From NCBI GenBank assembly GCA_001774395.1, contig MEZX01000002.1:160753-224752 (forward strand): a stretch of DNA of 64,000 nucleotides, read 5' to 3'. How positions within the stretch are numbered: position 1 is the stretch's first letter; every line of letters begins with the position of its first letter. Of the stretch, positions 1 to 64,000 are shown piece after piece. A program made the translations under genes and the position numbers. Origin of the DNA: Candidatus Berkelbacteria bacterium RIFCSPLOWO2_01_FULL_50_28. Its GTDB lineage: Bacteria; Patescibacteriota; UBA1384; 2-12-FULL-50-11. The notes under the pieces were generated by a model. That model was not told the origin of the DNA and made no database searches. It worked only from the letters and a program-made list of their open reading frames with translations.

Positions 1-3000
1 AGTAGTAATAGTTAGCTGAGGTTGAGCTAGAGGCGTTGCCGGCGTTATCCACTGTACGCAGGTAGAAGATGTTTGTGCCTGACTGGTACTGACCCTCGGC
101 GTGTTCGTCGTTAGGAAGCGCGATTGAGGTGGTCGTCAGTGGGTTGGAGTCGGTCCAGCTATCTACTGCATCCCCGCCCGTTCGGTACTGGTATTTTAGT
201 ACGCCCGACTGAGCGTCGGAGCCGGCAGAGTAGCTAAAAGTGAACGAATCAGTTGCTGAATATCCAGCCGGGTTGACTGAGATCGAGCCGGGGTTGGTTG
301 GCGCGGTTGAGTCGAATTGGTAGGTAAAGGCTTCCCAAGCGGAACCGGAGATGTTCTGGGCGTTGTCGCGGGTTTTAACCAAGAAGTAGTAAGTCGAGCC
401 GCTCGACATCGCCTCATCGAGGATATATTCGGCACCAGTTTGGAACTGAACCGCCGAGCCGTCGTTAATTATTCCCGAAGTTATGCTCGGGTTAGCTTCT
501 GAATCGGTGCCAAAATAAAGATAGTAACCTTCGACACCTGAACCGCCCGCGTTGTCTGTGCCGGCGTTCCAGCTGAATTTGGGTGCGGCGTAATTGTACC
601 AAGTGCTAGTAACTAGGGTCGAGTTCTCCTCGTCGGAGTCGTAAACGGTCAGGGCATCGGGGTTGGTTGGTGCGGTAGTGTCTTGGTAGTAACTGATAGT
701 GTAGTCGTTGAAAGTGGGGGTATGCAGTCCGTCGGAAGTTAGTGTTACCTCTACGCGGAGATAGGCATTGGCTGGCGAGGCGATCTGGTAGGTGTAAGTG
801 TCGGTACCGGTGGTTCGTTGGGCGTTGGTGACGGCCGTGAGACTACTCCAATCGGCGCCGTCACTGGAGCTCTGGGTCTTAATACTGACGGTCGTATTAG
901 CCGGAGCTGTGTAATTGGCGGTCAAGTTGGCCCATTTATAAACTGAAGTGAGGCTGTGAGCAGTGGATGTATAGCTGCCGGTTTTAGCAAAGCTGGTGGT
1001 CGAGGTCTGTTGAGTATAGGTATAGATGCCGTCGGAGATGGCGTTAGTCCCCTGACCCAAGAAACCGTGCAACTGTTCGCCGTTTTCACCCGACAGATCG
1101 CCACCGGCGCCCCATCCAGCAGGGGCGTTATTGAGAGTTGACCAGGTATTGAGTGTAATATCATAAACATACAAATTCTGTGGTGGTGTGCCGATATTAC
1201 CTCGAGCAAGGTAAATCTTGCCGTCGCTACCTAGTGAAAGTGAGCCACCAGTACTAACAGTACCTGGAGCATCAGCTACCAACGGGTCGCTCCAGGTGTT
1301 GGCACCAACATCGTAACGGTAGAAACTAGCCGTACTACTTCCCCTGGTCATATAGATGTAGCCGCTATTATAAACTAGCGAACCACCCCAGCTGGGTGTG
1401 GACGTCGAACTAGTCATCGTGCTCCAACGCGAGCCAGCTGACCCTTGGGTATCGTAACGGTAGAACTGAGCACCATTGGCGCCACGGGAAAGATAAATAT
1501 AGCGGCTACCATCGTAGACCATGTCTGAGCCAGCATTAAGACTGGCCGGAACTAAGTCGGTTGAGCCGGAGTTGATCTTAACCCAACTATTACTGGAGAT
1601 TGTGTACTTAAAGAAATCTAAGTTGGTTGTACCGGTGGTGGCGTAAATCGTGCCGTTGACGGAGTCGTAAACGAGAGATGCTCCTTGGTTAAGTCCCTCT
1701 GGCACCGGAGCCATCGTCACAACAGTACTACTTGAGCGATCGAAGCGAACAAACTGGCTATCGATATTGCCGCGAGTAGCGTAGTAGTAGTTGCCGTCCC
1801 CCTTGACCACCGAGGCGCCATTTGAAGTTGGGTAGTAAATCGTTCCGGCATATTGGGTGCCAAAAACATTTTGAACAGGTTTTTTCCAGACACCGTTATC
1901 GATATCAAAAATCCAAAAAGCGGTGGTATTAGCTCCTCGAAGGGTGTAGATATTGCGACCGATAATTCGTTGAGCGGCGCCGTAAGAGGTATAAAGCGGC
2001 GGTTCTTGGATAATCGACCAAACATCGTTGACAGTGTCGTATTTCAAAAATGTGCCGCGATTGTTACCGGCTAAACCGTAAACAGCGTTGGTGGTGGCGT
2101 CGTAGTTCAGATTCGCACCGACATAGAATCCAACCGGTGCCATTGTTAGCGGTGTCCAAGTGTTGGTAGAGATAGTGTACTTGGCGAAATAGGAATAGTT
2201 ATTGCCTTGACTGGCGTAAATTGTGTCGGTGCCGTCAAAGGCTAAAGCCGCACCAAGGTAGGTTGTTTGGTTGGCGGTGCCGTTGCCGAAGTTGGCGTTG
2301 GTCAAGTTGGCCCAAGTATTGTTCTGGGTGTCATAGCTCCAAAAAGCATCGTCAGAGTTACCGCGCAGGAAATAAATGTAACGAGAGCCATCGTAAACTG
2401 CCGACGCGCCGTAGTTAGCGGCCAGAGGCAAGTCGGCGGCGGCGGAGTCGTCCCAAGTGCTGGACGAAATAGTGTAACGGGCGAACGACGAGGAACCGTT
2501 GCCGATCCAGCCGTAGAGATAACCGCTCGGCCCTTCAACGACCCCACCGCCGGCGTAAACGTTGCCAAAGTTTGAAGCTCCTTCGGTCGTCCAGGCATTG
2601 CCAGCGACATCGTAGGAGTAAAAAGTGGTCGTATTGTTACCGCGGAAGGTGTAGAGCTTGTTCGAGGATGCAACATAGGCGAACATGCCACCAACATAGA
2701 TACTGGCCGGTGGGGCAATTAATGATTCCTGACCCCAACTACCGGTGGCGGTGCTAAGCTGTAAGTTACCCGAACTCTGAGTGGCACTGACGCTCGTTAG
2801 CGTACCGGTTTCAAAATTGGCTTGACTGGTCATCTGCAGGCTTTGCGGCGGTGTCACCCCGTTATAGACATAGGTGAAGGCGGCATAAGTGCTACTGGCG
2901 TTGTTGTTTTTGTTGTCGACGGCCTTAAGGCGTAAATAATAGGTTCCGGCTGTCATGGCGGTGTTAGCGGTAAAGGTGGCGGTAGTAGCGAGGCTGCCGC

Positions 3001-5407
3001 TGGTGGCTGGGTCGGCATTAACATCGGTGCCGAAATAAACATAATAGCCCTGCAAACCGCTCCCAGCGTCGCTCGCTCCGCTCCAGGTGAAATACGGTGC
3101 CACATGGGGGTAGCTCTGGCCGCTGGTCAGGGCGGTGCCACCAACCTGCTGGGACGATCCGGTGGCGGAGGACGGGTTTGTCGGGGCTGTTTCATCTGAG
3201 GTGTAGGTCACAGTGAAATCATCCAGCGTCGGCGTCACCGTTTTATCAGTTGATGCTGTAAACGTCAGCCGAACCTGAAGATAGCGATTAACGGTTGATT
3301 GGATGTCTGAACCCGAAAGGGCTTGGTAGGAAGTCCAGCTACTGTTATCGGCGCTACTTCTGGTTTCGATTAAAAGCGACGAATCGCTACCAGCAGTTGT
3401 GGTACTGGCGAGCGAGACCCAGGCGGAGACGAAGCTAAAATCAAAGACGGGGCTGGTGTAAGTGCCGCTCGTAGTGTAACTGTTGGCATCGATCGAGTAA
3501 GTCCAGAAGTCAGCCACCCCGTTGCCCCGGACGGCATAAATCGTGCTACCCATCACCGCTAGAGAGGCGCCGTTGTAAGCTCCGACACCCCCTGCCGCCG
3601 CTAGCTGGGTGTTAGCTAGTTTTCGCCAGGAGTCGCCGCTGATGTTGTACTCGTAGAACTTGTCTTTGTAGTAACCAGCCAGCGCGTAAATTTTACCCGA
3701 TTTGTACTCGAGAGAAGCGCCGTAGTAGGCCGGGAACGGGGCGGAAGCGATCTCACTCCAGGTATTAGTGCCAACAGTGTATTTCAGAAATCGGCTAACG
3801 CCGTAACCTGGTAGAGCGTAAATGTCCGTGCCATCACTTACCATACGGCCACCAACATTGGCGACCGATGTTTGCGGTGAGGTCGGCAAGTCGGCGACTG
3901 ATGCATCGTCCCAAGAGTCACCAGAGATCGAATAGCGGTAAAAAGTAGCTGTACCGGCTCCGCGAAGAGCATAGATATAGTCTCCTGACCCGGGGTACAC
4001 CAAGCCGCCACCGTTACCAATCGCTGCCAGGGTGATCGCCAACAGTGACCAGGAATTGCCGGCGATGTCATAGCGTAAGAAGTTGGTATTGTTACCCTGG
4101 AAAAAGTAAAGATAGTTGCCCGCCTTCACCCCAAAGGTGTCGTAATTAAAATTGTAAGTAACTGAAGCGACGATAGCACTGGCCATCAAAGACCAAGTAT
4201 TGGCCGAGGAGTCGTAACGAAGAAGGTTAGCCGTATTTCCCCCTCGCAATAGATAAACGTATTGAGCCCCGTCAGATATTAGATTGCCGCCCGTGCCAAC
4301 GGTATAGGCAACAGAAGAAACTATCGGCTCAGCCGAACCAACCCAGGCGGAGGTGTTCGGGTTCCAGGCCCAGAAAGTTCGGGTTGAAGTGCCACGAAAT
4401 GCGTAGATCCGGTCGGTGCCAGAGACATAAATTAACCCGCCGTAGTTCACTGTTAGCGGTACATCGGTCAGTGCTTCCCAAGTATTGCCGGAAATTGAGT
4501 ACCGATACCAAGTTAAGGTGCCGCCGCTTCGAGCTTTGTAGATGTAGTTGCCAACTACCATTGCGTTACCGTCGGCGTTCATTAGTCCTCCGGCCGTGAC
4601 ATCGGCCACGGCCGCGTCGCTCCAAGTTCCGGCCGCAATATCGTAGCGATAGAAACTCAAGGTATTGTTGCCTCGCCAGGCGTAGATGTAGCCAGCGTTA
4701 TAAACAAGGTCAGCGCCGTTATAAATTGTAGCCGGCGGGCCAGTTAGCGGGTCCCAAGTGTTGGTGCCAATATTGTAACGGTAGAAGTCTTGGGAGTTGT
4801 TGCCACGCAAGAGGTACATATTAGTGCCGTCAAAGGCCAAGCCGCTACCATTGCCAACAACATCCGAGGTCTCGGCTAGCTCGGTCCAGGTATTGGTACT
4901 GATGGTATATTTGGCAAATTTTTTAGTGTAGAGCCCGAAAGTGGCGTAAATGGCGCCGGTTGAGTCGTAGCGCATATCCGACCCAATGCCAACGGCAAAC
5001 GGAGCGTTGGCCATGGCCCGCCAGGTATTTCGGACCGGGTCGTAGCGCCAGAAGTAGGCAAATGATCCGCCGCGCAGAGTATAAATATAAGTGCCGTCGC
5101 TCGAAAAAGCCGATCCAGATTCGATGGTGTCGGGCGGTTCAGCCCAGCTTCTAGCACCCCAAGACCCAGCCGCTTGGAGCTGGAGACGATCCGGTGTTGA
5201 TTCGGTGTCGAGACCGCTCAAGACTCCCAACTCATAATCGGCCTTAGTAGTGACGGTCTGGGTTAAGTTGGCGGCAAAACTGGACGGACTGTAACCGAGG
5301 GTGACAAGTATGATGAACACCGAAAGTAACGCAACCCCCCGTCTGGTCCACGGGTGCGTGGCCAAATAACTGACATGCCGGACTATGTGTCGGTGGTTAA
5401 ATTTCAT
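1..5407 (-). CDS. Giant secreted/surface repeat protein (>1800 aa; its C-terminus runs off the left edge of the window). N-terminal signal/anchor, then more than 30 Kelch-type beta-propeller repeats (consensus ..G.IY..RG.....FYRYD...NTW..L..) with FN3/Ig-like modules (YYVYFGTD...) toward the C-terminus
   Basis: My own translation of the minus strand from the ATG at about 5407 gives MKFNHRHIVRHVSYLATHPWTRRGVALLSVFIILVTLGYS... followed by the repeat units. The frame (end mod 3 = 1) has no stop from 5407 to position 1, which would explain its absence from the complete-ORF track. All listed minus-strand ORFs in 1-5400 lie in other frames. An SD-like GGGGA lies upstream. Confidence 0.75.
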   Translation of the reverse strand, partial: MKFNHRHIVRHVSYLATHPWTRRGVALLSVFIILVTLGYSPSSFAANLTQTVTTKADYELGVLSGLDTESTPDRLQLQAAGSWGARSWAEPPDTIESGSAFSSDGTYIYTLRGGSFAYFWRYDPVRNTWRAMANAPFAVGIGSDMRYDSTGAIYATFGLYTKKFAKYTISTNTWTELAETSDVVGNGSGLAFDGTNMYLLRGNNSQDFYRYNIGTNTWDPLTGPPATIYNGADLVYNAGYIYAWRGNNTLSFYRYDIAAGTWSDAAVADVTAGGLMNADGNAMVVGNYIYKARSGGTLTWYRYSISGNTWEALTDVPLTVNYGGLIYVSGTDRIYAFRGTSTRTFWAWNPNTSAWVGSAEPIVSSVAYTVGTGGNLISDGAQYVYLLRGGNTANLLRYDSSANTWSLMASAIVASVTYNFNYDTFGVKAGNYLYFFQGNNTNFLRYDIAGNSWSLLAITLAAIGNGGGLVYPGSGDYIYALRGAGTATFYRYSISGDSWDDASVADLPTSPQTSVANVGGRMVSDGTDIYALPGYGVSRFLKYTVGTNTWSEIASAPFPAYYGASLEYKSGKIYALAGYYKDKFYEYNISGDSWRKLANTQLAAAGGVGAYNGASLAVMGSTIYAVRGNGVADFWTYSIDANSYTTSGTYTSPVFDFSFVSAWVSLASTTTAGSDSSLLIETRSSADNSSWTSYQALSGSDIQSTVNRYLQVRLTFTASTDKTVTPTLDDFTVTYTSDETAPTNPSSATGSSQQVGGTALTSGQSYPHVAPYFTWSGASDAGSGLQGYYVYFGTDVNADPATSGSLATTATFTANTAMTAGTYYLRLKAVDNKNNNASSTYAAFTYVYNGVTPPQSLQMTSQANFETGTLTSVSATQSSGNLQLSTATGSWGQESLIAPPASIYVGGMFAYVASSNKLYTFRGNNTTTFYSYDVAGNAWTTEGASNFGNVYAGGGVVEGPSGYLYGWIGNGSSSFARYTISSSTWDDSAAADLPLAANYGASAVYDGSRYIYFLRGNSDDAFWSYDTQNNTWANLTNANFGNGTANQTTYLGAALAFDGTDTIYASQGNNYSYFAKYTISTNTWTPLTMAPVGFYVGANLNYDATTNAVYGLAGNNRGTFLKYDTVNDVWSIIQEPPLYTSYGAAQRIIGRNIYTLRGANTTAFWIFDIDNGVWKKPVQNVFGTQYAGTIYYPTSNGASVVKGDGNYYYATRGNIDSQFVRFDRSSSTVVTMAPVPEGLNQGASLVYDSVNGTIYATTGTTNLDFFKYTISSNSWVKINSGSTDLVPASLNAGSDMVYDGSRYIYLSRGANGAQFYRYDTQGSAGSRWSTMTSSTSTPSWGGSLVYNSGYIYMTRGSSTASFYRYDVGANTWSDPLVADAPGTVSTGGSLSLGSDGKIYLARGNIGTPPQNLYVYDITLNTWSTLNNAPAGWGAGGDLSGENGEQLHGFLGQGTNAISDGIYTYTQQTSTTSFAKTGSYTSTAHSLTSVYKWANLTANYTAPANTTVSIKTQSSSDGADWSSLTAVTNAQRTTGTDTYTYQIASPANAYLRVEVTLTSDGLHTPTFNDYTISYYQDTTAPTNPDALTVYDSDEENSTLVTSTWYNYAAPKFSWNAGTDNAGGSGVEGYYLYFGTDSEANPSITSGIINDGSAVQFQTGAEYILDEAMSSGSTYYFLVKTRDNAQNISGSAWEAFTYQFDSTAPTNPGSISVNPAGYSATDSFTFSYSAGSDAQSGVLKYQYRTGGDAVDSWTDSNPLTTTSIALPNDEHAEGQYQSGTNIFYLRTVDNAGNASSSTSANYYY

Positions 5408-5554
5408 CCCCTCTGTAACTCACCATATCGCTCGTCAAGCGCGATATCAACCCCAGGCGGTGAGGCCGTAACAAAGCAATTGTATCTTTCTCGTTAAAAA
5501 TTCTATGGTGGTTTTCAAGCACCCCAAAACTAGGGCAAGACACGGAGGTTGGTA

Positions 5555-6244
5555 ATGTGGAAATTTCTTACGACCCTCGCAATTCTTTTGTTCTTCTCAC
5601 TACCGATGGCCTCGGCGAGTATTCGTCACTCCAAAGTGAAGCATCGGGCACGAACCCAATTCACGGTTTATCGCTTTAGCCGCGAGCTCGACCTGTGGTC
5701 GCCGCAGATCTTCAGCGGTCTAACGGCGGCCGAGGTTAAAGCCAGGACCAAAGCTGACAAGGTGTTCACTTTGGGCTTTCTCGACATCAGGAAAGTCCGT
5801 GGTGGATACACCTACAAGCCGGTCAACCTGCACATCATCGATGGAGCGATCATGGTTCCGGCTTTCTTCCCGAAGGAGAAAGTTCTGGCCGACTTTCCTT
5901 GGGAAGGACCAACGATCTACGATAGCGTTACCCAGTGCCTATCGTACGGTACGCCCACAGCCGCCTGCGGCCTAATGCGGATTCCGCCGGTTCCAACAGA
6001 GAAAACTGGTCGCCGGATCTGGGCGATCAAAGGCAAGAACTTCTTTGTCGTTGAGTACTTCGGTACCCGAGCCGATGGACTGCGCATCGCTCGAAGCTAC
6101 GGTTTCGAGTCTAGCGCTCACAGCGACGGTGGCCACATGGTCAGCGCTCATGCCAGGCATGCTTCGTTTGCCCTAATTTTCAAGGGTAAGCGACCGCTAG
6201 CAATCGCAGGCTTGTTCGACCCGCTTGCAAGTCTGGCACAGTAG
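5555..6244 (+). CDS. Secreted hypothetical protein (about 229 aa) with an N-terminal signal peptide (MWKFLTTLAILLFFSLPMASA)
   Basis: ORF 5549..6244. An ATG at 5555 lies 6 nt after GGAGG; the N-terminus is hydrophobic; no recognisable domain. Confidence 0.6.
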   Translation: MWKFLTTLAILLFFSLPMASASIRHSKVKHRARTQFTVYRFSRELDLWSPQIFSGLTAAEVKARTKADKVFTLGFLDIRKVRGGYTYKPVNLHIIDGAIMVPAFFPKEKVLADFPWEGPTIYDSVTQCLSYGTPTAACGLMRIPPVPTEKTGRRIWAIKGKNFFVVEYFGTRADGLRIARSYGFESSAHSDGGHMVSAHARHASFALIFKGKRPLAIAGLFDPLASLAQ

Positions 6245-6372
6245 GCGCAATTTGAGAGAAAGCTTTCGCTCCTCCTCAAGCAAGGCCCTAGATGGGCCTA
6301 CTGGTCCAACCCGAACCCCTCACCGCGCGCGGTGGGGGGAGGTTTTTGCGGCTCATGTTGACCCCGCACTTT

Positions 6373-6630
6373 TCAACCGTCTTGAAGGCTATGCCCAATA
6401 CGCTTCTTCAATCTGGCGTACGACTGGCCGAATTGTTTGAGTTTCTTTTCTCGATCAAGCGCATCTAGTTTTGAGGCATAGCCCTCAAGGTAGACAATCT
6501 TCCACGGTCGGTAGGGTTTTGTTGCGAGTGACTTACCTTCGTTATGATCTAGCAGTCTTTGCCGCAAGTTGTTCGTTTGTCCGAAGTAAAGCCGCCGTTC
6601 CTTGCCAAGCAGTACATACACCCAATGCAT
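6373..6630 (-). CDS. GIY-YIG nuclease-superfamily small protein (UPF0213/YhbQ-like), 85 aa
   Basis: The N-terminus VYVLLG-ERRLYFGQTNNLRQRLLDHN matches the GIY-x10-YIG and R..H core motifs. Confidence 0.75.
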   Translation of the reverse strand: MHWVYVLLGKERRLYFGQTNNLRQRLLDHNEGKSLATKPYRPWKIVYLEGYASKLDALDREKKLKQFGQSYARLKKRIGHSLQDG

Positions 6631-6671
6631 AAGTTAATTGTAACAACTTGCAACGGTTGAATAGTGCGGGG

Positions 6672-6699
6672 TTGACAAATGTAAAGCAAACTTTACAAT
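6672..6699 (+). promoter_or_regulatory. Sigma70-type promoter for groES-groEL (TTGACA-16-TACAAT)
   Basis: TTGACA at about 6672 and TACAAT at about 6694, about 40 nt upstream of the groES ATG. No CIRCE element was seen. Confidence 0.5.
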
Positions 6700-6739
6700 A
6701 AATGCTACAAATATGAGTAAAAATCCTAAAGGAGGTTCA

Positions 6740-7030
6740 ATGCAACTGCAACCACTTTCCGACCGCTTGGTCGTTAAACCGCTCGATGCGGAAACCGTAT
6801 CGAAATCCGGTATCGTCATTCCCGACACCGCCAAAGAGAAGCCCCAAGAGGGCGAAGTTATTGCTGTCGGACCGGGCCGAGTCGATAAAGACGGCCAGAG
6901 AATTGAGATGGAAGTTAAAAAGGGAGATAAGGTTCTCTTTGGCAAGTATGCCGGAGATGAATTTAAGCTTGATGGAGTTGAATACAAGATTATTAGAGAA
7001 GATGAAGTACTGGGCATCCTGAAAGGATGA
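6740..7030 (+). CDS. groES: Co-chaperonin GroES (10 kDa chaperonin)
   Basis: MQLQPLSDRLVVKPLDAETVSKSGIVIPDTAKEKPQEGEVIAVGPG... is the canonical GroES sequence. AAAGGAGG lies 6 nt upstream of the ATG. The track ORF starts earlier at 6713, but that start has no SD. Confidence 0.95.
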   Translation: MQLQPLSDRLVVKPLDAETVSKSGIVIPDTAKEKPQEGEVIAVGPGRVDKDGQRIEMEVKKGDKVLFGKYAGDEFKLDGVEYKIIREDEVLGILKG

Positions 7031-8842
<1,812 letters not shown>

Positions 8843-8867
8843 GCATCGGCTCACTAGAACGAGAGAA

Positions 8868-8887
8868 GGGCCTAGCGGCCCTTTTTT
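8868..8887 (+). terminator. Intrinsic terminator of groEL (GGGCC-tagc-GGCCC + TTTTTT)
   Basis: A perfect 5-bp GC stem followed by six T residues, 25 nt after the stop codon. Confidence 0.65.
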
Positions 8888-8951
8888 CAAACCCAATTTT
8901 CGTGGGGAGGAGGGGCTTAATTCCGAGGCAGCCCCTACCTCCCCACACCCC

Positions 8952-9033
8952 ATACCCTGCACGGTTCCCACAGGGGTGAGGAGAAAATTCGCCTCCCTTC
9001 CGGAAGGTTCGCGGAGCGAATTGGCAAATTTTG
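8952..9033. repeat. About 82-bp structured palindromic element, copy 1 (copy 2 at 56607-56690, about 85% identical)
   Basis: ATACCCTGCACGGTTCCCACAGGGG...GAAAATTCGCCTCCCTTCCGGAAGGTTCGCGGAGCGAATTGGCAAATTTTG. The inner CCTTCCGGAAGG is a perfect palindrome nested in an AATTCGC/GCGAATT stem. Confidence 0.7.
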
Positions 9034-9048
9034 ATTTATTATTTCCCC

Positions 9049-9062
9049 GCCAAAAGAAAACG
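9049..9062 (+). promoter_or_regulatory. Islet motif copy 1: GCCAAAAGAAAACG (core of TTAACTTCCCGCCAAAAGAAAACGGCTCC)
   Basis: ttccccgccaaaagaaaacgccc lies about 80 nt upstream of the ORF at 9130. Confidence 0.55.
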
Positions 9063-9129
9063 CCCATACCTGGATTTTTACTGCCGCTTCTGATATTATT
9101 CAACAAAATCTTTCCTGAGGAGGAAAAGG

Positions 9130-9672
9130 ATGGAAGGAACGTACATTCACGAGTTTTGGGCTGTCACTGGGTCGTGGTCGCTCTATCACGTGACCGATGA
9201 GTTAAATGATCTTGGATTTCCCAATGTGGAGAAAGTGGGTAGCGTTGGGGTAAGCAAGCTGGAGGTAGGTGCTCGTCTCAAGAACGGCCGGCTCGTTGGC
9301 ATCACCGATTCCGGATTAACGCTCTTTAACCCGGGAAGGAGATCGAATTTTGCCAGTGAGGTTAACGTTCTCCACTGGGGCGGGACGACAACACCTTTTG
9401 TCGGCCTCTTTCTTGACGAAGAGACGGCTCGAGAGTGCCTCAACCTCAATATCATTGGACCTATCTTTGAAGACGAATTCACGAAATGTGCTGGCGAAGT
9501 TGTCAGGGGGATTGCGCAAGGCCATCTTGTTTTCCGACTCGATCCGGCAGTCTGCAAACGTTTCGGATTGAAAGCACTTGAGGTCTGCCCCAGCTGCACT
9601 TGGGCGGGTCTAGACGTTCACAAACACACACTAGAGTGCCACCCTGAAGTGGCCATCGATCGCCGCAAGTGA
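9130..9672 (+). CDS. Hypothetical protein, 180 aa, with a C-terminal Cys/His cluster (CPSCTWAGLDVHKHTLECH)
   Basis: ORF with GAGGAGG 7 nt upstream; no recognisable domain. Confidence 0.5.
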   Translation: MEGTYIHEFWAVTGSWSLYHVTDELNDLGFPNVEKVGSVGVSKLEVGARLKNGRLVGITDSGLTLFNPGRRSNFASEVNVLHWGGTTTPFVGLFLDEETARECLNLNIIGPIFEDEFTKCAGEVVRGIAQGHLVFRLDPAVCKRFGLKALEVCPSCTWAGLDVHKHTLECHPEVAIDRRK

Positions 9673-9695
9673 TATGGTCCTGCTGCTATTCGAAG

Positions 9696-9721
9696 CCCGC
9701 CTGAAAAGGCGGGCGACTTTT
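9696..9721 (+). terminator. Intrinsic terminator (GCCCGCC-tgaaaag-GGCGGGC + gaCTTTTT), immediately followed by islet motif copy 2 (9723-9741)
   Basis: A perfect 7-bp stem plus a T tract 24 nt after the stop. The motif gccaaaagaaaacggctcc follows directly. Confidence 0.65.
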
Positions 9722-9766
9722 TGCCAAAAGAAAACGGCTCCGCTGTGTTTTTGCTACTATTGAACA

Positions 9767-10153
9767 ATGAAGTTTCATCGTCTACTGGGGCTTTTGTTGA
9801 TAATCTTTTGCGCCGGAGTTGTATTGCTAGCTCTTCTGAGCCTAACGACTTTCTCACTCCTTACGATAGTGGCATTTCCCATGATGCTGGAAAATGTTTC
9901 TTCAATCTATCCTGAGGGAGTGGTTTGGTTGATCGTAATATTCGAGCTCATCGTTGGGGCTCTTGCGGGCTGGTATCTCCTTAGAGGAAGACTTCTTGGC
10001 CTCAAGCTGTTCATTGTTGTTGGTGCAGTTGGTATCCTTTTGTATTTGCAACCAACCATACTTAGCAATATCCTTCTAGCCTTGATTTTACTTGGAGTGG
10101 GATTCCTTACATACAGAAGCCTTCTAGACTCACGGCAAGAACCGGGACGTTAG
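9767..10153 (+). CDS. Small integral membrane protein (128 aa, about 4 TM helices)
   Basis: Hydrophobic throughout (LLGLLLIIFCAGVVLLALLSL...). Confidence 0.55.
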   Translation: MKFHRLLGLLLIIFCAGVVLLALLSLTTFSLLTIVAFPMMLENVSSIYPEGVVWLIVIFELIVGALAGWYLLRGRLLGLKLFIVVGAVGILLYLQPTILSNILLALILLGVGFLTYRSLLDSRQEPGR

Positions 10154-10209
10154 CTAGGCTAGTAGGGTTAGGGGAGGGTTCTCTTTCAATCTGAAGATTC
10201 ACTAAAACC

Positions 10210-10223
10210 GCCAAAAGAAAACG
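10210..10223 (+). promoter_or_regulatory. Islet motif copy 3 (aaaaccGCCAAAAGAAAACGactcc), followed by TTGACT-17-TAGAGT
   Basis: The motif and then a sigma70-like promoter lie upstream of the lipoprotein gene. Confidence 0.55.
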
Positions 10224-10295
10224 ACTCCGGGAAAGTCTTGACTTTACCTGAGCAAAGAGGTAGAGTATCAATACTTTGCGAACAGGAGGGTTTGT

Positions 10296-10596
10296 AGTGC
10301 GTAAAGCGTTCTCCTTCATTCTCGTCGCTCTCTTTGTTCTGCTTCTAGCTGGTTGCGCTCCTGGTCCGAATACGGCTATGAGCACACCGGTGCCGAACGG
10401 CGAAGCGGGATTCCTACTCGGTCTGTGGCACGGACTAATCGTTTGGGTGACATTCATCGTATCGCTCTTCAACGATCAGGTCAGCATCTACGAAGTGCAC
10501 AACAACGGTGGATGGTACAACTTTGGCTACATCCTCGGTCTCGGATCTGCGCTCGGTGGTACTGCAACGGCCTCGAGCCGCAGCAACAAGGACTGA
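10296..10596 (+). CDS. Small lipoprotein / membrane protein (about 100 aa) with lipobox LLAGC
   Basis: A GTG start 7 nt after AGGAGGG gives VRKAFSFILVALFVLLLAGCAP. The track ORF begins at a TTG at 10276. Confidence 0.55.
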
Positions 10597-10659
10597 AGAC
10601 CCCATCAAGTCACCGCCCGGAAAAGCTTTCAAACTTTCCGGGCGGTTTTTTAACTTCCC

Positions 10660-10673
10660 GCCAAAAGAAAACG
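10660..10673 (+). promoter_or_regulatory. Islet motif copy 4 (tttttTAACTTCCCGCCAAAAGAAAACGGCTCC), directly after the terminator at 10615-10650
   Basis: A CCCGGAAAG...CTTTCCGGGCGG hairpin with TTTTTT, then the motif, about 70 nt upstream of the NTase gene. Confidence 0.6.
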
Positions 10674-10745
10674 GCTCCTTCTGTATTTATTTACTGGTTT
10701 AGGCTAAAGTACTTCTAACGCACATTAGTGCTACAGGAGAACAAG

Positions 10746-11687
10746 ATGTCCAGATTTTTGCCGTATGAGCTCATTGAGCGGCGTTTCCGGACATCACCGG
10801 AAATGCTGCAAGAATTAGCTGACCGGGTCATGACCCACCCACCGTTCCGAGATGGAACCGCTGTAGTCTTCGGTTCTGTTGCTTGGGGAACACAAACCTG
10901 GCGTAGCGATCTAGATATTGCCATCAACAGCCCGGAGGACGGCCGTGGTTCATTAAGGTATCACTACCCGTATGACTACCACGATGCTTCGGAAGCAGTG
11001 AGAGTGGAAGTCGAAAACGTTTTTAGCCAGAGTCGTGGAAACGTTATCCAGTTCCTCCTTGTTGAAGTGCTTGGGAGCCAAATGGGAGTTGGTAACTATG
11101 ACCATCCGAGAATTTCGCCGTCAACATCTGACCATTTCAAACTATTGGCGAAGGTAAAAGGTGGTCCGTGGTCGAAGTTTAACCGCCGTATCAAGCTGAT
11201 CGGGCGGCGTGATCGAAAGGACGATGTCGTTAAGTACGCTGGCACTATTGCCCGGGTTGCCACCGGCTTCTTTCAGGATGTAAAGGAGGGGCATCGGGTT
11301 AACGTCTTTGACGCTCGCTCGCTTCAGGCCCTGGAAAACTTCCCGAAACAGCTAACAAGGAAACTCCTTGGTCTGTATGAGGCATTGCCGTGCCCAGACA
11401 CGTTCGACAACATCATGCAGACTCTCTCCGAGACGAAGCAAGGTTGGGCACGTCAGCTGTTAGAGCTCTATCAACCGTTCTTTGATATCCACAACTCGTA
11501 CACGAAACTAGTTGATGACATCTTCGACGGCTCAGTAGTGCTCGATGAAGCTGAGTACAACCGGCGATTGGTAAACTACCTCCGACCTATGCCCTTCGCG
11601 CAAGTGGGAGTAACCCTAGGAGAGCTATTCCCTGACTGTTCGTACTGGAAACGAGGCGTCGACCAGCTTCGGTACACCAGGACTTGA
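10746..11687 (+). CDS. Pol-beta-superfamily nucleotidyltransferase-domain protein (313 aa) with an uncharacterised C-terminal helical region
   Basis: VVFGSVAWGTQTWRSDLDIAI matches the hG[GS]x9-13[DE]h[DE]h NTase signature. The ATG at 10746 lies 5 nt after AGGAGA. The track start is a GTG at 10728. Confidence 0.65.
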   Translation: MSRFLPYELIERRFRTSPEMLQELADRVMTHPPFRDGTAVVFGSVAWGTQTWRSDLDIAINSPEDGRGSLRYHYPYDYHDASEAVRVEVENVFSQSRGNVIQFLLVEVLGSQMGVGNYDHPRISPSTSDHFKLLAKVKGGPWSKFNRRIKLIGRRDRKDDVVKYAGTIARVATGFFQDVKEGHRVNVFDARSLQALENFPKQLTRKLLGLYEALPCPDTFDNIMQTLSETKQGWARQLLELYQPFFDIHNSYTKLVDDIFDGSVVLDEAEYNRRLVNYLRPMPFAQVGVTLGELFPDCSYWKRGVDQLRYTRT

Positions 11688-11701
11688 TACGAACGACTAT
11701 G

Positions 11702-11728
11702 GCCTGTCTGAGAATGACAGGCTCTTTT
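11702..11728 (+). terminator. Intrinsic terminator (GCCTGTC-tgagaat-GACAGGC + tcTTTTT), followed by islet motif copy 5 (11738-11751)
   Basis: Stem plus T tract 15 nt after the NTase stop; then TTAACTTCCCGCCAAAAGAAAAAGAGCC. Confidence 0.65.
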
Positions 11729-11838
11729 TAACTTCCCGCCAAAAGAAAAAGAGCCTAACGGCCTTTTTCATACCCCAGACCACTTGACTCTGTCTTCTTG
11801 GTCTGGTAACATGTTGCTGATCGGTACTGGAGGACAGA

Positions 11839-11985
11839 ATGGACCGTTGCCCAAAATGTGGAAAGTTGCTTTGTGATCACACGCCGGCTGAGCGGGGGCA
11901 GACCTCCGAACAGCTCGACGCGCAGATGGAACAAAACCAGCGAGAGCTGGAAGAGCGACAAGCGCCACCCACCAAGGACGACTAG
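11839..11985 (+). CDS. Small zinc-ribbon protein, 48 aa (MDRCPKCGKLLCDHTPAERGQTSEQLDAQMEQNQRELEERQAPPTKDD)
   Basis: Not in the track because it is under 60 aa. AGGAGG lies 5 nt upstream and TTGACT-17-TAACAT further upstream. It is antisense to two overlapping minus-strand track ORFs that are probably spurious. Confidence 0.4.
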   Translation: MDRCPKCGKLLCDHTPAERGQTSEQLDAQMEQNQRELEERQAPPTKDD

Positions 11986-12046
11986 TCCTGGACAACAGGC
12001 GGCCGAGCGATCGGCCGCCTGTAACTTATATTAGTTATGCACTAAC

Positions 12047-13111
12047 ATGGGAGGGCAAATGGAAGAAACGCCAGACCCAATTACCCACGGTACAACAACA
12101 GCCGAAACCCAAGTTCCCGAGTATTTTCGGGCTCCGCTCAAAAATTCTAGTCCGCCCAAAATAGATGTGCCCCCCGTCGTTGATACTGTCGATGTTGTTG
12201 ACATCAATGAAGTGAGCCCTGCGGAACGACTCAAGTATTTTCAGCCTTTGATTGAAGCCGCACTAACTAAGTGCGAACAGGTAGTACAAGAGATGAAAGA
12301 AGCTCATGAGCGAGGTGAAACCTTCGACGGAGGGAAGATATTTGACGCTCGTTCAGAACTGTACGAACTGGCGATGAAAATGTGTGGCTATGAAGCCAGG
12401 AAATCTGACTTGCTGGCAATGCACGATCTGATCCGTCCTCAACGCGGTGAGGTTTCTGTTGACCTGTCCGCCGGCACGGGGTTTCTTACACAGGCCGTAG
12501 AATATTGGACGGGAGCGCGGACTTACGCTGTCGATCCAAGTGAAATTCAACTCCAACACCTAGTTCAGAACTGTGGAGACCAGGTAACGGCGGTCCATGC
12601 TGCTCCGAACGAAACGGACAAGATATTTGCCGACGGAAATATTCCTCATGAAGGAGTAGATGTTGTCACCAGTTTTGGTGGGTGGCATCACGTGGATAAA
12701 GAAAAATTGCCAGAGGCGATGCAAAACGTTGCCGATATGTTGAAGCCAAAAGGACGATTTGTGGTCGGTGATGTGGGGGCAGAAACACCTCTACAGCGAC
12801 ATTTTGATGAAATCGTAACTGACAAATGCTTGACGGGACACGAAATGGGTCAGTTCATGAGCCCGGAGAAGTTGAAAGAACTTGCGGAAAGCGCGGGCCT
12901 GGAATTGGTCAGTGCCGAGATGAAGCCACTGACTTGGGATTTTAATTCAGAAGAAGAAATGGCCTGGTTTTTCAAGGGTCTGCACGCCTATCCCCAGCCG
13001 GTGGAAGAGATTATTCAGGATTTACGCGACACGCTTGGAGTTAAAGAAGAAGACGGCAAATTCAAACTCAACTGGCCAATGCTCTTCTGGGAAATTCGCA
13101 AACCAGAATAA
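12047..13111 (+). CDS. Class I SAM-dependent methyltransferase-like protein (354 aa)
   Basis: Motif I VDLSAGTGFLTQAV. The alternative ATG at 12059 follows GGGAGGG. Confidence 0.65.
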   Translation: MGGQMEETPDPITHGTTTAETQVPEYFRAPLKNSSPPKIDVPPVVDTVDVVDINEVSPAERLKYFQPLIEAALTKCEQVVQEMKEAHERGETFDGGKIFDARSELYELAMKMCGYEARKSDLLAMHDLIRPQRGEVSVDLSAGTGFLTQAVEYWTGARTYAVDPSEIQLQHLVQNCGDQVTAVHAAPNETDKIFADGNIPHEGVDVVTSFGGWHHVDKEKLPEAMQNVADMLKPKGRFVVGDVGAETPLQRHFDEIVTDKCLTGHEMGQFMSPEKLKELAESAGLELVSAEMKPLTWDFNSEEEMAWFFKGLHAYPQPVEEIIQDLRDTLGVKEEDGKFKLNWPMLFWEIRKPE

Positions 13112-13117
13112 CTTCCT

Positions 13118-13131
13118 GCCAGAAGAAAACA
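13118..13131 (+). promoter_or_regulatory. Islet motif copy 6 (variant: aacttcctGCCAGAAGAAAACAgc), in the 23-nt gap between convergent genes
   Basis: Sequence as shown. Confidence 0.45.
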
Positions 13132-13134
13132 GCT

Positions 13135-13899
13135 TTACTTCGTTGTGAGCGTATTCCAGACACCTTTGCAGAATTCGCGTAAGTTATGAGCCATCAACGG
13201 GTCGTGAATTTCAATCAGGTAGTGCGGCGAGCGATTGGTAACGACCATAATAACGTAGTCGCCAACAATCCAAGTGGTAGCGGTGAATTGTTTTACTGAA
13301 GCCCATGGGCGAATCTCTCGTTGTGGGTGCTGGGTAACTACCTTCTCAATGTCGGCTTCATTCGAAAGAAGTTTTGCATATACTTCCTTTGCTGAGGGCT
13401 GTTTCCAAAATACCTCGATCCAATCGAGATAGTTTTCTACAAAAGTAGGGTCCTGGTAGCCCCACCATGTACTATCGACAGTCTTAGCGCTTTCGTTCCA
13501 CGTTGGCGTTTGTTGGAAGAAGAAGCGCGAGATGTCTTCTTGGGTGATGAACTGAATTTTGGGGACTGGGTATTGGGTGGAGCCGGCTTCTTTATTCAGG
13601 GCCTCAATCAGTGGCTGGAGAAGCTTCTTTCTTTCCTCGACTTGGCGAAGTTGGTTGTCGAGGATGGTCGTGAGATTCTTTGGTGCAATTGCAGTTAAGC
13701 GAGCAACCTTTTGGCTTAAATCCTCGGCAATGAGGCCGCGTGTAACTAGTTCCTTGGCAGCGGAGTAGACAGTAGTCCGTTTTATGCCGGATAGATTAGC
13801 TACTTCGGTGTGGGAGACGATCCCTGCTTTCAACACCGTCAAGTAAACTTCGGCCTCAGTGTCGTTGATGCCGAGTATCTTGAGCTGTTCGTTGTTCAT
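13135..13899 (-). CDS. TrmB-family transcriptional regulator (254 aa)
   Basis: N-terminal wHTH: LGINDTEAEVYLTVLKAG..SHTEVANLSGIKRTTVYSAAKELVTRGLI. The promoter TTGACT-17-TAAACT ends 6 nt before the ATG, so the mRNA is near-leaderless. Confidence 0.8.
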   Translation of the reverse strand: MNNEQLKILGINDTEAEVYLTVLKAGIVSHTEVANLSGIKRTTVYSAAKELVTRGLIAEDLSQKVARLTAIAPKNLTTILDNQLRQVEERKKLLQPLIEALNKEAGSTQYPVPKIQFITQEDISRFFFQQTPTWNESAKTVDSTWWGYQDPTFVENYLDWIEVFWKQPSAKEVYAKLLSNEADIEKVVTQHPQREIRPWASVKQFTATTWIVGDYVIMVVTNRSPHYLIEIHDPLMAHNLREFCKGVWNTLTTK

Positions 13900-14013
13900 G
13901 GTCTCAGTTTAACTATTTGTCGAAAGATAGTCAACAAAAGTATCAGTCCAGAAAGAAAAACCGTTGATAAAGTGTTGACATATACTACGCCTCCTGTTAT
14001 AGTGCCGGTTAGT

Positions 14014-14424
14014 ATGTTCATTTATAAAACATCGCTTAAACCCAGCCCCATCCACGGGTTGGGGGTGTTCGCTTGGAAGGGGATCAGAAAAGGGAGTGTT
14101 GTCTATCAACATCGACCCGAACTGGACCAAATCTTCAGCGCCAACGAGTTTGCCAACCTAGATCGGCGCGACCAAGCACTGATTCTCCATTACGGCGGAT
14201 TAGATAAGCGGCTAAACCGCTATCGCTTGCCGTACGACAACCTGCGATTCTTGAACCATTCGGATACGCCGAACCTGGTTTATGTAGTCGCTACCGACCA
14301 GATCGTTGCCCTCCGGGCGATCGCTGCCGGCGAGGAACTTACCCAGAATTATCGCGATTTCGAAGATGGTGTCGAATTTCGAATCGCCAAGTCAGTCAAG
14401 AATCCAAATGAGGAGAAGCAATGA
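14014..14424 (+). CDS. SET-domain protein (putative protein-lysine methyltransferase), about 136 aa
   Basis: GLGVFAWKGIRKGSVV, RFLNHSDTPN (NHSCxPN-like) and EELTQNY (ELxFDY-like) motifs. The internal ATG at 14014 follows TTGACA-17-TATAGT. The track ORF starts upstream at 13810, but that part has no protein-like sequence. Confidence 0.7.
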   Translation: MFIYKTSLKPSPIHGLGVFAWKGIRKGSVVYQHRPELDQIFSANEFANLDRRDQALILHYGGLDKRLNRYRLPYDNLRFLNHSDTPNLVYVVATDQIVALRAIAAGEELTQNYRDFEDGVEFRIAKSVKNPNEEKQ

Positions 14425-15134
14425 AGAATACAACAATATCACTTTTGGTAGCCGTCGTTACGGCGCAGTCGTGGGCTCAGGACAGCCTTCAGGTTTCCTA
14501 CAAATCGGTTCTGAAATCGAGCTACGTCGGTGGTCAGACTGGAATGCGTCTTCACGACGGCCCGGTCACCCAGAATTCGGCCACATTCGCTCGCAAGGGA
14601 ATGTACGCCTACATATGGGTCTGTTCGCCGCTAGACACGCGGTGGAACTCTGACTACGGTAGCGAGATTGACCTCGGCTTCGGTCATGATTTCGCTCTGA
14701 AGAACGGTTGGCGCGTTGATGTGGGTTATGCCTACTACAACGTGATTCCCCTCGAGAACATGCGAGGGGACCTCCACGCGATTAGTGCGCATGTCTACCA
14801 GACTCGGGGTGTAATCAGGTCGTTTGCCAGGCTTGAGCAGGATGTCGCCCAGAATCCTTCGATTCTGCCGGGCGGCTTCACCTACAAGCTAGGTGTGAAT
14901 TGGTCTGCCTCTCCCGAGCTCCGCGCAGAGCTGGCCCTACTTGGTCACGGCCGAGTTTACGGGATTTCGGCGGAGACAGTTAGTGCCGGCACGTGCAGTC
15001 TTACGCTCAACCGAAAACTGAATGGTCTGTCTGTACAGGCTGGGATAACCTTCCAGCGGGCACTGGGCCGTAGCGTCGCTAACGGCGGTGCCGCCCATAA
15101 CGAAACGGTGCTCTGGATCGGTTTCTCTTTCTGA
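14421..15134 (+). CDS. Secreted beta-strand-rich protein (237 aa) with a signal peptide and C-terminal ...WIGFSF (OMP-barrel-like)
   Basis: MKNTTISLLVAVVTAQSWAQD signal peptide; alternating aromatic/hydrophilic pattern; terminal Phe. Confidence 0.6.
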   Translation: MKNTTISLLVAVVTAQSWAQDSLQVSYKSVLKSSYVGGQTGMRLHDGPVTQNSATFARKGMYAYIWVCSPLDTRWNSDYGSEIDLGFGHDFALKNGWRVDVGYAYYNVIPLENMRGDLHAISAHVYQTRGVIRSFARLEQDVAQNPSILPGGFTYKLGVNWSASPELRAELALLGHGRVYGISAETVSAGTCSLTLNRKLNGLSVQAGITFQRALGRSVANGGAAHNETVLWIGFSF

Positions 15135-15154
15135 ATCGCCGAAGTCAATGCAAT

Positions 15155-15182
15155 TGCCCGCCTGAAATACGGCGGGCTCTTT
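15155..15182 (+). terminator. Intrinsic terminator (GCCCGCC-tgaaatac-GGCGGGC + tcTTTTT); islet motif copy 7 follows at 15236-15249
   Basis: Stem plus T tract 20 nt after the stop; then tatttcccACCAAAAGAAAACGGtttta. Confidence 0.65.
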
Positions 15183-15358
15183 TTAATTGCGACGAAAGGT
15201 GATGAAGGAGCAATACGAGCTTGCGACTATTTCCCACCAAAAGAAAACGGTTTTACCTCGCCGTAGCTTGGCGAAGGCGGGCCCCACCAGATTGAATCCC
15301 TATCGGCTTGGGTGTAGAATCTACCCATACTGCGATTACTTCGCAGAGGAGACAGCGA

Positions 15359-16006
15359 TTGAGAAACTTCATCCTCGCACTTTTCGTCATTGTATTGGCT
15401 GGTTGCAGTAACGCTCCCGCGCCAAAAACGACCACAACCAAGACGGGCGACCCGGTTTTCGACAAACACATCACCGAACTCGACAAGGATGTCGTGGAAA
15501 TGGGCGAGGCGGCCGAGGAGCTTACCTGGCTCGACCACCACGTTCAGCCGTTGGTCGATCGTCTGATTGAGACTGGCGATCGAATCGAAAACACGAGCGA
15601 CCAAGCTGAGAAGGCCCGGTTGCGCCTCGAATTCGAACAGATCACCGCTGAGCTCGAGGTCAAGGAAAAAGAACGTGCTCAGCTATTTGGCAAGGAAAAG
15701 CCGAAGGCCGGTGCGTTTCGGTTCGACCTGAAGCCTAAGAGCCACTACGGCCACGTGGCTGGAGTTGGCGACGTGAGTGTCACCGAGGAATCGCGGGTCG
15801 ATCACAAGATCGGGGCGTTCCCAAGGTCAAGTTTCGGCTACATTAGCACCGAGTGGCACTTGACCTCAAGGATCATTAACCTCGACAGGACGTGCTCGAC
15901 AACCATGACACCCAAAGGAGTCGTTCATGTGCGGCGAGCTCTAGGCTGCAATCGGGTGATGTCTAAGGCCGACAAGCTACCAAAGCAAAGTCGGTCGAGG
16001 GGCTGA
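15359..16006 (+). CDS. Lipoprotein (about 215 aa) of unknown function
   Basis: A TTG start 7 nt after GAGGAG gives MRNFILALFVIVLAGCSNAP (lipobox LAGC). The upstream part of track ORF 15308 lacks an SD. Confidence 0.55.
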   Translation: MRNFILALFVIVLAGCSNAPAPKTTTTKTGDPVFDKHITELDKDVVEMGEAAEELTWLDHHVQPLVDRLIETGDRIENTSDQAEKARLRLEFEQITAELEVKEKERAQLFGKEKPKAGAFRFDLKPKSHYGHVAGVGDVSVTEESRVDHKIGAFPRSSFGYISTEWHLTSRIINLDRTCSTTMTPKGVVHVRRALGCNRVMSKADKLPKQSRSRG

Positions 16007-16007
16007 G

Positions 16008-16214
16008 GTGGACACGATCTACACCCTTGTTTGGGCCTTGATACTGCTGGGAGCGTACGCCCAAGCGAGAAACGAGCGGGCCAAACGCGCCGAGGAGGAG
16101 CTTGAGAAATCCGAGGGACTATTCTCGGAATTCAATATCGTTCGGGATCCGGATGCTCCCGAGTACAACCTGGCGGAACTACGAGAATTCCACGACCAAA
16201 ATCGCCCGAGCTAG
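16008..16214 (+). CDS. Small membrane-anchored protein (68 aa), GTG start, abutting the upstream gene
   Basis: N-terminal TM segment then a charged tail; GAGGTG overlaps the upstream stop. Confidence 0.3.
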   Translation: MDTIYTLVWALILLGAYAQARNERAKRAEEELEKSEGLFSEFNIVRDPDAPEYNLAELREFHDQNRPS

Positions 16215-16292
16215 TCTCGGGCAATAATTTATTGTAAAAAATGTGGCTCCGCCGTCTGCCAGTGATGACAGAGAGCGAAGCCGTTGGGAGAG

Positions 16293-17087
16293 CTACCGGA
16301 ACGTAACGTAAAGCGCGTCTTCCGGTATGGTGCCAAGCCCGAGTTCGGGTCGGGGCTTGATGTAGCATCGAGTTTTGCCGATCATAAACGTGCTGATGAA
16401 GTACAGGTTGCCGTGGCCGGCAAACTCCGTGACGTCAACGTACACATCGATCGTCGTTCCCGGGGTAATCGGCGATATGCGGACTGGCTTAGGCAGCACG
16501 AGGTCCTTGGACGTCGGAACGGCCATCAGCGGTTCGATCTCAAGAGTCTCGGGCCAAACGACGCTGCCGTCGTTACCTAACCGCCAGCCTTCATAGGTCC
16601 GGCCATCCTGCTTCTTCGTCGGTAGATCCTTGACCCACGTCATTGAGAAGCCTTCGATTCGGGGCGTGCGCCAGAACTTGTAGAGCGCGAAAAGCCGTTT
16701 GTCTTCCTCACCCGAGGACTGCGCCCAGGTTTGGTACAAGGCCTCCAGACGACCGACGCTTGGCCAGCCGTTTTGGCGATAGCCATCGATCTTGTACAGA
16801 GCCTGGAGGAACTGCGCTCCGCGACTCCCGACCAGCTTGGTCAAGCCGTCGGTCTTGCCGGCGGCAAGCCCTTGAAAGAGCGCTAGCCTCTGGGCGGGTG
16901 TGAGCAATTGGATCTGACCCAAATAGCTCGGAGCTTCAGCCAAAAAGTCGAACGGTTTCTCGCTCTGAGCTTTCGGCTGCCCTTGCGATGAACCAGTCGC
17001 TTGGCTAGATGTGTTGGGAGTTTGGCAGCTGATAACCACCGCCAGCGCTACCAGAAATGTGGCAGTAAGCATTTTGGAAATGAACAT
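16293..17087 (-). CDS. Lipoprotein (about 264 aa) of unknown function, in the GC-rich block
   Basis: The internal start MFISKMLTATFLVALAVVISC is preceded by GGAGGA. The upstream part of the track ORF is an Arg/Ser-rich artefact of high GC. Confidence 0.55.
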   Translation of the reverse strand: MFISKMLTATFLVALAVVISCQTPNTSSQATGSSQGQPKAQSEKPFDFLAEAPSYLGQIQLLTPAQRLALFQGLAAGKTDGLTKLVGSRGAQFLQALYKIDGYRQNGWPSVGRLEALYQTWAQSSGEEDKRLFALYKFWRTPRIEGFSMTWVKDLPTKKQDGRTYEGWRLGNDGSVVWPETLEIEPLMAVPTSKDLVLPKPVRISPITPGTTIDVYVDVTEFAGHGNLYFISTFMIGKTRCYIKPRPELGLGTIPEDALYVTFR

Positions 17088-17214
17088 GAATCCTCCGTTG
17101 CCAAGATTGGCAGAGAAATTGTACCAAGTAGTTGCCAGAAGATCAACCTGCTGGGTAACAAAAAAGCGACCCCTCCCCGTCTGGGAAGGAGCCGCGGTTA
17201 CCGCCGAAGGGCGG

Positions 17215-18669
17215 TTATGGGGCGAAGGCGATGTCCAGCCGGAGCTGGGTCTGGCCTCTGGAATGACCGGAGAGGAACTGACCGAGCCGGATCGATAAGG
17301 TCGTAGCACGACCTTTGATGTTGAGGATCGGACCGAGGAGGAACGTCGGCTTGTTGCCATCGCTGGCAAATGCCGCGCCGCCCAGCCCGTAGCTGAAGCT
17401 CTTGCCGGCACTCCAGGTCAGCCGGATGTTCGGAGCGAGGAAGCCGTTGTGCCCCTTCGCGTCCCGGGTAAAGTACACCGGGCCGGTCAAGGTTGCATTA
17501 CCAAGCTTGATCGCCGCGAATCCGCTGACACCGTAGCTGGTCAACTTGCCCGTGCCCGAGCAATCGGCGAACGGTCCGAGCGTCAGACTGCCGTTTAGCA
17601 ACTTCAGCTTGGTCACGTCCACTGCCAACTCGTAGACGGGGTGAGCTGACGAATAGCCGTAGATCGCGGCGTTTACACCTCCCTTGAACGTCAGGAACAG
17701 GTTTTCGGTGGCTGGCCCACCAACACTCAGATTCCGGCTGTAGTTGAGCTTCACGCGTTGGAGCACAAAGTTGTCGCCCGAGGCGTAAGCTTTGACCTGG
17801 CCAGCCATGACCATCAGCGTTCCGACGAGCGAAACGTAGACGGCCTGCTTGGCGTAGCCGAAGCGAACTCCGAAGCCGGCGTGACGCCAGCTCCCACCCC
17901 AGATGACCTTGAGCATTGCCCAGACCGTCTGCAGTGGTGAAACGGCGTCGAACCGACCCCGGCTGATAAGCTCCAGCACGTGTGTGCGCTTGGCTTCCCA
18001 GTCGATGCTGGTGTCTTCGTCTTCTCGGTAGCCGAGCTGGCGGATCTTGTCCATGAGCGAGCAGCTCTCGTGTGGCTTGTAGACTCCGAGGCCCACTCCC
18101 CAACACAGGCTAGCACCGACAAGCTCGAGCCATTCGGCACGAAACATAACTAGAAGCTGTCGGGGCGTGCGAGCCATCATTGCCAATCGCATCGCCAAGA
18201 TGAGAAAGGCGAGCGGGATGAACATGCACCCGATGACCAGTAAGCTGCCGATCGCTGCCCAGTCCATCCCGAGTGAGCCGTAACGTTGCTCCTGCTCTCT
18301 GGTGAGGTAGGCTGAAAGCCCGCCCATCACCGAACCGGGGATCTTGGTGATCGCGGCCAGCTGGGGTACGGAATCGTTGATGCCAACGGCGTGATCCATC
18401 CGCATTTCGATATCGCGGATGTCCAGAACGGTCTTGGCGTACTGCTCGCCGGTGAGCTCGCCCTTGGCCAGAGCGGCCGTGGCGATCTTGTTGATGCGCG
18501 CTGTGCCCTCCGGGGTGGAGAGCTGTTTCGCGACGTTGGCCGCTTCTCGCTCCTGATAATAGTTGTACCAACCCTTCAAGGGGAGGGCGGTTACGACGAA
18601 TGTGGCCACAATGAGCCACAGTAGCGCCGCGTAAACGGGGCGCTTCAACATACCTTCTGAACATTTCAT
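17215..18669 (-). CDS. Membrane protein (about 484 aa): N-terminal TM helices, beta-rich C-terminal half; GC-rich
   Basis: The start at MKCSEGMLKRPVYAALLWLIVATFVV is preceded by TAGGAGA. The C-terminus ...LRLDIAFAP. Confidence 0.55.
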   Translation of the reverse strand: MKCSEGMLKRPVYAALLWLIVATFVVTALPLKGWYNYYQEREAANVAKQLSTPEGTARINKIATAALAKGELTGEQYAKTVLDIRDIEMRMDHAVGINDSVPQLAAITKIPGSVMGGLSAYLTREQEQRYGSLGMDWAAIGSLLVIGCMFIPLAFLILAMRLAMMARTPRQLLVMFRAEWLELVGASLCWGVGLGVYKPHESCSLMDKIRQLGYREDEDTSIDWEAKRTHVLELISRGRFDAVSPLQTVWAMLKVIWGGSWRHAGFGVRFGYAKQAVYVSLVGTLMVMAGQVKAYASGDNFVLQRVKLNYSRNLSVGGPATENLFLTFKGGVNAAIYGYSSAHPVYELAVDVTKLKLLNGSLTLGPFADCSGTGKLTSYGVSGFAAIKLGNATLTGPVYFTRDAKGHNGFLAPNIRLTWSAGKSFSYGLGGAAFASDGNKPTFLLGPILNIKGRATTLSIRLGQFLSGHSRGQTQLRLDIAFAP

Positions 18670-19000
18670 GGTTTGCGTTCTCCTAAACTGAGAGGTTCGT
18701 GACTGAGCGGCAGGCCACTCAGTAGTCGGCGATAAACGCCTCCTAAAGCTTGCGACTTTGTCGCTCGCTATCGATGCGGGCATTGTAACAGTTAACGGGG
18801 GAAAGTCAAGATGTTAGGGGGTCTTTACAAATCTTGCGGTTAAAGAAGTGCGGCTTCGCCGATCTGCCACTTCTGACAGGGGGCGAGGCCGCAATGTGTG
18901 GTTTGGACGATCGGCTACCAGACTGCTGGCGGCGGCTGGTCGTCGGGTCGGTCCGATTGGGATGGTAGTTTGGACGCTGCCTCGGGGGTGTCGTCGTCGC

Positions 19001-19417
19001 CTAGGAAAAATTCGGTGATGAAAACTTGGTCCGAGCGCAAGCCGTAGACCAGGTGGCTGATGCCTTCAAGGATAACGCCGCTGATCTCGCTCCACTAGAC
19101 AGCTGGCGAGAACCCGATCCCGGGTAAGGTTCGATCCGGAGGTACTCTACGCCAGGCACGGTAGGTAACCACTTTACCAAACCCTGAGTGACGTCCATAG
19201 GACGACGACATGCATCGGGCGGATAAGCGATCCCGTCGCCTGGGCCTTCAACATCTAACGCCTGAACGTTGCTGATCATAGTGTTGACACAGCACTCGGC
19301 GTAGAACGGCACACCCGTCCGGAAGATCACTCTGATGCGTGGCGGGAGAATGACCACAGAGATTCTCAAGGTCGAACTTTCGCCCTGATCGCTGACGGAT
19401 TTGCTTCTTCGACTCAT
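19001..19417 (-). CDS. Hypothetical protein (about 138 aa); possibly a decayed gene
   Basis: Only this ORF is open in 18.8-19.5 kb; the sequence looks protein-like but there is no domain or good SD. Confidence 0.3.
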   Translation of the reverse strand: MSRRSKSVSDQGESSTLRISVVILPPRIRVIFRTGVPFYAECCVNTMISNVQALDVEGPGDGIAYPPDACRRPMDVTQGLVKWLPTVPGVEYLRIEPYPGSGSRQLSSGARSAALSLKASATWSTACARTKFSSPNFS

Positions 19418-19856
19418 CTCTGACCTCCTATGTGCACGGCCCGTTGGCCTCGCGGTCAGTATTGTCAAAGTAACTACTCTCGTCAAGAAAATGGGTCTCG
19501 CATGCGAGGCTTTGGCGTGATATTATCGAATTGCCTGTATGGGTACTCTTGGGAGGACTAATGCCTATGAATGTGCATCGGTTCCGCTGTTAGGGTCCGG
19601 ATTCCTCGGTGTTGCAGGGCAATCGCTCTGCGACGATACGTTCAGAGCGGCGGGTTGAAGGGATGCCCTCACCCGCCGCCGTACTTTTTCTGGGGGCTTA
19701 AATGGCAGGAAACTACGAATCTACACCGACAAAACGAAAGATGATGGCGGTGGGGATTCTTCTCTTTGTCGCCTTGGTCGTATTCGCTCGCGCGATGTCC
19801 GGCTAAGGCCTGATCCAAGCCTTGAGATGGCGGCCCGTGAAACGGCCGCCACATTT

Positions 19857-20369
19857 TTAGGCCGCCGAAACGTTTTCGAGGACGGCAACTTGGTCAAACG
19901 TTGGCGTATTAACGCTGTCTTTGAACACGACGTTCTCCGGAGTGATAGCGACGAGAAATTGTCGCGGTATCAGCCGTTCATTGAACAGTTTTCGGAGCGC
20001 AAAACGGACAATTATGCCGGAGCTTGAATCGAATATAACGTCACACACCCGGCCGAGCGGCGCGCCCGACTCGGTCCTGGCATTCACCCCTAGTACCGGA
20101 CCAGTGCGGTGTCCAATTTCTTCCAGCTCTTTTTGGGGCTCTTGGAGCGCTGTTTCGCCGTCAACAAACGCTGCGCGTCGGTCGAGCGAGAGGATGTCGG
20201 TATAAAGAAGATATTTTTTCTTGCGCGAGGCGATGGATGATCGTTTGCAAACACACGCCACTAAGCCAGCGTGGCGATTATCAAAAACGAGTCGTTGGAC
20301 GCTGCCAAGTAGCGTTCCTCGGCTACTGCGAACGTCTAACCCTAATACTGCGGTCGCCTCAATAACCAT
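19857..20369 (-). CDS. Putative PRC-barrel-domain protein (170 aa, two PRC-like halves)
   Basis: AVLGLDVRSSRGTLLGSVQRLVFDNRHAGLVA and GVNARTESGAPLGRVCDVIFDSSSGIIVRFAL resemble the PRC-barrel pattern. Confidence 0.45.
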   Translation of the reverse strand: MVIEATAVLGLDVRSSRGTLLGSVQRLVFDNRHAGLVACVCKRSSIASRKKKYLLYTDILSLDRRAAFVDGETALQEPQKELEEIGHRTGPVLGVNARTESGAPLGRVCDVIFDSSSGIIVRFALRKLFNERLIPRQFLVAITPENVVFKDSVNTPTFDQVAVLENVSAA

Positions 20370-20521
20370 GTACTTCTAGATTAGCAAAACTCTTGCCGCT
20401 ACTCTACAATAATTGTTAGGGAGGGAACACGTCTAAAGAGCGGCTTTACTTTCGTTATAAGGTTAAAGATGAACACGGCAAGACCCGCGCTGGTCGTGCG
20501 GCGGCGAGTAATGCCTCTCAA

Positions 20522-21634
20522 GTGCGGCGACTTCTGCAAGGGCGCGGCTACACAATAATTGGCATCGTTCAGGAAAAGGGCTTCTTCCAGAATCTGGCCC
20601 TTGGGAAAGTTTCCGCCAAAGATCGCTCTGTGATGTACAAGGAGCTGGCCACGATGCTAAAAGCCGGCGTCAGCATCACCCAGGCAATCGAGATCGTGGC
20701 CGAAACGCCGAACAAAAAATTACAGAAAGTGTTGCGAGAAGTATCGACCAGTTTGGAGAACGGCTTTCCGCTCTCAGTAGCGATGTCGGGGCATCCAAAA
20801 ATATTTCCTATCGTCGAAACAGGAGTGGTGCGAGCCGGTGAAGCAACCGGAAATTTAGTGAAGGTGCTCCAAGAGCTGGCCATCACTACCGAACGCTCGG
20901 CTAATTTTAGCGGCAAGGTGAAAGGCGCAATGATCTACCCGGCCTTTATTGTGGTGGTGATGATTGTGGTTGGAGCGATAATTCTGACCAAAGTTATCCC
21001 GCCGATCAAAGATATCTTCTCTACCCAGGGAGCGGAGCTACCGTTAAGTACGCGGATGCTTATCGCTATGGCAGAAGGGTTGATCAATTATTGGGGCTGG
21101 ATAATCTTGGCTGTCATTTTGTTCGTGGTCATAATCAAACTATTTCTCATTACCAAGCCGGGTAAACGAACCTCGAGCGTCTTGGCTCTGAACTTTCCGG
21201 TTTTTGGCACACTGATGCGCCAGGTTTACTTAGCGCAATTTAATCGGACGATGACGCTGCTGGTGGGTGCGGGCGTGCCAATTATTGAGGCGGTAGAAAT
21301 CGTGACGGACTCGACGACCAACGTCATCTTTCGTGACGCGCTAACTGGTTTAATGCACTCGTTGGAACAAGGCTCGCCAATTTCAGTCTCGCTACAAGGC
21401 AGTAAGTACTTCCCTAAGCTCATGACGCAGCTGCTATTTGTTGGTCAACAGTCGGGCGATTTAGGGGGGACGACCCAAACTCTGGCGGAGTATTTCGAAG
21501 GCGAGGTAGATGTAAAACTGCGAACGTTCTCGTCGCTTCTGGAGCCGTTTATTATTACTATTTTAGGGCTGGCGGTGGGGTTCATTATCGTCTCGGTGCT
21601 GCAACCGATTTACAATTTAAGCTCGGCAATCTAA
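20522..21634 (+). CDS. pilC: Type IV pilus / T2SS inner-membrane platform protein PilC (GspF family). The conserved N-terminus appears to extend upstream to about 20429 with no canonical start codon
   Basis: GspF-domain sequence (YKELATMLKAGVSITQAIEIV...). The in-frame upstream ...ERLYFRYKVKDEHGKTRAGRAAASNASQ matches PilC N-termini. It is preceded by TAG-GGAGGG-aac-ACG. Confidence 0.85.
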   Translation: MRRLLQGRGYTIIGIVQEKGFFQNLALGKVSAKDRSVMYKELATMLKAGVSITQAIEIVAETPNKKLQKVLREVSTSLENGFPLSVAMSGHPKIFPIVETGVVRAGEATGNLVKVLQELAITTERSANFSGKVKGAMIYPAFIVVVMIVVGAIILTKVIPPIKDIFSTQGAELPLSTRMLIAMAEGLINYWGWIILAVILFVVIIKLFLITKPGKRTSSVLALNFPVFGTLMRQVYLAQFNRTMTLLVGAGVPIIEAVEIVTDSTTNVIFRDALTGLMHSLEQGSPISVSLQGSKYFPKLMTQLLFVGQQSGDLGGTTQTLAEYFEGEVDVKLRTFSSLLEPFIITILGLAVGFIIVSVLQPIYNLSSAI

Positions 21635-21663
21635 GCTAAATGATGATGGGAGTACTACATTTG

Positions 21664-22554
21664 ATGGCAAAGCGACGGGGCTTTACACTCATTGAGATGC
21701 TGGTGGTTATTACCATCATTGGCATCCTTATTACCCTGATTGTTGGGGTGATCGGGCCGATACAGCGCAAGAGTCGCGATACCAAAAGAAAGTCGGAGAT
21801 CGCTCTGTTTCTGGGTGGCTTGAACGAATTCAAAGCCGATTTCAAGATTTACCCGAATTTCACCATGTACCTTGGCTCGTACGGCACTTCCGGTAACGGC
21901 GGCGAAAACTCTAACTTTGCTCTCTCCTCGACTATTCCGCAGTGCAACGGCTTGCCGGCTAACGCGGGGCAGACAGCCTCGTTTGCCGATTTGAGCTCGG
22001 TCTTTCCACCAACCACCACCCCAACAGCCGCCCAAATTGACGCTAATCCGGTTATCTTGAAAGAGGGGTCAGTTCTACCGGCTGGCTCGAGTTTCTCTTC
22101 GGTCAATCACTTCCTGGTGTGTTTGCGCTACTTAGACCGAGTTGTGGCTGATGTTAGTAAGACTGGCGCCTTGGGTTATCAGGTTAGATTCTCTTACGAT
22201 TTTTCAGACGTTTTGGTTAGTGCCGAAATGGAGAACGCCAGCGACCCGGACGCCAAGACGCTCTACAACGCCGCGGCGCCAAAACGCTATTACCAAGGTT
22301 CGGGGCTAAATATTCGTCAGCTAGACGAAGATAGCAATATCAGTAGCTTCTACTCCGGTTTATCGGGGACTATCAGCGACGGAATGTATCTGTATCAGTG
22401 CCTGAAAAAAGCCCTTCCAGCAGGAGAAGCGATAATAACCGATGACCGTTCTGGCTCCACTTACGATCCGATTATCTACTCTGGTAGCGCTTGGGCAAAA
22501 AATACTGCCTGTCAAGATGCTTCAGGAGGGCTGAATGTCGTCCGTGCGTACTAA
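21664..22554 (+). CDS. Prepilin-type (class III signal peptide) pilin/pseudopilin, about 296 aa
   Basis: MAKRRGFTLIEMLVVITIIGILITL (G|FTLIE prepilin peptidase site). Confidence 0.75.
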   Translation: MAKRRGFTLIEMLVVITIIGILITLIVGVIGPIQRKSRDTKRKSEIALFLGGLNEFKADFKIYPNFTMYLGSYGTSGNGGENSNFALSSTIPQCNGLPANAGQTASFADLSSVFPPTTTPTAAQIDANPVILKEGSVLPAGSSFSSVNHFLVCLRYLDRVVADVSKTGALGYQVRFSYDFSDVLVSAEMENASDPDAKTLYNAAAPKRYYQGSGLNIRQLDEDSNISSFYSGLSGTISDGMYLYQCLKKALPAGEAIITDDRSGSTYDPIIYSGSAWAKNTACQDASGGLNVVRAY

Positions 22555-23863
22555 AAAACGGTCCGGTTATTCCCTCATTGAGATGATGGTTGTTTTGGGG
22601 GTTATTGTGATGATCGGCATCGTTAGTCTGCCGAACATTTTTTCGCAGAACGAACGCGCCAGCCTGGACAGCAGCGCCCAGATGATCCGTCAGGTAATAA
22701 TTGACGCCTACACTCGATCGCTGGCGCCGACACGCAACGACGAATCTCGAACAGGGCAGATCTACCAAGTAGCGTTTGGCAACTTTATAACCGGTCAGCC
22801 GAAACAACAGGGCGAATTCTTCGAGGTCAGCGGTAATACCGGCACCAATAAGGTGTGGCTTGAACGGGGCCTGGCGCGCTGCGACTCTGGCGACGTACAG
22901 GGAGCGTTCTCGACTTTAAAGTCAATTACCCTGCCGCGCGGGATATTTGTCTCCAGCTTCTTTCCTAGTGATCAGCCTAACACCGAAGCAAAGTCGGTGA
23001 TCCGCTTTAGTGCTGGGGTAGAGGGCTTTCAATGCGGTAGCTACACCAAGCCCAACATCAAATCAGACAACTACCGCAACGATTTCGGATGGACTGGTGA
23101 GGATAAGAGCTTGAATCAAAAGGCCTACGCTCGTTACTTGGTAATTGAGCTTAGCGCCAACAAGATTCCCGAACACCGCTACGTTATTATGGACCGTCTA
23201 ACGAAAGAGGTTTCGGCGGTTAATTCCAACCCGCAGAGCTACTTTGCCTCGGATGGGGATAGCGCTGTACCGAAGTGGACGAGTATCAGTAACGATGACG
23301 ATATGACGCTTTCGATCGAGTGTCGAGCCAACGATGCCGATATGCTGCTGACCTTCAAACGGGCCGAAGATCGTCCTAGTGCCACCGAGAACCCCGATCC
23401 GAACCTAGCAGTTTACTACGACATCGACTGGGATTTGCATAACGGCTCTGGCTACGTGCCGCTTTCACTTAAATATTTCTACGATCTTGGCCGTAATGAG
23501 GTTAAGTTCAGTTTTACCACAACTGCCATGTCGGTTGCTTCTCGTCCCGCAAAAATTGGCATTCAGCTCAAAGCCCAGGACGAATTTGCAAATATGCAGC
23601 TGGAGAGCACTCCAGCCGATCCGCTACTACGCTGGTGGCAGAAAGATTTCATCCCTTCCTGCGGGGATCTGCCGGTAACAGAGGTGGAGGAATCCCCACC
23701 TAGCCCAATTCCACCGCAAGGTGACCCGGGCGGTGAAGCTCTGTCGTGCGGCCCGACTGCTTGGCAGCCGCACAATTGGCTTCTTGGTATTGCTTCAAAA
23801 CTTGGGTTGGTGGAGCGGACTTTTGCGCTTGTTGAAAGTGCATGTGACGATGTGGCGCTATGA
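22535..23863 (+). CDS. Prepilin-type minor pilin-like protein, 442 aa
   Basis: KRSGYSLIEMMVVLGVIVMIGIV; overlaps the upstream gene by 20 nt. Confidence 0.75.
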   Translation: MSSVRTKKRSGYSLIEMMVVLGVIVMIGIVSLPNIFSQNERASLDSSAQMIRQVIIDAYTRSLAPTRNDESRTGQIYQVAFGNFITGQPKQQGEFFEVSGNTGTNKVWLERGLARCDSGDVQGAFSTLKSITLPRGIFVSSFFPSDQPNTEAKSVIRFSAGVEGFQCGSYTKPNIKSDNYRNDFGWTGEDKSLNQKAYARYLVIELSANKIPEHRYVIMDRLTKEVSAVNSNPQSYFASDGDSAVPKWTSISNDDDMTLSIECRANDADMLLTFKRAEDRPSATENPDPNLAVYYDIDWDLHNGSGYVPLSLKYFYDLGRNEVKFSFTTTAMSVASRPAKIGIQLKAQDEFANMQLESTPADPLLRWWQKDFIPSCGDLPVTEVEESPPSPIPPQGDPGGEALSCGPTAWQPHNWLLGIASKLGLVERTFALVESACDDVAL

Positions 23864-24324
23864 TGAACACTAAACAACGCGGTTTTTCATTAATTGAGGT
23901 TCTTTTTGCCGTGTCGTTTTTGGTAATGGTGGGGGTAGCGATGGCAACGCTCAACGCTACCGCTAGTCGGTTGATTACTGGCACGGAAATCCGAGTGGAG
24001 GCCCAAGCGCTCAACGAACAGGCCCTAGCGTTCGTGGCGTTGCAAAGACGCACTATGGGCTCGGAATTTGCAACTAATTATTCTGGCTGTATCACTGGCA
24101 CAAAAGGGCCTAAAACTTGTTATGTATACTGTCCGCCAACACAGGTAGATGTCAGCTGCACCCTGACGCCGACCCGCAAGGCGACAACGCTTGGCATCAA
24201 CAAACTGCAATACGTTCCGTCTGTGCTCATTAAGACAACGGGTACAAAATATACTGTTATTGCTACTACCTCCTGGGGTAGCGGTATCAACCGTCAGATA
24301 ACGGCTAGCCAGCTGATCCAATGA
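23860..24324 (+). CDS. Prepilin-type minor pilin-like protein, 154 aa
   Basis: QRGFSLIEVLFAVSFLVMVGVAM; ATGA overlap with the upstream gene. Confidence 0.75.
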   Translation: MMNTKQRGFSLIEVLFAVSFLVMVGVAMATLNATASRLITGTEIRVEAQALNEQALAFVALQRRTMGSEFATNYSGCITGTKGPKTCYVYCPPTQVDVSCTLTPTRKATTLGINKLQYVPSVLIKTTGTKYTVIATTSWGSGINRQITASQLIQ

Positions 24325-25865
24325 GTCTTACAAGAAAAGGCAGTTTTACCCTCGTTGAGCTGATCGTTAGCGTCGCCTTGTTTATGGTTGCCATCACCGT
24401 GGCGCTTTACGCGACCGTTGGCACTCACGGTATCATTGCTCGCACGGAAGCTCGAGCGGTTGTGGCCGAGTCGAGTCGTTCGGTAAGCGACGCTATCCGG
24501 CGAATTACGGTTAACGCCCCAGTTGGGGGGATTGATTTGGTAGGCGGTCTGCAAAGCGGCGGCTATCCGGGTCTGCGCGCGCGGTCGTTTGCCAGCGGGG
24601 AATCGAGCAACATCTGTAGCATTATCGGCCGAGCCTTGGTTACCGTCGACAGTACGGGGAAAGAGCTTTTCGCCCTTGATCAAACGGGCTCAGCGATGGC
24701 GACTTGGATTTATGGCGTTGATGATGCCGGTCTCTGCCCAGCTCCTGGAACAAGCAGCCGTCTTCTCTTTCAAAATCGCCTGACCAACCGACAGACCAAG
24801 GTCACGAGCTTTTCGACGCAGCTACTCTCCATGAACTGTCAGAGCGGCTGTAGTACCAAGGAGCAGCTTCGTTATGTTCTGACTGTCGAAGAAAATACGG
24901 CCCTCGCTGGTCGGGCGTCGGAAACACGGCGGCCAAGCGTTCAGATTTCGGGTAGCGTCCCAATTGGATTAGTTGATGAGACTGTCGGCCTGCCGAACAT
25001 CGTGACGTCCGATCTGCCAGACGGTATCGTGGAAACAGCTTACAGCCAGACCTTAGTGGCGGGCGGCGGGACAACGCCGTACGCTTGGACACTGGTGTCT
25101 GGTGCACTGCCGAGCAATCTAACTCTCTCAAGCATCGGCGTAATCAGTGGCACGCCGCAAGCCGGCACGCAGGGTACTTACAATATCACCGTTCGGGTCA
25201 CTGACGATAACAGCAAAACCGATGATCAGTCCCTGATACTCCAAGTTAGCCCGGTTAACGGCGGTCCGCAACTGACCATTATAACTAACTCGCCGCTTAC
25301 TAATGGGACAGTAGGAACAGCTTACTCGGCCACGCTTCAAGGGGCTAATGGTAGCCAGCCGTATTCGTGGAGTAACCCGGGCGGCGGTTTACCAACTGGT
25401 CTAAGCCTAGCCTCTTCAACAGGCGTAATTAGCGGTACGCCAACGGTGGCTAACAACTACAGCTTCGTTATCCGCCTAACCGATAGCCAGCCGAGCTTTG
25501 TCGAGAAGACATTTAACATTCTGATTAGTGCGGGTAACCAACCGTTAACCATTACCACCACCTCCCCGCTGCCCAACGCCACGGCAACTTGTGCGTATTC
25601 ACAGCAGCTCTCAGCTACTGGAGGAACTCCGGGTTACAGCTGGGCTTTCGACGGTGTTTTGCCAATTCAACTTTCCTGGCTATCTATCAGTGCGGGAGGC
25701 CTACTAACTGGAACACCAACGATGGCAGGCGGGCCGTACACCTTTAGTGTACAAGTAACAGATTCGGGTACTCCAGTACCTGGTACCCAAACCAAGAGCT
25801 TCAACCTAACAATCGACCCGCTGTTGATGTCCTGTGGGGGCACTGGGGAAGAAGAGTTAGGATGA
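24321..25865 (+). CDS. Prepilin-type pseudopilin carrying four tandem putative-Ig (He_PIG/dystroglycan-type) repeats, 514 aa
   Basis: N-terminal KGSFTLVELIVSVALFMVAITV, then 4 units of about 95 aa (...PY.W.....LP.GL.L.S.TGVISGTP.......F.V.VTD...). Confidence 0.75.
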   Translation: MSLTRKGSFTLVELIVSVALFMVAITVALYATVGTHGIIARTEARAVVAESSRSVSDAIRRITVNAPVGGIDLVGGLQSGGYPGLRARSFASGESSNICSIIGRALVTVDSTGKELFALDQTGSAMATWIYGVDDAGLCPAPGTSSRLLFQNRLTNRQTKVTSFSTQLLSMNCQSGCSTKEQLRYVLTVEENTALAGRASETRRPSVQISGSVPIGLVDETVGLPNIVTSDLPDGIVETAYSQTLVAGGGTTPYAWTLVSGALPSNLTLSSIGVISGTPQAGTQGTYNITVRVTDDNSKTDDQSLILQVSPVNGGPQLTIITNSPLTNGTVGTAYSATLQGANGSQPYSWSNPGGGLPTGLSLASSTGVISGTPTVANNYSFVIRLTDSQPSFVEKTFNILISAGNQPLTITTTSPLPNATATCAYSQQLSATGGTPGYSWAFDGVLPIQLSWLSISAGGLLTGTPTMAGGPYTFSVQVTDSGTPVPGTQTKSFNLTIDPLLMSCGGTGEEELG

Positions 25866-28800
25866 CGACAAAAGGTAGCTCCGGCTCGGTGCTACTGCTC
25901 ACAGTGATGGTCCTGGCGGTTTTGACCACGACGACTTTCGGGGCGATCGCCGTGCGTTTTGATCAGCTTGCCGCAACGGATAAATTAACCAACTCAGCGG
26001 TTGCTAAACTGGCCGCTGACTCGGGTCTAGCCCAGCTGCGTGATAAGTTGATCAACAATCAGCCGGTCAGCCAGGCCTACTCTTACAACATCGAAACAGC
26101 CCAAGAGAATCAGATAGCCACAACCGCCGGCTATCGACCGAACCCCAGATCGTCGTACGCCACCTACGAACCAGCCAAAACTTCGCTGCCGCGCTGTATC
26201 GCCGCCGCCGTGCTGGATCCTTGGGTAAACAGCGGCAAGTATCTGTCGAAAGACGTTGCCAGCCCAACGCTAATTTTCTACTACGCCAACATCGTTAACG
26301 ACACGCCGTTGGGTATACTGCCAGCCAACGCGAACCTTTCAGTGAACGACAAGAAGATTCCGATCTCCGACGTCACCAGTATGGGTCACTTTTACAATCC
26401 GTTCGCGCCGTTGAACGCTACCCAAGATTCGCCCAGCTACTGGACGATCAAACTCGGTGGGCCGGACGACCAGTTCTTGACCCAGAAGGCCTCAAACAAC
26501 GTCGACTCGCTTTTCCGCGGCCTTGACGTCCTCTATAGCTATTATCTGCCCAGGCTGACTGACTCGGGTATCGCCGCGGGCGGCTCCCAGACGGGGTTAG
26601 ATCGAATTGATAGTGCTGATCTTACCGGTTTATTTGAAGACACGATTCGCAATAATAACTTCAAAGTTTGGCTTGACGCCTCAATTTCCGATACTTATCT
26701 CTACCAGTACGGATTAGGCGATCTGTTTGTTGCGAATTCGCAGTACCGCATAAAGTGGATGCAGCCCTCGCTCTGGAACGACTTGCCAGAAGCGGATGTG
26801 GCTGTGCCTTATAAATCAGACGATCTGGGCGCCTCGACGGTCTCGTGGACAAAGAAAGGCTTGCCGCTCCTGACGCCAGGAGCAGACATCGGCGGTTGGG
26901 GGGTATCTATCTTACGCGGCGCTTCTTCGTTTTCGTTTGTGCGCTTGAGCAGTGCCAGTAACGGCGTTGCTTTTAGCCCCGGTCAGACCATCGACGGGTT
27001 TGTTTACGGCGGCCTTGACGGTCTGCGGCTCAATTCACGCCTCAGCCTGCAGCTATTTACCAAAGTTGGCGGTCACGTCTCTTTGAAAAGTCGCGCTCAG
27101 GACCAAGGGAAACTTTACGGGGCTACCGTTACTCAGATTGGATCGGTCACTGCGCAAAATATCGCCATTAAGTTAAAACTAAGCAGCAACGACTACGAGA
27201 CGCCGACGCTCTCCTATTCCAGTGCTTACCCGACCGGCTCAATGATCGGCACAATCGCCTTGCTTGCCGCGCCGCAGTTCTCGACTAACAAGTCTCTCTC
27301 CTCGGCGACAGTCAAGGCCGATGGGGACGGCATAAATGCCAACATTACGGTGCAGAGTAACGGTAACTGCGTTGCTGTCGCGGGCAGCTTTACCGCCTGT
27401 CCGGCGGTGGGGGATCTTATCGGCCTGTCAAAATCTGGCCAAGATCCGCTTTGGGGGATGGTTGAGACGGTTAGTTTTACTGGTACAAACCTCGGTAGTT
27501 TTACGATAGACAAATTGCGACGGGGGCCAAAACCTACCCGCCATCAAGCAGTGACGTACTATACAGCCAACTCTAACCCGCGTATCGCCTACTTCGGCGG
27601 CGCGATCGATATGAACGATTACGACGGCGGTTACGCTTCAGAGAGTGCGGAACTGTGGATTTACGACCCAGAAGGCGACAGTTGGAGCTATCCGAATAAC
27701 CCTGGTGGCACGCCACCGGGACCGCGCGCCGGCGCTTCGATGGTCTACGATAACGTCAACGGTCGCTTGGTGGTTGTTGGTGGCTACTATCACGAGGCAG
27801 TGACTCCCGATGCCAACCCGGCCTTTGACTGTGAGATTAGCCAGCAGTCGTGCTTGTACACTAACCGGCCTCATTTTCGTATCGCCAAACGAATAGTTAA
27901 CGACGTCTATGCCTACAATATCGCCGGTAATTCCTGGGAGAAGATGAACTACACCTTTACCGGCGCGGCCCAAAAGATTGAGAACGGTGTCACCTACACC
28001 GCTCGAGTGGTCTCAACGCTGGCCAATCGAAGCGGGTTAGAAGGCTGGCGCCAGACGACGCTGATGGAGAACGCCTCGCCGCAGACTATCAACATTAACG
28101 GCGCGGCGACTAATATTGTTGTTAAGCCGTCCGCGGCCGGGCTGGCAATCGGGGACGAGCTGTATCTTTCCGGAAAGCTCACCGTTAGCGCCGCCTCATT
28201 CACTGCCTGGGGGAGGATAACCGGCATCAATTACGCCGCCAACAGTATCACCGTTACCGTGCGCGGCTATAAAAAAGCTGCTCCCACCGATCCAAACACA
28301 GTGACACTGAGTGATCTTTCGATGCAGGTCTTAAGTCGTCTCGGAAACGGCAACGGTCAAACTTGTACAGGAGTTGTTACTACCTCTTACTCTTGCAATT
28401 TCAGTAATATCACTGGTTTTGCCGTTGGCGACCAAGTGGTTCTGGAGAGATATGTTGGATCAGAAAATTTAACAGATGTTTTAAGCGGTTTTATCAGCTA
28501 CACCTCGGGTACGTCAGCCTATTTTGTGGCCGACGAACGCGACAGCGCCATCTTAGATTTCGCCGATCAGTCTCTGGGTCGCCCTAGCGGCGGCACGGCC
28601 GTCGCCTTCCCTGTTGGGCGTTACGGGGCAACGCTTGGGCAGGATCCAACTGCTGGCGACACAGATAAAGCGCTGTTGTATCAAGGGGCGTCGAAGAATT
28701 TTGCTGCTAATTTGCGTTTTAACGATGTCTGGCAGGCCAAATTCAACGCTGGCACTGGCACCGGCAGTATTGCCTGGACGCTGTTCAATTTGCAGAATCC

Positions 28801-30964
28801 CCAAGGGCCGAATACCGATTCTGGATACTATATTCAGAATATCCGTTCGTCGTACTTTGCTAATGTCTTCACAAGCTCCGTTGCGGCCGAGAACCCGGGG
28901 ATGGTCAAAGACTTGGATTACACCGATCCGCGGACTGAACAGCACTATGTAGCGTGGGATGAGACTAAAAACTGGACTTTGAAACTCGACACGACGGGGC
29001 AGGAGAGTCTATCCAGCGGCCAACTTGTGCCAGGCGCCCAGATTATTATTGAGCGCCAGAGCTTGGTTGCTGACGGAGCTCAGCCGCGCGGTCGTGAAGT
29101 TTTCCACGGTTACATCGTCAGTAACTTTGGCGGCTCTTATGACAGCACCAAGATAGTGGTGCGCCACAACCCGTCTTACGCCGACGACAAAGGTCTGCTC
29201 GGAGATTCAGCCGCTTCTAAAATCTCTATCTATTCCTATCTGCCAACGACCGCCCCGATCCGTAAACAGAGCGATTCGAACTGGCTAACCGCCGCGTGGG
29301 ACGGGACAACGAAGAGTTTCACTGTTAGCTCAAGCGACATCAACCTTAACGAAATCCCACCAGTTGGAGCTCTGATTCAATCCTGGAAAAACCCCAACAG
29401 CAGTGCCACGATCGATGCGACGCTCTTTGTGGTGAAGGGCCGTACTTACAGCTACAACCTCGGGGCGCATCAGTTCCGATTCGATGTGGATACCATCAAG
29501 CTCTCCACGCCTCTCCCAATTGCCTTCGGTAGCAACCAGGTGGTCGGAGATGCTAATAGTGCCCGGGTTATGTCGCTTGGTGATCAAAATATGCCTTGGG
29601 ACAGCTGGGCTGCACCGGACTGGGCGACAGACGCTTCTGCCAATAATCGCTGGGTTATCCGTCGTTCTGCCACGGGAAACCCGGGTTACGCGCCAGGTCC
29701 GCGCCAAGCAGCCGCTCTAGGGTCGTATTTCGATGGCACAAATTCGCAACTCTATATGGCTGGGGCTAGCTTCGGTCCGACGTCGACAGTTTGGAAAAAA
29801 TCCAACGCTGGCAAGACTACTTATACTAGCGACACTGCCTGGTCGTTTCTCAAGACATCGCCGAACAACGACAACGGTTTACCCAGTTTGTGGGGCTCCT
29901 CGATGATTGTTTACCGGTTCAATAGCCAAACAAAAGCGGTTTATTTCAACGGTAAGTTGAAGTACGACAACGGCCGTAACGATTACGGTCGCACCGTTGG
30001 GGCTCGTATCTTGGGGCGGCCGGACTTGAATCGCTGGGGAACCGAATCCAACGGCGGTTACCAGAACAGTGACAATACTTTTTATCTGGACGACACTAGC
30101 TCAACGCTTGATTCGGCCGGGTTTGTTAGTAGTATTTACAACAACTTCCCCACAACCGCTCCAACATCGGTCAAAGATAGTTTTCGCCTCAAGGGATACG
30201 GAATTACGCCAACATCGCAAGGCGGTTGGAGCACCGGCAAAGCGGTCTGCCCGTACTTGGGTCAGAAATGCGACGGCGGTAACGATTACAGCCCGCTTTT
30301 GGGCAGCCTGGGAACGCTCGGCCGCAGCTCCAGTAACAGCAGCGCCTACGGCGGCTACGGTTGGGGCTCGAGTCGAGCGGTTCTGAACCCTGGTTCGGCA
30401 TTCTTGAGCCAAGGTGGCAACGCGAGCGCGATTCTCTCCGGGCCAACATTCTCTGGCAACATCACCAACGGTCGTTGGGAGCAGGACGGTTACGCACCGT
30501 ATCTCTGTGACTCGCAAGTCGGCTGCGGCAATTACTATCAATCGAACTACGGCTCGCTGGCAACTAATTTCCAGAGCGATAAGACGATAATGTTTGCTGG
30601 TTACACTAAACTGATCGGCGGCGGTAAGGGCGGAGCGATTCTGGTCACGCCAGCCGGCGTCGGCACAGGGTTTCTAACCAAATCCGGCATACTTGGTGGC
30701 GCGAGTGATCGTTGGTACTCGTACTGCGCCGCCAGCGACACTACTGTTGATGGCAGCGATAACTACACCTGTAACACCAAAGCAACGCGCTATTTGCCCT
30801 GGTTGCCGGACATCGAAGATATGCTTTTCCTGATGAACGCCGCGGTAAAGTTGGCCTCGGCCGACAGCTACAAAGTCACCGGTTACTACGGCAACGCCCG
30901 TCGGGCCTATATTGTCACTTCCGTTACCGGCGAAGATGCGAAGGTTCAGGAAATAACGCCGTAA
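25862..30964 (+). CDS. Giant pilus-associated protein (1700 aa) with a PilX-like N-terminal TM segment; Gly/Thr/Asn-rich, beta-rich. A putative tip adhesin by analogy to PilY1
   Basis: MTTKGSSGSVLLLTVMVLAVLTTTTFGAIAV; 4-nt overlap with the preceding pseudopilin; no catalytic motifs seen. Confidence 0.8.
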   Translation: MTTKGSSGSVLLLTVMVLAVLTTTTFGAIAVRFDQLAATDKLTNSAVAKLAADSGLAQLRDKLINNQPVSQAYSYNIETAQENQIATTAGYRPNPRSSYATYEPAKTSLPRCIAAAVLDPWVNSGKYLSKDVASPTLIFYYANIVNDTPLGILPANANLSVNDKKIPISDVTSMGHFYNPFAPLNATQDSPSYWTIKLGGPDDQFLTQKASNNVDSLFRGLDVLYSYYLPRLTDSGIAAGGSQTGLDRIDSADLTGLFEDTIRNNNFKVWLDASISDTYLYQYGLGDLFVANSQYRIKWMQPSLWNDLPEADVAVPYKSDDLGASTVSWTKKGLPLLTPGADIGGWGVSILRGASSFSFVRLSSASNGVAFSPGQTIDGFVYGGLDGLRLNSRLSLQLFTKVGGHVSLKSRAQDQGKLYGATVTQIGSVTAQNIAIKLKLSSNDYETPTLSYSSAYPTGSMIGTIALLAAPQFSTNKSLSSATVKADGDGINANITVQSNGNCVAVAGSFTACPAVGDLIGLSKSGQDPLWGMVETVSFTGTNLGSFTIDKLRRGPKPTRHQAVTYYTANSNPRIAYFGGAIDMNDYDGGYASESAELWIYDPEGDSWSYPNNPGGTPPGPRAGASMVYDNVNGRLVVVGGYYHEAVTPDANPAFDCEISQQSCLYTNRPHFRIAKRIVNDVYAYNIAGNSWEKMNYTFTGAAQKIENGVTYTARVVSTLANRSGLEGWRQTTLMENASPQTININGAATNIVVKPSAAGLAIGDELYLSGKLTVSAASFTAWGRITGINYAANSITVTVRGYKKAAPTDPNTVTLSDLSMQVLSRLGNGNGQTCTGVVTTSYSCNFSNITGFAVGDQVVLERYVGSENLTDVLSGFISYTSGTSAYFVADERDSAILDFADQSLGRPSGGTAVAFPVGRYGATLGQDPTAGDTDKALLYQGASKNFAANLRFNDVWQAKFNAGTGTGSIAWTLFNLQNPQGPNTDSGYYIQNIRSSYFANVFTSSVAAENPGMVKDLDYTDPRTEQHYVAWDETKNWTLKLDTTGQESLSSGQLVPGAQIIIERQSLVADGAQPRGREVFHGYIVSNFGGSYDSTKIVVRHNPSYADDKGLLGDSAASKISIYSYLPTTAPIRKQSDSNWLTAAWDGTTKSFTVSSSDINLNEIPPVGALIQSWKNPNSSATIDATLFVVKGRTYSYNLGAHQFRFDVDTIKLSTPLPIAFGSNQVVGDANSARVMSLGDQNMPWDSWAAPDWATDASANNRWVIRRSATGNPGYAPGPRQAAALGSYFDGTNSQLYMAGASFGPTSTVWKKSNAGKTTYTSDTAWSFLKTSPNNDNGLPSLWGSSMIVYRFNSQTKAVYFNGKLKYDNGRNDYGRTVGARILGRPDLNRWGTESNGGYQNSDNTFYLDDTSSTLDSAGFVSSIYNNFPTTAPTSVKDSFRLKGYGITPTSQGGWSTGKAVCPYLGQKCDGGNDYSPLLGSLGTLGRSSSNSSAYGGYGWGSSRAVLNPGSAFLSQGGNASAILSGPTFSGNITNGRWEQDGYAPYLCDSQVGCGNYYQSNYGSLATNFQSDKTIMFAGYTKLIGGGKGGAILVTPAGVGTGFLTKSGILGGASDRWYSYCAASDTTVDGSDNYTCNTKATRYLPWLPDIEDMLFLMNAAVKLASADSYKVTGYYGNARRAYIVTSVTGEDAKVQEITP

Positions 30965-31190
30965 GTGAAGGACTGCGCCCTCAAACCAATTTTTGTGGGG
31001 AGGAGGCTCCCACACCTTTTTTGCAGAGGACAAGGGGCCTACTTGCGAAGCGGCCCCCTATCCTCTGCACTCCAACCCCTGCCCGCTTCACCTTAGCGGC
31101 GGACAAGGTGAAAAACCGCTCACGGACCTGCTGTGGGTCAGGCTCGCGGTTTTTCGGTATTGATAAGCGGGATACACTGTCGGTTTTCGA

Positions 31191-32075
31191 TTATTTGTAT
31201 TCGTGCTGGGCGATTTCGTAGTGAAGTTTTATGCGGTCGTCCCAACTGCGGCCGCGTAGGTCAACAGAGTGCGGTACTTCTTTTATTTCGCCCTTGCTGT
31301 CACGGCGAATAATGCCAACATTGTAGTAAACCATCGGTGTTTCCTCGGCAGTTTTCTTGACGTAATCGGGATGTTTCTCGCCGTAGACGCCGCGCAAGAA
31401 ATCTTCTGTGCTCATGGCCGGGAAAACGTTCGTGTACACGACCGATGGATTGCCGTCGATATACTTGCCGATGTAGCGCGCAAATGCAGGGTCCTTATCG
31501 TCGCCTAGGCACATTTGGTTGAAGAAGATAACTCCACCATCAGCCAGGTGGTGGTTGGCGATCTGGAGCTGATTTTTGAACTCATCCTGACCATCACTGC
31601 CGCCGCGAGCGTGTTGGGGAATTTTGTCGCGAATCGCTTCCGGATAAAGATGATACGGCGGGTAAAGGCCGATGACCTTGGCTGATTTGGGTGGAAAGCT
31701 ATCTTCGCTATAGAGCTCATGCTTCACCTCGAATCGAACGTCATTGAGCTTGGCATTTTCTTGGGCTTGCTCAATTGCTCGGGCACTTTTATCAAGCGCT
31801 ATAACCTTGCTGCCAGGGAAATGTTTGCTAACGAGAATTGAAAACACGCCGCTACCGCAGCCGATATCCAAGAAGTCGATCGAGCCGTTAGAGTCTTGCA
31901 GCGCTTTGGCAATATAAGGCTTAGAAAACTCCCAAGTGAACGGCTGCTCCTCGTAAAACACCGCCATCACGTTATCGCTCTGGTCGGTGCGTTTGCGGTT
32001 AATTGGATCAACTTTTAGTTTAATGCCGGCAAACTCGACATTTTCATCGAACATATTGGGGTTACTAATTGCCAT
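31191..32075 (-). CDS. SAM-dependent methyltransferase (294 aa) with motif I LDIGCGSGVF and a PPY motif
   Basis: FLDIGCGSGVFSILV and GLYPPYH. The [NDS]PP[YF] motif is typical of amino-group (N6-A/N5-Gln-type) methyltransferases. Confidence 0.7.
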   Translation of the reverse strand: MAISNPNMFDENVEFAGIKLKVDPINRKRTDQSDNVMAVFYEEQPFTWEFSKPYIAKALQDSNGSIDFLDIGCGSGVFSILVSKHFPGSKVIALDKSARAIEQAQENAKLNDVRFEVKHELYSEDSFPPKSAKVIGLYPPYHLYPEAIRDKIPQHARGGSDGQDEFKNQLQIANHHLADGGVIFFNQMCLGDDKDPAFARYIGKYIDGNPSVVYTNVFPAMSTEDFLRGVYGEKHPDYVKKTAEETPMVYYNVGIIRRDSKGEIKEVPHSVDLRGRSWDDRIKLHYEIAQHEYK

Positions 32076-32892
32076 TTTCTCCTTTTGTTACGTTATATTT
32101 CTCTGCTGCATCCCACGCTAAACGCCAAATCGCCATCAACATATCCGCAACGTCTTTACTTTCAATGACTGCGGCTAGTAGATTCTTCTTGTATATAGAA
32201 ATGTAGACCTTACCCGCTTTGGGATGCACGGTGATCGATCCAGTAAAAGGAAATCTGTCACGAGGGATATATCGGCTTATCCGTAAGGGATTATTCTCAT
32301 TTTCTTGGACTCTACCGTCGCGATGGGTGTAAATAACGTTAGACTTCGTACCACGTTCTTCCCGCGGTTTTTCATGAACTTCGCCGTAGTTGGGGAAGGC
32401 ATCTTTTAACTCGTCTAAAGCAGTAAACGAAAAAATCTCCATATCCGGATCGGTGCTTGCGCTTGTGCGCATAGTCTTCTGTCCCTCGAGACCTTCGTAG
32501 ATACGGATAACCGGACGATTCTTGGACATTCGAAACAATGCCGCTAGCTGAGGAATAACGGTACCAATCCTCTCTTCGTCTTGTGCCAGTCGCTGCTTTT
32601 GTGTTTCTAAGAGTTTCTTTAGGTTCTCGGGCGATTCGGCACTGTATAGTGTCTTTTTGCCCAATTCTCGATGAGAAGCTAGCCCCTTCTTGCTAAGCTC
32701 GCCCAAGATAAAGTATGCCGTGGGGCGGTTAATGCCGGACTTTGTTGCGATGTTTTGGACAGAGCTTTCGCCAAGCTCTAATGCAGCGAGGTAGACCCTA
32801 GACTCCTTCTCGCTCAATCCGGCACTTGTCAGCATCTCTTCCATTCCTATTTGTATATTAACTTTTTTGCCATCGGTTTTCTTATAACGCAT
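32065..32892 (-). CDS. TrmB-family transcriptional regulator (about 275 aa)
   Basis: LSEKESRVYLAALELGESSVQNIATKSGINRPTAYFILGELSKKGL. Start chosen at M18 (32892) because TTGACA-17-TATAGT ends about 6 nt upstream, making the mRNA leaderless. Alternative starts are 32844 and 32943. Confidence 0.75.
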   Translation of the reverse strand: MRYKKTDGKKVNIQIGMEEMLTSAGLSEKESRVYLAALELGESSVQNIATKSGINRPTAYFILGELSKKGLASHRELGKKTLYSAESPENLKKLLETQKQRLAQDEERIGTVIPQLAALFRMSKNRPVIRIYEGLEGQKTMRTSASTDPDMEIFSFTALDELKDAFPNYGEVHEKPREERGTKSNVIYTHRDGRVQENENNPLRISRYIPRDRFPFTGSITVHPKAGKVYISIYKKNLLAAVIESKDVADMLMAIWRLAWDAAEKYNVTKGENGN

Positions 32893-33233
32893 CTTAACGT
32901 AACTATAATCTAACCTTTGAAATATGTCAAGGGCTATTGACAACTATTGTACAATATGCTATTATCCCCTTTGAAGCTTAACAATAGGTTGTCAATAGAA
33001 ACTGACTTTTCGCCGATAGGGACCACGGCAGAGGCGCTCCTACCCGCAAGGGATGTGAGCGATGCTCGTTTGAGCGGTACGCCGCCCTAAAGACTTTTAG
33101 TTGGTACTTGTCGATCCTTGTGAGCCCACATTCCTTGAATAGCGATTATTAATCACTAGAAAGGGATATTCAGCACCTAACCGTGCTGACATGTAAGGGA
33201 AATAACCTTTACATATCAGTGCGGTTAACGGCT

Positions 33234-33369
33234 GGGGGCGAACGGGTTCGACAGAGACCCAAGTGCGTGGTTAGGGCGTGGTAGCCCAACTCGGAAAAAC
33301 GGCTCAAGAAAGACCGAGCATCACGTAGCAAGTCTTTGGAACTGGGTTCGATTCCCAGCGCCTCCACCA
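33234..33369 (+). ncRNA. ssrA: Miniature tmRNA (ssrA)-like RNA: canonical tmRNA 5' and 3' tRNA-like halves only about 136 nt apart; no identifiable tag reading frame or pseudoknots
   Basis: 5' GGGGGCGAACGGGUUCGACAGAGACCCAAGUGCG resembles B. subtilis GGGGACGUUACGGAUUCGACAGGGAU. 3' GGAACUGGGUUCGAUUCCCAGCGCCUCCACCA resembles GGACGUGGGUUCGACUCCCACCGUCUCCACCA. A G3-U70 pair is present and CCA is encoded. Confidence 0.5.
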
Positions 33370-33548
33370 GATTCGTTTCAACCGGTCGCCGACAAATAAA
33401 GGCGGCCAGCGGCTACCCCCTCCGGGTTTAGGGGTAGCAGTGGGCGGTTATGTAACCCACTGCCTAGGATCACCGCCAAGGTGATCTGACGACTTAGGGA
33501 ACCAAAACTTGGCGAAAGAGAGTCCGTATACTCTCAGGTTCCCGCCTC

Positions 33549-33610
33549 GGATCCGGCTCGAGGCCCGTGCTCGAGCCTGAAATTGAGGGAATTGTCCCTT
33601 GCACTTTACA
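33549..33610 (+). promoter_or_regulatory. Cassette-upstream element A (hairpin GGCTCGAGG-cccgtg-CTCGAGCC + CTGAAATTGAGGGAATTGTCCCTTGCACTTTACA)
   Basis: Member of a 5-copy family (A-E) confined to 33.5-35.6 kb. Confidence 0.6.
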
Positions 33611-33734
33611 AATAGAAAGTTGATAGAGCTTCGGCAAAACTATCCGTTAGTCAGACGACGTTAAGTCCGGCCCTCAGTCGAACGAGTAGCAATACTTGGA
33701 CGAGGATGTATTTCAAGGGAACAGTGAAAGTAAT

Positions 33735-34319
33735 ATGAAAAACCTGACAACTGCCTTGGCCTTCGCCGTTGCCTCGATCGTTTCTGCTCAGACCTCGTTG
33801 GTTTGGGTGGACAGCGCCAAGGGGGGTTCGCCCTCCGTAACAGCTGCCTTCTTCGCGAAGGACGGTTGGGAGGTCTGGGCGTTCGGGGCGAATAACCCCA
33901 AAACGCTCGACCTGGAACTGGGGCGCCTCTTTCCTTGGGGAAAGAAGGTGCTGGTTGGCGGGTACGTTGCCGTTTGGCCGGATTCAAACAGGACCTTCGG
34001 GATACCGTTTGTGATGGTCAACGACAAGGTGCTTGGAGGCCACTTGTGCCTCAAGCTAGGCTGTTACCTGCCGTTAAACGGTGGGCCAACTATCCTTTTC
34101 TCCGATGAGAGTTCGCTCTTGTGGGAGGCCAAAAAAGGGTTAAGTTGGGGGCCGATTCTCTCCTACGTTCAGGTCGACGGTGGTAAGCCAATCGCAAGAT
34201 TGGGACTGTCACTGCGCCTGACGAAGGGGGATGAAACCCTGGAGCTTAGCTGCCAACCGGTTTACTTATCTGGGGACGGGGAAACCCGCTTCCGGATCGG
34301 TATTACCCACCGGTTCTAG
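33735..34319 (+). CDS. Secreted beta-rich protein (about 194 aa), signal peptide, C-terminal ...GITHRF (OMP-like, resembles the 14421 product)
   Basis: MKNLTTALAFAVASIVSAQTS; internal start of track ORF 33696. Confidence 0.55.
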   Translation: MKNLTTALAFAVASIVSAQTSLVWVDSAKGGSPSVTAAFFAKDGWEVWAFGANNPKTLDLELGRLFPWGKKVLVGGYVAVWPDSNRTFGIPFVMVNDKVLGGHLCLKLGCYLPLNGGPTILFSDESSLLWEAKKGLSWGPILSYVQVDGGKPIARLGLSLRLTKGDETLELSCQPVYLSGDGETRFRIGITHRF

Positions 34320-34461
34320 CTCGCTGACCGAGTACGGTTGGGCGCTGAATCGCGCCTTGGAGCTGCATAAAGGAGCGGCAGATCGGGCAGAAACAAGACG
34401 CAAAGAAGTGTGATGGAGGTTCCCTATTGTTAGCCTCCTGCGTCGCCCAGTAATGTTTCAG

Positions 34462-34524
34462 TTTTCATCCACGGCCGGATTCATCCGGCCTGAAATTGAG
34501 AGCTGAAAGGTTCTCGCACATTTT
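34462..34524 (+). promoter_or_regulatory. Cassette-upstream element B (hairpin GGCCGGAT-tc-ATCCGGCC + CTGAAATTGAGAGCTGAAAGGTTCTCGCACATTTT)
   Basis: About 85% identical to element E. Confidence 0.6.
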
Positions 34525-34557
34525 ACAGGGTAGCGACCAACGCCAGGAGAAAAATAC

Positions 34558-34782
34558 ATGACAAGCATCCTCGCCATCCTCGTCGCGATCATTCTGGCAG
34601 TTGGGAACACAGTGCTGATGGGCTCGGCCCTGATAGCGCTCCAGCATGGCCGGTTTGGTCTTCTGCTCGTTGCGCTGATGGTGCTGTTCGTCTCCGGCGA
34701 ACTGATCATCAAGCCCCTGTTTCGACTTGTGGGCGAACAGGGAGTGCGAAAGCACTTGGCTAAGCGCAACAAGGGAGAGTAG
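34558..34782 (+). CDS. Small 2-TM membrane protein (74 aa)
   Basis: MTSILAILVAIILAVGNTVLMGSALIALQHGRFGLLLVALMVLFVSG...; SD CCAGGAGA. Confidence 0.55.
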   Translation: MTSILAILVAIILAVGNTVLMGSALIALQHGRFGLLLVALMVLFVSGELIIKPLFRLVGEQGVRKHLAKRNKGE

Positions 34783-34822
34783 CCCTCGTATTACTCACGT
34801 TTCAGCAATTGAAACGCCCTTT

Positions 34823-34886
34823 GATCCGGCTCGAGGCCTGTGCTCGAGCCTGAAACTAAGGGCTGAAAAGCTCTAATTTGCACATT
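34823..34886 (+). promoter_or_regulatory. Cassette-upstream element C (hairpin GGCTCGAGG-cctgtg-CTCGAGCC + CTGAAACTAAGGGCTGAAAAGCTCTAATTTGCACATT)
   Basis: About 80% identical to element A. Confidence 0.6.
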
Positions 34887-34898
34887 CCAGGAGGCAAG

Positions 34899-35114
34899 AT
34901 GCGTGTAATACTTAAGGTTTACCATGACTGCGGCAGTGATATCAGTACAGTCGAGTTTGATCTCGACGATCTGGTCAGAACACTCAACGCTGGCGGGACC
35001 TTCGAGGTCAAGGCAATGTGCGACGATTTGCACAGTAGGAGACTGGGCCTCCGATATAGCTTGGGACACGAGAATCATACGGGCAAATTTGTTGTTGTGC
35101 CCAGGAAAAGCTGA
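34899..35114 (+). CDS. Small hypothetical protein (71 aa; MRVILKVYHDCGSDISTVEFDLDDLVRTLNAGG...)
   Basis: AGGAGG lies 4 nt upstream of the ATG at 34899. The track ORF starts at 34878 without an SD. Confidence 0.5.
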   Translation: MRVILKVYHDCGSDISTVEFDLDDLVRTLNAGGTFEVKAMCDDLHSRRLGLRYSLGHENHTGKFVVVPRKS

Positions 35115-35127
35115 ACCACAACCTTCA

Positions 35128-35180
35128 TATCCGGCTTGAGCCGTCTCGAGCCCGAAATTGAGAGCTGAAAAAGCTAAGGA
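35128..35180 (+). promoter_or_regulatory. Cassette-upstream element D (hairpin GGCTTGAGCC-gt-CTCGAGCC + CGAAATTGAGAGCTGAAAAAGC, running straight into the SD)
   Basis: Truncated variant lacking the TTGCACAT block. Confidence 0.55.
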
Positions 35181-35190
35181 GAACATTAAA

Positions 35191-35478
35191 ATGGCGACAA
35201 TCATTGCCAACGAACAGTTGACCAAGACTCTAGAACCGCTTCTTGAAGATGTCGATGCGATCTATGTGGATACCCACTCATCGACGGGTCAGATTGACGA
35301 GGAACGAATAAGCCAGGCTGCAGAGCTGGCTCGCAGGGGAAAACGAGTTGTCCTTTTCGGATGGTTCGCCGAGGCCGAGGTGGGTAGTAAAATCGCCCCG
35401 TGTATGACCTACCAGAACGCGGTCTATGCCCGTTTACCGCTTTCGATCGACCAGATGCGGGAACTGGGCAAAGGATGA
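35191..35478 (+). CDS. Small hypothetical protein (95 aa; MATIIANEQLTKTLEPLLEDVDAIYVDTHSSTGQ...)
   Basis: AAGGAGA lies 8 nt upstream of the ATG. Confidence 0.5.
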   Translation: MATIIANEQLTKTLEPLLEDVDAIYVDTHSSTGQIDEERISQAAELARRGKRVVLFGWFAEAEVGSKIAPCMTYQNAVYARLPLSIDQMRELGKG

Positions 35479-35489
35479 TGTCGTCTCAA

Positions 35490-35550
35490 CTTTCATCCAC
35501 GGCCGGATCTTTCCGGCCTGAAAATGAGAGCTGAAAAGTTCTTGCACATC
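35490..35550 (+). promoter_or_regulatory. Cassette-upstream element E (hairpin GGCCGGA-tctt-TCCGGCC + CTGAAAATGAGAGCTGAAAAGTTCTTGCACATCC)
   Basis: Family member upstream of the REC-zinc-finger gene. Confidence 0.6.
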
Positions 35551-35568
35551 CAACTACAGGTGAAATAA

Positions 35569-36291
35569 ATGCGTATTTTAGTGGTAGAAGATTCCGAACT
35601 GCACCGCCGCTCCGCTATCAAGACACTCGAGGGCCACGAGCTTACGATCGCCGCCAACTACAAGCAGGCTGTCAATTGCTTGGGAGGCGCCACGGCCAAC
35701 GAGTACGAGCGTCAAGAGAAAGGAGATCCGTACGACGTGCTACTGACCGATATGATGATCGGGAGCGGCGAGACCAATGACGAGGGGACGCACGCCTTCG
35801 GGTTCGTCCTGGCTCTGATAGCCGCCCTGCGTGGGGTTAAGCACATTGCACTGCTCACCGACATTAACCATCACCACGCTGGTCCTAGCCAAGCGCTCGA
35901 CGCGATCGGCCCGGCCTACTACCGCTGCCCGGGAGAATTCGCGCCAAACTTCGAGATCAACGGCGCTAAGGCGATGTTCGTCCACGCCCCGGTGAGGACG
36001 TTTGAGACGCTCAAGAATCAGCCGTGCGAGAATTGTGTTGATCTGGTGGCCGTGAGGTATAGCACCTGCGATTACCCGCCGAGCTGGAAGCCGGGGGAGT
36101 GCCGATACTGTAAAGGCACCGCTTTCTTAGAGGACGACGAAGAGCGCGAGGTTTGCCCCGCTTGCAAAGCTGATCCCGGCAAATGCAGCGATTGCAAAGG
36201 AACCGGCGTGGCCGACCGCAACCTGGTTGGCAAAGATTGGGGAATGGTCCTGAAGGACCTGCTCGGAACGCTACCAACCGACGAGGTGTAG
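35569..36291 (+). CDS. Response-regulator receiver (REC)-like domain fused to a DnaJ-type cysteine-rich (CxxCxGxG) zinc-finger region, 240 aa
   Basis: N-terminus MRILVVEDSE...YDVLLTDMMIG (acidic pocket and putative phospho-Asp). C-terminus CRYCKGTA...CPACKADPGKCSDCKGTGV. Confidence 0.6.
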   Translation: MRILVVEDSELHRRSAIKTLEGHELTIAANYKQAVNCLGGATANEYERQEKGDPYDVLLTDMMIGSGETNDEGTHAFGFVLALIAALRGVKHIALLTDINHHHAGPSQALDAIGPAYYRCPGEFAPNFEINGAKAMFVHAPVRTFETLKNQPCENCVDLVAVRYSTCDYPPSWKPGECRYCKGTAFLEDDEEREVCPACKADPGKCSDCKGTGVADRNLVGKDWGMVLKDLLGTLPTDEV

Positions 36292-36310
36292 CCAATCACC
36301 TCCGCAAACC

Positions 36311-36345
36311 CGCCCTGAAATATGGGCGGGATATTTTTATGCCCT
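36311..36345 (+). terminator. Intrinsic terminator (CCCGCCC-tgaaatat-GGGCGGG + aTATTTTT) closing the cassette array
   Basis: A perfect 7-bp stem plus a T tract 20 nt after the stop. Confidence 0.65.
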
Positions 36346-36501
36346 AACCTGTCTTATCATATATATGCGATAAAGTAGGTTAGGAGCCGTATGCTATATA
36401 TGACATACGGGTGACAGTGAATACTGGAAATGATTGGTGGCTCGGCGTGAGTTATACGCGCAAGTCTCCCTATTCGGTCGAAAGTTGCTTATTCGCTTCG
36501 C

Positions 36502-37053
36502 TCACGCGCGACTATCGTACTGGCCGGTTTCGGTATTAACAGTGATTCTGTCGCCGGTTTTGACAAAAAGAGGAACATTCACGGTGGCGCCAGTTTCCAG
36601 CGTTGCGGGCTTCAGAGCGGCGTTGACGGTGTTACCAGAAACGGCTGGTTCGGTGTAGGTTATCTCCATCTCAACTTTTTTGGGTAGCTTAACGTCGATG
36701 ACTTTATCTTGCCAAAAGAGTAGGTCGATCGGCTGGCCTTCTTTAAGAAACTTAAATCGATCTTCAGGCAATTTTACAGCTTCTTGCTCAAAAGTGTCGG
36801 CAATCATCACTTGGGCTAGCTCGCCCTCGCGATAAAGATATGTCGCGGCACTATACTGCAGCGAAGCCTCTTCGACGCGATCGTTACCCTGAAATGTTTG
36901 CTCGAAGATGGCTTGAGTTAGAAGACTGCGCAATTTGCAGTCGAGCTTGGCCTGTCCCCGACCCTGCTTAATATGGTTAACAAAAACTACTTCGTGCGGA
37001 GCGTCACGAAACAAAATTTTCGAGCCAACTTTCACCTGAGCTAGCGAAAGCAT
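36502..37053 (-). CDS. efp: Elongation factor P
   Basis: 183 aa with EF-P sequence throughout (MLSLAQVKVGSKILFRDAPHEVV...KTGDRITVNTETGQY). Confidence 0.9.
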   Translation of the reverse strand: MLSLAQVKVGSKILFRDAPHEVVFVNHIKQGRGQAKLDCKLRSLLTQAIFEQTFQGNDRVEEASLQYSAATYLYREGELAQVMIADTFEQEAVKLPEDRFKFLKEGQPIDLLFWQDKVIDVKLPKKVEMEITYTEPAVSGNTVNAALKPATLETGATVNVPLFVKTGDRITVNTETGQYDSRA

Positions 37054-37057
37054 CTGA

Positions 37058-37267
37058 CTATCGTTTAGCGAGGGGAAGCAACCCCAGGAAGCGGGCTCGT
37101 TTGACGGCCACGGAAAGCTGGCGCTGATACTTGCTCGAAGTGTTGGTCTCCCGGGCGCTTTTTAGTTTGCCCCAACCTGTGAGGTAGCGGCTAAGTAACT
37201 CGGTGTCGCGATAGTCAATTTCTCTGACCTGGTTTTTGGCAAAATAGCAGTCGATTCTTCGTTTCAT
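37058..37267 (-). CDS. rpsR: 30S ribosomal protein S18
   Basis: EIDYRDTELLSRYLTGWGKLKSARETNTSSKYQRQLSVAVKRARFLGLLP. Confidence 0.85.
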   Translation of the reverse strand: MKRRIDCYFAKNQVREIDYRDTELLSRYLTGWGKLKSARETNTSSKYQRQLSVAVKRARFLGLLPLAKR

Positions 37268-37393
37268 TATTGGTTAATTTCCAATTTACAAGTTTCAATT
37301 TTCACTGAATTTTCAATGTTCCAATTTTCAAACTGGTTATTGATTAATTGAGAATTTATTGAAAACTGAGAATTGATCATTGTAAATTTTTGT
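37268..37393. repeat. AT-rich CAATTTW/GAAAATTG repeat array (family member 2)
   Basis: tccaatttacaagtttcaattttcactgaattttcaatgttccaattttcaaactgg...gaaaactgagaattg. Confidence 0.55.
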
Positions 37394-37861
37394 TTAGAAC
37401 GGTATGTCATCCAGGTTAATTTCTTGGTCGTCTTTTTTCTCGTCAGCTTTTTTAGCACTCTTCGATTCCTTGGCTGGGGAGCTGTCGTCCGAAGAAATGT
37501 CGGCGATGGCGCTAACGGTGCTGGCGTCACCCTTTGGTGCTAGCGGAATGAAGTTTTCGGCGACAATTTCGGTACGGCTACGTTTGGCGCCGTCGTTGCC
37601 TTCCCACGAGTTGGTTTGCAGGCGGCCTTCAACGTAAACTTTTTTACCCTTTGAAAGCATCGAGGCGGTTAGCTCACCAAGCCGTCCCCAAGCCGTAATC
37701 TCGTGATATTGAGTATCTTCCTTGATGTTGCCGTCCTTATCCTTCCAGCGACGATTAGTGGCGACGGCAAACGAGCAGACGGTCTGTCCGCTCGGCAGAG
37801 CGCGTGTTTCGGGGTCACGAGTAAGGTTGCCAACGATAGTGGCTCGGTTAAGGCTAAACAT
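37394..37861 (-). CDS. ssb: Single-stranded DNA-binding protein with the C-terminal DDIPF tail
   Basis: NRATIVGNLTRDPETRALPSGQTVCSFAVATNRRWKDKDG...DDIPF; start at MFSLNRATIV (internal Met of track ORF). Confidence 0.9.
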   Translation of the reverse strand: MFSLNRATIVGNLTRDPETRALPSGQTVCSFAVATNRRWKDKDGNIKEDTQYHEITAWGRLGELTASMLSKGKKVYVEGRLQTNSWEGNDGAKRSRTEIVAENFIPLAPKGDASTVSAIADISSDDSSPAKESKSAKKADEKKDDQEINLDDIPF

Positions 37862-38258
37862 CTCGGGGTTTTCTCGATCTTGACGACATCTTTTTCTCTG
37901 GATCTTCGCGCCAGGTGGTAATGATGAAGCGATTGATCCCACTTTCGTGTCGGAACTCCTCAGTCAGAGCGGCAACATCTTTCCGTTCAAGGGTGAAGAA
38001 TACTGAAACTAAATTCAACTGACGTTTTTTGTTGATTGGAAAAGCCAGCGGCTTTGGCCCCAGATCTTCGGCTTTAACAACCTTCGCGCCAGAGGACTTG
38101 ATGTGACCTTCCAGGATGCTTAAGGCCTTGGCGCTGTCTTCTGTGAGAGCGCTCACGAGGTAGAGCTGCTCTTCGCTGGCGTCTTCGATAGTCTCAATTC
38201 TTTCTTCGGTTTTTTCCATTCTAAGCGATATTGTAGCCAACTTACGGTTGATCTTCAA
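37854..38258 (-). CDS. rpsF: 30S ribosomal protein S6 (with a short N-terminal extension; alternative start 38219)
   Basis: KAEDLGPKPLAFPINKKRQLNLVSVFFTLE...FRHESGINRFII resembles the S6 core EDWGRRQLAYPI; sits in the conserved rpsF-ssb-rpsR order. Confidence 0.75.
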   Translation of the reverse strand: MKINRKLATISLRMEKTEERIETIEDASEEQLYLVSALTEDSAKALSILEGHIKSSGAKVVKAEDLGPKPLAFPINKKRQLNLVSVFFTLERKDVAALTEEFRHESGINRFIITTWREDPEKKMSSRSRKPRDV

Positions 38259-38370
38259 CCCCGCACCTAACAGTTGACGGCATTTTTCTCACTTTTGCCT
38301 AACTTGAAACAGTGAAATTTGGAGATATCTGGCTCCCCGAAGCTGTGGGTGATGCCGGGAGAGCAAAAGT

Positions 38371-39309
38371 TCAACTCTTAAGTGCGGGGTCAAGTGCGTC
38401 GCCTCTTTTTGTGTCGTGAAAACGATGATGGGCTTCGCGCAGGCTACGGTCGGTCACGTGGGTGTAAATTTGCGTCGTCGCGACCGACGAGTGGCCAAGC
38501 AGAGCCTGAACCGAGCGAAGGTCGGCGCCGTTTTGCAGCAAGTCGGTGGCAAAGCCGTGACGAAGTTTGTGCGGGGTGACTGGTTTACTCAAGCCGGCTT
38601 TGAGCGCCAGAGTGTGGAGAATGCGCTGGACGGAACGGGCGGTGAGCGATGTTTTGTTGCTGTCGAGACGGCTATTGGTGTAGTGTCTGATGAAAACAAA
38701 GGGGTTGCTATCGCTGCGTGACTCCAAGTAATCGGCCAAAATCTCGAGCGCCTCGTCGGATAAGAATACCGGTCGAACTTTGCCGCCTTTGCCCTTAACT
38801 GAAAATTCGCCTTTCACTAGGCTGACCTCGTTTCTTTTTAGCGCCACCAGCTCGCTGACCCGTAGGCCCGTCGAAAAGAGGGTTTTAACAATGGCCCGGT
38901 CCCGTTTATCGGTTAATCGTTCGCCCGCAATCGCCGCGTTGAGCCGTTCCATATCATCAGCGCTAATAAACTGAATCTGTCGCTGGCCGGTTTTGCTCAA
39001 CGGTATTTTAGCGATCGAAATTACATTGGCTTCCGACATCGAGAGAAACCGTAGCAGCGAGCGCAGGGCAATTAAGTAATAATTTCGGCTGCTCGGCCCA
39101 AGCGGCGGCGTGTGCTTGGTGGCAAGATGCTCTTGAAACTCTAAAATGTCGTCGCCGCCGATTTTCTCAACATCGATTAGTTTGGCTTCAAGTGCCCAGG
39201 CAGAAAAAGAATTTAGGTAGTGCTCGTAATTGCGCAAAGTGTACGGGGAGTAGTTGCGTCCCACTCGGCAGTAGCGCAGGTATTCCTTAACGGCGCGCGT
39301 GATGGTCAT
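38371..39309 (-). CDS. xerC: Tyrosine site-specific recombinase XerC/XerD family
   Basis: C-terminal ...HKLRHGFATDLLQNGADLRSVQALLGHSSVATTQIYTHV (R..HxxR...Y catalytic signature). Confidence 0.9.
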   Translation of the reverse strand: MTITRAVKEYLRYCRVGRNYSPYTLRNYEHYLNSFSAWALEAKLIDVEKIGGDDILEFQEHLATKHTPPLGPSSRNYYLIALRSLLRFLSMSEANVISIAKIPLSKTGQRQIQFISADDMERLNAAIAGERLTDKRDRAIVKTLFSTGLRVSELVALKRNEVSLVKGEFSVKGKGGKVRPVFLSDEALEILADYLESRSDSNPFVFIRHYTNSRLDSNKTSLTARSVQRILHTLALKAGLSKPVTPHKLRHGFATDLLQNGADLRSVQALLGHSSVATTQIYTHVTDRSLREAHHRFHDTKRGDALDPALKS

Positions 39310-39374
39310 TTCTTAATCTTTCCAGTCTGGTTGGTTTTGCTTTGGGCTAAACATTAGCTACACTTTAACACGGA

Positions 39375-39953
39375 ATGTCACTACTGGACTTGGATTACCG
39401 CCTAACCTTTTCGCTTTTTAACTTTGGCAACTCGAGCGAGTTTGTGAAATATCTGTCGCTTGGCTTAGCGGCAGTTTTTGCCTACGGTCTGCCACTGGTT
39501 CTGATCTGGATGTTCTGGCGCGGCGCCAAAAATAGGATTGATAGCATTAAGCTTTTTTTGCTGGGAATTTTTACTTGGAAAATTTTCAACAGTGCCGTTG
39601 GAGCGTATTATTACAACACTTGGGGATTTCGCGATCGGCCCTTTAGCTTAAACGGCACGGTGGAGCTATTTTTTGAACAACCGCAAAAAGCGTTTCCGTC
39701 CGATCACGCCGCGCTGTTACTGGCGGTCACAGCCGGGTTTTTCTTCTATCGCTACCCCAAATTGGGCTGGTGGTTTTTAGCTGGGACAATTCTGAGTAGT
39801 CTAGGACGAATCACGGTAGGATTTCACTACGTAGGAGACATCTTGGCCGGCTGGGTCGTTGGCCTGGTCGCGGCCGCGTTGTTTATCGCTTTAGACAAGC
39901 CGCTGCACCGCACTCTGGAGCGGTTGCTTACGCGAATCGGTCTGCTAAAGTAG
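39375..39953 (+). CDS. PAP2-superfamily membrane phosphatase (PgpB/BcrC-like), 192 aa
   Basis: PAP2 motifs R-P (FRDRPF), PSDHAA and GRITVGFHYVGDILAG. Confidence 0.75.
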   Translation: MSLLDLDYRLTFSLFNFGNSSEFVKYLSLGLAAVFAYGLPLVLIWMFWRGAKNRIDSIKLFLLGIFTWKIFNSAVGAYYYNTWGFRDRPFSLNGTVELFFEQPQKAFPSDHAALLLAVTAGFFFYRYPKLGWWFLAGTILSSLGRITVGFHYVGDILAGWVVGLVAAALFIALDKPLHRTLERLLTRIGLLK

Positions 39954-39971
39954 AGAGGATTTAAGGGGAGG

Positions 39972-40562
39972 ATGAGCGTAACAAGATTAGCTAATTTTAT
40001 TTCGATTGCTGCCAACCCGGTCCTGCTACTGCTAGGGGCGGTAATGGTGGTTATTAACCATTACGTTGACTCAACCGCCACCTTTTGGCATCACAGCGGT
40101 TACGCGGCACTCCTTTTGGTAGCCCCGGGCGGCTTGTACACAATTTATCTCTGGCGAAAGGTTGGCGAAATTGATCTAGATATCTCGAATCGTGAAGATC
40201 GGATTGTACCGATGATGCTAACAATTCTGGGCGCCGTAGTTGGTACAGCGCTACTGGCGCGCAGCCAAACTACGAGCGCAACGCTGGAAACGATGAGTTA
40301 TGTCTTAGTTGCCCTGCTGATTACCCTTACCACCATTACTCTGGTGTGGAAGATTAGCATTCATACTGCCACCCTGTCGGCCCTTGCCACCTTAATGGCC
40401 TATTTTGGTGGGTTGAATTACACCTATTTCTTTATTCTTCTTATTCCAGTTGCTTGGGCACGAACGGTGTTGCACCAACACACAAAAGCCCAGCTTCTGG
40501 GTGGGGCAATCTGGGGGGCTCTCGTCACCTGGATACTGGCCTGGTTTTTCTCCGGCCGCTAG
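39972..40562 (+). CDS. Integral membrane protein (196 aa, about 5 TM helices)
   Basis: Hydrophobic throughout. Confidence 0.5.
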   Translation: MSVTRLANFISIAANPVLLLLGAVMVVINHYVDSTATFWHHSGYAALLLVAPGGLYTIYLWRKVGEIDLDISNREDRIVPMMLTILGAVVGTALLARSQTTSATLETMSYVLVALLITLTTITLVWKISIHTATLSALATLMAYFGGLNYTYFFILLIPVAWARTVLHQHTKAQLLGGAIWGALVTWILAWFFSGR

Positions 40563-40614
40563 AGCAACTTATTACAGGTTCATATATAGTTCTCTTCTGT
40601 AGAGCTCGAACAAC

Positions 40615-41319
40615 GTGTATAAATTAGTTATGGATAGTAACACTACTTTAGTGGCACAACAAGAAGAGTGGAACAAGGTTGTCAAGGACTTGGAAGGCGA
40701 GAATCTGAAACTTGCTTCATATGACAACACCCTCGTTCCCCTTCTTGGCGACTTAACGGATAAGAATGTTCTTGATTATGGGGCTGGGCCAGGCGTTCTA
40801 GCTCTCGGGTTAAAAAAGCTCGGAGCAAAAATTAAAGTATGGGATATAAATCCCGAAATGCGTAAAAAAGCTAGCGGTAAGATCGGGACAGAGAACACTT
40901 ACCAAAACCTAGAAGACATACCACGAGATCACTTTGATTTTATTATTTGTAATCTAGTACTCTGTATTGTCCCCGAGAGTGAGGTTAGGGCTATTATTGG
41001 TAATATAAAAGAACTATTAAACGAAAATGGGCTGTCATATATCGGGTTCTGCAATCCCAAGATATTCGACATCAAAGAATCAAACCTCGACTTCCGCTTC
41101 CCAACTGGTAATAAATACGATGATAATCACGACTATAAAAAGGTCAAGAAAGAAGGTGGCTACGAGATCATTGAGACTCACAGACCAATTGAGTGGTATG
41201 AAAAGGTTTTTGCCGAATCAGGCTTGGAACTAGTTGATACCCACTTCACTCCTGAATACGAGCTCGAAGGCGAAAAGATTCAAGATTTCGTAATCTTCGA
41301 GCTTCGTCGTAAGCCTTAG
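40615..41319 (+). CDS. Class I SAM-dependent methyltransferase (234 aa), low GC
   Basis: Motif I VLDYGAGPGVLALGL. Confidence 0.7.
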   Translation: MYKLVMDSNTTLVAQQEEWNKVVKDLEGENLKLASYDNTLVPLLGDLTDKNVLDYGAGPGVLALGLKKLGAKIKVWDINPEMRKKASGKIGTENTYQNLEDIPRDHFDFIICNLVLCIVPESEVRAIIGNIKELLNENGLSYIGFCNPKIFDIKESNLDFRFPTGNKYDDNHDYKKVKKEGGYEIIETHRPIEWYEKVFAESGLELVDTHFTPEYELEGEKIQDFVIFELRRKP

Positions 41320-41334
41320 CATCTGTTTGCTCGA

Positions 41335-42291
41335 ATGCTCGAACGAGACAGCTACATGACCGATGAGATGCCTGAGCACCTCGAAGCTGACAAAAGTCGG
41401 TTACTAGATTCAATCGATTCAAGACACGAGGGACTCGATATTGAGCAAGTAAATTACTTTCTCGGCTCATACGGACTTAAGCCCAGGGAGTCTGTCATTT
41501 TCTATGATGAAGATATTGACCAGTTAAAAGAGGTACTTCCAGAGGACCGAAGTTTTCAGACGTTTCTGGATGACGCAAGGGGACGCAGATGTGGCGCCTA
41601 CTTTCCAAGATACCAAACATCCCTTCTTCGTCGGCCCAGGGAGTATGAGGCAACGAATGGTCCAGTAGTAACCGAGGGATTCCTGGTTCATGAACTCAGT
41701 CACTCTACGAGCGAACTCGCTAGCTACAAGATAACTGATTTGGGAGATGAAATAGGCATTAGCGTTCCGCGATGTGGACAAAATGTCAGCGGCGAGGGAA
41801 AGAGTTGGGGAAACTTCTTCGAAGAAGGCTTTGCTGAAATGATGAGAGCCGAATATGTAAAAACTTTCCAAGGGGAAGCAGAAAGGGTAAAACTTCTAAC
41901 TCGGCTGGGCAAACCTTCAGAATCAACCCTTGATGCGTCGATACCATCTTCGTACCGAGATCTAACATATTACATTCCACTCAAGTACGCTTATATAACC
42001 CCAGACAACAATAATGTACAAATAAGCGTCACTACAATGGCTGGCATGGGCTTGGAGCTAATATGCAAGAAGGAGCCTCGGCTCTGGAACGCTCTAATCA
42101 GCGCCCGAAAGGAAATGTCAGGACTACGGGAAGTTCCTAAAATTATCAATGGTTTAAAAAGTGGACTCTATACCGACTTAAGAGCACTGGGATATAGCCG
42201 GGAAGATTTCTCTGATGGCTACAAGAAGATTGTAGACAGTCTGTTCGACGGAAAATTAAGCCTAAACGACCAAGGAGATATTAATATTTAG
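41335..42291 (+). CDS. Hypothetical protein with an HExxH (HELSH) zinc-metallopeptidase-like motif, 318 aa, low GC
   Basis: GFLVHELSHSTSEL. Confidence 0.5.
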   Translation: MLERDSYMTDEMPEHLEADKSRLLDSIDSRHEGLDIEQVNYFLGSYGLKPRESVIFYDEDIDQLKEVLPEDRSFQTFLDDARGRRCGAYFPRYQTSLLRRPREYEATNGPVVTEGFLVHELSHSTSELASYKITDLGDEIGISVPRCGQNVSGEGKSWGNFFEEGFAEMMRAEYVKTFQGEAERVKLLTRLGKPSESTLDASIPSSYRDLTYYIPLKYAYITPDNNNVQISVTTMAGMGLELICKKEPRLWNALISARKEMSGLREVPKIINGLKSGLYTDLRALGYSREDFSDGYKKIVDSLFDGKLSLNDQGDINI

Positions 42292-42346
42292 GTGGTCACT
42301 TTGGCTGAAAGCTACAGTTCTAACATCCTCCACGATTCGGAGGTAG

Positions 42347-43459
42347 CTAGATTTCCAAATCTTTGACCGGTTGCTGAATTGGCGTGCTTGACGCTGTGGG
42401 CGGAGCCGGGGGCGCTTGGAACGGCTTGTTCACGTTGACGCTAGGCGGCGGAGGTGGCGGCGGCGGCAGAGACTCTCCTGGTTCAACGATGGTTTTTGGC
42501 GGACTGTCGAAAGTAATAGTTGATCCCGTAGACACAGCTGGAGCCGGTTTTGGCTGGTCAGTAGTAAAAGGCGTGGCCAGCGGGTTGGGAGGCGGGGGGC
42601 CGAGCGGTGGTTTAGGTAATGAGGGAGCCTCTGGTGGTTTAGGAAAAGCGGGGGCTGTAACGTTCGGGCTGCTAGATAAGGTGTTCGGCGCCAAAGCTGG
42701 TGGAACTGTCGGTAGTGGGGGGATGGGTGGTGTTGTAAAGGCCGGTTTCGGTAGCGGCGGTACTGGCGGCGCGTTCACGGGAGGTGTAAACGGTTGAGGC
42801 GCACTGTTGGCGATAGTTGGCGGCATTGGCGGCGGGGTTGGTGTAGGGGCAAACGCCGGTTTCGGTGGTACTAACGGCCAAGCGGCGGCGGCTTTTGGCG
42901 GGGGTACGGCGGCGGGAGCGGAGCTCGGCACTGAGGGGAACGGAAAGGAGGGTCTGACGGTGTCTTGACCGGTCCAAGACGGATCAACTTTTGGTTTTTC
43001 GATAATCTCTTTTGGCGGCTCAGCAGCGGCTGGTGCGATCTTCGGCTCGTAGTTTACTGGTGGGGTATTGGTAGCCGGCGGCGTGCTAGCAACGATAGTC
43101 GCTGGTAAGGCGACAACCGCGACGTTCCCTTGGGATCTCATCCCGTCGTGTATAGGCGCTGGGGCGTTGAAAATCGGCGCTTTTTCTTGTGGCTTTGGTT
43201 CGGGTCTAGATGGCTGATGATTAGACTTGAAAGCCGGTTTAGGTGGCGCAAAACTGGTCGAGTGACTGTCGGAAACACCGTTGCTTCGGCCGATTAATTC
43301 TTCAAGGTAACTAATGTTGACCAGCGCGATTGTTGGCTTACCGCCCTTTGTGAGGACGTACATGCCTTCTTGGGCCGATTCAATATCAGAAACGAGACGA
43401 CTAAAATTGTCTCTTGCGTCAGTTAACGGCACTATTCTGTCGATTGGTACACTAATCAT
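42347..43459 (-). CDS. Phd/YefM-type antitoxin-fold N-terminal domain fused to an approximately 300-aa proline-rich low-complexity region
   Basis: N-terminus ISVPIDRIVPLTDARDNFSRLVSDIESAQEGMYVLTKGGKPTIALVNISYLEELIG, then PPKPAF/PPxP repeats. Confidence 0.6.
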   Translation of the reverse strand: MISVPIDRIVPLTDARDNFSRLVSDIESAQEGMYVLTKGGKPTIALVNISYLEELIGRSNGVSDSHSTSFAPPKPAFKSNHQPSRPEPKPQEKAPIFNAPAPIHDGMRSQGNVAVVALPATIVASTPPATNTPPVNYEPKIAPAAAEPPKEIIEKPKVDPSWTGQDTVRPSFPFPSVPSSAPAAVPPPKAAAAWPLVPPKPAFAPTPTPPPMPPTIANSAPQPFTPPVNAPPVPPLPKPAFTTPPIPPLPTVPPALAPNTLSSSPNVTAPAFPKPPEAPSLPKPPLGPPPPNPLATPFTTDQPKPAPAVSTGSTITFDSPPKTIVEPGESLPPPPPPPPSVNVNKPFQAPPAPPTASSTPIQQPVKDLEI

Positions 43460-43624
43460 CGTTTGCCTCCGGCAAACTCAGAATTCTCACAGTGTTGCAC
43501 TAGATTCGAAATCATCTTCCCCCTTAATACAACGGTAGCCGACCACTAATTTGGTGTCAAATAATACACCCGTAGCGGCTCCAATATATTCAGTTTAGTT
43601 GATAATTAAGGTACAATCGGCAGC

Positions 43625-44902
43625 ATGAGTACACCACGCATTAGCGAACAAACGCTCGGCAACGGACTGAAGGTAGTTGCCATCGATCTGCCCGGATTCC
43701 ATTCCGTTACCAACTTTTTATGCATTCGTAGCGGCTCACGCTACGAAGATCAAACCAACAATGGGGTGGCTCATTTTCTGGAGCACATGGTTTTCAAAGG
43801 TACCGAAAAATTTCCTGACACATTAAGCGTGGCCCAATCGATCGAAGGAATCGGCGGACATTTTAACGCCTGGACTTCCAACGACCATACCGCCTATTGG
43901 AATACCGTGCCGCACGACGAATGGCAGCGCGGGATCGAAGTGCCGTTTGAGCTGGCATTCCGCCCGTTAATGAGAACAACTGATCTGGAGCGCGAACGCG
44001 GGGTGATAGTTGAAGAAATCAGACGCATGCGCGACGAGCCAGCCAGCTACGTTGACGATATTCTGGGTTCGGTACTTTTTCCCGATAGTAGCCTGGGTCT
44101 TTCCGTGATTGGCACAGAAGAGCGCATCAAAAAAATGACCCTGGAACAGTTCCAAGACTACCGCGCCAAATACTATCACAGCGCTCAGAGCGTCTTTGTC
44201 GTTGCGGGCAATCTTCACGGTAAGGATATCTTTGCCGAAGTTGAGAGACTGACCAAAACGCTTCAGTCCAAACCAGTCACCAAGCCCAGTTTCGTTAGCT
44301 CGCCCAGCAGCAAAGCGGTAAAACTTCATACCAAAAAAACCGACCAGACCCATTTTATGCTGGCCGTAACTGACCCAACTTTGGGGCTGCACGGACCCGA
44401 GCAGTACGTGGCGACAATCCTGAACGCCGTGCTGGGCCAGGGAATGAGCTCCAGATTGTTTTTGAACATTCGTGAACGTCAGGGCTTGGCTTACGCCATC
44501 CGATCGTATTTCTCGCCGTTTGAAGACACCGGGGTAATTCAAATTTACGGCGGGGTAAACACCGAAAAAGTCAGCGCCACGCTGACCGCGTTGGAGCACG
44601 AGCTGAGCCGTCTGCAAAACGAGCCGGTTGGCGCCGACGAGCTATCCAAAGCCATCAGGATGGTCACAGGTTCGTACGATTTGACTGCGGATTCTCCGTC
44701 AGAGCTGGCTCGGTGGTACGGTTCAACCCGTTTAATGGGACTTGACGATAACCTTGAGCAGTCAAAGAAAGAGCTTGAAGCGGTGAGCGCCGAGCAGATT
44801 CAGGAGCTTGCGAAAAAAGTCCTGGGCAAAGAACGCCAAGTTATCGCCGTTATCGGGCCGTACGATGACGACGCCCAGTTCCGAAAATTTCTTAACCTCT
44901 AG
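43625..44902 (+). CDS. M16-family (pitrilysin/insulinase-like) zinc peptidase
   Basis: Inverted zinc motif HFLEHMVFKGTEKFP (HxxEH). Confidence 0.85.
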   Translation: MSTPRISEQTLGNGLKVVAIDLPGFHSVTNFLCIRSGSRYEDQTNNGVAHFLEHMVFKGTEKFPDTLSVAQSIEGIGGHFNAWTSNDHTAYWNTVPHDEWQRGIEVPFELAFRPLMRTTDLERERGVIVEEIRRMRDEPASYVDDILGSVLFPDSSLGLSVIGTEERIKKMTLEQFQDYRAKYYHSAQSVFVVAGNLHGKDIFAEVERLTKTLQSKPVTKPSFVSSPSSKAVKLHTKKTDQTHFMLAVTDPTLGLHGPEQYVATILNAVLGQGMSSRLFLNIRERQGLAYAIRSYFSPFEDTGVIQIYGGVNTEKVSATLTALEHELSRLQNEPVGADELSKAIRMVTGSYDLTADSPSELARWYGSTRLMGLDDNLEQSKKELEAVSAEQIQELAKKVLGKERQVIAVIGPYDDDAQFRKFLNL

Positions 44903-44934
44903 GAAACTAACCCAGCCGGTTATATAATCAAGAT

Positions 44935-45450
44935 ATGAGAATTGAGCAGACACTGGTGTTAATTAAACCCGACGCGATTGAGCGATCGCTCGTGGGACGC
45001 GTCATAACTCACTTTGAACAACGGGGGCTAAAATTACTTGGATTGAAAATGCTAGTTGCTTCTAAGGAATTGGCAAAAAGTCATTACGGGGATTTCGTCG
45101 AGCGCTACACCGTAAAGCTAGGCGCCGAGAAGGCTAATAGCATTATGGACGAGATGGTCGGCTTTTTAACTTCCGGCCCGATTATTGCCATGGTTGTTGA
45201 GGGCATTGGCGCTGTGGCCGTGGTCCGAAAAATAGTTGGCTCTACTTACCCCAGTGAAGCAGCCGCCGGAACGATCCGTGGCGATTTTGCCCACGTTTCG
45301 CAGGATTACGCCAACGCCAAGGGTATTACGGTCAAAAATCTTGTGCACGCTTCGGGCTCACCGGAGGAAGCCGAGATTGAAGTGAAGCTGTGGTTTGCCG
45401 AGAGTGAACTAATTCAGTACGACTCAGTTCACGACCGACACGTTCTCTAG
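44935..45450 (+). CDS. ndk: Nucleoside diphosphate kinase
   Basis: TLVLIKPDAIERSLVGRVITHFEQRG...FLTSGPIIAMVVEG...GTIRGDFA...NLVHASGS (catalytic His). Confidence 0.88.
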   Translation: MRIEQTLVLIKPDAIERSLVGRVITHFEQRGLKLLGLKMLVASKELAKSHYGDFVERYTVKLGAEKANSIMDEMVGFLTSGPIIAMVVEGIGAVAVVRKIVGSTYPSEAAAGTIRGDFAHVSQDYANAKGITVKNLVHASGSPEEAEIEVKLWFAESELIQYDSVHDRHVL

Positions 45451-45452
45451 CG

Positions 45453-46502
45453 ATGACGCCGCTTTACCTTGCGGCCGGAGCTGGTTTTATCCTGTCACTA
45501 ATATTGACCAGTTTTCTGATAAAGTTCTCGTGGAGAACTGGCAAGTTTTTGCCGGAAATTCGGCCGCGCGATGTCCATAAAACTCGGGTGCCACGCGTCG
45601 GCGGCGTAGCGATGGTGGCCGCCTTCCTGGTGGTGACACTTGTGATCCTGCTTTTTTGGCCTGACCTGCTGCATTTTAGCTCCAAAAAGATACTTGGCAT
45701 CGATCGTAACCTGTTGGGATTGATTTTGGGCCTGGTGGTTCTAAGCGCGGTCAACCTGGTAGATGATCTGAGGAGCCTGTCGTGGAGAAAAAAGTTGGCG
45801 ACCCAGATTGTGGCTGCGGTGATCGTCGCCCTGTGCGGCATAAAAATACTCTGGCTGGGACAGTACGCCGCTACACCGCTGCTGGCCAGTGTTTACAGCC
45901 TGACGTTTGTGGCCGTGTGGCTGGTGTTTGTTGGTAACGTTGTTAACTGGTTGGATAGCATCAACGGTTTGGCCGGCGGGGTAAGCGTTATCACCCTCGG
46001 AATAGTGATGTTTTTGAGCCTCTCGCTTCGATCTTCACAGCAACCGGTGGCGCTGGTGGCCGCGGTAACTATTGGGGTGACGCTAGCTTTCTTAATTTTT
46101 AACCTGCGCGGTAAGGTCTTCATGGGAGATACCGGATCGTTCTTCTTGGGATTTGTGATCGGCGTGTTGGCAATTATCTCTGGCGGAAAAGTTGCGACCG
46201 CCGGACTAGTTTTAGCAATCCCTTTTCTCGACGCGATGGTGGTGGTAATCACGCGTCTTATCAATCGCCAGTCTCCGTTTTTGCCCGACAACAAACACCT
46301 TACACACCGGTTGATAAATCTCGGTTGGCCGCGCTGGATGATAGTTGGCTTCTACTACATGTTGAGCCTGTCGTTTGGCTTAGTGGCCTTGAATACCCAA
46401 ATGTCGGGTAAACTTCAGGCCACGCTGGTGGCGGCCCTCATAATGGCGACGCTGGTAGTCGGTTACAATGTTGCGTTGCGACGCCGTGGCTGTAAGTATT
46501 AA
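45453..46502 (+). CDS. Polyprenyl-phosphate N-acetylhexosamine-1-phosphate transferase (MraY/WecA/TagO family)
   Basis: NLVDDL, VNWLDSINGLAGG and FMGDTGSFFLGF motifs; 349 aa, multi-TM. Confidence 0.85.
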   Translation: MTPLYLAAGAGFILSLILTSFLIKFSWRTGKFLPEIRPRDVHKTRVPRVGGVAMVAAFLVVTLVILLFWPDLLHFSSKKILGIDRNLLGLILGLVVLSAVNLVDDLRSLSWRKKLATQIVAAVIVALCGIKILWLGQYAATPLLASVYSLTFVAVWLVFVGNVVNWLDSINGLAGGVSVITLGIVMFLSLSLRSSQQPVALVAAVTIGVTLAFLIFNLRGKVFMGDTGSFFLGFVIGVLAIISGGKVATAGLVLAIPFLDAMVVVITRLINRQSPFLPDNKHLTHRLINLGWPRWMIVGFYYMLSLSFGLVALNTQMSGKLQATLVAALIMATLVVGYNVALRRRGCKY

Positions 46503-46505
46503 GTA

Positions 46506-47021
46506 ATGGAAGAAGAATACTCGTTTAAAGGACAGCGTTCGGATGAGCAAGTGGTGCTGGTTACCAAGCAACATCTGTGGCTCTTGTCGCCGTTAGTTCT
46601 TGTTTGGGCGGTGATAATTGGGTTGATTCTGCTCTTGGTTTGGTGGCAAGGGGCGTCGCGAGTGAGTTCGTATATAACTTTTGGCATCGCCGTGGTTGGG
46701 CTAATTTACAGCTATTACTTTTGGTTTATCTGGAACAACTCCGATTATATTGTGACCAACCAGCGGGTGATCAAAATGGATCAAATTAGCTTCTTCAACC
46801 GGGTTATTTCTGAAGCCGAAATTGACCGAATCCAAGAGATTTCAACCGAGGTGGCGGGGCCGATTCACACCTTACTCAAATTCGGCACGGTCCGTATTAA
46901 AACAGCATCGGACTCCGGCAAAATGGACCTGGACGACTTGACCGACCCGTACTCGGTTCAGCAAGTTATTGTGAGTATCCAGAAAAAAACCCACCCCAAC
47001 CGGCCCCCGCGGATTATTTAG
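46506..47021 (+). CDS. Membrane protein with a bacterial PH (bPH_2/DUF304, YdbS/YdbT-like) domain
   Basis: Two TM helices, then YIVTNQRVIKMDQ... Confidence 0.6.
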   Translation: MEEEYSFKGQRSDEQVVLVTKQHLWLLSPLVLVWAVIIGLILLLVWWQGASRVSSYITFGIAVVGLIYSYYFWFIWNNSDYIVTNQRVIKMDQISFFNRVISEAEIDRIQEISTEVAGPIHTLLKFGTVRIKTASDSGKMDLDDLTDPYSVQQVIVSIQKKTHPNRPPRII

Positions 47022-50000
47022 ACGTTGTCGAGAAAAAGTTGGGCAATCTCTTCGTCTAGATCGGCGCACTTTTCGACAGTCAGTGTTGTGCGGACGGCTT
47101 TAACGAGGCCGTTCTGGGCAACTCGTAGTTCAACCGGGGTTGTGCCAGGGTAGCCCTCTAGGAGTGATTTTAGTTTTGGGACAAGAGAGCGCGCGGCACC
47201 AGAAGGTAGATCGATCATGTAAGTTGAGGGCCCGTTGGGTTTGGCGGGGGAAGAGCCGCCGTTGGGTCGAGCCGCCCTGACTGTGCTCTCTAGCTTCGGT
47301 AGCATCTGCGGGCTGACTTCTTTCAAGTCCCAAACCCTTTCTGCCAAAAGTTTGACGGTGGAATCTTTGTCGGAAATCCGGGCGTCAACGATCACCATTT
47401 TGTCGGTCTGCCAGAGCGTTGGGAATTGGCCTAGAATTGTCGGGAAAACTATCACTTCTAGCTGGCCGGTTAGATCTTCCAGCTCGGCAAATGCCATCTG
47501 AGCCCCAGCTTTGGTGGTAATTTTTTTGAACTGCTGCAGTATTCCCGCTACTCGTACCATCTTGCCTGCCTGCTCGATGCTGAGCGTCGCAATCGGTGTC
47601 GCAAGGCTTGTTAGGGCAGGGAACTGTTTGAGCGGGTGATCGGAAAGGTAAAGTCCAAGTAGCTCCTTTTCCCAAGTTAAATAGGCCGCTTTATCTTCGA
47701 CGGTTGTTGGTAGCACAACAGCGGGCAAGTTCTGCTTATTGACCGCTTCGGCGAAGATACTGAGCTGACCCTCCGTCACTCCTTTGCCGCCGGCCGCGTA
47801 TTTAACCAGTAGCTCTAGAGCTCCGTGAAGATCGCTTCGTTTACCGAATCTGTCGAGCGCTCCGGAGCGCACGAGGCTGTCTAGGACTTTCTTGTTGAGC
47901 GTCGCCCCGTTTCGACTCAGGAAATCTTCCAAGGTTTCGTACGGGCCGTTGGTTTTGCGCTCCCGTACCATGGCCTTGGCCACCGCGGTACCGACGTTCT
48001 TAATGGCCCCGAGTCCAAAACGGATTGCCTTCTTCTCTTTTAGCACGGCAAAGGCGGCGAACGATTCGTCGACGTCTGGCGGCAAAACTTTCAATCCCAT
48101 ATGCTCGCACTCGGAAATTTCAATAGAGAGGCGATCGGTGTTATCTAGGTCACTAGTCATCAGGGCGGCCATAAAACAATCTGGGAAGTGAGCCTTGAGA
48201 TAGGCCGTTTGATAAGCGATAGTGGCGTAGCTGACGGCGTGGCTTTTGTTGAAGCAATACGCGGCGAAGTCTTCGAGCTGTTTCCAAATATCTCGTGCCT
48301 TAGTCTCGACTACCCCGTTTTTGACCGCGCCCGTGATGAATTTTTCTTTCATCTGGGCCATCAATTTTGGTATTTTTTTACCGACTGCTTTGCGCATTGT
48401 GTCGGCTTCCGCCCCCGTGAAACCGCACATGTCTTTGCTCATCCGCATGACTTGCTCTTGGTAGACTGGAATCCCGTAGGTGTCTTTGAGGGCGTCTTTT
48501 GCCAATGGATGCAGATACTCAATTTTTTCTTTGCCGTTTTTGCGATCGATGAAACTCTGAATCCACTGCATCGGGCCGGGTCGGTAAAGCGCTACCATGG
48601 CGACGATATCCTCGAGCTTATTGGGGCGTAGCTCCTTGATGTAGCGTTTCATTCCGCTCGAGTTATGGACAACAAAGCCGTTAGCAACGTAGTTATTGCC
48701 CGGGGTTTCCATTTTTATGTCATACGTCTCTTCAATTCCGGCGGGTTTGATTGCTTTGACGGTGACGTAATCAAATCCTGAGGGAATTCGCGGGCACTCC
48801 CAGGCGACTAGCGTTCGGTACTTGAGGGCGAACTCGGCGAACTTTGTCGTGCTAATTATGACTAACTTGATTGCCGGGTATTGTTTCTGGAATTCTTCCA
48901 TCTTCAGCCGGTCGCCATCGTGTAGCCAGCCCTTAATCTCATAGTAAGTATTTTCGCTTGGAACAAAAAAGTCTGGCGTATAATTGGTGCTTCTACCGTC
49001 TGGTAAGGTGACGGGGAAAGTTTCAGGTTCGTAGTCGTAAGCTAACCCGTTATGAATTAGAACACGGGCAAAATCAGCCTCCCAATTTGAGCGAACATAA
49101 TGTCCTAAGTCCTGCCGAAAACCACCCTTTCTGTGCGGTGGCCTGCGGCCAAACATGTGATTTTTTTCGCCTCTCATTGCTTCGCTCATCCGTAAGCGGA
49201 TCTCTTCTGCTCGCTCGGGCCCGAACTTATCGATGTTTGTTTTTCCGGCCAGACTGCGACTGATCTTTTCGCCCGTTAAAGCCAGTAAAGCGCTACTCTC
49301 CTTTGTTTCCCCAAGATTCCAAGGCTTTCCGCCACTTTCGTAAAAACGGTGTCGGGATTCAGCAATCCGTTGACGCGAAATTGCTTTGCTTGGATTACTG
49401 TAATGGCGTGCCGAACAGGTATAACAGTACTGGCTTTTCCCTTCTTTTTGGCCATCAATTTGCCTTCCGCAGATGTGGCAGGTGTTGTAAATCAGATGCT
49501 TGGCCTTATTCTTGAGTAAGATTTCCTCGCCGTTTATTAACTCGCTTAGCTTCTTCCAACCATCCTTAGTCAAAAAATGATGATCGGCGCTGGCCTTAAT
49601 GAACCAGCCATTAGTAGCGATGAGATTATAGAGTTGCTTTTTGGGACCCTTCAACACGCGCAGGATTTTATTTTTATGGACTTTGCCTTCGTCGAGGTAG
49701 ACTGACTCTAGCCGCTTTTTGTCCTGGGTCGTGTAAAGCTTTTTTATCGTTGTATTTGAGATGATGGTATCGCCCGATAAACATTCAAGCTGAAAGACAC
49801 CTGTTGTCTCGCCCTTGCCAAACAGCTCGAAAGTTTCTTTGTCATTTTCCGGCAGGTTGTAAACGTCAATTTTGTCGCCGTAAACTGCCTCGATTATCTC
49901 GCAGCACTGACGCAAGATGGTGTAGTTGGCCAGTCCCAAAAAGTCCATTTTTAGTAGGCCAATCTTTTCGATCGGGCCCATCGAATACTGGGTAACCTGG

Positions 50001-51610
50001 TGAACATCGCCGCCTTGAGCCTGCTGAACGGGAGCGTAATCCTCGAGCGGATCGTTAGAAATAACAACGGCGCAAGCGTGCTGGGAGGCGTGGCGAATAG
50101 TTCCCTCCAGTTTCATCGCCGAGTCCAAGACCATTTTGGCCTGCGGGTCGTTGTCGTACATCTGTTTTAGTTCTGGCGCCTCGCCGACTGATTTTGCCAG
50201 CGGGGTGTGACGACCCTGAATAGGCGCAGGGACTACTTTGGCGATGGCGTCGACCTGGTTATACGGCACGCCGAGTACGCGGCCAACGTCTCGCACCGCC
50301 GCTCTGGCCATAATCGTCCCGAAAGTGATAATGCCAGCCACATGCCCGTCGCCGTATTTGGCTCGGGCGTAATCGATAATTTCACCGCGGCGAGAATCTT
50401 CAAAGTCCATATCGATGTCAGGCATAGAGATGCGGTTTAAGTCTAAGAACCGTTCGAAGAGCAGATCGTATCGAAGCGGGTCGATGTTAGTGATTTCGAT
50501 AACGTACGAGATCAATGATCCGGCAGCCGAGCCGCGACAGCCGTAATATATCCCTTTTTCTCGGGCAAATTTGGCAAAATCCCAGACGGCCAGAAAGTAG
50601 CCCGGATAGCCCATCTTGTTGACAATCCCCAATTCGTAATCAAGGCGCGAACGAATTTCTGGTGTTACCTCGCGGAATCTCTTAGTTAGTCCTTCTTCGC
50701 AGAGATGTTTTAGGTACGATGCTTCCGTTTGACCCTTGGGCACGGGAAATTTTGGCAGGAGGTTCTGCTCAAGTGGAATGTCTAGGTTCACCAGATCCGC
50801 GATTTTCAGGGTGTTCTCGAGGGCCTGCGGCACGTCGGTGAAAGCCTCGGCCATCTCCTGCGGCGTTTTTAAGGAAAAGTCGCCGGTATAAATCATCCGG
50901 TTACTGTCGCTAACCAATTTCCCGGTTTGAATACACACCAGCTGATCATGAGACACGTGATCGTCAGAGTTAACGTAGTGCGTGTCGTTGGTGACAATCA
51001 ACGGAAATTTCAACTTCTCGGCTACACGTTTCAGATGTTCATTTACCACCTGTTGTTCGGGAATCGACGGATGATCTTGGAGCTCTAGATAGTACGAATC
51101 TTTACCGAACATCTCGCGGTAGGTTTGGATGGTAGTTTCCAGCTCGTCAAAATTTTTGTCTAGAATTAGCCGAGATGTTTCGCTGGCCAAACAGGCCGAG
51201 GAGGCGATCAATCCTTCGCTGTGGCGACTCAAAAAATCTCGATCCACTCGGGGTTTGTAGTAGTATCCCTCCAAGTGGGCGGCGCTGGTGATTTTGATTA
51301 AGTTTTTGTAACCGGCAAGGTTTTTGGCTAGGAGAATCATATGGAACGGCCGCGAGCCGGGTCCGCTGGTTCGGTCGGACATGGCGTGCGGGGCGATGTA
51401 GGCTTCCTGGCCAATAATCGGTTTAAGACCAGCTTTTTTACACTCACTAAAAAATTCTATGGCGCCGTAGAGAACGCCGTGATCGGTCAGGGCCAACGCC
51501 GGCATGCCCAGCTCTTTGGCTCGCCCAACCAACTCCGGCACTTTCCCTAAGCCATCAAGTAACGAGTAATGCGAGTGAACATGAAGATGGACGAAGTTGG
51601 GCTTGGGCAT
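47018..51610 (-). CDS. dnaE: DNA polymerase III alpha subunit (DnaE), interrupted in frame by a 374-aa intein
   Basis: PHP domain (HLHVHSHYSLLDG), the GVFQLE|...|SGMKRYIKELRP junction and ALYRPGPMQ...IDRK; 1530 aa of which about 1156 aa are extein. Confidence 0.97.
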   Translation of the reverse strand: MPKPNFVHLHVHSHYSLLDGLGKVPELVGRAKELGMPALALTDHGVLYGAIEFFSECKKAGLKPIIGQEAYIAPHAMSDRTSGPGSRPFHMILLAKNLAGYKNLIKITSAAHLEGYYYKPRVDRDFLSRHSEGLIASSACLASETSRLILDKNFDELETTIQTYREMFGKDSYYLELQDHPSIPEQQVVNEHLKRVAEKLKFPLIVTNDTHYVNSDDHVSHDQLVCIQTGKLVSDSNRMIYTGDFSLKTPQEMAEAFTDVPQALENTLKIADLVNLDIPLEQNLLPKFPVPKGQTEASYLKHLCEEGLTKRFREVTPEIRSRLDYELGIVNKMGYPGYFLAVWDFAKFAREKGIYYGCRGSAAGSLISYVIEITNIDPLRYDLLFERFLDLNRISMPDIDMDFEDSRRGEIIDYARAKYGDGHVAGIITFGTIMARAAVRDVGRVLGVPYNQVDAIAKVVPAPIQGRHTPLAKSVGEAPELKQMYDNDPQAKMVLDSAMKLEGTIRHASQHACAVVISNDPLEDYAPVQQAQGGDVHQVTQYSMGPIEKIGLLKMDFLGLANYTILRQCCEIIEAVYGDKIDVYNLPENDKETFELFGKGETTGVFQLECLSGDTIISNTTIKKLYTTQDKKRLESVYLDEGKVHKNKILRVLKGPKKQLYNLIATNGWFIKASADHHFLTKDGWKKLSELINGEEILLKNKAKHLIYNTCHICGRQIDGQKEGKSQYCYTCSARHYSNPSKAISRQRIAESRHRFYESGGKPWNLGETKESSALLALTGEKISRSLAGKTNIDKFGPERAEEIRLRMSEAMRGEKNHMFGRRPPHRKGGFRQDLGHYVRSNWEADFARVLIHNGLAYDYEPETFPVTLPDGRSTNYTPDFFVPSENTYYEIKGWLHDGDRLKMEEFQKQYPAIKLVIISTTKFAEFALKYRTLVAWECPRIPSGFDYVTVKAIKPAGIEETYDIKMETPGNNYVANGFVVHNSSGMKRYIKELRPNKLEDIVAMVALYRPGPMQWIQSFIDRKNGKEKIEYLHPLAKDALKDTYGIPVYQEQVMRMSKDMCGFTGAEADTMRKAVGKKIPKLMAQMKEKFITGAVKNGVVETKARDIWKQLEDFAAYCFNKSHAVSYATIAYQTAYLKAHFPDCFMAALMTSDLDNTDRLSIEISECEHMGLKVLPPDVDESFAAFAVLKEKKAIRFGLGAIKNVGTAVAKAMVRERKTNGPYETLEDFLSRNGATLNKKVLDSLVRSGALDRFGKRSDLHGALELLVKYAAGGKGVTEGQLSIFAEAVNKQNLPAVVLPTTVEDKAAYLTWEKELLGLYLSDHPLKQFPALTSLATPIATLSIEQAGKMVRVAGILQQFKKITTKAGAQMAFAELEDLTGQLEVIVFPTILGQFPTLWQTDKMVIVDARISDKDSTVKLLAERVWDLKEVSPQMLPKLESTVRAARPNGGSSPAKPNGPSTYMIDLPSGAARSLVPKLKSLLEGYPGTTPVELRVAQNGLVKAVRTTLTVEKCADLDEEIAQLFLDNV
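48662..49783 (-). mobile_element. Intein in dnaE (residues 610-983; N-terminal Cys, C-terminal His-Asn, +1 Ser) with an internal non-LAGLIDADG homing-endonuclease-like region
   Basis: CLSGDT... to ...NGFVVHN|S. The insert carries a CHICG...CYTC Cys pair, NUMOD3-like repeats (GKPWNLGETKESSALLALTGEKISRSLAG) and a PD-(D/E)xK-like signature (TPDFFVPSENTYYEIKG). Confidence 0.85.
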
Positions 51611-51720
51611 GACTTAATAAGTCATACCAAGCCAGTTATCAATTTACAATTTTCAATTTTCAGTGAATAACTCAATGATTCAATTTTCAAGTTTAGAAAC
51701 GATTCTTGTTGTAACCACTA
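51611..51720. repeat. AT-rich CAATTTW repeat array (family member 3)
   Basis: caatttacaattttcaattttcagtgaataactcaatgattcaattttcaag. Confidence 0.55.
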
Positions 51721-51804
51721 GCGATGTTTTTAGCAAAGTGGGTAGGCATATTTGTTAGTGATCCTGTTCGTGACAGGACTGGCGAAAGCAAACATAATGG
51801 CAGT

Positions 51805-53058
51805 ATGAAAAACGTGCTGGTTGTTGGGGGCGGTGGACGCGAACACGCTCTGGCCTGGAAACTCTCCCAGTCCAATAGGATCGGAAATCTTTTTGTTTCA
51901 CCAGGGAACGCAGGAACCGCGCATCTCGCACAGAATATTCCCATTTCTTCTACTGACATCCCCGCCTTAATCAAATTTGCTAAACAAAACGCAATTGATC
52001 TGACTGTTGTTGGACCAGATAACTCATTGGCCGCGGGAATTGTAGATAGCTTTCAAGCCCACGGCCTAAAGATCTTTGGTCCCACAAAAAAGGCGGCAGA
52101 AATTGAGTGGTCAAAGGTATTCGCCAAGAAACTAATGAAAAAATATAATATCCCGACTGCCAAGTACGCTTCATTCTCGTCATACGAACCAGCACGGCGG
52201 TATATTTCTACAACCTCATTTCCCACGGTCATCAAAGTCGACGGTTTAGCCCTTGGAAAGGGGGTTTTCATTTGCGAAAGCCCCAAAGAAGCGAAGAAAG
52301 CACTAACGGCTATTATGCGAGGTAAGGATTTCGGGAGCTCGGGCACGAAGATTGTCATAGAGGAGTACCTGGAGGGGATAGAAGTTTCAGCTCACGCAAT
52401 CTGCGATGGAAGCAACTTTCTTCTCTTTCCTTTGGCTCAGGACCACAAACGGATTGGGGAGGGCAATACCGGTCCCAACACGGGCGGTATGGGGACAATC
52501 TGCCCAGTGCCTGGGCCGGTTCGCGAAATAAGTGGAATTATCAGAGCGACCTTAGAGGCCCTGCAAAAAGAAGGGCGATATTTCTCGGGCTGCTTGTTTC
52601 CCGGCATAATGCATACTTCTAAAGGCCCAAAAGTTTTGGAATATAACGCCCGCTTTGGCGATCCAGAAACTCAGGTTTATATGCGCCTACTGAAGAATGA
52701 CCTGCTTGAGGTTTTGGAAGCAGCAACCGAAAAGAGGCTGGGAAACGTTAAACTTGAATGGCAAACAGGAGCAGCTGCATGTATCGTACTAGCATCGCTT
52801 GGTTATCCGGGAAAGTACAAGCAAGGTTTTGAGATAGGGGGAATTGAGGAAAGATCGGGTAACGAAACGGTAATTTTTCACGCCGGAACCAAGCTAGACG
52901 GTGACAGAGTTCTCACGGCAGGAGGCAGGGTGTTGAATGTTACTGCAACGGGGGCGAACCTAGGAGAGACCTTGGAATTGGGCTATAAAGCTGCTGGAAG
53001 AGTGTCTTTCGAGGGTAAAGTATTTCGCAAGGACATAGGATTTCAGTTCGGAAGCTAA
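51805..53058 (+). CDS. purD: Phosphoribosylamine-glycine ligase
   Basis: MKNVLVVGGGGREHALAWKL... and the ATP-grasp region; internal Met of track ORF 51724. Confidence 0.9.
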   Translation: MKNVLVVGGGGREHALAWKLSQSNRIGNLFVSPGNAGTAHLAQNIPISSTDIPALIKFAKQNAIDLTVVGPDNSLAAGIVDSFQAHGLKIFGPTKKAAEIEWSKVFAKKLMKKYNIPTAKYASFSSYEPARRYISTTSFPTVIKVDGLALGKGVFICESPKEAKKALTAIMRGKDFGSSGTKIVIEEYLEGIEVSAHAICDGSNFLLFPLAQDHKRIGEGNTGPNTGGMGTICPVPGPVREISGIIRATLEALQKEGRYFSGCLFPGIMHTSKGPKVLEYNARFGDPETQVYMRLLKNDLLEVLEAATEKRLGNVKLEWQTGAAACIVLASLGYPGKYKQGFEIGGIEERSGNETVIFHAGTKLDGDRVLTAGGRVLNVTATGANLGETLELGYKAAGRVSFEGKVFRKDIGFQFGS

Positions 53059-53201
53059 GGGAATAGGGACGGAGAAGCTAACCCATCGGCTTATTTGTTG
53101 TAGCAGAACAGGAGCATAAAAGCCAAGCCACTCGAGAGTATTGTAAAATAGCGATTAAGTGCGATAGTGTCCACAGGAACATAAAGTTCGAGGAGCGTGA
53201 C

Positions 53202-53582
53202 GTGGAAGATGTAAGCACCGTTGGCGGATTTATCGATCTATTGCTCAAGAGAGAGGAAAACCAGTTTGGGATGCTGTCGTCGGTACTCAAGCTGGCGGAG
53301 GCGAATTACGATCCTGGCAACTGGGCACGATGGTTGACACAGCCCTTATGTCCAGAGGAGATCTACCCGCTCTGCGAAGTCATTAACTCGACATACCAGC
53401 GTATTCTGGTCGGTATCGATACAGACGAATGCTACAAGTCGACTATCGAGAACGCCCACCGGCATCAGCTGCTAGTTTTCACCGAAGCGGCAGCTTTGGG
53501 GGTCGAACTCGACAGGGAACGGGTCGACGCTCCGGTTTCAATGAGCGATGCATTGATCCGGGCACAAAGCGTCACTACTTGA
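53202..53582 (+). CDS. Hypothetical protein, 126 aa
   Basis: ORF only; no domain. A GC hairpin (GCCCCGG...CCGGGGC) follows it. Confidence 0.4.
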   Translation: MEDVSTVGGFIDLLLKREENQFGMLSSVLKLAEANYDPGNWARWLTQPLCPEEIYPLCEVINSTYQRILVGIDTDECYKSTIENAHRHQLLVFTEAAALGVELDRERVDAPVSMSDALIRAQSVTT

Positions 53583-53644
53583 TCAATCCTCTTTCGACAT
53601 CTCTCTAAGCCCCGGCGTGTGACCGGGGCACTACTTTCTGTCGG

Positions 53645-53673
53645 TTGACCAACGAAGCAGTTTTCGATATAAT
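53645..53673 (+). promoter_or_regulatory. Consensus sigma70 promoter TTGACC-17-TATAAT for rpmA; the transcript would be near-leaderless (about 5-nt UTR, no SD)
   Basis: TTGACCaacgaagcagttttcgaTATAAT ends 11 nt before the rpmA ATG. Confidence 0.55.
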
Positions 53674-53684
53674 TTTCTCTACTA

Positions 53685-53975
53685 ATGGCGCATACAAAAG
53701 CGAAAGGTTCAACAAGAAATAATCGAGACTCACAGTCGAAACGGCTGGGAGTTAAGGTTTATGGCGGAGAAGCAATTCGTCGTGGCGGCATAATCTTGCG
53801 TCAGCGCGGTAGCAAGTACTACGTCAGCGCCGGAGCGGCCGTATCGGGGGATGACTCCATCTACGCTACCTGCGACGGTCACGTTGTGTTCTCCAGTAAA
53901 AAAGTTAAAAAGTTTGACGGTCGGTTCGTTAGCAAGACCTTCGTTGGCGTTAAAGTTAAGGAAGAAGCGAAATAA
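53685..53975 (+). CDS. rpmA: 50S ribosomal protein L27
   Basis: MAHTKAKGSTRNNRDSQSKRLGVKVYGGE... Confidence 0.9.
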   Translation: MAHTKAKGSTRNNRDSQSKRLGVKVYGGEAIRRGGIILRQRGSKYYVSAGAAVSGDDSIYATCDGHVVFSSKKVKKFDGRFVSKTFVGVKVKEEAK

Positions 53976-54655
53976 TGGATATTGGCGCCATACTAAAAAC
54001 TGTTGAAGCTAGCTCACGGAAAGTAAAAGTCGCCGAAGTGCGTGTTGGCGAAACGGTTAAGGTTCACTACCGTATTAAAGAAGGCAACAAGCTGCGCCTC
54101 CAGATTTTTGAAGGCCTGGTCATCGGCGTAACCAAGCCAAAAACTCTTCAAGGCAGTTTCACGGTACGCAAGGTAATTGACGGCGTTGGCGTCGAACGAA
54201 CTTTTCCGTTCCACTCGCCGCATATAGCCAAGCTTGAACGAATTAAATCTGGCAAGGTGCGTCGGGCCAAGCTGAACTTCGTTCGCGAGTACGCCCTGTC
54301 GCGTCGTTTCAAACTCAAAGATAAAGGCGTGGCTGGTTCAGTTTGGGAAGAGGTCGCTAAGGAACAGCAGGAGATAGCTAAGGAAGAATCCAAAGAGGAA
54401 GCGAGTATCGAAGGGGAACTGGGTGCTGGGAACTTGGAACTGGATGAAGCAAAAAACGAACCAGTCCTTAGCACCGATTCTGAAACCCAGTCCCCAGTAC
54501 CTAGTGCCGAGTCCCCATCTTCCGAGGTTGCCAAACCAGAGGAATCAGCCGACAATAAGACCGATGAGCTATCTGGGCAAAGCGCTGGGGCAGATGGGGG
54601 AGACGCTAGCGGCGAACCTGTTGAAGAAAAAGGGATTGAAAGTCCTCAGGCGTAA
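53975..54655 (+). CDS. rplS: 50S ribosomal protein L19, with an unusual acidic, low-complexity C-terminal extension of about 100 aa
   Basis: L19 core to ...RRAKLNFVREYALSRRFKLKDKG. It then continues in frame through EEVAKEQQEIAKEESKEE...SPVPSAESPSSE...GEPVEEKGIESPQA, overlapping yraN in another frame. Confidence 0.8.
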   Translation: MDIGAILKTVEASSRKVKVAEVRVGETVKVHYRIKEGNKLRLQIFEGLVIGVTKPKTLQGSFTVRKVIDGVGVERTFPFHSPHIAKLERIKSGKVRRAKLNFVREYALSRRFKLKDKGVAGSVWEEVAKEQQEIAKEESKEEASIEGELGAGNLELDEAKNEPVLSTDSETQSPVPSAESPSSEVAKPEESADNKTDELSGQSAGADGGDASGEPVEEKGIESPQA

Positions 54656-54926
54656 TTTTGTGACCCATTTTGGCGAGATCGATATTCTGGCACGTGACGG
54701 CCAGTCTTTAGTAATTGTTGAGGTGAAGACCAAGACCAGCGGCTGGAAGGGTGCGGCAATCGAGATGATCACTCGTACCAAACAGGAAAAACTAATTTTA
54801 CTTGCCCACGAACTGCAGATGAAATATAAAACAAATAATGTTCGGATCGATGTGGTGACTGTCGACGAGGCTGCCGACGTGCCCGTGGTGCGCTATCACA
54901 AAGGAGTAATTGAGTTCAATGGATAA
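54564..54926 (+). CDS. yraN: YraN-family (UPF0102) endonuclease
   Basis: GE.LAA.LL.KKG...GEIDILARDGQSLVIVEVKT...RIDVVTV. Start ambiguous (54564 or 54594). It overlaps the rplS extension. Confidence 0.8.
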   Translation: MSYLGKALGQMGETLAANLLKKKGLKVLRRNFVTHFGEIDILARDGQSLVIVEVKTKTSGWKGAAIEMITRTKQEKLILLAHELQMKYKTNNVRIDVVTVDEAADVPVVRYHKGVIEFNG

Positions 54927-55066
54927 TAATAATTCTCAATTTTCGAATTTACAATTTTCAGTAAATGTCGCAATGATTCAATTCCGAAACATTGAAAATT
55001 GGTTAACTGGTAAATTATTGAAAATTGAAAACTGGCAATTGAAAATTGTTCAAACCGGAGGTTTGA
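54927..55066. repeat. AT-rich CAATTTW/GAAAATTG repeat array (family member 4)
   Basis: ctcaattttcgaatttacaattttcag...cgcaatgattcaattccgaaacattgaaaattgg...attgaaaattgaaaactggcaattgaaaattg. Confidence 0.55.
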
Positions 55067-55070
55067 AGTA

Positions 55071-56585
55071 ATGGCTGAGGAAATACGAGTTAGAATTGCC
55101 CCTTCGCCAACCGGTAAGTTTCACATCGGCACGGCTCGCACAGCATTGTTCAACTATCTGTTTGCCAAAAAACATGGCGGGCAGTTCATTGTGCGCATTG
55201 AAGACACCGACCGTGAGCGTAATGACGATGTTTACGTCAAAGACATTATCGATGGCCTGCTCTGGCTTGGCCTGGGATTCGACGAGGGCCCGCCCTTCCA
55301 TGGGGTCAGGGCGACTCCGAGCAAGGTCGAGGAGCCGGAAGTTGGTGGGCAGTTCGGCCCGTACTTTCAATCGGAAAGGTTGGATCTCTACAAACCGTAC
55401 GTCGAACAGCTGTTAAAGGAACATCTGGCCTATCGCTGTTACTGCACCGCCGAAGAGCTGACGAAAGTACGCGAGGCCGATCAGAAAAAGGGTTTGGCGC
55501 CAAAGTATTCTGGTCGCTGCCGAGATCTTACTGCCTCCGAGATCGATAAGTTTGAACGGGAGGGCAGAGCGTCGGTGATTCGCTTTAGGACTGAGCCAAG
55601 AAAGGTGAAGTTTACCGACTTGATTCGCGATGAGGTGGAATTTGATGCCGAACTTTTTGGTGATTTCGTGATCGTTCGTAGCGACGGAGTGCCACTATTT
55701 AATTTGTCGAATGTTATTGATGATTCCTTGATGAAAATTAGTCACGTCTTACGCGGCGAGGAGCATCTTGCCAACGCCGCCAAACAGATTATGTTGGCAG
55801 AGGCGCTCCGGATTGCAGTGCCAGAGTTCGGTCATCTGCCACTCATTTTTAACCCCGACCGAACAAAGATGAGCAAGCGACGTGACCCGGTGTCGGTGAG
55901 CGATGATTTTCGGGCCAGGGGCTATCTGCCGGAGGCGATGGTTAATTTCATGGCTCTGCTCGGGTGGTCAGGCGAAAACGATCGAGAGATTTATACGTTG
56001 TCCGAATTGGTAGAAGAGTTTGAGCTGGAGCGCGTCGGTAAAAGTCCGTCCATTTTTGATATCGAAAAATTGAAGTGGATGAACGGCTACTACATTCGAA
56101 ACGCCTCGATCGGCGAGGTAGCGTCGGAGGCTCAGAACTTCATCACTGATAAAAAATTGCTCCAGGCAACGCTCGATAAACCAGATTTTTATCTGGAGAC
56201 AGTCGTCCTGGTACGAGATCGGCTCAAGACCTACGCTGAGATCGAAGAAGCAATTGAGCTTTTCTACACGGCACCAAAGTATGACGCTGAGTTGCTGGTG
56301 GCCAAAAAATCTACTGCCAAAAATGCCCAGCTAGCACTGGTTGTCGCCGCGCAAACATTAAAGCAAATTGAGACTTTTTCGCTTGATGAACTGGAGCCGT
56401 CGTTGCGCGGGGCAGCGGCTAGTAACCAGCTGACCGATGGCGAACTGCTTTGGGCGGTGCGAGCGGCGCTATCTGGCAAAGCCGCGTCTCCTGGATGTTT
56501 TGAGTTGCTGGGGATTTTGAATAAAGACGAGTCTTTGAAGCGGATTGCTACGGCGATCAAGAAGCTCAAAGCTTTGAAAAGCTAA
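55071..56585 (+). CDS. gltX: Glutamyl-tRNA synthetase
   Basis: HIGT (PSPTGKFHIGTAR) and KMSKR motifs; SD CCGGAGG. Confidence 0.95.
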   Translation: MAEEIRVRIAPSPTGKFHIGTARTALFNYLFAKKHGGQFIVRIEDTDRERNDDVYVKDIIDGLLWLGLGFDEGPPFHGVRATPSKVEEPEVGGQFGPYFQSERLDLYKPYVEQLLKEHLAYRCYCTAEELTKVREADQKKGLAPKYSGRCRDLTASEIDKFEREGRASVIRFRTEPRKVKFTDLIRDEVEFDAELFGDFVIVRSDGVPLFNLSNVIDDSLMKISHVLRGEEHLANAAKQIMLAEALRIAVPEFGHLPLIFNPDRTKMSKRRDPVSVSDDFRARGYLPEAMVNFMALLGWSGENDREIYTLSELVEEFELERVGKSPSIFDIEKLKWMNGYYIRNASIGEVASEAQNFITDKKLLQATLDKPDFYLETVVLVRDRLKTYAEIEEAIELFYTAPKYDAELLVAKKSTAKNAQLALVVAAQTLKQIETFSLDELEPSLRGAAASNQLTDGELLWAVRAALSGKAASPGCFELLGILNKDESLKRIATAIKKLKALKS

Positions 56586-56606
56586 GGACAAATTTCTAGC
56601 AGGGCC

Positions 56607-56690
56607 ATACCCTGCACGGTTCTCACAGAGGTGTTGTGAAAATTCGCCTCCCTTCCGGAAGGTTCGCGGAGCGAATCGGCGAATTTTCGG
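56607..56690. repeat. About 82-bp structured palindromic element, copy 2
   Basis: ATACCCTGCACGGTTCTCACAGAGGTG...GAAAATTCGCCTCCCTTCCGGAAGGTTCGCGGAGCGAATCGGCGAATTTTCGG. Confidence 0.7.
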
Positions 56691-56737
56691 TATCTATGGT
56701 GACTCGAGAGGTGAGTTTTGATAAACTATCGAAGTAT

Positions 56738-56808
56738 TCCGGGATCGTATAGTGGTAGTACGCTAGGTTCTGGTCCTAGTAACCTTGGTTCGAATCCAAG
56801 TCCCGGAG
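56738..56808 (+). tRNA. tRNA-Gln (anticodon CTG), CCA not encoded
   Basis: Cloverleaf folded by hand: acceptor TCCGGGA/TCCCGGA (U1-A72), anticodon loop TTCTGGT, T loop TTCGAAT. Confidence 0.85.
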
Positions 56809-56878
56809 CAATGAGAAAAAACGAAGAGCGGAGGGGCGAGGATTACCCGTAGGGGTATTCCAAGTCCCGGAGCAATGA
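56794..56878. repeat. Direct duplication of the tRNA-Gln 3' end: A-TCCAAGTCCCGGAGCAATGA at 56794-56814 and again at 56858-56878 (att-site-like scar)
   Basis: 21-22 nt repeated, with a 43-nt spacer; the second copy contains the ATG of the NUDIX gene. Confidence 0.6.
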
Positions 56879-57306
56879 CAAGTACAGATAAAGATACGTA
56901 TTTCGTGGCGGTGAAGCTTTTTTTGCGACAGGGTGATCAGCTGCTCATCACTCACGATATCTTCGGTTCTTGGGATCTGCCGGGCGGGCGACTAAAACCT
57001 GACGAATTTCACAAGCCACTTTCGGATGTTGTGAAGCGTAAAATGGACGAGGAGCTTGGCTCGGATGTCAGTTACGTAGTCGGTGAGCCTCTGGTCTTCT
57101 TTAGGGTTGAGCGGCAAGAACGGGGACGGGCGGTCAGGATATTTGCGATTGGTTACGAAGCTACCTACGAAGGCGGTAAGATTTCCTTGGGCAAGCATCA
57201 CGATCAGATGAAATGGGTTGATGTTGAAATCTTTAAGCCCGAAGATTACTTCAAGGGTGGCTGGTTGCTCGGTGTTCAGGAGTACCTGGAGAAAGTTCGA
57301 GCCTAA
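56875..57306 (+). CDS. NUDIX hydrolase (143 aa)
   Basis: GGRLKPDEFHKPLSDVVKRKMDEELG fits the Nudix box GX5EX7REUXEEXGU loosely. Confidence 0.7.
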   Translation: MTSTDKDTYFVAVKLFLRQGDQLLITHDIFGSWDLPGGRLKPDEFHKPLSDVVKRKMDEELGSDVSYVVGEPLVFFRVERQERGRAVRIFAIGYEATYEGGKISLGKHHDQMKWVDVEIFKPEDYFKGGWLLGVQEYLEKVRA

Positions 57307-57440
57307 CACTCCCGGTGTTCTTCCCCGGCAGCAAATTAAACCCACCTGGCGGTTTCCACCTATTTCAAGTTGGCACGAGCGTACAAATCAAGAACATCTC
57401 TAAAAACCGCAACAGCGGTTTTTAGGTTGAGAGGAGGTTG

Positions 57441-58298
57441 TCAGCCAAGCCTCAAATGCTGCCACTGCGGACTGACTCTGCCTCCGGGGAAGTGGCTTTG
57501 ATCAAGCACGCTGCCCGATAGTGCATCGTGCCCGCGTGTGATCGGATAGTCTGCTGAAACTCGACCGTTGGCGTAAAGATTGACGCTCTCTACTTCAACA
57601 TAATGAACATCCCAGTAGGTAACCTCCATCTGTCCCCACAAGTAGACCGGCATGCCGTAGATGCGTTTCACTTCGACGGCACTTTTGGCAAGCGGGTCGC
57701 CCAGATGTGGCTGACCGTACGGTTCACGCAAGTTTGTCCGTTTAATGCCAAGGTCGCTCAACCGATCAAGAGTTTTTGCCAAGTCATTATCTGCCAGGTT
57801 CTCTGGTCCGAGCACGATGTTGATCTTAACACTCTGCATGTGGCTGGAATTGGCCAATATTTCCTCGAGGCGAGGAGTGACACCCTGCCCCATCATTTCC
57901 TCATAGATCGCCTCGTCAAATGAGGGGATTGAGATACTTGCTTTGTCAAAGAGCTTCCAGTCGTCGAGATGGTTAAGCGCCACAACACCGTTGGTTCGCA
58001 CCCCGAGTACGAGTTCGGGGATGGCGGTTCGCAGTAGCGCGTTAAGCTTGCCGATATTCTGGCAGAGCAGCGGGTCAGTGTTCGAACCGGTGAGATTTAT
58101 TTCGTGGATGTTGTGGTTCAGACACTCATCAACAAACTTCCAGATTCCTCTTAGCGGCCAGCTGGAGAGGTTGTCAAGTGGATCGAGAGCCATCATATGC
58201 TGTCCGATGCAGAAGTAGCAGCTGCGATTGCACGGCCCTGAAAAGTGAATGTTTCCAAACCAGTGGGTAAAGTTCTTGTCCGAGTTAAGGCAGCCCAT
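57441..58298 (-). CDS. Radical SAM domain protein (about 285 aa)
   Basis: CNRSCYFC (CxxxCxxC). The start at MGCLNS is preceded by AAGGAGA. Confidence 0.7.
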   Translation of the reverse strand: MGCLNSDKNFTHWFGNIHFSGPCNRSCYFCIGQHMMALDPLDNLSSWPLRGIWKFVDECLNHNIHEINLTGSNTDPLLCQNIGKLNALLRTAIPELVLGVRTNGVVALNHLDDWKLFDKASISIPSFDEAIYEEMMGQGVTPRLEEILANSSHMQSVKINIVLGPENLADNDLAKTLDRLSDLGIKRTNLREPYGQPHLGDPLAKSAVEVKRIYGMPVYLWGQMEVTYWDVHYVEVESVNLYANGRVSADYPITRGHDALSGSVLDQSHFPGGRVSPQWQHLRLG

Positions 58299-58379
58299 AA
58301 TTCTCCTTGTAAAAGTGCTTCGTGTTACCATTGTGCCAATTCCATAAGTGTAGTTAGCACACTAAGTAACGCGAAAAAA

Positions 58380-59039
58380 TTATAGTGTTATCATCGTCTT
58401 TTGTCTTACTCGGTACAGTCGGGCTGGACGGTGGGCGCCTTCAGTGTCGAAAAGCTTTGTCGACTCAAGTATGTTCATCGTCTCGATATGTTTGCGGAAA
58501 TTCCGCTTATCTAACTTCTTGTTTAGAACCGCTTCATAGACAGCCTGCAGCTCGCTAAGGCGAAACTCATCGGGGAGAAAGGCGTGGGCGATACCTGTGT
58601 ATTCAAGTTTTGCTCGCAGTCGTTTAATGGCATAATTTACGATCACACGGTGGTCGAATGCAAGCTCGGGCAATTTATTTATCCCAAACCACTTCGCCTC
58701 AGATACATCAGTGTCGGCTCGAAGTTGGAGCTTGTAACTAGGGGTAAGTGCATAGTAGGCGACGGTAATAACCCGCTCACGTGGGTCGCGCTTAGGGTCA
58801 CCGAAGGTGTAGAGCTGTTCAAGGAAGACCTCTTTAATACCAGCCTCCTCTTTCAATTCACGTTTTGCCGCAGTCTCCAGCGTTTCGGTTTCCTTCACAA
58901 AACCCCCCGGAATGGCCCAAATCCCCTTAAAAGGTTCAATATCTCTTCGGACGAGTGCTATTTTTAGCTCGTTGTTAATTAGTGAAAAAACCAGTACATC
59001 AACGGTTACAGCCGGGTGTGGGTAGTTCGCAGTAGACAT
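58380..59039 (-). CDS. NUDIX hydrolase with a C-terminal winged-helix-like extension (NrtR-like), 219 aa
   Basis: Nudix box GGFVKETETLETAAKRELKEEAGI. Confidence 0.7.
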   Translation of the reverse strand: MSTANYPHPAVTVDVLVFSLINNELKIALVRRDIEPFKGIWAIPGGFVKETETLETAAKRELKEEAGIKEVFLEQLYTFGDPKRDPRERVITVAYYALTPSYKLQLRADTDVSEAKWFGINKLPELAFDHRVIVNYAIKRLRAKLEYTGIAHAFLPDEFRLSELQAVYEAVLNKKLDKRNFRKHIETMNILESTKLFDTEGAHRPARLYRVRQKTMITL

Positions 59040-59259
59040 CTTAGTGTTATTAATACACTAATTACTGAACGTGTCAAGGCCTGAAATCTCCTGTCTCTCT
59101 AGACTTTGACGATGTCACCCGGTTCCATTCGTTTCGCTTCAATCCAGCCATCGGAAATATTCCGTCGGCTCTTACTCGCGTCCTTCCCCGGTTGCTATCT
59201 TGACTCGACGGACAGATTATTGTAGAGTTTGCTTTATCTCTGATGGGAGGAGAAACGGC

Positions 59260-59415
59260 ATGAAGAAATGTCAAGTGCGAGCTCTAAGTGAGTCCGCGCG
59301 CCTCAAGGCCATGGGCATCACAATGTCCAAGACCAAGGGCAAAAGAGGTAAGAGAAATCGGAGGGTGAGAGAGCAGGATCGAGCCTACCGCAATTCACGT
59401 GGTTCACGTTGGTAG
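59260..59415 (+). CDS. Small highly basic protein (51 aa; MKKCQVRALSESARLKAMGITMSKTKGKRGKRNRRVREQDRAYRNSRGSRW)
   Basis: GGGAGGAG lies 7 nt upstream; TTGACT-17-TAGAGT promoter about 40 nt upstream. Confidence 0.4.
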   Translation: MKKCQVRALSESARLKAMGITMSKTKGKRGKRNRRVREQDRAYRNSRGSRW

Positions 59416-59626
59416 CTCTGATCGACATCGAGGTGTGACAACTGAGCCGCTGCCCCAGGCCTGCCGGAGAACCCGGTGGGCCTCTTCTTAATAGCCGAAC
59501 TCTAACTATACCTGCGGCGGTAAATATCGTTACTGCAAATAACTATGATTGTCCGGTAGCTCAGATGCTTGATCCTCTGAACCGACACTGATATAGTTAC
59601 GCGGTATTCTACGGGGAGGGTTTCAT

Positions 59627-60307
59627 ATGGACATTATCATCCTTGCCGGGGCCGATAAGGCTACCGAGCGAAAGACCAAGTCGGGACACAGCTACCGCGA
59701 TGCCGCGATCATCGCTGTTTCCAAGATCAACGCCAACCGAACGGTGGTCGTGACAAAGTGGACTCTTGGAGCGCTGGGCGGCGGCAACGTAGTCGCTACT
59801 CATGGCGGGTCAAGCCTGGCAGAGAGCCTGGGTAACGGCCTGAAGCAATGTACGACAGCAGACTGGGTACTGATCGTCGCGGCCGACTTGCCCCACATCA
59901 ACGCGACAGCGGTGGAGGACTTCCTCCAAAAGGTCGAACGAGCCTCAAGCACGAACAGCAACTCGGACGTCTTTGTTGGATATGCTTCGATGGAAGACTG
60001 TAGACGCCTCAACCACACCAGCCACCGTTCGATCATTCTGGACGGGGCGGCGGTCAAGCTAGCCAGCGTTTTTCTGGTCCGTCCGCAGGTTCTGATAGAC
60101 CAGAGCGGGGTGATCGGCAAACTCATCGCTAAGCGCAAAAGCGTCCTGGCCATCGGCCTGAAGCTGCTCGGGTTCAAGACAGCCCTGAAGCTCTTGAGAC
60201 AGGGGGCCTTCAAGCTCTCAGAGCTGGAAGCGGCACTGGCAAAGAAGAAAGTCATGGCCAAGGGCATTAGAGTCCAGGCCGAGTTAGCGGTCGACGATGA
60301 CACCTAG
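59627..60307 (+). CDS. Hypothetical protein with an N-terminal MobA/CofC-like nucleotidyltransferase-fold signature (IIILAGADKA...), 226 aa
   Basis: Weak resemblance only; SD GGGGAGGG. Confidence 0.35.
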   Translation: MDIIILAGADKATERKTKSGHSYRDAAIIAVSKINANRTVVVTKWTLGALGGGNVVATHGGSSLAESLGNGLKQCTTADWVLIVAADLPHINATAVEDFLQKVERASSTNSNSDVFVGYASMEDCRRLNHTSHRSIILDGAAVKLASVFLVRPQVLIDQSGVIGKLIAKRKSVLAIGLKLLGFKTALKLLRQGAFKLSELEAALAKKKVMAKGIRVQAELAVDDDT

Positions 60308-60444
60308 GGGTCGTCACGGGGGGCTTCTCTACGGGTCGTCAGGAAATCTGGCGACCTCTTTAATAGTGGATACCACCTCTCCGGCAGCAATTTTCAGGTT
60401 ACTTTTCTCATCTCCACGCACTTCCGGTATTCTGAAATTGAGTA

Positions 60445-63132
60445 ATGGAAAATTTCTGGGCTGTTCCCAAGACAGCCGTTCTTAAAGAGCTCCAGACGGA
60501 CGAAATACACGGCTTGAGTTCGCGTGAAGCTCGCTCGCGGCTGACCAAACACGGATTCAACGAGCTAGCCATCAAAGAGCGCGACACAACCGCGGCCGTT
60601 TTGGGACGTCAGTTTGCCAGCCCGCTCGTGGCAATACTGCTCGTGGCGCTTATATTGAGCCTGTCACAGCAACACGTCACTGACGCCATAATCATTGCGA
60701 TGGTGGTGATGATAAATGCCCTGATCGGTTTTTTCGAGGAGGATCGGGCTCAAGACGTTATTGCCAAGCTACGGCAGATCCTAGCCCCTCATGCCAGAAT
60801 AATTCGCGACTCAACTGAGGAGAAGATTGGGGCACGACTATTGGTAGTGGGAGACATCATTAAGCTTGAGGCGGGCGATCGCGTTCCGGCTGACGTTCGA
60901 ATTATTGGCGGCAGAAACCTACGGGTAAACCAAGCTTCCTTAACGGGCGAGGCGGTGCCAGAGTTTAAACGCGATACTGTGCTGGCCGAGAAGACACCGT
61001 TGGCCGACCGTGACAATATGGCGTTTTTGGGTAGCCTCGTTGTAAGCGGGGCGGCGCTCTGTGTGGTAACGGCTACAGGAATTGGTAGTGAGGTGGGCAA
61101 GATTACCCGAGAGGTTGTCCAGGTTCGTCGTACGCAGAGCGATATTACCCGCAAGCTGAATTATTGGGCTCGTCTCATTGGCATTGTTTCGGTCCTACTC
61201 TCTGCTCTTGCTCTCTTGGTTGGTTTGGGTCGAGGCATCCCTCTGATCGAAATGCTCAAAACTTCAATTTCACTACTCGTTTCTTTGGTGCCCGAGGGGT
61301 TACCGATTGCACTAACGGTTACATTGTCGGTCAGCCTGCGGCGGGTTTTTCGCTCCCGAGCGGTGCTACGTAAACTTAGTTCAGCCGAAACGTTGGGAAG
61401 CGTGACAATAATTTGTGTTGATAAAACTGGAACACTTACCGAAGGGATGATGGTCGCAGAGCGTCTTATTACAGGGGCAAAAGAGTATCTTGTGACGGGT
61501 CGAGGGCTCTCTCTTAGCGGCTCGTTCGTAAGTGAAGGGGAGAAGGTTGACGTCGCTAAGACGCCGGCCTTGAGACTACTACTAGAGCTAGCCTCGCTCT
61601 CCACTACTTCAACGATAAATAAACGAGACCTGCACAGCGATCGAGCCCGAGAGTTATCCGATCCAACCGAGACGGCGCTGGCCGTGGTGGCGGCAAAGGC
61701 GGGCCTTTATGCCTTTGAACAAAACGAAGAGCACCCAGAGGTAATAGAAGTGCCGTTCGACCAGCTGTTGCGATACTCGGTGTCTGTTCACAAAATGGAC
61801 GGCAAAAATCGTTACATCGTAAAGGGCTCGCCAGAGCGGATCATAAAGCTAGCTACTAAACAGCTAACCTCGACGATGTCTGAGGTAAGACTTGACCGTC
61901 AAAGCCGGGAAAAATTGGAACATATTGCCGAGTCCTACGCCGAGACTGGCTACCGGGTGGTGGCGCTAGGTTTTGTCGATAAACGGTCGGTCGAGTCCCA
62001 GCGACCGGAAAAAGTGGACGATCTAACGTTCGTTGGCCTGTTTCTGCTAAGTGATGCCATTCGTTCAACGGTTCCCCAAGCAATCGTGGAAGCCCAGGAG
62101 GCGGGTTTGAAGGTTATGATGATTACTGGTGATCATCTACTAACGGCCGAACACATCGGCGCCCAATTGGGCTTAATTAATGGTGGAAAAGTAATGCATG
62201 CGGACGAGATTAGCGGTTGCGATATGGCCGATGTGAGCATTATCGCCCGCGCCACTCCGTCGTCGAAACTGCTTATTGTTGAAAAACTGCAACGGCGAGG
62301 CGAGATTGTGGCGATGACTGGGGACGGCGTTAACGACGCTCCGGCTTTGAAGAAGGCCGATATCGGTATTGCGATGGGACTGCACGGGACTGACGTGGCG
62401 ATTGAAGCAGCCGATATGGTGTTGTTGGATAACAACTTCGCATCCATAACCGCTGCTGTCAAAGAAGGCAGGCTGATCTGGAACAATCTGCGCAAGATTA
62501 TTTTTCATCTTACCTCAACCAGCTTTGGCGAAGTGGCAATTATTATTCTAGCCTTGATGTTCGGCTGGCCGCTGCCGCTTATGGCCGTGCAAATTCTTTG
62601 GCTCAACCTAGTTACGGACGGCGCAACCTCCATGGCCTTAACGATTGAGCCGGCGGAGACCGATTTGATGCACCAGCGGCCCCGATCACCCGAAGCCAAA
62701 ATTATCGACTCGGGGATGCTATTTAGAATGATCTTGGTATCCTTGGCGATGGCTGGCGTCTCGCTTTGGCTATATTGGGCGTCTCTGCCAAGTGGGGTCG
62801 AGTACGCCCGCAGTACCGTACTAACATTCATGGTTTTTGCCCAAGTATTTAACTTATTCAATGCCCGTTCGGAAACTCGCTCGGTTTTCATATTGAAGTT
62901 TGGCCAAAATCACCTGTTGATTTGGCTAAGCCTGCTCTCGATCGTCCTTCAGTTCATCGCGATCTACTTCCAGCCACTTAGCCAGGCGCTGGGGCTAGTG
63001 CCGTTGACGTGGCAAACAGTGGGCACAGCTGCCCTCCTAGCCAGTTCGATCCTCTGGGTGGATGAAGTGCGCAAGTTAACTCGGCGTCTGTTACTGGTGT
63101 GGGCGAGGCTACAAAACACTTTTACGGCGTGA
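60445..63132 (+). CDS. Cation-transporting P-type ATPase (P2-type; Ca2+/Mg2+-like)
   Basis: DKTGTLT, PEGLP and TGDGVNDAPALKKADIGIAMG motifs; 895 aa. Confidence 0.9.
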   Translation: MENFWAVPKTAVLKELQTDEIHGLSSREARSRLTKHGFNELAIKERDTTAAVLGRQFASPLVAILLVALILSLSQQHVTDAIIIAMVVMINALIGFFEEDRAQDVIAKLRQILAPHARIIRDSTEEKIGARLLVVGDIIKLEAGDRVPADVRIIGGRNLRVNQASLTGEAVPEFKRDTVLAEKTPLADRDNMAFLGSLVVSGAALCVVTATGIGSEVGKITREVVQVRRTQSDITRKLNYWARLIGIVSVLLSALALLVGLGRGIPLIEMLKTSISLLVSLVPEGLPIALTVTLSVSLRRVFRSRAVLRKLSSAETLGSVTIICVDKTGTLTEGMMVAERLITGAKEYLVTGRGLSLSGSFVSEGEKVDVAKTPALRLLLELASLSTTSTINKRDLHSDRARELSDPTETALAVVAAKAGLYAFEQNEEHPEVIEVPFDQLLRYSVSVHKMDGKNRYIVKGSPERIIKLATKQLTSTMSEVRLDRQSREKLEHIAESYAETGYRVVALGFVDKRSVESQRPEKVDDLTFVGLFLLSDAIRSTVPQAIVEAQEAGLKVMMITGDHLLTAEHIGAQLGLINGGKVMHADEISGCDMADVSIIARATPSSKLLIVEKLQRRGEIVAMTGDGVNDAPALKKADIGIAMGLHGTDVAIEAADMVLLDNNFASITAAVKEGRLIWNNLRKIIFHLTSTSFGEVAIIILALMFGWPLPLMAVQILWLNLVTDGATSMALTIEPAETDLMHQRPRSPEAKIIDSGMLFRMILVSLAMAGVSLWLYWASLPSGVEYARSTVLTFMVFAQVFNLFNARSETRSVFILKFGQNHLLIWLSLLSIVLQFIAIYFQPLSQALGLVPLTWQTVGTAALLASSILWVDEVRKLTRRLLLVWARLQNTFTA

Positions 63133-63149
63133 AGGGGTACAATTGGGCT

Positions 63150-63527
63150 ATGAGTAGCCACACGGTGTTGATAGTTGAAGACAACGAAGAATTGCGCCAT
63201 CTCTACAAGGAGGAGTTTAGCCATAATAACTTTGAAGTCTTGGAAGCCGAGGACGGTGATGTTGCCGTTACTAGCGCTGTAACAAACGCGCCCGACGCGA
63301 TTATTCTTGACTTGATGCTACCGCGCCAAGGGGGCATTAGAGTTTTGCGGGTGTTGCGGACGCTGCCAGAGACAAAACATCTGCCGATTGTTATCCTGAC
63401 CGCACTGCCCAATCCAGAGTACAGAGAGCAGACTATCGATAAGGTTCAGGGGTACTTTCTTAAAACTGAAATTCGACCAAAAGATTTAGTTGCCAAAATA
63501 CGCGAGATTATCGACGAGCGGCAGTAA
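63150..63527 (+). CDS. Single-domain response regulator (CheY-like receiver)
   Basis: TVLIVEDNEELRHLY...AIILDLMLPRQGG...; internal Met of track ORF 63099. Confidence 0.8.
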   Translation: MSSHTVLIVEDNEELRHLYKEEFSHNNFEVLEAEDGDVAVTSAVTNAPDAIILDLMLPRQGGIRVLRVLRTLPETKHLPIVILTALPNPEYREQTIDKVQGYFLKTEIRPKDLVAKIREIIDERQ

Positions 63528-63603
63528 GCTGCCTTGTCGTAATTCTCCTTCGTCGAATTATCGACGCACGAGCCGAGATATAGTAGAATTACAGAAGTAT
63601 TTG

Positions 63604-63677
63604 GGTCTCGTCGTCTAGTGGCCAAGGACACCTGGTTCTCATCCAGGAGATCACGGGTTCGACTCCCGTCGAGACCG
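63604..63677 (+). tRNA. tRNA-Glu (anticodon CTC)
   Basis: Acceptor GGTCTCG/CGAGACC, anticodon loop TTCTCAT, T loop TTCGACT; CCA not encoded. Confidence 0.85.
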
Positions 63678-63792
63678 CAATCACCTTGTTCTTTATATCG
63701 AGGCCAAATCTGTTGACTTTATATGATTTAGTTAGTACAGTCACTTAGTATCATTAGTAGCTTAATTCGGAGACGGATCTATACCATAAGGT

Positions 63793-63867
63793 GCCCCGGT
63801 AGCTCAGTGGTAGAGCGCTGCCTAGATAAGGGAGAGGCCAGGGGTTCGAATCCTTTCTGGGGCACCA
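63793..63867 (+). tRNA. tRNA, best fit Ile (GAT), with an atypical anticodon arm (loop TAGATAA, A at position 33, one G.G mismatch in the stem); CCA encoded
   Basis: Acceptor GCCCCGG/CTGGGGC, D arm TAGCTCAGTGGTAGAGC, T loop TTCGAAT. ...GATAAGGGAGAGG resembles Ile-GAT tRNAs. Confidence 0.55.
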
Positions 63868-63918
63868 AGATTTCCCGGGCAAACCACGTTTGCCCATCCG
63901 TCCCTGTCTTAAGTTAGA

Positions 63919-63945
63919 AAGAGAGCCCAGTTGGGCTCTCTTTTG
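63919..63945 (+). terminator. Intrinsic terminator after the tRNA pair (AGAGAGCCC-agtt-GGGCTCTCT + TTTG)
   Basis: 9-bp stem plus a T tract. Confidence 0.55.
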
Positions 63946-64000
63946 ATAAAGCAATGGAGGATGGTCGAAACCATCCTCCATGGGACGTGGCGCTATACAC

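What the first reader, a model, noticed from the sequence alone, without database searches (positions are those of the whole stretch)
8889..9033. Structured palindromic repeat families downstream of highly expressed operons (groEL, pilus operon, gltX)
The about 82-bp element downstream of groEL (8952-9033) recurs at 85% identity downstream of gltX (56607-56690). It contains a perfect palindrome CCTTCCGGAAGG nested inside an AATTCGC...GCGAATT stem and is preceded by a CCCTG...CAGGG hairpin. A second short family, CAAACC(C)AATTTT(C/T)GTGGGGAGGAGG, occurs after the groEL terminator (8889-8915) and after the giant pilus gene (30990-31015). Each is followed by long GC hairpins; 31024-31071 is an 18-bp stem. 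These are REP/MITE-like or small-RNA-like elements and are not in any annotation class I know for such genomes
Basis: seen in the sequence. Interest (0 to 1): 0.55.

Follow-up and report, generated by a model that had tools for sequence, protein, structure and literature searches.

The report
Modular hairpin repeat family between genes

Summary
An 83-nt repeat lies at 8950-9032 and 56605-56687 (92% identical, 38-nt exact core, none expected by chance). The short 5' motif is at 8889-8915 and 30990-31015. Both are pieces of one composite element of about 150 nt. Its order is: T-run; P1, a 14-15-bp GC hairpin with a conserved loop; a conserved C-rich linker; P2, a mini-hairpin; P3, a long hairpin closed by an A-run and a T-run, in types A, B and C; and a tail TTTTCGGTATTGAT.

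The window holds three copies. Another region of the same Berkelbacteria genome holds five more, so there are 8 loci in about 125 kb sampled. A sister species has copies, one at a non-orthologous site. More distant relatives have none. Stems covary (10 of 22 pairs change on both sides; 0/500 shuffles reach the score) and modules reassort between copies. Flanking genes are unrelated. Orientation relative to neighbouring genes is 5 sense to 4 antisense. There is no Rfam match, no terminal inverted repeats and no promoter-like site.

At the gltX site the element is 98% identical between species, while third codon positions are 63% identical.

Best reading: a new lineage-specific family of composite interspersed repeats (BIME/BOX/NIME-like) whose P3 acts as a bidirectional terminator. 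A multi-copy small-RNA role is not excluded.

The parts
8868..8887 (+). groEL intrinsic terminator (GGGCC-TAGC-GGCCC followed by TTTTTT), directly upstream of copy A1. It is either a flanking feature or the optional 'M0' hairpin.
   Evidence: Sequence; RNAfold. A short hairpin followed by a T-run also precedes copies B1, C1, D1 and G1.
8888..9050 (+). Copy A1, full-length composite element downstream of groEL. The 5' motif CAAACCCAATTTTC is at 8888-8901.
   Evidence: Covariance model R1, 155 bits, E=1e-56, covering model positions 1-162; nhmmer.
8902..8946 (+). A1 P1 hairpin: GTGGGGAGG-a-GGGGCT, a 12-nt loop, then AGCCCC-ta-CCTCCCCAC.
   Evidence: Eight different stem versions across copies are essentially all Watson-Crick paired; the only exceptions are one A-C mismatch each in E1 and A2b and one G-U in E1.
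8947..8966 (+). A1 C-rich linker (ACCCCATACCCTGCACGGTT), single-stranded in all folds. It is the most sequence-conserved unpaired stretch.
   Evidence: Invariant columns C56, C60, C61, G64, C65, C67, G68, T71 in the 9-copy alignment.
8966..8976 (+). A1 P2 mini-hairpin (T)CCC-ACA-GGG(G).
   Evidence: CCC/GGG changes to CTC/GAG in A2, D1 and G1 (column pair 90-101 is CG in 5 copies and UA in 5).
8984..9032 (+). A1 P3 type A: outer stem AAAATTCGCC/GGCAAATTTT (one C-A mismatch) enclosing the CCTTCCGGAAGG and GTTCGC-GGA-GCGAAT sub-hairpins.
   Evidence: Type A recurs at 56639-56687, at L074 G1 and at L033.
30982..31022 (+). Truncated 5' fragment of an a-type element. It consists of the motif CAAACCAATTTTT and a P1a hairpin that has lost its apex (GTGGGGAG..CTCCCAC), followed by TTTTTT. 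It works as a terminator-like hairpin after the 1700-aa gene.
   Evidence: Sequence comparison with 8889-8949; terminator-like hit.
31010..31172 (+). Copy B1, full-length, between convergent genes. P1b 31023-31068; linker 31069-31088; P2 31089-31110; P3 type B 31111-31154 (AAAAACCGC/GCGGTTTTT); tail CGGTATTGAT 31155-31164.
   Evidence: R1 124.6 bits, E=6e-45; perfect 9-bp inverted repeat; fold. Identical in four other assemblies.
56585..56705 (+). Copy A2, which lacks P1, between the gltX stop codon (56583-56585) and tRNA-Gln (56738). Linker 56605-56621; P2 56621-56631; P3 type A 56639-56687 (perfect 10-bp outer stem); tail CGGTAT 56688-56693.
   Evidence: R1 82 bits, E=7e-29. The orthologous site in the sister species L033 carries P1b, a b-type linker and the same P2-P3A, 56/57 identical.

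Best explanation
This is one lineage-specific family of composite small interspersed repeats in a Candidatus Berkelbacteria (CPR/Patescibacteria) genome.

Anatomy. Each full copy is about 150-190 nt, non-coding and strictly intergenic, with a fixed order of modules:
- a T-run;
- P1, a 14-15-bp GC-rich hairpin with a conserved A/TA internal loop and a conserved apical loop TAnTTsCGArG;
- a conserved C-rich linker;
- P2, a 3-6-bp hairpin;
- P3, a long hairpin whose base is an A-run paired to a T-run, with interchangeable interiors (types A, B, C);
- a tail TTTTCGGTATTGAT.

Shown:
- many dispersed copies with unrelated flanks;
- stems kept by compensatory changes;
- modules reassorted, deleted or nested between copies;
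- presence or absence differing between sister species.

Inferred, step 1 (spread). Copies spread and are homogenised by copy-and-paste and/or recombination between copies, in the manner of BIME, BOX and NIME elements. The mobilising activity is unknown.

Inferred, step 2 (local effect). Once in place, P3 has the geometry of a bidirectional intrinsic terminator, and P1 is a stable 3' hairpin. Together they end transcription of flanking genes in either orientation and may protect the upstream mRNA from 3' exonucleases. At gltX and rnj, P3 is the only terminator-like structure after the stop codon.
For: Family and copy number.
- The 38-nt exact core recurs with 0 matches expected by chance.
- nhmmer and covariance model R1 find A1, B1 and A2 in the window and G1, H1, D1, E1 and C1 in L074/L058. 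That is 8 loci in about 125 kb.
- Flanking proteins are not paralogous, so the repeated unit is the element itself.

Structure.
- RNAalifold recovers P1, P2 and P3, with 10 of 22 pairs changed on both sides.
- 91.7-91.9% of cells pair, against about 81% in shuffles. The covariation score is 0.34-0.35 against 0.16-0.17, with 0/500 shuffles as high. Slid controls pair at 41-69%.
- The curated stems contain 187 Watson-Crick pairs, 8 G-U, 3 A-C and 1 other.
- There are eight distinct P1 stem versions and four P3 outer stems, essentially all paired.

Mosaic behaviour.
- All four combinations of P1/linker type (a, b) with P3 type (A, B) occur.
- A2 lacks P1. B1 carries a truncated extra 5' piece. 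G1 and H1 carry extra or interleaved 3' halves.

Dynamics.
- The sister-species contig L032 has a copy beside dnaE, where the window has none.
- Relatives at 67% GltX identity or 78% RNase J identity have none.
- One assembly joins groEL to the ftsK-side locus through the 68 nt shared by A1 and C1.

Terminator role.
- In 7 of 8 copies, P3 is an A-run, a GC stem and a T-run.
- B1 and E1 sit between convergent genes.
- There is no other terminator between gltX and the element, or between rnj and E1.
- The 5:4 orientation fits a structure that works on both strands.

Known parallels. BIMEs act as transcriptional attenuators, and composite repeats affect the genes they are co-transcribed with (PMC3049150).
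Against: - No transposase, RAYT or other mobilising gene is seen next to any copy or in the gene tables of the sampled loci.
- There are no terminal inverted repeats.
- No empty-site/filled-site pair with clean boundaries was available, so mobility is inferred, not shown.
- The strong sequence conservation is more than a terminator needs. The linker and the P1 loop hold invariant positions. At the orthologous gltX site, P2-P3A is 56/57 identical although third codon positions are 63% identical.
- P3 interiors of 26-60 nt are unusual for intrinsic terminators, and copy D1 has no T-run.
- No expression or 3'-end data could be consulted.
- The genome-wide copy number is extrapolated from 20% or less of the genome and is uneven: 3 copies in 95 kb against 5 in 30 kb.
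Confidence: 0.5

Rival explanations
1. The copies are genes, or 3'-UTR-derived precursors, of a multi-copy family of small regulatory RNAs. P1 and P2 are scaffold hairpins. The conserved C-rich single-stranded linker is a seed that pairs with G-rich or Shine-Dalgarno-like targets, or binds a protein. P3 with its U-run is the terminator of the RNA itself.
For: - The architecture is that of a bacterial sRNA: hairpins, a conserved unpaired stretch and a terminal hairpin with a U-run.
- Sequence invariants concentrate in the linker and the P1 loop, while the stems covary.
- G-U pairs outnumber A-C pairs 8 to 3 on the strand given.
- Orientation independent of neighbouring genes (5:4) is what free-standing genes would show.
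- Conservation is 98% between species against 63% at third codon positions.
Against: - No sigma-70-like promoter lies in or just upstream of any of the three window copies. P1 starts 0-15 nt after a terminator hairpin and T-run, which leaves no room for a standard promoter.
- A density of about 1 per 16 kb is far above known sibling-sRNA families (own knowledge).
- Truncated, P1-less, nested and tandem partial copies are typical of repeats, not of genes.
- One strain carries an 8-nt deletion in P1 and the linker of D1.
- No Rfam family matches.
Confidence: 0.22
2. The elements act as double-stranded DNA sites for a sequence-specific protein (a regulator, a nucleoid or recombination protein, or a restriction-modification-related factor). 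The perfect palindromes (CCTTCCGGAAGG, TTCGC-GGA-GCGAA, AAAATTCGCC/GGCGAATTTT) would be the binding sites, and the 'hairpins' would be incidental.
For: - The stems are almost entirely Watson-Crick (187 of 199 pairs), as expected for DNA palindromes.
- Type A P3 is nearly invariant at four loci and across species.
- CGGA is invariant in all P3 types.
- Orientation is irrelevant (5:4).
- One contig is joined through the shared 68 nt, which might be recombination.
Against: - P1 and P3 outer stems change sequence freely while keeping complementarity: eight and four versions respectively. That argues for selection on pairing within one strand, not on a fixed double-stranded recognition sequence.
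- No candidate binding protein is consistently adjacent.
- The asymmetric C-rich linker is conserved, which a palindrome-binding dimer would not require.
- The odd contig is a single assembly against six or more with the normal arrangement, so it may be a chimera.
Confidence: 0.1
3. Nothing special: these are ordinary intrinsic terminators and GC hairpins at gene ends that look alike by chance, or through one local duplication.
For: Several parts do look like terminators, and most copies lie at gene 3' ends.
Against: - A 38-nt exact match has 0 expected occurrences.
- Full-length matches of 82-168 bits (E from 1e-29 to 1e-61) occur at 8 loci plus relatives.
- Loops and linker are conserved.
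- Flanking genes are unrelated.
- Four copies are antisense to both neighbours.
Confidence: 0.03

Closest known systems
BIMEs (bacterial interspersed mosaic elements built from REP/palindromic units) of enterobacteria
   Same: Both are extragenic and mostly at gene 3' ends or between co-directional genes. Both are mosaics of hairpin-forming modules and conserved linkers in set patterns. Their stems covary between subtypes. BIMEs are documented to attenuate transcription and stabilise upstream mRNA (PMC3049150 background; PMC2817692 abstract).
   Different: Here the modules are three different hairpins in one fixed order and orientation, not alternating copies of one 20-40-bp palindromic unit. 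The GTAG/CGTC tag is absent except in one copy. No RAYT gene was seen in the sampled loci. There is no sequence similarity, and the host is a CPR bacterium with a genome of 0.63 Mb or more.
BOX elements of Streptococcus pneumoniae (boxA-boxB(n)-boxC) and Neisseria NIMEs/Correia elements
   Same: These are composite repeats of under 200 bp with optional or variable modules and extensive secondary structure. They are restricted to a species and its closest relative, are found in both orientations, are transcribed with neighbours and are judged mainly parasitic (PMC3049150). The narrow distribution and the module loss, gain and reassortment seen here match that picture.
   Different: BOX and Correia elements have terminal inverted repeats resembling those of resident IS elements. 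None is detectable here. This element is GC-rich rather than AT-rich, and its 3' module is a terminator-shaped hairpin.
Bidirectional intrinsic (Rho-independent) terminators
   Same: P3 is an A-run, a GC-containing stem and a T-run. It lies between convergent genes (B1, E1) or directly after a stop codon (A2, E1) and folds equally well on both strands.
   Different: P3 has 26-60 nt of conserved interior with its own sub-hairpins, instead of a 3-8-nt loop. It is embedded in a larger conserved unit and is near-identical at distant loci and across species, which ordinary terminators are not.
Sibling small RNAs with C-rich seeds (for example the LhrC and RsaE types; named from my own knowledge, not tested here)
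   Same: Hairpins, a conserved unpaired C-rich stretch, a terminator hairpin, and several paralogous copies per genome.
   Different: No promoter is evident, the copy density is much higher, truncated and nested copies exist, and no expression data are available.

Membership tests
MITE (miniature inverted-repeat transposable element) | Terminal inverted repeats | tested here: not met
   The best local match between the 5' end and the reverse-complemented 3' end of 7 copies scores 6-8, within the shuffled range (median 6-7, 95th percentile 9-10).
MITE (miniature inverted-repeat transposable element) | Target-site duplication | tested here: inconclusive
   No clean empty-site/filled-site pair was available. 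The dnaE-side locus with a copy (L032) and without one (window 51611-51723) also differs in its neighbouring gene. T-runs at both ends belong to the element consensus.
MITE (miniature inverted-repeat transposable element) | AT-rich, highly base-paired, multiple dispersed copies | tested here: inconclusive
   The copies are base-paired and dispersed. They are not AT-rich: GC is 0.52-0.61 against 0.515 for the window.
REP / BIME | A 20-40-bp imperfect palindromic unit tagged by GTAG or CGTC at one end | tested here: not met
   P1 is 45-52 nt. a-type stems begin with GTGG, and only G1 begins with GTAG. b-type stems begin with GCAG or CCGA. The criterion is taken from PMC3733652 (abstract only).
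REP / BIME | Units in alternating orientation with set linkers | tested here: not met
   The modules P1, linker, P2, P3 are different sequences, always in the same order and orientation.
REP / BIME | Cognate RAYT (Y1 transposase) gene in the genome | not testable with these tools
   No PF01797 appears in the precomputed Pfam lists of the sampled loci, about 125 kb. The remaining 80% or so of the genome could not be read.
REP / BIME | Extragenic location, often at 3' ends of genes | tested here: met
   All 8 genomic copies and the 3 relatives' copies are intergenic. Five of 9 are downstream of and co-oriented with a gene.
Composite small interspersed repeat (BOX/NIME type) | Combination of distinct sub-sequences in a set pattern, with modules variably present; narrow taxonomic range | tested here: met
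   Module reassortment, loss and nesting. Copies are present in this species and a sister species, and absent from relatives at 67% GltX or 78% RNase J identity. The definition is from PMC3049150. There is no sequence homology to BOX itself; this is a class-level match only.
Intrinsic terminator | GC-rich stem with a short loop, followed by a U-run at a gene's 3' end | tested here: inconclusive
   Seven of 8 P3 hairpins have a stem and a T-run, and these are the only such structures after gltX and rnj. The loops are 26-60 nt, D1 lacks a T-run, and the consensus scan found a terminator-like site inside P3 only in B1 (31130-31150); it does not detect the full long-loop hairpins. Termination itself was not measured.
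Any Rfam 15 RNA family | Match at or above the gathering score | tested here: not met
   The whole window at gathering threshold gives only tRNAs and tmRNA. Permissive scans of 8840-9130 and 30960-31195 give only sub-threshold hairpin noise, at most 23.5 bits against gathering scores of 35-200.
Trans-acting small RNA gene | Own promoter and a discrete transcript | tested here: inconclusive
   No sigma-70-type site was found at the three window copies, but CPR promoters may differ. Expression is not testable with these tools.

The most novel reading that the evidence does not exclude
The element may be a functional, multi-copy structured RNA (or a single-strand-recognised mobile element) peculiar to one Berkelbacteria lineage. 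Its conserved P1 loop and C-rich linker would be recognised by a dedicated protein or RNA partner. That would mean either a new class of regulatory RNA in ultra-small CPR genomes, or a new hairpin-dependent mobilisation mechanism that needs neither terminal inverted repeats nor a REP-type tag. Either would explain why the sequence is 96-98% identical between species whose synonymous sites have diverged to about 63% identity.
Probability: 0.2. Interest if true: 0.65.

Novelty: new member of a known kind. Interest (0 to 1): 0.42.

Why it matters
CPR/Patescibacteria genomes are among the smallest and most streamlined known. To my knowledge, and in four literature searches, no interspersed repeat or small-RNA family has been described for them.

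A repeat of about 150 nt, present roughly once per 16 kb in the sampled part of the genome, would make up about 1% of the genome. It would supply the only terminator-like structures for some essential genes (gltX, rnj). It would also create identical stretches of 68 nt, long enough to mislead assemblers or to drive rearrangements; one contig is in fact joined through such a stretch.

The element's unusually strong conservation relative to neighbouring coding sequence makes it a concrete, testable candidate for a functional non-coding element in an uncultured lineage. The covariance model built here gives a way to annotate it.

Tried and rejected
- **Public collection scans.** I scanned genome contigs and metagenome contigs for the 18-mer CCATACCCTGCACGGTTC. 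Nearly all hits were chance matches in unrelated organisms. Only L028 (the same locus as A1) and L032 (sister species) were real.
- **Viral contigs.** I scanned with the type A and type B cores. There were no matches or only chance matches, so a phage origin is not supported.
- **Rfam.** Searches at gathering and permissive thresholds gave nothing.
- **Strain rearrangement at the element (contig L003/L060, groEL joined to the 71-aa gene).** Six or more other assemblies show ftsK upstream of that gene. The join runs through 68 nt shared by A1 and C1. This is a chimera or a rare recombinant, not solid evidence of rearrangement.
- **Segmental duplication.** Rejected, because flanking proteins share no similarity.
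- **Protein-coding reading.** Spurious ORFs (8816-9106 minus strand, 8826-9200 plus strand) cross A1. Gene callers ignore them, and the indels and compensatory changes do not fit a coding region.
- **tRNA-linked integration site (A2 lies 48 nt from tRNA-Gln).** Rejected, because the other copies are not near tRNAs and the repeat does not overlap the tRNA.
- **IS200/IS605 or omega-RNA-like ends, integron attC, dif/Xer sites.** Considered from memory. No associated genes are present, P3 ends in a terminator, and copy orientations are mixed within 12.5 kb. Not pursued further.
- **Strand assignment from G-U against A-C pairs.** Only 8 against 3, which is too few to decide.
- **Look-up of P0121.** This failed because the protein is not on record.

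Full report
**1. The observation**

An ungapped 83-nt repeat links 8950-9032 and 56605-56687 at 92% identity. Its 38-nt core is identical in both copies. No dinucleotide-preserving shuffle gave even one match with up to three mismatches. The short motif CAAACC(C)AATTTT(C/T)GTGGGGAGGAGG is present after groEL and after the 1700-aa gene. Each occurrence is followed by a long GC hairpin.

**2. Organism and data**

The window matches metagenome contigs and NCBI MAGs of Candidatus Berkelbacteria, a CPR/Patescibacteria lineage from Rifle groundwater. These include GCA_001776125.1 and proteins named 'RIFCSPLOWO2_01_FULL_50_28'. The longest contig is 629 kb.

I read about 95 kb around the window by hopping with exact-protein look-ups. 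I read a second region of about 30 kb of the same genome, spanning rpsT to recA, in the same way.

**3. One element, not two families**

A profile built from the first copies aligned 8887-9043 and 31010-31166 end to end. Covariance model R1 then did the same. The model scores are 155 bits for copy A1 and 125 bits for B1. Copy A2, which lacks its 5' third, scores 82 bits.

The common plan, from 5' to 3', is:
- a T-run;
- P1, a 14-15-bp GC hairpin with an A/TA internal loop and a conserved apical loop;
- a C-rich linker;
- P2, a 3-6-bp hairpin;
- GnGnAA;
- P3, a long hairpin whose base is an A-run paired with a T-run;
- a tail TTTTCGGTATTGAT.

At 30982-31022 that arm belongs to a truncated extra copy whose P1 has lost its apex. 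This remnant now forms a short terminator-like hairpin.

**4. Copy number and distribution**

The window holds exactly three copies.

The second region holds five copies within 12.5 kb:

| Copy | Position | Orientation relative to neighbours |
|---|---|---|
| G1 | between rpsT and a 91-aa gene | antisense to both |
| H1 | between a 180-aa gene and a DHH gene | antisense to both |
| D1 | between a 98-aa gene and rnj | antisense to both |
| E1 | after rnj | convergent with the next gene |
| C1 | after ftsK | sense |

That gives 8 loci in about 125 kb. No copies were found in the 12.7 kb left or the 18 kb right of the window.

A sister species is about 81% identical in gltX nucleotides and about 83% in dnaE. 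It has a copy after gltX (L033) and one beside dnaE (L032). The window has no copy at the dnaE site. Relatives at 67% GltX identity or 78% RNase J identity have none.

The proteins flanking the copies share no similarity with one another. The repeated unit is therefore the element alone.

Counting L032, five copies are co-oriented with and downstream of a gene. Four are antisense between tandem genes.

**5. Structure**

RNAalifold on a plain MAFFT alignment recovers P1, P2 and the P3 outer stem. Ten of 22 pairs change on both sides.

| Measure | MAFFT alignment, 9 sequences | Model-fitted alignment, 11 sequences |
|---|---|---|
| Cells paired | 91.7% | 91.9% |
| Cells paired in shuffles | 81.3% | 80.7% |
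| Covariation score | 0.341 | 0.348 |
| Covariation score in shuffles | 0.174 | 0.158 |
| Shuffles reaching the observed score | 0/500 | 0/500 |
| Cells paired in slid controls | 47-69% | 41-68% |

The model-fitted alignment leans towards the structure it was fitted to.

By hand I count eight different P1 stems and four different P3 outer stems. The P3 outer stems are AAAATTCGCC, AAAAACCGC, AAAACCGGC and AAGTTCGGC. Across the curated stems there are 187 Watson-Crick pairs, 8 G-U, 3 A-C and 1 other.

Both strands fold about equally well. The small G-U excess does not settle which strand matters, or whether the structure acts as RNA or DNA.

**6. Mosaic behaviour**

- P1/linker variants a and b combine freely with P3 types A and B. 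A1 is a+A, C1 and L032 are a+B, B1 is b+B, and L033 is b+A.
- E1 has a 60-nt type C interior.
- G1 carries a type A P3 followed by a second hairpin. That hairpin contains the 3' end of yet another copy. H1 has interleaved 3' halves.
- A2 lacks P1, whereas the orthologous site in the sister species keeps it.
- L066 shares an identical 215-aa protein with the reference strain. It has the same P3 as C1 but a very different P1-P2 half.
- One strain has an 8-nt deletion in D1. This is the only internal difference in 12.7 kb.
- One contig (L003/L060) joins groEL to the ftsK-side locus through the 68 nt that A1 and C1 share. Six or more other assemblies show the normal arrangement. The join is a chimera or a rare recombinant.

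**7. Conservation**

Between the window and L033, gltX is 84%, 84% and 63% identical at codon positions 1, 2 and 3. P2 plus type A P3 is 56/57 identical.

L032's copy is about 96% identical by my count to C1 over the element proper; the computed 150-nt comparison, which includes divergent flanking sequence, gives 89%. The two copies lie at different loci, and dnaE is 82.5% identical between the two organisms.

Invariant positions cluster in the P1 loop, the linker, the GnGnAA and a CGGA inside P3.

**8. What it is not**

- There is no Rfam match.
- There are no viral copies.
- There are no terminal inverted repeats above chance.
- The element is not AT-rich.
- The GTAG tag occurs in one stem version only, and there are no alternating palindromic units.
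- No RAYT or other transposase lies adjacent. The sampled gene tables show only a Xer-like integrase, a GIY-YIG gene and, in one strain, a DDE transposase, none of them next to a copy.
- No sigma-70-like promoter lies at the window copies.
- The element is not protein-coding. ORFs crossing it are ignored by gene callers, and indels and compensatory changes do not fit a coding region.

**9. Interpretation**

The best-supported reading has confidence of about 0.5. It is a new, lineage-restricted family of composite small interspersed repeats, of the kind exemplified by BIMEs, NIMEs and BOX elements (definitions in PMC3049150).

Dispersal to unrelated sites, module shuffling, truncated and nested copies, both orientations, and a narrow taxonomic range are all shown. 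The mode of spread is inferred. It could be transposition by an unknown enzyme or copy-and-recombine. No mobilising gene or target duplication was found.

The likely local effect is also inferred. P3 has the shape of a bidirectional intrinsic terminator. It is the only such structure after gltX and rnj, and it sits between convergent genes at B1 and E1. P1 is a stable hairpin that could block 3' exonucleases.

The main rival has confidence of about 0.22. It is a multi-copy small RNA whose C-rich linker is a seed or a protein-binding site. This would explain the sequence conservation better. It fits poorly with the lack of promoters, the copy density and the partial copies.

Two further readings are less likely. 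A double-stranded DNA binding-site reading has confidence of about 0.1. It conflicts with the free covariation of the stems. Chance resemblance among ordinary terminators is excluded.

**10. Limits**

- Only 20% or less of the genome could be read, and the density is uneven (3 copies in 95 kb against 5 in 30 kb).
- Only one sister species contributes, with short contigs.
- The 9-11 aligned sequences are paralogues, so the shuffling controls overstate independence.
- No transcript data were available.

Noticed in passing
window 9047-9067, 9721-9741, 10208-10228, 10658-10678, 11736-11756, 13116-13136, 15234-15254 (all + strand): The motif (A/T)ACTTCCCGCCAAAAGAAAACGGCTCC occurs seven times in 6 kb. 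Each copy sits in an intergenic gap about 60-90 nt upstream of a small hypothetical gene in the cluster that follows groEL. The first copy starts two bases after the end of element A1. It looks like a shared promoter or operator for a lineage-specific gene cluster that also holds TrmB, SET and methyltransferase genes.
   Followed up: partly
window 7028-7185 (between groES and groEL), 37282-37391, 51640-51690 (half copy), 54933-55050 (upstream of gltX): This is a second, AT-rich repeat family built on TTTACAATTTTCAATTTTCAGTGAAT ... AAAATTGAAAACTG..AATTGAAAATTGT. It has 22-26-nt terminal inverted arms that are about 80% complementary, so it is MITE-like. It fills the unusually long groES-groEL spacer, where a 47-aa 'gene' is called. 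It also lies upstream of gltX, so both genes carry the AT-rich repeat upstream and the GC-rich element downstream.
   Followed up: partly
window 33545-35549: A GC hairpin followed by GCCTGAAATTGAGAGCTGAAA recurs four or five times (repeat families D4, D7 and D13) between small genes downstream of the tmRNA region.
   Followed up: no
window 33234-33369 (+): The Rfam tmRNA match is only 136 nt long yet spans model positions 1-374 (65 bits). ARAGORN calls no tmRNA. It may be a reduced, permuted or two-piece tmRNA, or a partial hit.
   Followed up: no
window 47018-51610 (-): The DnaE (DNA polymerase III alpha) is 1530 aa and carries an intein (PF14890), with a weak Phage_endo_I match, according to precomputed Pfam hits.
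   Followed up: no
L003/L060 (ERZ4903072 k141_1049094) 11678-11836: This 142-kb contig joins the groEL locus to the ftsK-side locus (71-aa gene, recA) exactly within the 68 nt that copies A1 and C1 share. All other assemblies keep the two loci apart. It is a repeat-induced chimera or a rare recombinant.
   Followed up: partly
L059 about 3886 versus L058 3886-3893: An 8-nt deletion (ACCCCCAC on the element strand) in the 3' arm of P1 of copy D1 is the only internal difference between two otherwise 99.8%-identical strains over 12.7 kb. P1 can re-pair with the adjacent C-run.
   Followed up: partly
window 56719-56727, upstream of tRNA-Gln (56738): TGATAAACT resembles an extended -10 promoter and would give tRNA-Gln a leader of about 4 nt. 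If it is real, tRNA-Gln has its own promoter and the element's P3 can terminate gltX. The gltX-tRNA-Gln adjacency is conserved in a 67%-identity relative (L041) that lacks the element.
   Followed up: no
L074 6276-9964 versus L068 2515-4358: Between rpsT and the DHH gene, this genome has three extra small hypothetical genes (91, 109 and 180 aa) together with element copies G1 and H1. A relative at 78% RNase J identity has only a 270-nt spacer there.
   Followed up: no

What the first reader, a model, noticed from the sequence alone, without database searches (positions are those of the whole stretch)
9045..15250. Seven copies of a 20-29 nt motif (TTAACTTCCCGCCAAAAGAAAACGGCTCC) confined to a 6 kb islet of small genes, each copy right after an intrinsic terminator
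Motif cores lie at about 9049, 9726, 10210, 10660, 11738, 13118 (variant) and 15236. Four sit 1-10 nt after a strong hairpin plus T-tract terminator, and 50-85 nt upstream of the next start codon. There are no copies elsewhere in the window. The islet genes are a Cys/His protein, a membrane protein, lipoproteins, a Pol-beta nucleotidyltransferase, a 48-aa zinc ribbon, a SAM methyltransferase, a TrmB regulator divergent from a SET-domain protein, and OMP-like secreted proteins. None is housekeeping. The A-rich AAAAGAAAAC core sits where an UP element or activator site would be. It could be the operator of the islet-encoded TrmB regulator, a shared promoter module, or a recombination or cassette boundary repeat
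Basis: seen in the sequence. Interest (0 to 1): 0.7.

Follow-up and report, generated by a model that had tools for sequence, protein, structure and literature searches.

The report
Junction repeat of a gene-cassette array
The repeated 28-base motif marks the joints between small, self-contained gene cassettes stacked at one fixed spot downstream of groEL in a group of tiny groundwater bacteria (Berkelbacteria). The stack behaves like an integron, but it has neither the integron's recombinase gene nor its site type.

Summary
Seven same-strand copies of CCAAAAGAAAAC lie at 9050-15248 (consensus a.TTTCCCGCCAAAAGAAAACGGCTCCgCC), and there are none elsewhere in the 64 kb.

The organism is Candidatus Berkelbacteria RIFCSPLOWO2_01_FULL_50_28. 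In 15 loci from related groundwater bacteria I found 54 copies. All lie on one strand, between groES-groEL and a PRC-barrel/pilus (T2SS-F) gene cluster wherever a flank is visible. The genes between those flanks differ completely from genome to genome.

The same cassette (GrpB-like, a 135-aa ORFan, Phd-Doc) recurs with different neighbours, and homology starts and stops inside the motif. Two cassettes are about 96% identical between genomes whose core genes are 84-88% identical. They are adjacent in one genome and separated by three extra motif-bounded cassettes in the other.

Cassettes carry their own promoter and terminator. Of 39 cassettes, 11 are reversed and 4 have no ORF, yet the motif never flips. 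That excludes a promoter or UP module and a locally encoded TrmB operator.

Best reading: an att-like junction of an integron-like cassette array. No recombinase is linked to it, and it is not a classical integron. The main rival is recombination between shared regulatory sequences, as with phage T4 PeSLs.

The parts
9041..9068 (+). junction motif m1 (core 9050-9061), first copy, just after the groEL 3' hairpin element
9715..9742 (+). junction motif m2 (core 9724-9735), 10 nt after terminator 9695-9714
10202..10229 (+). junction motif m3 (core 10211-10222), no terminator upstream; promoter-like TTGACT-17-TAGAGT at 10238-10266 follows
10652..10679 (+). junction motif m4 (core 10661-10672), preceded by a long hairpin at about 10614-10646 plus T-run. 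The hairpin-plus-motif module (about 70 nt) recurs in L300, L265 and L251 behind unrelated genes
11730..11757 (+). junction motif m5 (core 11739-11750, 1 mismatch), after terminator 11701-11723
13110..13137 (+). junction motif m6 (core 13119-13130, 1 mismatch), in the 23-nt gap between the convergent methyltransferase (+) and TrmB (-) genes
15228..15255 (+). junction motif m7 (core 15237-15248), last copy. Its right-hand extension GGTTTTACCTCGCC is shared with L253, L255, L256, L269, L300 and L305
9069..9714 (+). cassette 1: 180-aa Cys/His ORFan (9130-9672) plus terminator
9743..10201 (+). cassette 2: 128-aa membrane protein (9767-10153). Extended -10 TGcTACTAT at 9752-9760 lies 7 nt before the ATG, so a leaderless mRNA is inferred
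   Evidence: sequence reading
10230..10651 (+). cassette 3: promoter, 99-aa lipoprotein (10297-10596), hairpin terminator
10680..11729 (+). cassette 4: 313-aa Pol-beta-type nucleotidyltransferase (10746-11687) plus terminator
11758..13109 (+). cassette 5: promoter 11784-11812, 48-aa zinc ribbon (11839-11985), terminator 11995-12022, SAM methyltransferase (12059-13111)
13138..15227 (.). cassette 6 (mixed orientation): TrmB-like regulator (13135-13899, -), divergent promoters, SET-domain protein (14014-14424, +), 237-aa secreted protein (14421-15134, +), terminator 15156-15177
6713..8842 (+). conserved left flank: groES-groEL
8950..9032 (+). 83-nt two-hairpin element between groEL and m1, repeated at 56605-56687. 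The breakpoint with strain variant L003 is at 8987
15256..19486 (.). motif-free variable genes right of the array (215 aa, 68 aa, 264 aa, 484 aa, 138 aa); only partly shared with relatives
19857..21634 (.). conserved right flank: PRC-barrel protein (-) and T2SS-F/PilC (+), the start of the pilus cluster
38371..39309 (-). the only recombinase seen in the window: a Xer-type tyrosine recombinase, 23 kb from the array (candidate only, no link shown)

Best explanation
The motif is the att-like junction sequence of a chromosomal gene-cassette array that occupies one fixed locus, groEL | array | PRC-barrel/pilus cluster, in a sub-lineage of Berkelbacteria.

Each cassette is a complete transcription unit of 165-2736 nt (median about 585). 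It has its own promoter, one to a few genes or an RNA, and its own terminator, and it can sit in either orientation. A cassette is bounded by two copies of the roughly 28-bp sequence, which always has the same polarity.

Cassettes are gained, lost and exchanged between genomes by recombination whose crossover falls inside the invariant core, about CCAAAAGAAAACGG. The left arm (TTTCCCG) travels with the upstream cassette and the right arm (CTCC...) with the downstream one.

I infer, but have not shown, that a sequence-specific recombinase encoded away from the array recognises the site. As a secondary role, the T-rich left arm and the reverse complement of the A-rich core (GTTTTCTTTTGG) serve as U-tracts for terminators of forward and reversed cassettes.

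Shown: the boundaries, the polarity, the locus specificity, and the indel and exchange of cassettes. Inferred: the enzyme and the mechanism.
For: - Locus and polarity. There are 54 copies (score >19) in 15 loci from Rifle, Hainich and other aquifers, and none on the opposite strand. Wherever a flank is visible, the array lies between groEL and the PRC/T2SS-F genes with the same polarity.
- No copies outside arrays. About 100 kb of non-array sequence from motif-bearing genomes has none.
- Content turnover. L300 has GroEL 97% identical at the protein level and 11 copies, but shares no cassette with the window.
- Same cassette, different neighbours, homology ending in the motif. The GrpB-like cassette in L253 and L281 (also L300) and the 135-aa cassette in L256 and L283.
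- Indel and lateral exchange. Between L253 and L305, core genes are 84-88% identical at the nucleotide level, but cassettes A and B are 95.7% and 95.9% identical. A and B are adjacent in L253 and separated by three motif-bounded cassettes in L305. The two homology blocks overlap on 39 nt of the motif, and the hybrid motif places the crossover within CAAAAGAAA.
- A one-copy state exists in the complete genome CP066697.1 (L301).
- Cargo resembles that of chromosomal integrons: Phd-Doc and AbrB-PIN toxin-antitoxin pairs, GNAT, methyltransferases, NTases and ORFans.
- Conservation. The core is unchanged, and the arms are conserved, across lineages with only 73-88% groEL nucleotide identity. The shared perfect identity between neighbouring copies can be as short as 9 nt, which is too short for efficient RecA recombination.
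Against: - No recombinase is linked. None lies in or beside any array. The only one in the window is a Xer-type enzyme 23 kb away.
- The site shows no inverted-repeat arms of the kind typical of tyrosine or serine recombinase cores (sequence reading).
- Relatives L303, L306 and L307 have the same variable locus without the motif. L303 uses other repeated terminator modules instead. This suggests that shared regulatory repeats in general can do the job.
- The right-hand part of the variable region, in the window and in L269, has no motif between genes.
- The array is invariant across about 20 Rifle assemblies, so turnover is not fast.
- No excision circles or empty-site reads were examined.
- The whole genome could not be scanned. 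The genome-contig scan was saturated by chance hits, and the metagenome collection did not return the window's own JGI contig.
Confidence: 0.5

Rival explanations
1. A PeSL-like mobile regulatory spacer. On this reading the primary role of the motif is transcriptional: back-to-back U-tracts forming a bidirectional terminator or insulator pad between independent transcription units. Cassettes are shuffled incidentally by homologous or short-homology recombination between these repeats, for example after natural transformation, and no dedicated recombinase is needed. Sequence identity is maintained because cassettes carrying the resident sequence recombine in more easily.
For: The motif lies in the gap between the terminator of one unit and the promoter of the next. 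Its reverse complement is the U-tract of strong minus-strand terminators, for example L300 12402-12373 GCGGCCTCTCCC..GGGAGAGGCCGT+TTTCTTTTGG and the hairpins after L253 m2 and L269 m1-m2. Longer shared modules occur behind or in front of unrelated genes: hairpin plus motif of about 70 nt, and motif plus GGTTTTACCTYGCC. The motif-less relative L303 has other repeated terminator modules at the same locus. No recombinase was found. The published precedent is the T4-type phage PeSLs (PMC2839356, PMC4122927).
Against: A U-tract function would tolerate degeneracy, yet the CC..G..CGG positions and both arms are nearly invariant across distant lineages. Many junctions have no hairpin on one or both sides (window m3, m6). 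The usable identity between copies is about 9-28 nt, at or below the minimum for RecA-dependent exchange. PeSLs are about twice as long and rely on the phage's own hyper-recombination. The strict single polarity and the single locus are not required by this model.
Confidence: 0.3
2. A binding site for a DNA-binding protein encoded elsewhere in the genome. This could be a silencer, roadblock or 'stoperator'-type repressor, possibly a TrmB-like protein such as 32065-32943, that keeps acquired cassettes quiet or insulated. The cassette boundaries would coincide with the site only because each unit needs one.
For: The site is asymmetric and conserved, about 28 bp, in non-transcribed gaps and in one polarity. 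TrmB-like genes are frequent in the arrays (window, L255, L269, L281/L282, L300), and a second one lies outside the array in the window.
Against: Complete arrays without any TrmB exist (L253, L305). The array TrmB paralogues are 25-48% identical and are each divergently paired with their own cargo, which is the pattern of a local regulator. The family is found across Patescibacteria whereas the motif is confined to one sub-lineage. The closest homologue of the window's TrmB lies in a 13-kb stretch free of the motif. This model does not explain why homology between shared cassettes ends exactly in the site, or why cassettes persist and keep their promoters where the site has decayed (L318).
Confidence: 0.1
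3. A shared promoter module (UP element or activator site), or simply terminator tail sequence, with no role in recombination.
For: The core is A-rich and lies 12-15 nt upstream of a -35 hexamer in some cassettes (window m3; L300 6450 and 9553).
Against: The motif polarity is constant while 11 of 39 cassettes are reversed, 4 are mixed and 4 have no ORF. It occurs between convergent genes. The spacing to the -35 element varies from 9 to 44 nt. It is absent from all other promoters and terminators in 64 kb. The GrpB and 136-aa cassettes in L318 keep their promoters without it.
Confidence: 0.04

Closest known systems
Sedentary chromosomal integrons and CALINs (clusters of attC sites lacking an integrase)
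   Same: An array of small cassettes at one chromosomal platform. There is a direct repeat of one polarity at every joint. Content differs completely between close relatives, and the same cassette appears in different arrays with boundaries in the repeat. The cargo is rich in toxin-antitoxin pairs, acetyltransferases, methyltransferases and ORFans.
   Different: There is no intI next to the array. The site is about 28 bp, asymmetric, conserved in sequence, and lacks the R''/L''/L'/R' palindrome and the GTTRRRY box. Cassettes bring their own promoter and terminator, about a third are reversed, and some encode only RNA. The host is a CPR bacterium.
PeSL mobile regulatory cassettes of T4-type phages (PMC2839356, PMC4122927)
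   Same: Short conserved sequences at terminator/promoter joints flank ORFan genes in hyperplastic regions. They are the points of indel and exchange between otherwise unrelated sequences.
   Different: PeSLs are the promoter plus the stem-loop themselves, occur in several regions of a phage genome, and recombine by phage homologous recombination. Here the conserved block lies between the hairpin and the promoter, occupies a single cellular locus, has strict polarity, and its core is far more conserved than function as a U-tract would need.
Islands built by repeated integration at one att site (e.g. tycheposon islands of Prochlorococcus, bioRxiv 10.1101/2020.12.28.424599; IMEX arrays at dif)
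   Same: Successive insertions at the same site leave a copy of the att sequence on each side. This gives att-cargo-att-cargo arrays at a conserved position.
   Different: Those att sites are partial tRNA genes or dif, and the incoming elements (or the host Xer at the terminus) supply the recombinase. Here there is no tRNA similarity, no integrase remnants, no GC-skew switch, and the units are far smaller.
Mycobacteriophage stoperators
   Same: Many copies of an asymmetric short site in short intergenic gaps, in one orientation.
   Different: Stoperators are oriented with respect to transcription and are spread over a whole prophage with its repressor gene. Here the polarity ignores gene direction, and the sites coincide with recombination boundaries.

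Membership tests
Integron | intI (tyrosine recombinase with the IntI-specific insertion) adjacent to and divergent from the array | tested here: not met
   No Phage_integrase hit appears in or beside any array. The window's only recombinase, at 38371-39309, best matches XerC/XerD/XerA. It matches the IntI model only in two pieces and far below the cutoff.
Integron | attC sites: 57-141 nt imperfect palindromes with RYYYAAC ... GTTRRRY boxes, conserved in structure rather than sequence | tested here: not met
   The conserved block is about 28 nt, asymmetric and conserved in sequence. There is no GTTRRRY or RYYYAAC box at the joints (sequence reading). Flanking hairpins are cassette-specific terminators and are absent at several joints.
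Integron | cassettes mostly promoterless, co-oriented, expressed from Pc | tested here: not met
   Promoter-like and terminator-like sites lie inside cassettes. Of 39 cassettes, 11 are reversed and 4 are mixed.
Integron | array content variable between relatives; identical cassettes in different contexts with junctions in the repeat | tested here: met
PeSL-type mobile regulatory cassette | the repeat is itself a sigma-70 promoter plus stem-loop terminator | tested here: not met
   The conserved block contains neither hexamers nor a stem. It sits between a variable hairpin and a variable promoter.
PeSL-type mobile regulatory cassette | flanks ORFans in a hyperplastic region and marks indel or replacement points | tested here: met
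PeSL-type mobile regulatory cassette | exchange by homologous recombination, with mini-circles | not testable with these tools
   This needs reads or PCR across circle junctions.
tRNA/dif-targeting integrative-element island (tycheposon, IMEX) | the repeat is a partial tRNA gene or a dif site at the replication terminus | tested here: not met
   ARAGORN and Rfam find nothing at the motifs. GC skew is positive across the whole window with no switch. The motif lacks dif-like inverted arms.
REP/BIME/MITE-type dispersed repeat | dispersed genome-wide in both orientations, usually palindromic | tested here: not met
   All 54 copies lie on one strand, and at the one locus wherever a flank is visible. 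There are none in about 100 kb of other sequence from the same genomes. The whole genome was not scanned.
Operator of the islet-encoded TrmB regulator | regulator gene co-occurs with the sites; sites lie in promoters of regulated genes; usually a dyad-symmetric site | tested here: not met
   Arrays L253 and L305 lack TrmB. Sites occur between convergent genes. The site is asymmetric. The nearest homologue of the window's TrmB lies at a motif-free locus. Binding itself is not testable here.

The most novel reading that the evidence does not exclude
Berkelbacteria (CPR) carry a previously undescribed gene-capture platform. A single chromosomal locus downstream of groEL stacks whole transcription units, either protein genes in either orientation or small RNA and tRNA-like genes. 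It does so by site-specific recombination at a 28-bp asymmetric att site, catalysed by a recombinase that is not linked to the array. That enzyme would be either the lone Xer-type enzyme acting in a second role or an unrecognised enzyme family. This would be an analogue of the integron that evolved independently.
Probability: 0.4. Interest if true: 0.85.

Novelty: new variant of a known kind. Interest (0 to 1): 0.7.

Why it matters
CPR bacteria have tiny genomes. I found no published description of a cassette or integron-like system in them. How these ultra-small symbionts acquire and turn over accessory genes is an open question.

This locus gives a concrete and testable answer: one hot spot, a defined 28-bp joint, cassettes that differ completely between genomes with 97% identical GroEL, and two cassettes that are more similar between genomes than the core genes are.

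If a dedicated enzyme recognises the site, it would be a new site-specific recombination system. It would also be a possible tool for inserting complete expression units. If no such enzyme exists, this is the first cellular counterpart of the phage PeSL mechanism.

In either case the motif is a ready-made probe for pulling accessory-gene cassettes of this lineage out of metagenomes.

Tried and rejected
- **Scan of genome contigs with an 18-mer.** That used the only genome-collection scan, so no whole-genome count was possible.
- **14-mer and 17-mer scans of viral contigs.** Only single hits at chance level were found. There is no phage or plasmid copy next to an integrase.
- **Rfam and ARAGORN on the window, L300 and L305.** No RNA family or tRNA lies at the motif.
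- **Classical integron.** Rejected (see the membership test).
- **dif/IMEX at the terminus.** Rejected because GC skew shows no switch and the site has no dif-like arms.
- **GIY-YIG gene beside groES as a homing nuclease.** It is absent from relatives that have arrays.
- **Conserved right-flank proteins (138-191 aa, 484 aa, 68 aa).** They have no recombinase-like family hits.
- **Origin of the motif from the groEL 3' coding end.** Only a low-complexity resemblance was seen.
- **Defence-island reading.** PADLOC and PHROGs give nothing specific.
- **Circular-cassette contigs.** The ends of the short contigs L251, L265 and L283 do not match each other (sequence reading).

Full report
**Observation**

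The 12-nt core CCAAAAGAAAAC occurs on the + strand at 9050, 9724, 10211, 10661 and 15237 exactly, and at 11739 and 13119 with one mismatch. A weight matrix built from the seven copies scores them at 28-48 bits, and the next best site on either strand of the 64 kb scores 15. With a matrix from 29 copies there is nothing else above 8 bits. The motif is therefore real, non-random, of one polarity, and confined to 6.2 kb.

Three details need correcting:
- Only m2, m4 and m5 directly follow a hairpin plus T-run. m1 follows the second hairpin of an 83-nt element, and m7 lies 59 nt after its terminator.
- m3 and m6 have no terminator.
- m6 sits in the 23-nt gap between the convergent methyltransferase and TrmB genes.

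**Context**

The islet lies between groES-groEL (6713-8842) and a block of minus-strand genes ending in a PRC-barrel gene, followed by T2SS-F/PilC and pilins. The GroEL protein is identical to that of Candidatus Berkelbacteria bacterium RIFCSPLOWO2_01_FULL_50_28, a CPR/Patescibacteria organism from the Rifle aquifer. The array is the same in about 20 assemblies that carry the identical GroEL or PRC protein. The exception is contig L003. It is 99.9% identical up to 8987, then continues with unrelated genes (RecA, RecX and others) and has no motif.

**The motif elsewhere**

One exact-pattern scan of metagenome contigs returned 39 stretches. About half are single chance matches in unrelated organisms. 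The rest are multi-copy arrays in related groundwater bacteria from Rifle and the Hainich aquifer.

Fetching the groEL neighbourhood of GroEL relatives added four kinds of result:
- L300 (GCA_030650195.1, GroEL 97% identical): 11 copies.
- L305 (GCA_030699945.1, 90%): 10 copies.
- L301 (complete genome CP066697.1, 86%): one weak copy.
- L303, L306 and L307 (87-89%): the same variable locus without the motif.

Altogether there are 54 copies above 19 bits in 15 loci, and none on the opposite strand. Wherever a flank is visible, the array lies between groEL and the PRC/T2SS-F genes with the same polarity.

The consensus is a.TTTCCCGCCAAAAGAAAACGGCTCCgCC. The left arm was not part of the search pattern and is nevertheless conserved. 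About 100 kb of non-array sequence from motif-bearing genomes contains no copy.

**The motif is a cassette boundary**

Gene content between the conserved flanks differs completely between genomes. L300 shares none of the window's cassettes. Conversely, the same cassette recurs with different neighbours:
- The 168-aa GrpB-like gene occurs in L253, L281 and L300.
- The 135-aa ORFan occurs in L256/L282, L283 and L305, with a 48% identical homologue in L281.
- Phd-Doc occurs in L255, L256, L300 and L305.

In pairwise nucleotide alignments, homology begins in the upstream motif and ends in the downstream motif, and the flanks are unrelated.

The clearest case is L253 against L305. Their groESL and T2SS-F regions are 88% and 84% identical. 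Cassette A (374 nt) and cassette B (615 nt) are 95.7% and 95.9% identical.
- In L253, A and B are adjacent and share one motif.
- In L305 they are separated by three further cassettes, each bounded by a motif.
- The two homology blocks overlap on 39 nt of the motif.
- The L253 motif is a hybrid of the two L305 copies, with the switch inside CAAAAGAAA.

This shows both cassette insertion or deletion at the motif, and cassettes that are younger than the genomes carrying them.

**Anatomy of cassettes and joints**

The 39 intervals between neighbouring motifs are 165-2736 nt long, with a median of 585. About 20 hold forward genes, 11 hold only reversed genes, 4 are mixed (a TrmB-like regulator divergent from its cargo), and 4 have no ORF (corrected by hand). 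One ORF-less cassette in L305 encodes a 160-nt tRNA-like RNA.

Cassettes carry their own sigma-70-type promoters and hairpin terminators. Forward cassettes end with a hairpin plus TTTTTAA, which runs into the TTTCCCG arm. When the next cassette is reversed, a hairpin starts at the conserved ACGGCTCC. The complement of the motif, GTTTTCTTTTGG, then serves as the U-tract. The best terminator-like site in L300 is exactly this. So the joint also serves as a two-way terminator pad.

In the soil relative L318, the GrpB and 136-aa cassettes persist with their promoters while the motifs are lost or truncated. The motif is therefore not needed to express the cassettes.

**What it is not**

- **A promoter or UP module.** The polarity ignores gene direction, the spacing to the -35 element varies from 9 to 44 nt, the motif sits between convergent genes, and it has decayed in L318.
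- **The operator of the islet TrmB.** The complete arrays L253 and L305 have no TrmB gene. The array paralogues are 25-48% identical and each is paired with its own cargo. The 254-aa family is found across Patescibacteria. The closest homologue of the window's protein (69%) lies in a motif-free stretch on another contig of the L300 assembly, GCA_030650195.1, next to a homologue of the 237-aa secreted protein. This looks like a chromosomal block that was captured into the window's array.
- **An integron in the strict sense.** There is no intI. The only recombinase in the window is a Xer-type enzyme 23 kb away. There is no attC architecture, and the cassettes have their own promoters.
- **dif or a tRNA-derived att.** GC skew shows no switch, and there is no tRNA or Rfam similarity at the motifs.
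- **A phage or plasmid element.** No copy was seen in viral contigs beyond chance.

**Mechanism**

I commit to an att-like junction of an integron-like cassette array, with the crossover in the invariant core and the arms belonging to the adjoining cassettes (confidence 0.5). Four points favour a sequence-specific enzyme:
- The core and both arms are nearly invariant across lineages with 73-88% groEL nucleotide identity.
- The polarity is strict and the locus is single.
- A one-copy state exists (L301).
- Perfect identity between neighbouring copies can be very short, as little as 9 nt.

The main rival (0.3) is the phage PeSL model (PMC2839356, PMC4122927). In that model a regulatory spacer shared by independent transcription units is the substrate for homologous or short-homology recombination, perhaps after natural transformation. 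Three things support it: no recombinase is linked, longer shared hairpin-plus-motif modules occur behind unrelated genes, and the motif-less relative L303 has other repeated terminator modules at the same locus.

A silencer or roadblock site for a protein encoded elsewhere (0.1) and a plain promoter or terminator-tail reading (0.04) remain minor possibilities.

**Limits**

- The whole genome could not be scanned.
- The metagenome collection is incomplete. It did not return the window's own JGI contig.
- ORF calls in fetched loci are my own, except where the look-up tool supplied gene calls.
- No read-level evidence of excision was available.

Noticed in passing
window 8950-9032 and 56605-56687; L305 about 4220-4300; L003 11740-11830: An 83-nt two-hairpin element follows groEL and recurs (91.6% identical) after the glutamyl-tRNA synthetase gene, 50 nt before tRNA-Gln. 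It is also conserved after groEL in L305 (92%). The near-identical strain contig L003 diverges from the window in the middle of it, at 8987. There is no Rfam hit, and the fold is not better than shuffles (z = -0.46).
   Followed up: partly
window 56795-56814 and 56859-56878: The last 20 nt of tRNA-Gln plus trailer (TCCAAGTCCCGGAGCAATGA) are repeated 64 nt downstream. This looks like the scar of an element that integrated into, or excised from, the tRNA 3' end.
   Followed up: no
L003 11777-21632: One assembly (ERZ4903072) carries the identical groEL and 9 kb of upstream sequence, but is followed by a 71-aa gene, a 215-aa gene, an HTH_25 gene, recA, recX and PPDK, with no motif. It is either a strain with a rearrangement at the 83-nt element or a misjoin.
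   Followed up: partly
L305 4371-4530: A motif-bounded cassette encodes a 160-nt tRNA-like RNA. It has a 7-bp acceptor stem, a T-arm with GGTTCGAATCC, and a 3' CCA, with a long insertion where the D and anticodon arms should be. ARAGORN and Rfam do not call it.
   Followed up: partly
L300 11088-11271; L265 545-710; L305 4575-4854: These cassettes of 165-279 nt have no ORF but do have a promoter-like extended -10 and a strong terminator. The same terminator, GGCCGCGA..TCGCGGCC, recurs in L271, L300 and L305. They may be small-RNA genes.
   Followed up: no
window 9752-9769; L253 4483-4498; L281/L300 GrpB cassettes: Several cassettes have an extended -10 (TGcTAnnnT) ending about 7 nt before the ATG and no Shine-Dalgarno sequence. 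This suggests leaderless mRNAs. It supports ATG 9767 (128 aa) rather than the 90-aa gene call.
   Followed up: no
L318 7880-9660: In a soil relative (GroEL 88% identical) the GrpB and 136-aa cassettes are present but the joints have decayed. Only GAAAACGGCTCCGCC remains before the 136-aa gene, and there is one degenerate copy after it. The array appears to be fossilised.
   Followed up: partly
L320 8376-10768 (GCA_030650195.1, a different contig from L300): The closest homologue of the window's array TrmB (69% identical) lies outside any array, next to a methyltransferase and a homologue of the window's 237-aa secreted protein. The window's cassette 6 may be a captured chromosomal block.
   Followed up: partly
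window 13948-13963: The sequence CCAGAAAGAAAAACCG resembles the motif core, with two 1-nt insertions relative to the consensus. It lies in the divergent TrmB/SET promoter region. It is probably chance.
   Followed up: no
window 33234-33369: Rfam reports a tmRNA match above threshold that spans only 136 nt while covering both ends of the 374-position model. ARAGORN finds no tmRNA. It may be a reduced or two-piece tmRNA.
   Followed up: no
L303 15572-15622, 16471-16521, 19295-19345; 17794-17882, 19548-19636: A motif-less relative has other repeated terminator modules at the same groEL-PRC variable locus: CCGCCCTGAGCGTAGTCGAAGGGCGG+TTTTTATTAC, and an 89-nt repeat.
   Followed up: partly

What the first reader, a model, noticed from the sequence alone, without database searches (positions are those of the whole stretch)
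20420..30964. Type IV pilus operon: PilC, four prepilin-like genes (one with four He_PIG/Ig repeats) and a 1700-aa PilX-N-like giant protein
The genes are overlapping and co-directional: pilC, then pilins of 296, 442, 154 and 514 aa, each with a G|F(S)(T)LIE class III signal, then a 1700-aa protein with a pilin-like TM N-terminus. The arrangement parallels minor-pilin/PilY1 tip-adhesin operons but on a much larger scale. The 514-aa pseudopilin carries four roughly 95-aa putative-Ig repeats (..PY.W..LP.GL.L...G.ISGTPT.). That is an adhesin-like decoration unusual on a pilin. No pilB, pilT, pilM-Q or prepilin peptidase gene is in the window
Basis: partly seen in the sequence, partly recalled or inferred. 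Interest (0 to 1): 0.6.

Follow-up and report, generated by a model that had tools for sequence, protein, structure and literature searches.

The report
Berkelbacteria pilus operon with giant tip protein
This is a conserved gene cluster of an uncultured ultra-small bacterium (Candidatus Berkelbacteria) that encodes the membrane platform, the main subunit and four accessory subunits of a type IV pilus, the last being a 1700-residue protein that most likely sits at the pilus tip as the adhesin for another cell.

Summary
Six co-directional, mostly overlapping genes (20420-30964, + strand) encode PilC/GspF, four prepilins with class III signals, and a 1700-aa protein. Corrections: the 514-aa pilin has three He_PIG repeats, not four. 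pilC has no canonical start before 20522 and probably starts at ACG 20429.

The window is from Candidatus Berkelbacteria. The whole operon, plus a divergent PRC-barrel gene, is syntenic in all 12 other distinct genomes/contigs examined, including a sister clade. The gene order matches gspF-G-H-I-J-K and comGB-GG. pil1 resembles major pilins. The giant lacks Glu5, like the capping subunits GspK/PilX.

AlphaFold models give the giant a 57-residue N-terminal helix followed by a beta-sheet, then beta-sandwiches and a Kelch-type beta-propeller. There is no significant sequence or fold match to GspK, PilX or PilY1.

The best reading is a pilus structural operon whose capping minor pilin is fused to a large adhesin module. 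The closest described analogue is PilX2 of Saccharibacteria TM7x. He_PIG on pilins is already a frequent modular-pilin architecture. I rate it a new variant of a known kind, of moderate interest. No pilB, pilT, pilD or pilMNO lies in the window.

The parts
19857..20369 (-). PRC-barrel protein (170 aa), divergent from pilC. A possible accessory or regulatory partner; its function in the system is unknown.
   Evidence: Pfam PRC, E 1e-7. It sits in the same divergent position next to pilC in every locus that reaches upstream of pilC, including sister clade L015, while other neighbours differ.
20381..20410 (+). Promoter-like site (TTAGCA-18-TACAAT) upstream of pilC.
   Evidence: Consensus scan, 9 of 12 matches. 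The scan found no more sites than shuffled sequence gives, so this is weak evidence on its own.
20429..21634 (+). pilC/gspF-type platform protein (about 401 aa). Probable ACG start 3 nt after the SD GGGAGGG (20419-20425). The frame is open from 20420; the first canonical start is GTG 20522.
   Evidence: T2SSF x2, 178 bits. GspF and PilC NCBIfam models score 225-281 bits, below the equivalog cutoffs. It is 100% identical to a 'partial' protein of Candidatus Berkelbacteria bacterium RIFCSPHIGHO2_12.
21640..22554 (+). pil1: large prepilin (304 aa, or 296 aa from Met9; about 290 aa mature). Candidate major pilin (GspG/PilA/ComGC slot).
   Evidence: N_methyl 35 bits. TIGR02532 above cutoff; GspG hit over aa 13-73. 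Its profile matches solved major pilins (Geobacter PilA, M. xanthus PilA 8tj2, Thermus PilA4, GspG 5wda) over 60-106 residues, E 6e-9 to 2e-5. hhalign to E. coli GspG gives 96.8% probability. Four invariant Cys.
22535..23863 (+). pil2: 442-aa prepilin (G|YSLIE), in the GspH/FimU/ComGD slot by position.
   Evidence: N_methyl 21.0 bits, just under the cutoff. The motif is conserved in orthologues. Profile hits to solved pilins cover the N-terminal helix only. There is no Pfam domain in the remaining ~400 aa.
23860..24324 (+). pil3: 154-aa prepilin (G|FSLIE), in the GspI/PilV/ComGE slot by position and size.
   Evidence: Weak sub-threshold hits to PilV (TIGR02523, E 0.0016), XpsI and GspJ. The length is almost constant (148-182 aa ORFs) across loci. 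No PDB profile hit.
24321..24965 (+). pil4 N-terminal pilin module (aa 1-215; KGS|FTLVE), in the GspJ/PilW/ComGF slot by position.
   Evidence: N_methyl E 3e-4. Weak GspJ (E 0.019) and Verru_Chthon cassette protein C hits. The module is conserved in all loci, and it is the entire protein in L012 and L014 (210 and 228 aa).
24984..25820 (+). pil4 C-terminal extension: three He_PIG (putative Ig) repeats, at aa ~222-312, ~313-405 and ~406-500.
   Evidence: PF05345, 124 bits, 3 stretches. Motif at aa 273, 368 and 460. The copy number is 0-3 in orthologues. L001 and L011 carry other, unassigned extensions.
25862..26881 (+). Giant protein aa 1-340: short leader, hydrophobic N-terminus without Glu5, a long alpha1 helix (aa 8-64), then a beta-meander and a conserved alpha/beta module. 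Proposed pilin-like 'carrier' module (GspK/PilX slot).
   Evidence: AF2 model m5408bcf9a64f: helix 8-64, strands 72-121, pLDDT ~80 for aa 50-100. This stretch holds most of the protein's best-conserved 50-aa blocks. A profile search of 1.84 billion representatives finds only this giant family. No PilX_N or GspK match.
26882..27511 (+). Giant protein aa 341-550: beta-sandwich region.
   Evidence: Model A strands 343-549, pLDDT 80-95. Only weak, generic beta-sandwich Foldseek hits, E >= 0.07.
27512..30001 (+). Giant protein aa 551-1380: Kelch-type beta-propeller interleaved with small beta-domains carrying a recurrent (A/P)(V/I)GD motif. Proposed ligand-binding head.
   Evidence: Kelch Pfam hits at aa 555-697. 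PDB profile hits to Kelch proteins. AF2 model md094fc0f82c3, pTM 0.80, mostly pLDDT >80 here. Foldseek hits to Kelch propellers (FBXO42, KLHDC2, GlxA), E 1e-7, probability 1.0. Motif positions 515, 762, 854, 1057 and 1167. aa 900-1450 is the most variable stretch.
30002..30964 (+). Giant protein aa 1381-1700: C-terminal region of uncertain fold with a strongly conserved last ~50 aa (..PD.ED..F..NAA...Y.V.GYYG..R.Y.V..).
   Evidence: Lower model confidence, pLDDT 40-80. Conservation rises again at aa 1501-1550 and 1651-1700. The C-terminal motif is kept even in distant homologues P0050, P0051 and P0053.
30994..31024 (+). Terminator-like stem-loop and T-run 30 nt after the giant's stop codon.
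   Evidence: Pattern scan. The number of such sites in the region does not exceed shuffles, so only the position supports it.

Best explanation
This is the structural operon of a type IV filament, most likely an adhesive type IV pilus, of Candidatus Berkelbacteria.

Proposed roles:
- PilC is the inner-membrane platform.
- pil1 is the major subunit.
- pil2, pil3, pil4 and the giant are the counterparts of the four core minor pilins (PilH-I-J-K / GspH-I-J-K / ComGD-GG). These assemble first, prime polymerisation and stay at the tip.
- The giant takes the capping (K) position. It has a short basic leader, a small residue and then a hydrophobic helix without Glu5, so nothing needs to dock above it. 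Its remaining ~1640 residues (about 270 of conserved globular module, then beta-sandwiches, a Kelch-type propeller with inserted beta-domains and a C-terminal region) project from the tip as the ligand-binding head.
- pil4 adds 0-3 He_PIG Ig-like modules just below the tip.

The pilus would tether the ultra-small cell to a partner or host cell or a surface polymer. The ATPases, alignment proteins and prepilin peptidase are encoded elsewhere.

Shown here: gene content and order, class III signals, conservation, lack of Glu5, predicted secondary structure and the propeller fold.

Inferred: H/I/J/K assignments (from position, size and Glu5 only), tip location, the adhesin role, and pil1 as the major pilin.
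For: Domains and motifs: T2SSF, N_methyl, He_PIG, Kelch.

Conserved class III signals on pil1-4, and a conserved Glu5-less hydrophobic N-terminus on the giant. L13, the +5 position, is >=90% conserved across 37 sequences.

Translationally coupled overlaps.

Strict synteny of PRC|pilC-pil1-pil2-pil3-pil4-giant in 10 GTDB species representatives and further contigs, and in a sister clade where pilC is only 48-53% identical.

The order is the same as E. coli gspF-G-H-I-J-K. The published rule is that HIJK-type minor pilins form a tip complex capped by a subunit lacking Glu5 (PMC10191384).

pil1 resembles major pilins and GspG over 60-106 residues.

Giant models: helix 8-64 plus a beta-meander; Kelch propeller with pTM 0.80 and Foldseek probability 1.0.

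The conservation pattern (N-terminal and C-terminal modules conserved, aa 900-1450 variable) fits a fixed carrier with a diversifying binding head.

Experimental analogue: TM7x PilX2 is a minor pilin without a PilD-type signal that carries a beta-propeller, and it is needed for host binding. The TM7x T4P-2 pilin locus is also separate from its machinery locus (PMC12206443).
Against: No HMM, profile-profile or fold match ties the giant's N-terminal module to PilX_N, GspK or any solved pilin. PilX_N scores E 2.7 in one homologue only. hhalign to GspK gives 7.6% probability. The best Foldseek E-value is 0.07.

The H/I/J identities of pil2-4 are not established by sequence.

No extension ATPase, PilM/N/O or prepilin peptidase lies in the 64-kb window or within 10 kb of the operon in related genomes.

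The first 50 residues of the model have a pLDDT of only 47-59.

A 290-residue major pilin would be unusually large.

There are no expression or localisation data.
Confidence: 0.68

Rival explanations
1. The giant is not a pilus subunit. It is a signal-anchored or Sec-secreted cell-surface adhesin that is merely co-transcribed with the pilins. On this view the pilus tip complex consists of pil2-4 only, or interacts with the giant non-covalently as with PilY1.
For: There is no significant PilX_N, GspK or pilin match by HMM, profile or fold. Glu5 is absent. CPR genomes are rich in giant surface proteins (PMC8080830). A second Kelch-rich ORF of >1800 aa with an ordinary-looking signal peptide lies at window 1-5419.
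Against: There is a 4-nt ATGA overlap with pil4, and the giant has a fixed position as the last gene of the set in every genome. The modelled N-terminal helix is 57 residues long, not a ~20-residue anchor, and a beta-sheet follows it. The leader/small-residue/hydrophobic pattern is conserved, and lack of Glu5 is the expected state of a capping subunit. The N-terminal 350 aa is among the best-conserved parts of the protein.
Confidence: 0.17
2. The operon builds a short pseudopilus or a competence (Com-type) DNA-uptake filament rather than an adhesive pilus. The large modules would then bind DNA or cargo.
For: The order platform-major-four minors is exactly that of gspF-K and comGB-GG. The best NCBIfam score of PilC is to GspF. 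DNA uptake through pili and ComEC is thought to be central in CPR (PMC6744442).
Against: CPR cells lack an outer membrane and PilQ, so a classical T2SS has no role. Ig-like He_PIG modules and Kelch propellers are typical ligand/protein/glycan-binding modules, not known DNA receptors. The closest experimental analogue, TM7x PilX2, acts in host binding. No com genes are adjacent.
Confidence: 0.1
3. All five pilin-like genes are minor pilins (a fimU-pilVWX-pilE-like set), and the true major pilin is encoded elsewhere with pilB, pilT and pilD.
For: pil1 is ~290 aa when mature, far larger than most major pilins. The machinery genes are clearly elsewhere. Other CPR genomes carry several small pilins next to pilB-pilT-pilC-pilD (L016).
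Against: pil1 has the longest and strongest similarity to major pilins and GspG, 60-106 residues. It is the most conserved of the pilins, at 48-52% identity. It sits directly after pilC, as gspG and comGC do. M. xanthus PilA (208 aa, 8tj2) shows that large major pilins exist.
Confidence: 0.2

Closest known systems
PilX2 and the T4P-2 pilin locus of Nanosynbacter lyticus TM7x (Saccharibacteria; Grossman et al. 2025, PMC12206443)
   Same: Both are Patescibacteria. Both have a pilin locus separate from most machinery genes. Both have a minor pilin with a non-canonical (non-PilD-type) N-terminus fused to a C-terminal beta-propeller, proposed as a PilY1-like adhesin. In TM7x, deletion halves host binding.
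   Different: The TM7x propeller has RCC1 repeats, whereas this one is Kelch-type with inserted beta-domains and extra beta-sandwiches. The Berkelbacteria protein is 1700 aa. No sequence relationship was detected: a profile search of 1.84 billion representatives found only the giant family itself. Here pilC is part of the pilin operon.
GspH-I-J-K / PilH-I-J-K (FimU-PilV-W-X) / ComGD-GG core minor-pilin tip complex
   Same: There are four minor pilins after the major one, in the same gene order as gspF-G-H-I-J-K. The last is the largest and lacks Glu5, as the capping subunit does. GspK also carries an extra domain on its pilin fold.
   Different: No statistically supported homology of pil2, pil3, pil4 or the giant to H, I, J or K. 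The sizes are 1.2 to 5 times larger: 442, 154, 514 and 1700 aa against 169, 125, 195 and 327 aa in E. coli.
PilY1 / PilC tip adhesins of type IVa pili
   Same: Both are large (>1000 aa) tip-associated proteins with a beta-propeller, encoded at the end of the minor-pilin operon and thought to mediate adhesion.
   Different: PilY1 is not a pilin and has its own propeller family (IPR008707). The giant shows no hit to that family, has a Kelch-type propeller, and carries its own pilin-like N-terminal helix. In function it is 'PilX plus PilY1 in one chain'.
Modular type IV pilins (S. sanguinis PilB/PilC, CofB, ComZ; Raynaud et al. 2021, PMC8179133)
   Same: A small pilin module carries grafted binding modules. 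PF05345 (He_PIG) is one of the 15 most common grafts, and several examples come from CPR lineages. pil4 fits this class exactly.
   Different: The survey required an IPR012902 motif, and its most extreme case was 860 aa. The giant lacks that motif and is twice as long.

Membership tests
Type IV pilins (class III signal peptide, PF07963/TIGR02532) | A short basic leader ending in Gly/Ala/Ser, then F/Y at +1, Glu at +5 and ~20 hydrophobic residues. | tested here: met
   pil1-4 have the motif in the window and it is conserved in 10 orthologous loci. pil1 is above the Pfam and TIGRFAM cutoffs. pil2-4 are at or just below the cutoff (19.5-21.0 bits against 21.2).
Type IV pilins (class III signal peptide, PF07963/TIGR02532) | Long alpha1 helix followed by a beta-sheet globular domain (lollipop fold). 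| tested here: inconclusive
   The pil1 profile aligns with solved major pilins over 60-106 residues. The giant's model shows helix 8-64 plus four strands, but there is no Foldseek match to pilins.
Type IV pilins (class III signal peptide, PF07963/TIGR02532) | Cleavage and N-methylation by a prepilin peptidase (PilD/GspO). | not testable with these tools
   No Peptidase_A24 gene lies in the window or within 10 kb of the operon in relatives.
PilC/GspF platform protein (PF00482 x2) | Two T2SSF domains plus an N-terminal cytoplasmic domain. | tested here: met
   T2SSF, 178 bits, 2 stretches. The N-terminal domain sequence lies upstream of the first canonical start. Orthologues carry PF28597 T2SSF_N. 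The equivalog cutoffs for GspF, PilC and ComGB are not reached, so the subtype is undetermined.
GspK / PilX capping minor pilin (PF14341 PilX_N, T2SS protein K) | Hydrophobic pilin-type N-terminus lacking Glu5. | tested here: met
   G/A|S[AIV]LLLT[VI]M; the +5 position is Leu in >=90% of 37 sequences. The distant homologues have (K/R)G(S/T)xL(L/V)(I/L)TLLIVTLM.
GspK / PilX capping minor pilin (PF14341 PilX_N, T2SS protein K) | Significant sequence match to the PilX_N or GspK models. | tested here: not met
   No Pfam or NCBIfam hit at E <= 0.1. PilX_N scores E 2.7 in one homologue only, and there is none in the distant homologues. hhalign against E. coli GspK gives 7.6% probability.
GspK / PilX capping minor pilin (PF14341 PilX_N, T2SS protein K) | Fold similarity to solved GspK or PilX structures. 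| tested here: not met
GspK / PilX capping minor pilin (PF14341 PilX_N, T2SS protein K) | Last gene of a G-H-I-J-K-type pilin series following the platform gene. | tested here: met
   Order pilC-pil1-pil2-pil3-pil4-giant, compared with gspF-G-H-I-J-K in E. coli K-12. It is conserved in all related loci.
PilY1 / PilC tip adhesin (IPR008707 beta-propeller) | C-terminal PilY1-type propeller domain. | tested here: not met
   Only Kelch families hit the giant at E <= 0.1. The Foldseek top 50 are Kelch and other propellers, with no PilY1.
He_PIG putative Ig domain (PF05345) | Match above the Pfam gathering score. | tested here: met
   124 bits against a cutoff of 24, three stretches.
Kelch-type beta-propeller | Kelch repeat matches and a propeller fold. 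| tested here: met
   Kelch_4 27.5/21.6, Kelch_3 23.0/22 and Kelch_1 21.7/20.1 bits. PDB profile hits to Muskelin and KLHDC2, E 1e-8 to 1e-5. Foldseek probability 1.0 to FBXO42 and KLHDC2.
Complete type IV pilus machine | Extension ATPase (PF00437) and PilM/N/O-type alignment proteins in the same genome. | not testable with these tools
   They are absent from the 64-kb window and from +/-10 kb around the operon in relatives. The literature reports a near-universal core T4P set in CPR. Another CPR contig (L016) shows the usual pilB-pilT-pilC-pilD cluster.

The most novel reading that the evidence does not exclude
The 1700-aa protein is a true type IV pilin, and the largest yet seen. Its conserved N-terminal module (aa 1-340) and conserved C-terminal ~50-200 aa may together form the pilin 'carrier'. 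The ~1300 residues between them, a Kelch propeller with an extra beta-domain inserted between blades, would then be a giant insertion analogous to the alpha-domain inserted in GspK. The variable stretch (aa 900-1450) would be the host-specificity determinant of Berkelbacteria, a lineage whose hosts are unknown. That would make partner identification directly testable with the recombinant head domain.
Probability: 0.25. Interest if true: 0.6.

Novelty: new variant of a known kind. Interest (0 to 1): 0.45.

Why it matters
Type IV pili are thought to be the main organ by which ultra-small Patescibacteria find and hold their partner cells. An experimentally supported tip-adhesin candidate exists only for Saccharibacteria so far.

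This operon gives Berkelbacteria a concrete candidate. It is a clade-specific family, annotated everywhere as 'hypothetical protein', that appears to combine the capping minor pilin and a PilY1-like adhesin in one 1700-residue chain, with a second optional Ig-module array on the neighbouring minor pilin.

If correct, it extends the 'modular pilin' principle to about twice the size of the largest case in the 2021 modular-pilin survey (860 aa). It also supplies a defined protein, with a variable region, with which to look for the unknown hosts or ligands of this lineage.

Tried and rejected
(1) Pfam and NCBIfam scans of the giant, its first 100 and 540 aa, and distant homologues, looking for PilX_N, GspK or PilY1. 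Nothing was significant.

(2) PDB sequence-profile searches. The giant gives only Kelch hits. pil3 and pil4 give nothing. pil2 gives the N-terminal helix only.

(4) hhalign of each operon protein against E. coli K-12 GspG-K. Only pil1 and pil2 matched, both to GspG, and only over the N-terminal helix. Specific H/I/J/K orthology is therefore not demonstrated.

(5) A word-indexed homologue search with the pil4 pilin module returned only 2 hits. Orthologues were taken from syntenic loci instead.

(6) Locating pilB, pilT and pilD in a Berkelbacteria genome. The tools give only +/-10 kb around permitted proteins. PilC homologues revealed no paralogous pilB-linked pilC assignable to Berkelbacteria.

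(7) An enzyme reading of the Kelch domain (galactose-oxidase/GlxA-like) was rejected. No His, Tyr or Cys set is invariant in the propeller region.

(8) A BLAST self-comparison found no sequence-level internal repeats in the giant. The giant is not a paralogue of the second Kelch giant at 1-5419.

Full report
1. OBSERVATION

The ORF map confirms six co-directional genes on the + strand:
- a PilC/GspF gene, with the frame open from 20420, the first canonical start at GTG 20522 and the stop at 21634
- pil1, 21640-22554 (304 aa)
- pil2, 22535-23863 (442 aa)
- pil3, 23860-24324 (154 aa)
- pil4, 24321-25865 (514 aa)
- a 1700-aa ORF, 25862-30964

The junctions are a 5-nt gap followed by overlaps of 20, 4, 4 and 4 nt.

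Pfam gives T2SSF (178 bits), N_methyl on all four pilins (pil1 above the cutoff, pil2-4 just below it), and He_PIG (124 bits, three stretches) on pil4. The giant has only Kelch-family hits, at aa 555-697. NCBIfam agrees. It adds a GspG-like hit for pil1 and weak sub-threshold PilV/GspI/GspJ-like hits for pil3 and pil4. It finds nothing for the giant.

Two details of the finding are wrong. First, there are three He_PIG repeats, with the G[VL][IL][ST]GTP motif at aa 273, 368 and 460, not four. Second, 20420 is the position after an in-frame stop, not a start codon.

A promoter-like site (20381-20410) and a terminator-like hairpin (30994-31024) bracket the operon. Such sites are not enriched over shuffles.

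No pilB, pilT, pilM-Q or pilD is present among the window's other ORFs.

2. ORGANISM AND CONSERVATION

PilC is 100% identical to a 'partial hypothetical protein' of Candidatus Berkelbacteria bacterium RIFCSPHIGHO2_12.

The giant has 39 full-length or near full-length homologues (31-46% identity, 1500-1760 aa). All are unnamed or 'hypothetical protein', and all come from Berkelbacteria or Patescibacteria MAGs.

The same layout was found in every case: two contigs looked up by protein, ten GTDB species representatives and a sister clade. The layout is a divergent PRC-barrel gene, then pilC, pil1, pil2, pil3, pil4 and the giant, confirmed by tblastn. Genes further out differ between genomes.

PilC homologues fall into three tiers: 57-73% identity (Berkelbacteria), 48-53% (sister clade with the same operon, L015) and <=38% (other CPR). 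A contig from that last tier shows the usual CPR cluster pilB-pilT-pilC-pilin-pilD-pilins. The Berkelbacteria arrangement, with pilC detached from the ATPases and heading the pilin operon, is therefore a lineage feature.

3. THE PILINS

The class III signals are conserved across orthologues: pil1 G/A|FTLIE, pil2 G/A/S|Y[ST]L[IV]E, pil3 G/A/S|FS[LI][IM]E, pil4 G/S/A|FTL[IVM]E.

pil1 is the best candidate for the major subunit:
- Its profile aligns with solved major pilins (Geobacter PilA, M. xanthus PilA 8tj2, Thermus PilA4) and GspG over 60-106 residues, E 6e-9 to 2e-5.
- hhalign to E. coli GspG gives 96.8% probability.
- It is the most conserved pilin and has four invariant cysteines.
- It follows pilC directly, as gspG follows gspF.

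pil2-4 match known pilins only in the N-terminal helix or not at all.

The pil4 pilin module (~215 aa) is constant, but its C-terminal extension is not:
- none in L012 and L014 (210 and 228 aa)
- one He_PIG stretch detected in L006 and two in L010 (411 and 396 aa from the motif)
- three in the window, L003 and L007 (L005: two He_PIG stretches plus a PKD-like third)
- extensions with no Pfam hit in L001 and L011

The Ig array is therefore an optional, evolving decoration. A survey of modular pilins already lists PF05345 among the 15 most frequent grafted modules, with many CPR examples (PMC8179133). This feature is typical, not unusual.

4. THE GIANT

Its N-terminus is a short, usually basic leader, then a small residue, then S[AIV]LLLT[VI]M... 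with Leu at +5. Three distant homologues (E 1e-7 to 1e-11) have (K/R)G(S/T)xL(L/V)(I/L)TLLIVTLM. This is the pattern of the Glu5-less capping pseudopilins.

It remains a motif-level resemblance. PilX_N scores E 2.7 in one homologue only. hhalign to E. coli GspK gives 7.6% probability. A profile of aa 1-340 searched against 1.84 billion representative proteins finds only 27 sequences, essentially the giant family itself.

Two AlphaFold models were built from the 37-sequence alignment.

Model of aa 1-550 (pLDDT 74.5): a helix from 8 to 64, then strands at 72-121, an alpha/beta region to ~312 and a beta-sandwich at 340-550. By secondary structure this is a pilin-like lollipop with additions. Foldseek finds no PDB match better than E 0.07.

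Model of aa 541-1700 (pLDDT 78.5, pTM 0.80): almost all-beta. It matches Kelch propellers (FBXO42, KLHDC2, GlxA) at E ~1e-7 and probability 1.0, with low TM-scores because extra beta-domains interrupt the propeller. A recurrent (A/P)(V/I)GD motif marks five such inserted domains. In distant homologues, Kelch motifs are spread from ~575 to ~1290.

No His/Tyr/Cys constellation is invariant in the propeller. A galactose-oxidase-like enzyme is therefore unlikely.

Conservation is highest in aa 1-350, 551-650 and the last 200 residues. It is lowest in aa 900-1450. This is the pattern expected for a fixed assembly module carrying a diversifying binding surface.

5. MECHANISM

The published rule is that the core minor pilins (PilHIJK, GspHIJK, ComGD-GG) form a tip-located priming complex capped by a subunit lacking Glu5 (PMC10191384). 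Combined with the identical gene order in E. coli gspF-G-H-I-J-K, the simplest model is:
- PilC = platform
- pil1 = major pilin
- pil2, pil3 and pil4 = the H-, I- and J-position subunits
- the giant = the K-position cap

The giant's ~1640 extra residues would form the tip adhesin, with pil4's Ig modules just beneath.

The closest experimental analogue is Saccharibacteria TM7x. Its PilX2 is a minor pilin without a PilD-type signal, fused to a beta-propeller, and it is required for normal host binding. Its pilin locus is also separate from the machinery locus (PMC12206443).

Shown here: gene content, motifs, synteny and predicted folds. Inferred: the H/I/J/K assignments, tip location and adhesin function.

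6. RIVALS

(a) The giant is a co-transcribed but independent surface adhesin. No pilin homology is detectable, and another Kelch giant with an ordinary signal peptide lies at 1-5419. Against this stand the coupling, the fixed position, the 57-residue helix and N-terminal conservation.

(b) The operon builds a Com- or T2SS-like short filament for DNA uptake or secretion. The gene order is the same. The binding modules and the TM7x precedent favour adhesion.

(c) All five are minor pilins and the major pilin lies elsewhere. pil1's size supports this. Its major-pilin-like alpha1 and its position argue against it.

7. NOVELTY

T4P in CPR, modular pilins and propeller-bearing PilX-like adhesins are all described. 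The Berkelbacteria family itself is not: every database name is 'hypothetical', and the literature searches I ran turned up only the TM7x case.

It is about twice the size of the largest modular pilin in the 2021 survey (860 aa). It has no detectable sequence relatives outside its own clade. I therefore rate it a new variant of a known kind, of moderate interest.

8. SIDE OBSERVATIONS

These are listed separately: a probable ACG (and CTG) start codon for pilC, a 136-nt mini tmRNA-like gene, a second giant Kelch protein, the conserved PRC-barrel neighbour, an intein in DnaE and a GC-rich orphan region.

Noticed in passing
window 20419-20431 (and L001 ~4940-4953, L018 ~367-378): pilC appears to start at a non-canonical codon. 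The conserved PilC N-terminus (FRYKVKD...) lies upstream of the first ATG, GTG or TTG. At the codon just after the SD GGAGGG, orthologues carry ATG (L003, L005, L006, L007), TTG (L011-14, L020), CTG (L010, L019) or ACG (window, L001, L018). Gene callers truncate the ACG/CTG versions: 326-379-aa calls that lack T2SSF_N, and one 'partial' in NCBI.
   Followed up: partly
window 33234-33369 (+); L001 16936-17074: A 136-nt tmRNA-like gene (Rfam RF00023, 65 bits; 72 bits in L001). It has a complete tRNA-like domain (G3-U pair, CCA end) but only ~50 nt where the model has 282 positions (tag ORF and pseudoknots). ARAGORN does not call it. It is conserved in a second Berkelbacteria genome. No convincing tag reading frame was found.
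   Followed up: partly
window 1-5419 (-): A second giant ORF (>1806 aa, running off the left end) with many Kelch motifs and an N-terminus that looks like a Sec signal (..RRGVALLSVFIILVTLGYSPSSFA|AN). It is not a close paralogue of the operon's giant: the only match is a 122-aa Kelch stretch, E 0.008.
   Followed up: partly
window 19857-20369 (-): A PRC-barrel protein gene lies divergent from pilC in every related locus that reaches upstream of pilC, including the sister clade, while other flanking genes vary. This suggests a functional link to the pilus operon, of unknown nature.
   Followed up: partly
window 47018-51610 (-): The DNA polymerase III alpha subunit (1530 aa) is interrupted by an intein with an endonuclease-like insert (Intein_splicing, Phage_endo_I and NUMOD3 hits). 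The orthologue in L003 is 1162 aa without these domains.
   Followed up: no
window 16293-19500 (-): A GC-rich stretch (0.57-0.58 against ~0.50 around it) holds two orphan ORFs (372 and 522 aa; membrane or lipoprotein-like N-termini) with no Pfam hit. It is absent from the corresponding position in L001 and L003, so it may be an insertion.
   Followed up: no
L016 (Logan SRR28401757 contig, 237 kb), 7144-16385: A canonical CPR pilus cluster, pilB-pilT-pilC-pilin-x-pilD-four pilins, from another Patescibacteria lineage (PilC 37% identical). It is useful as a contrast to the detached Berkelbacteria operon.
   Followed up: no
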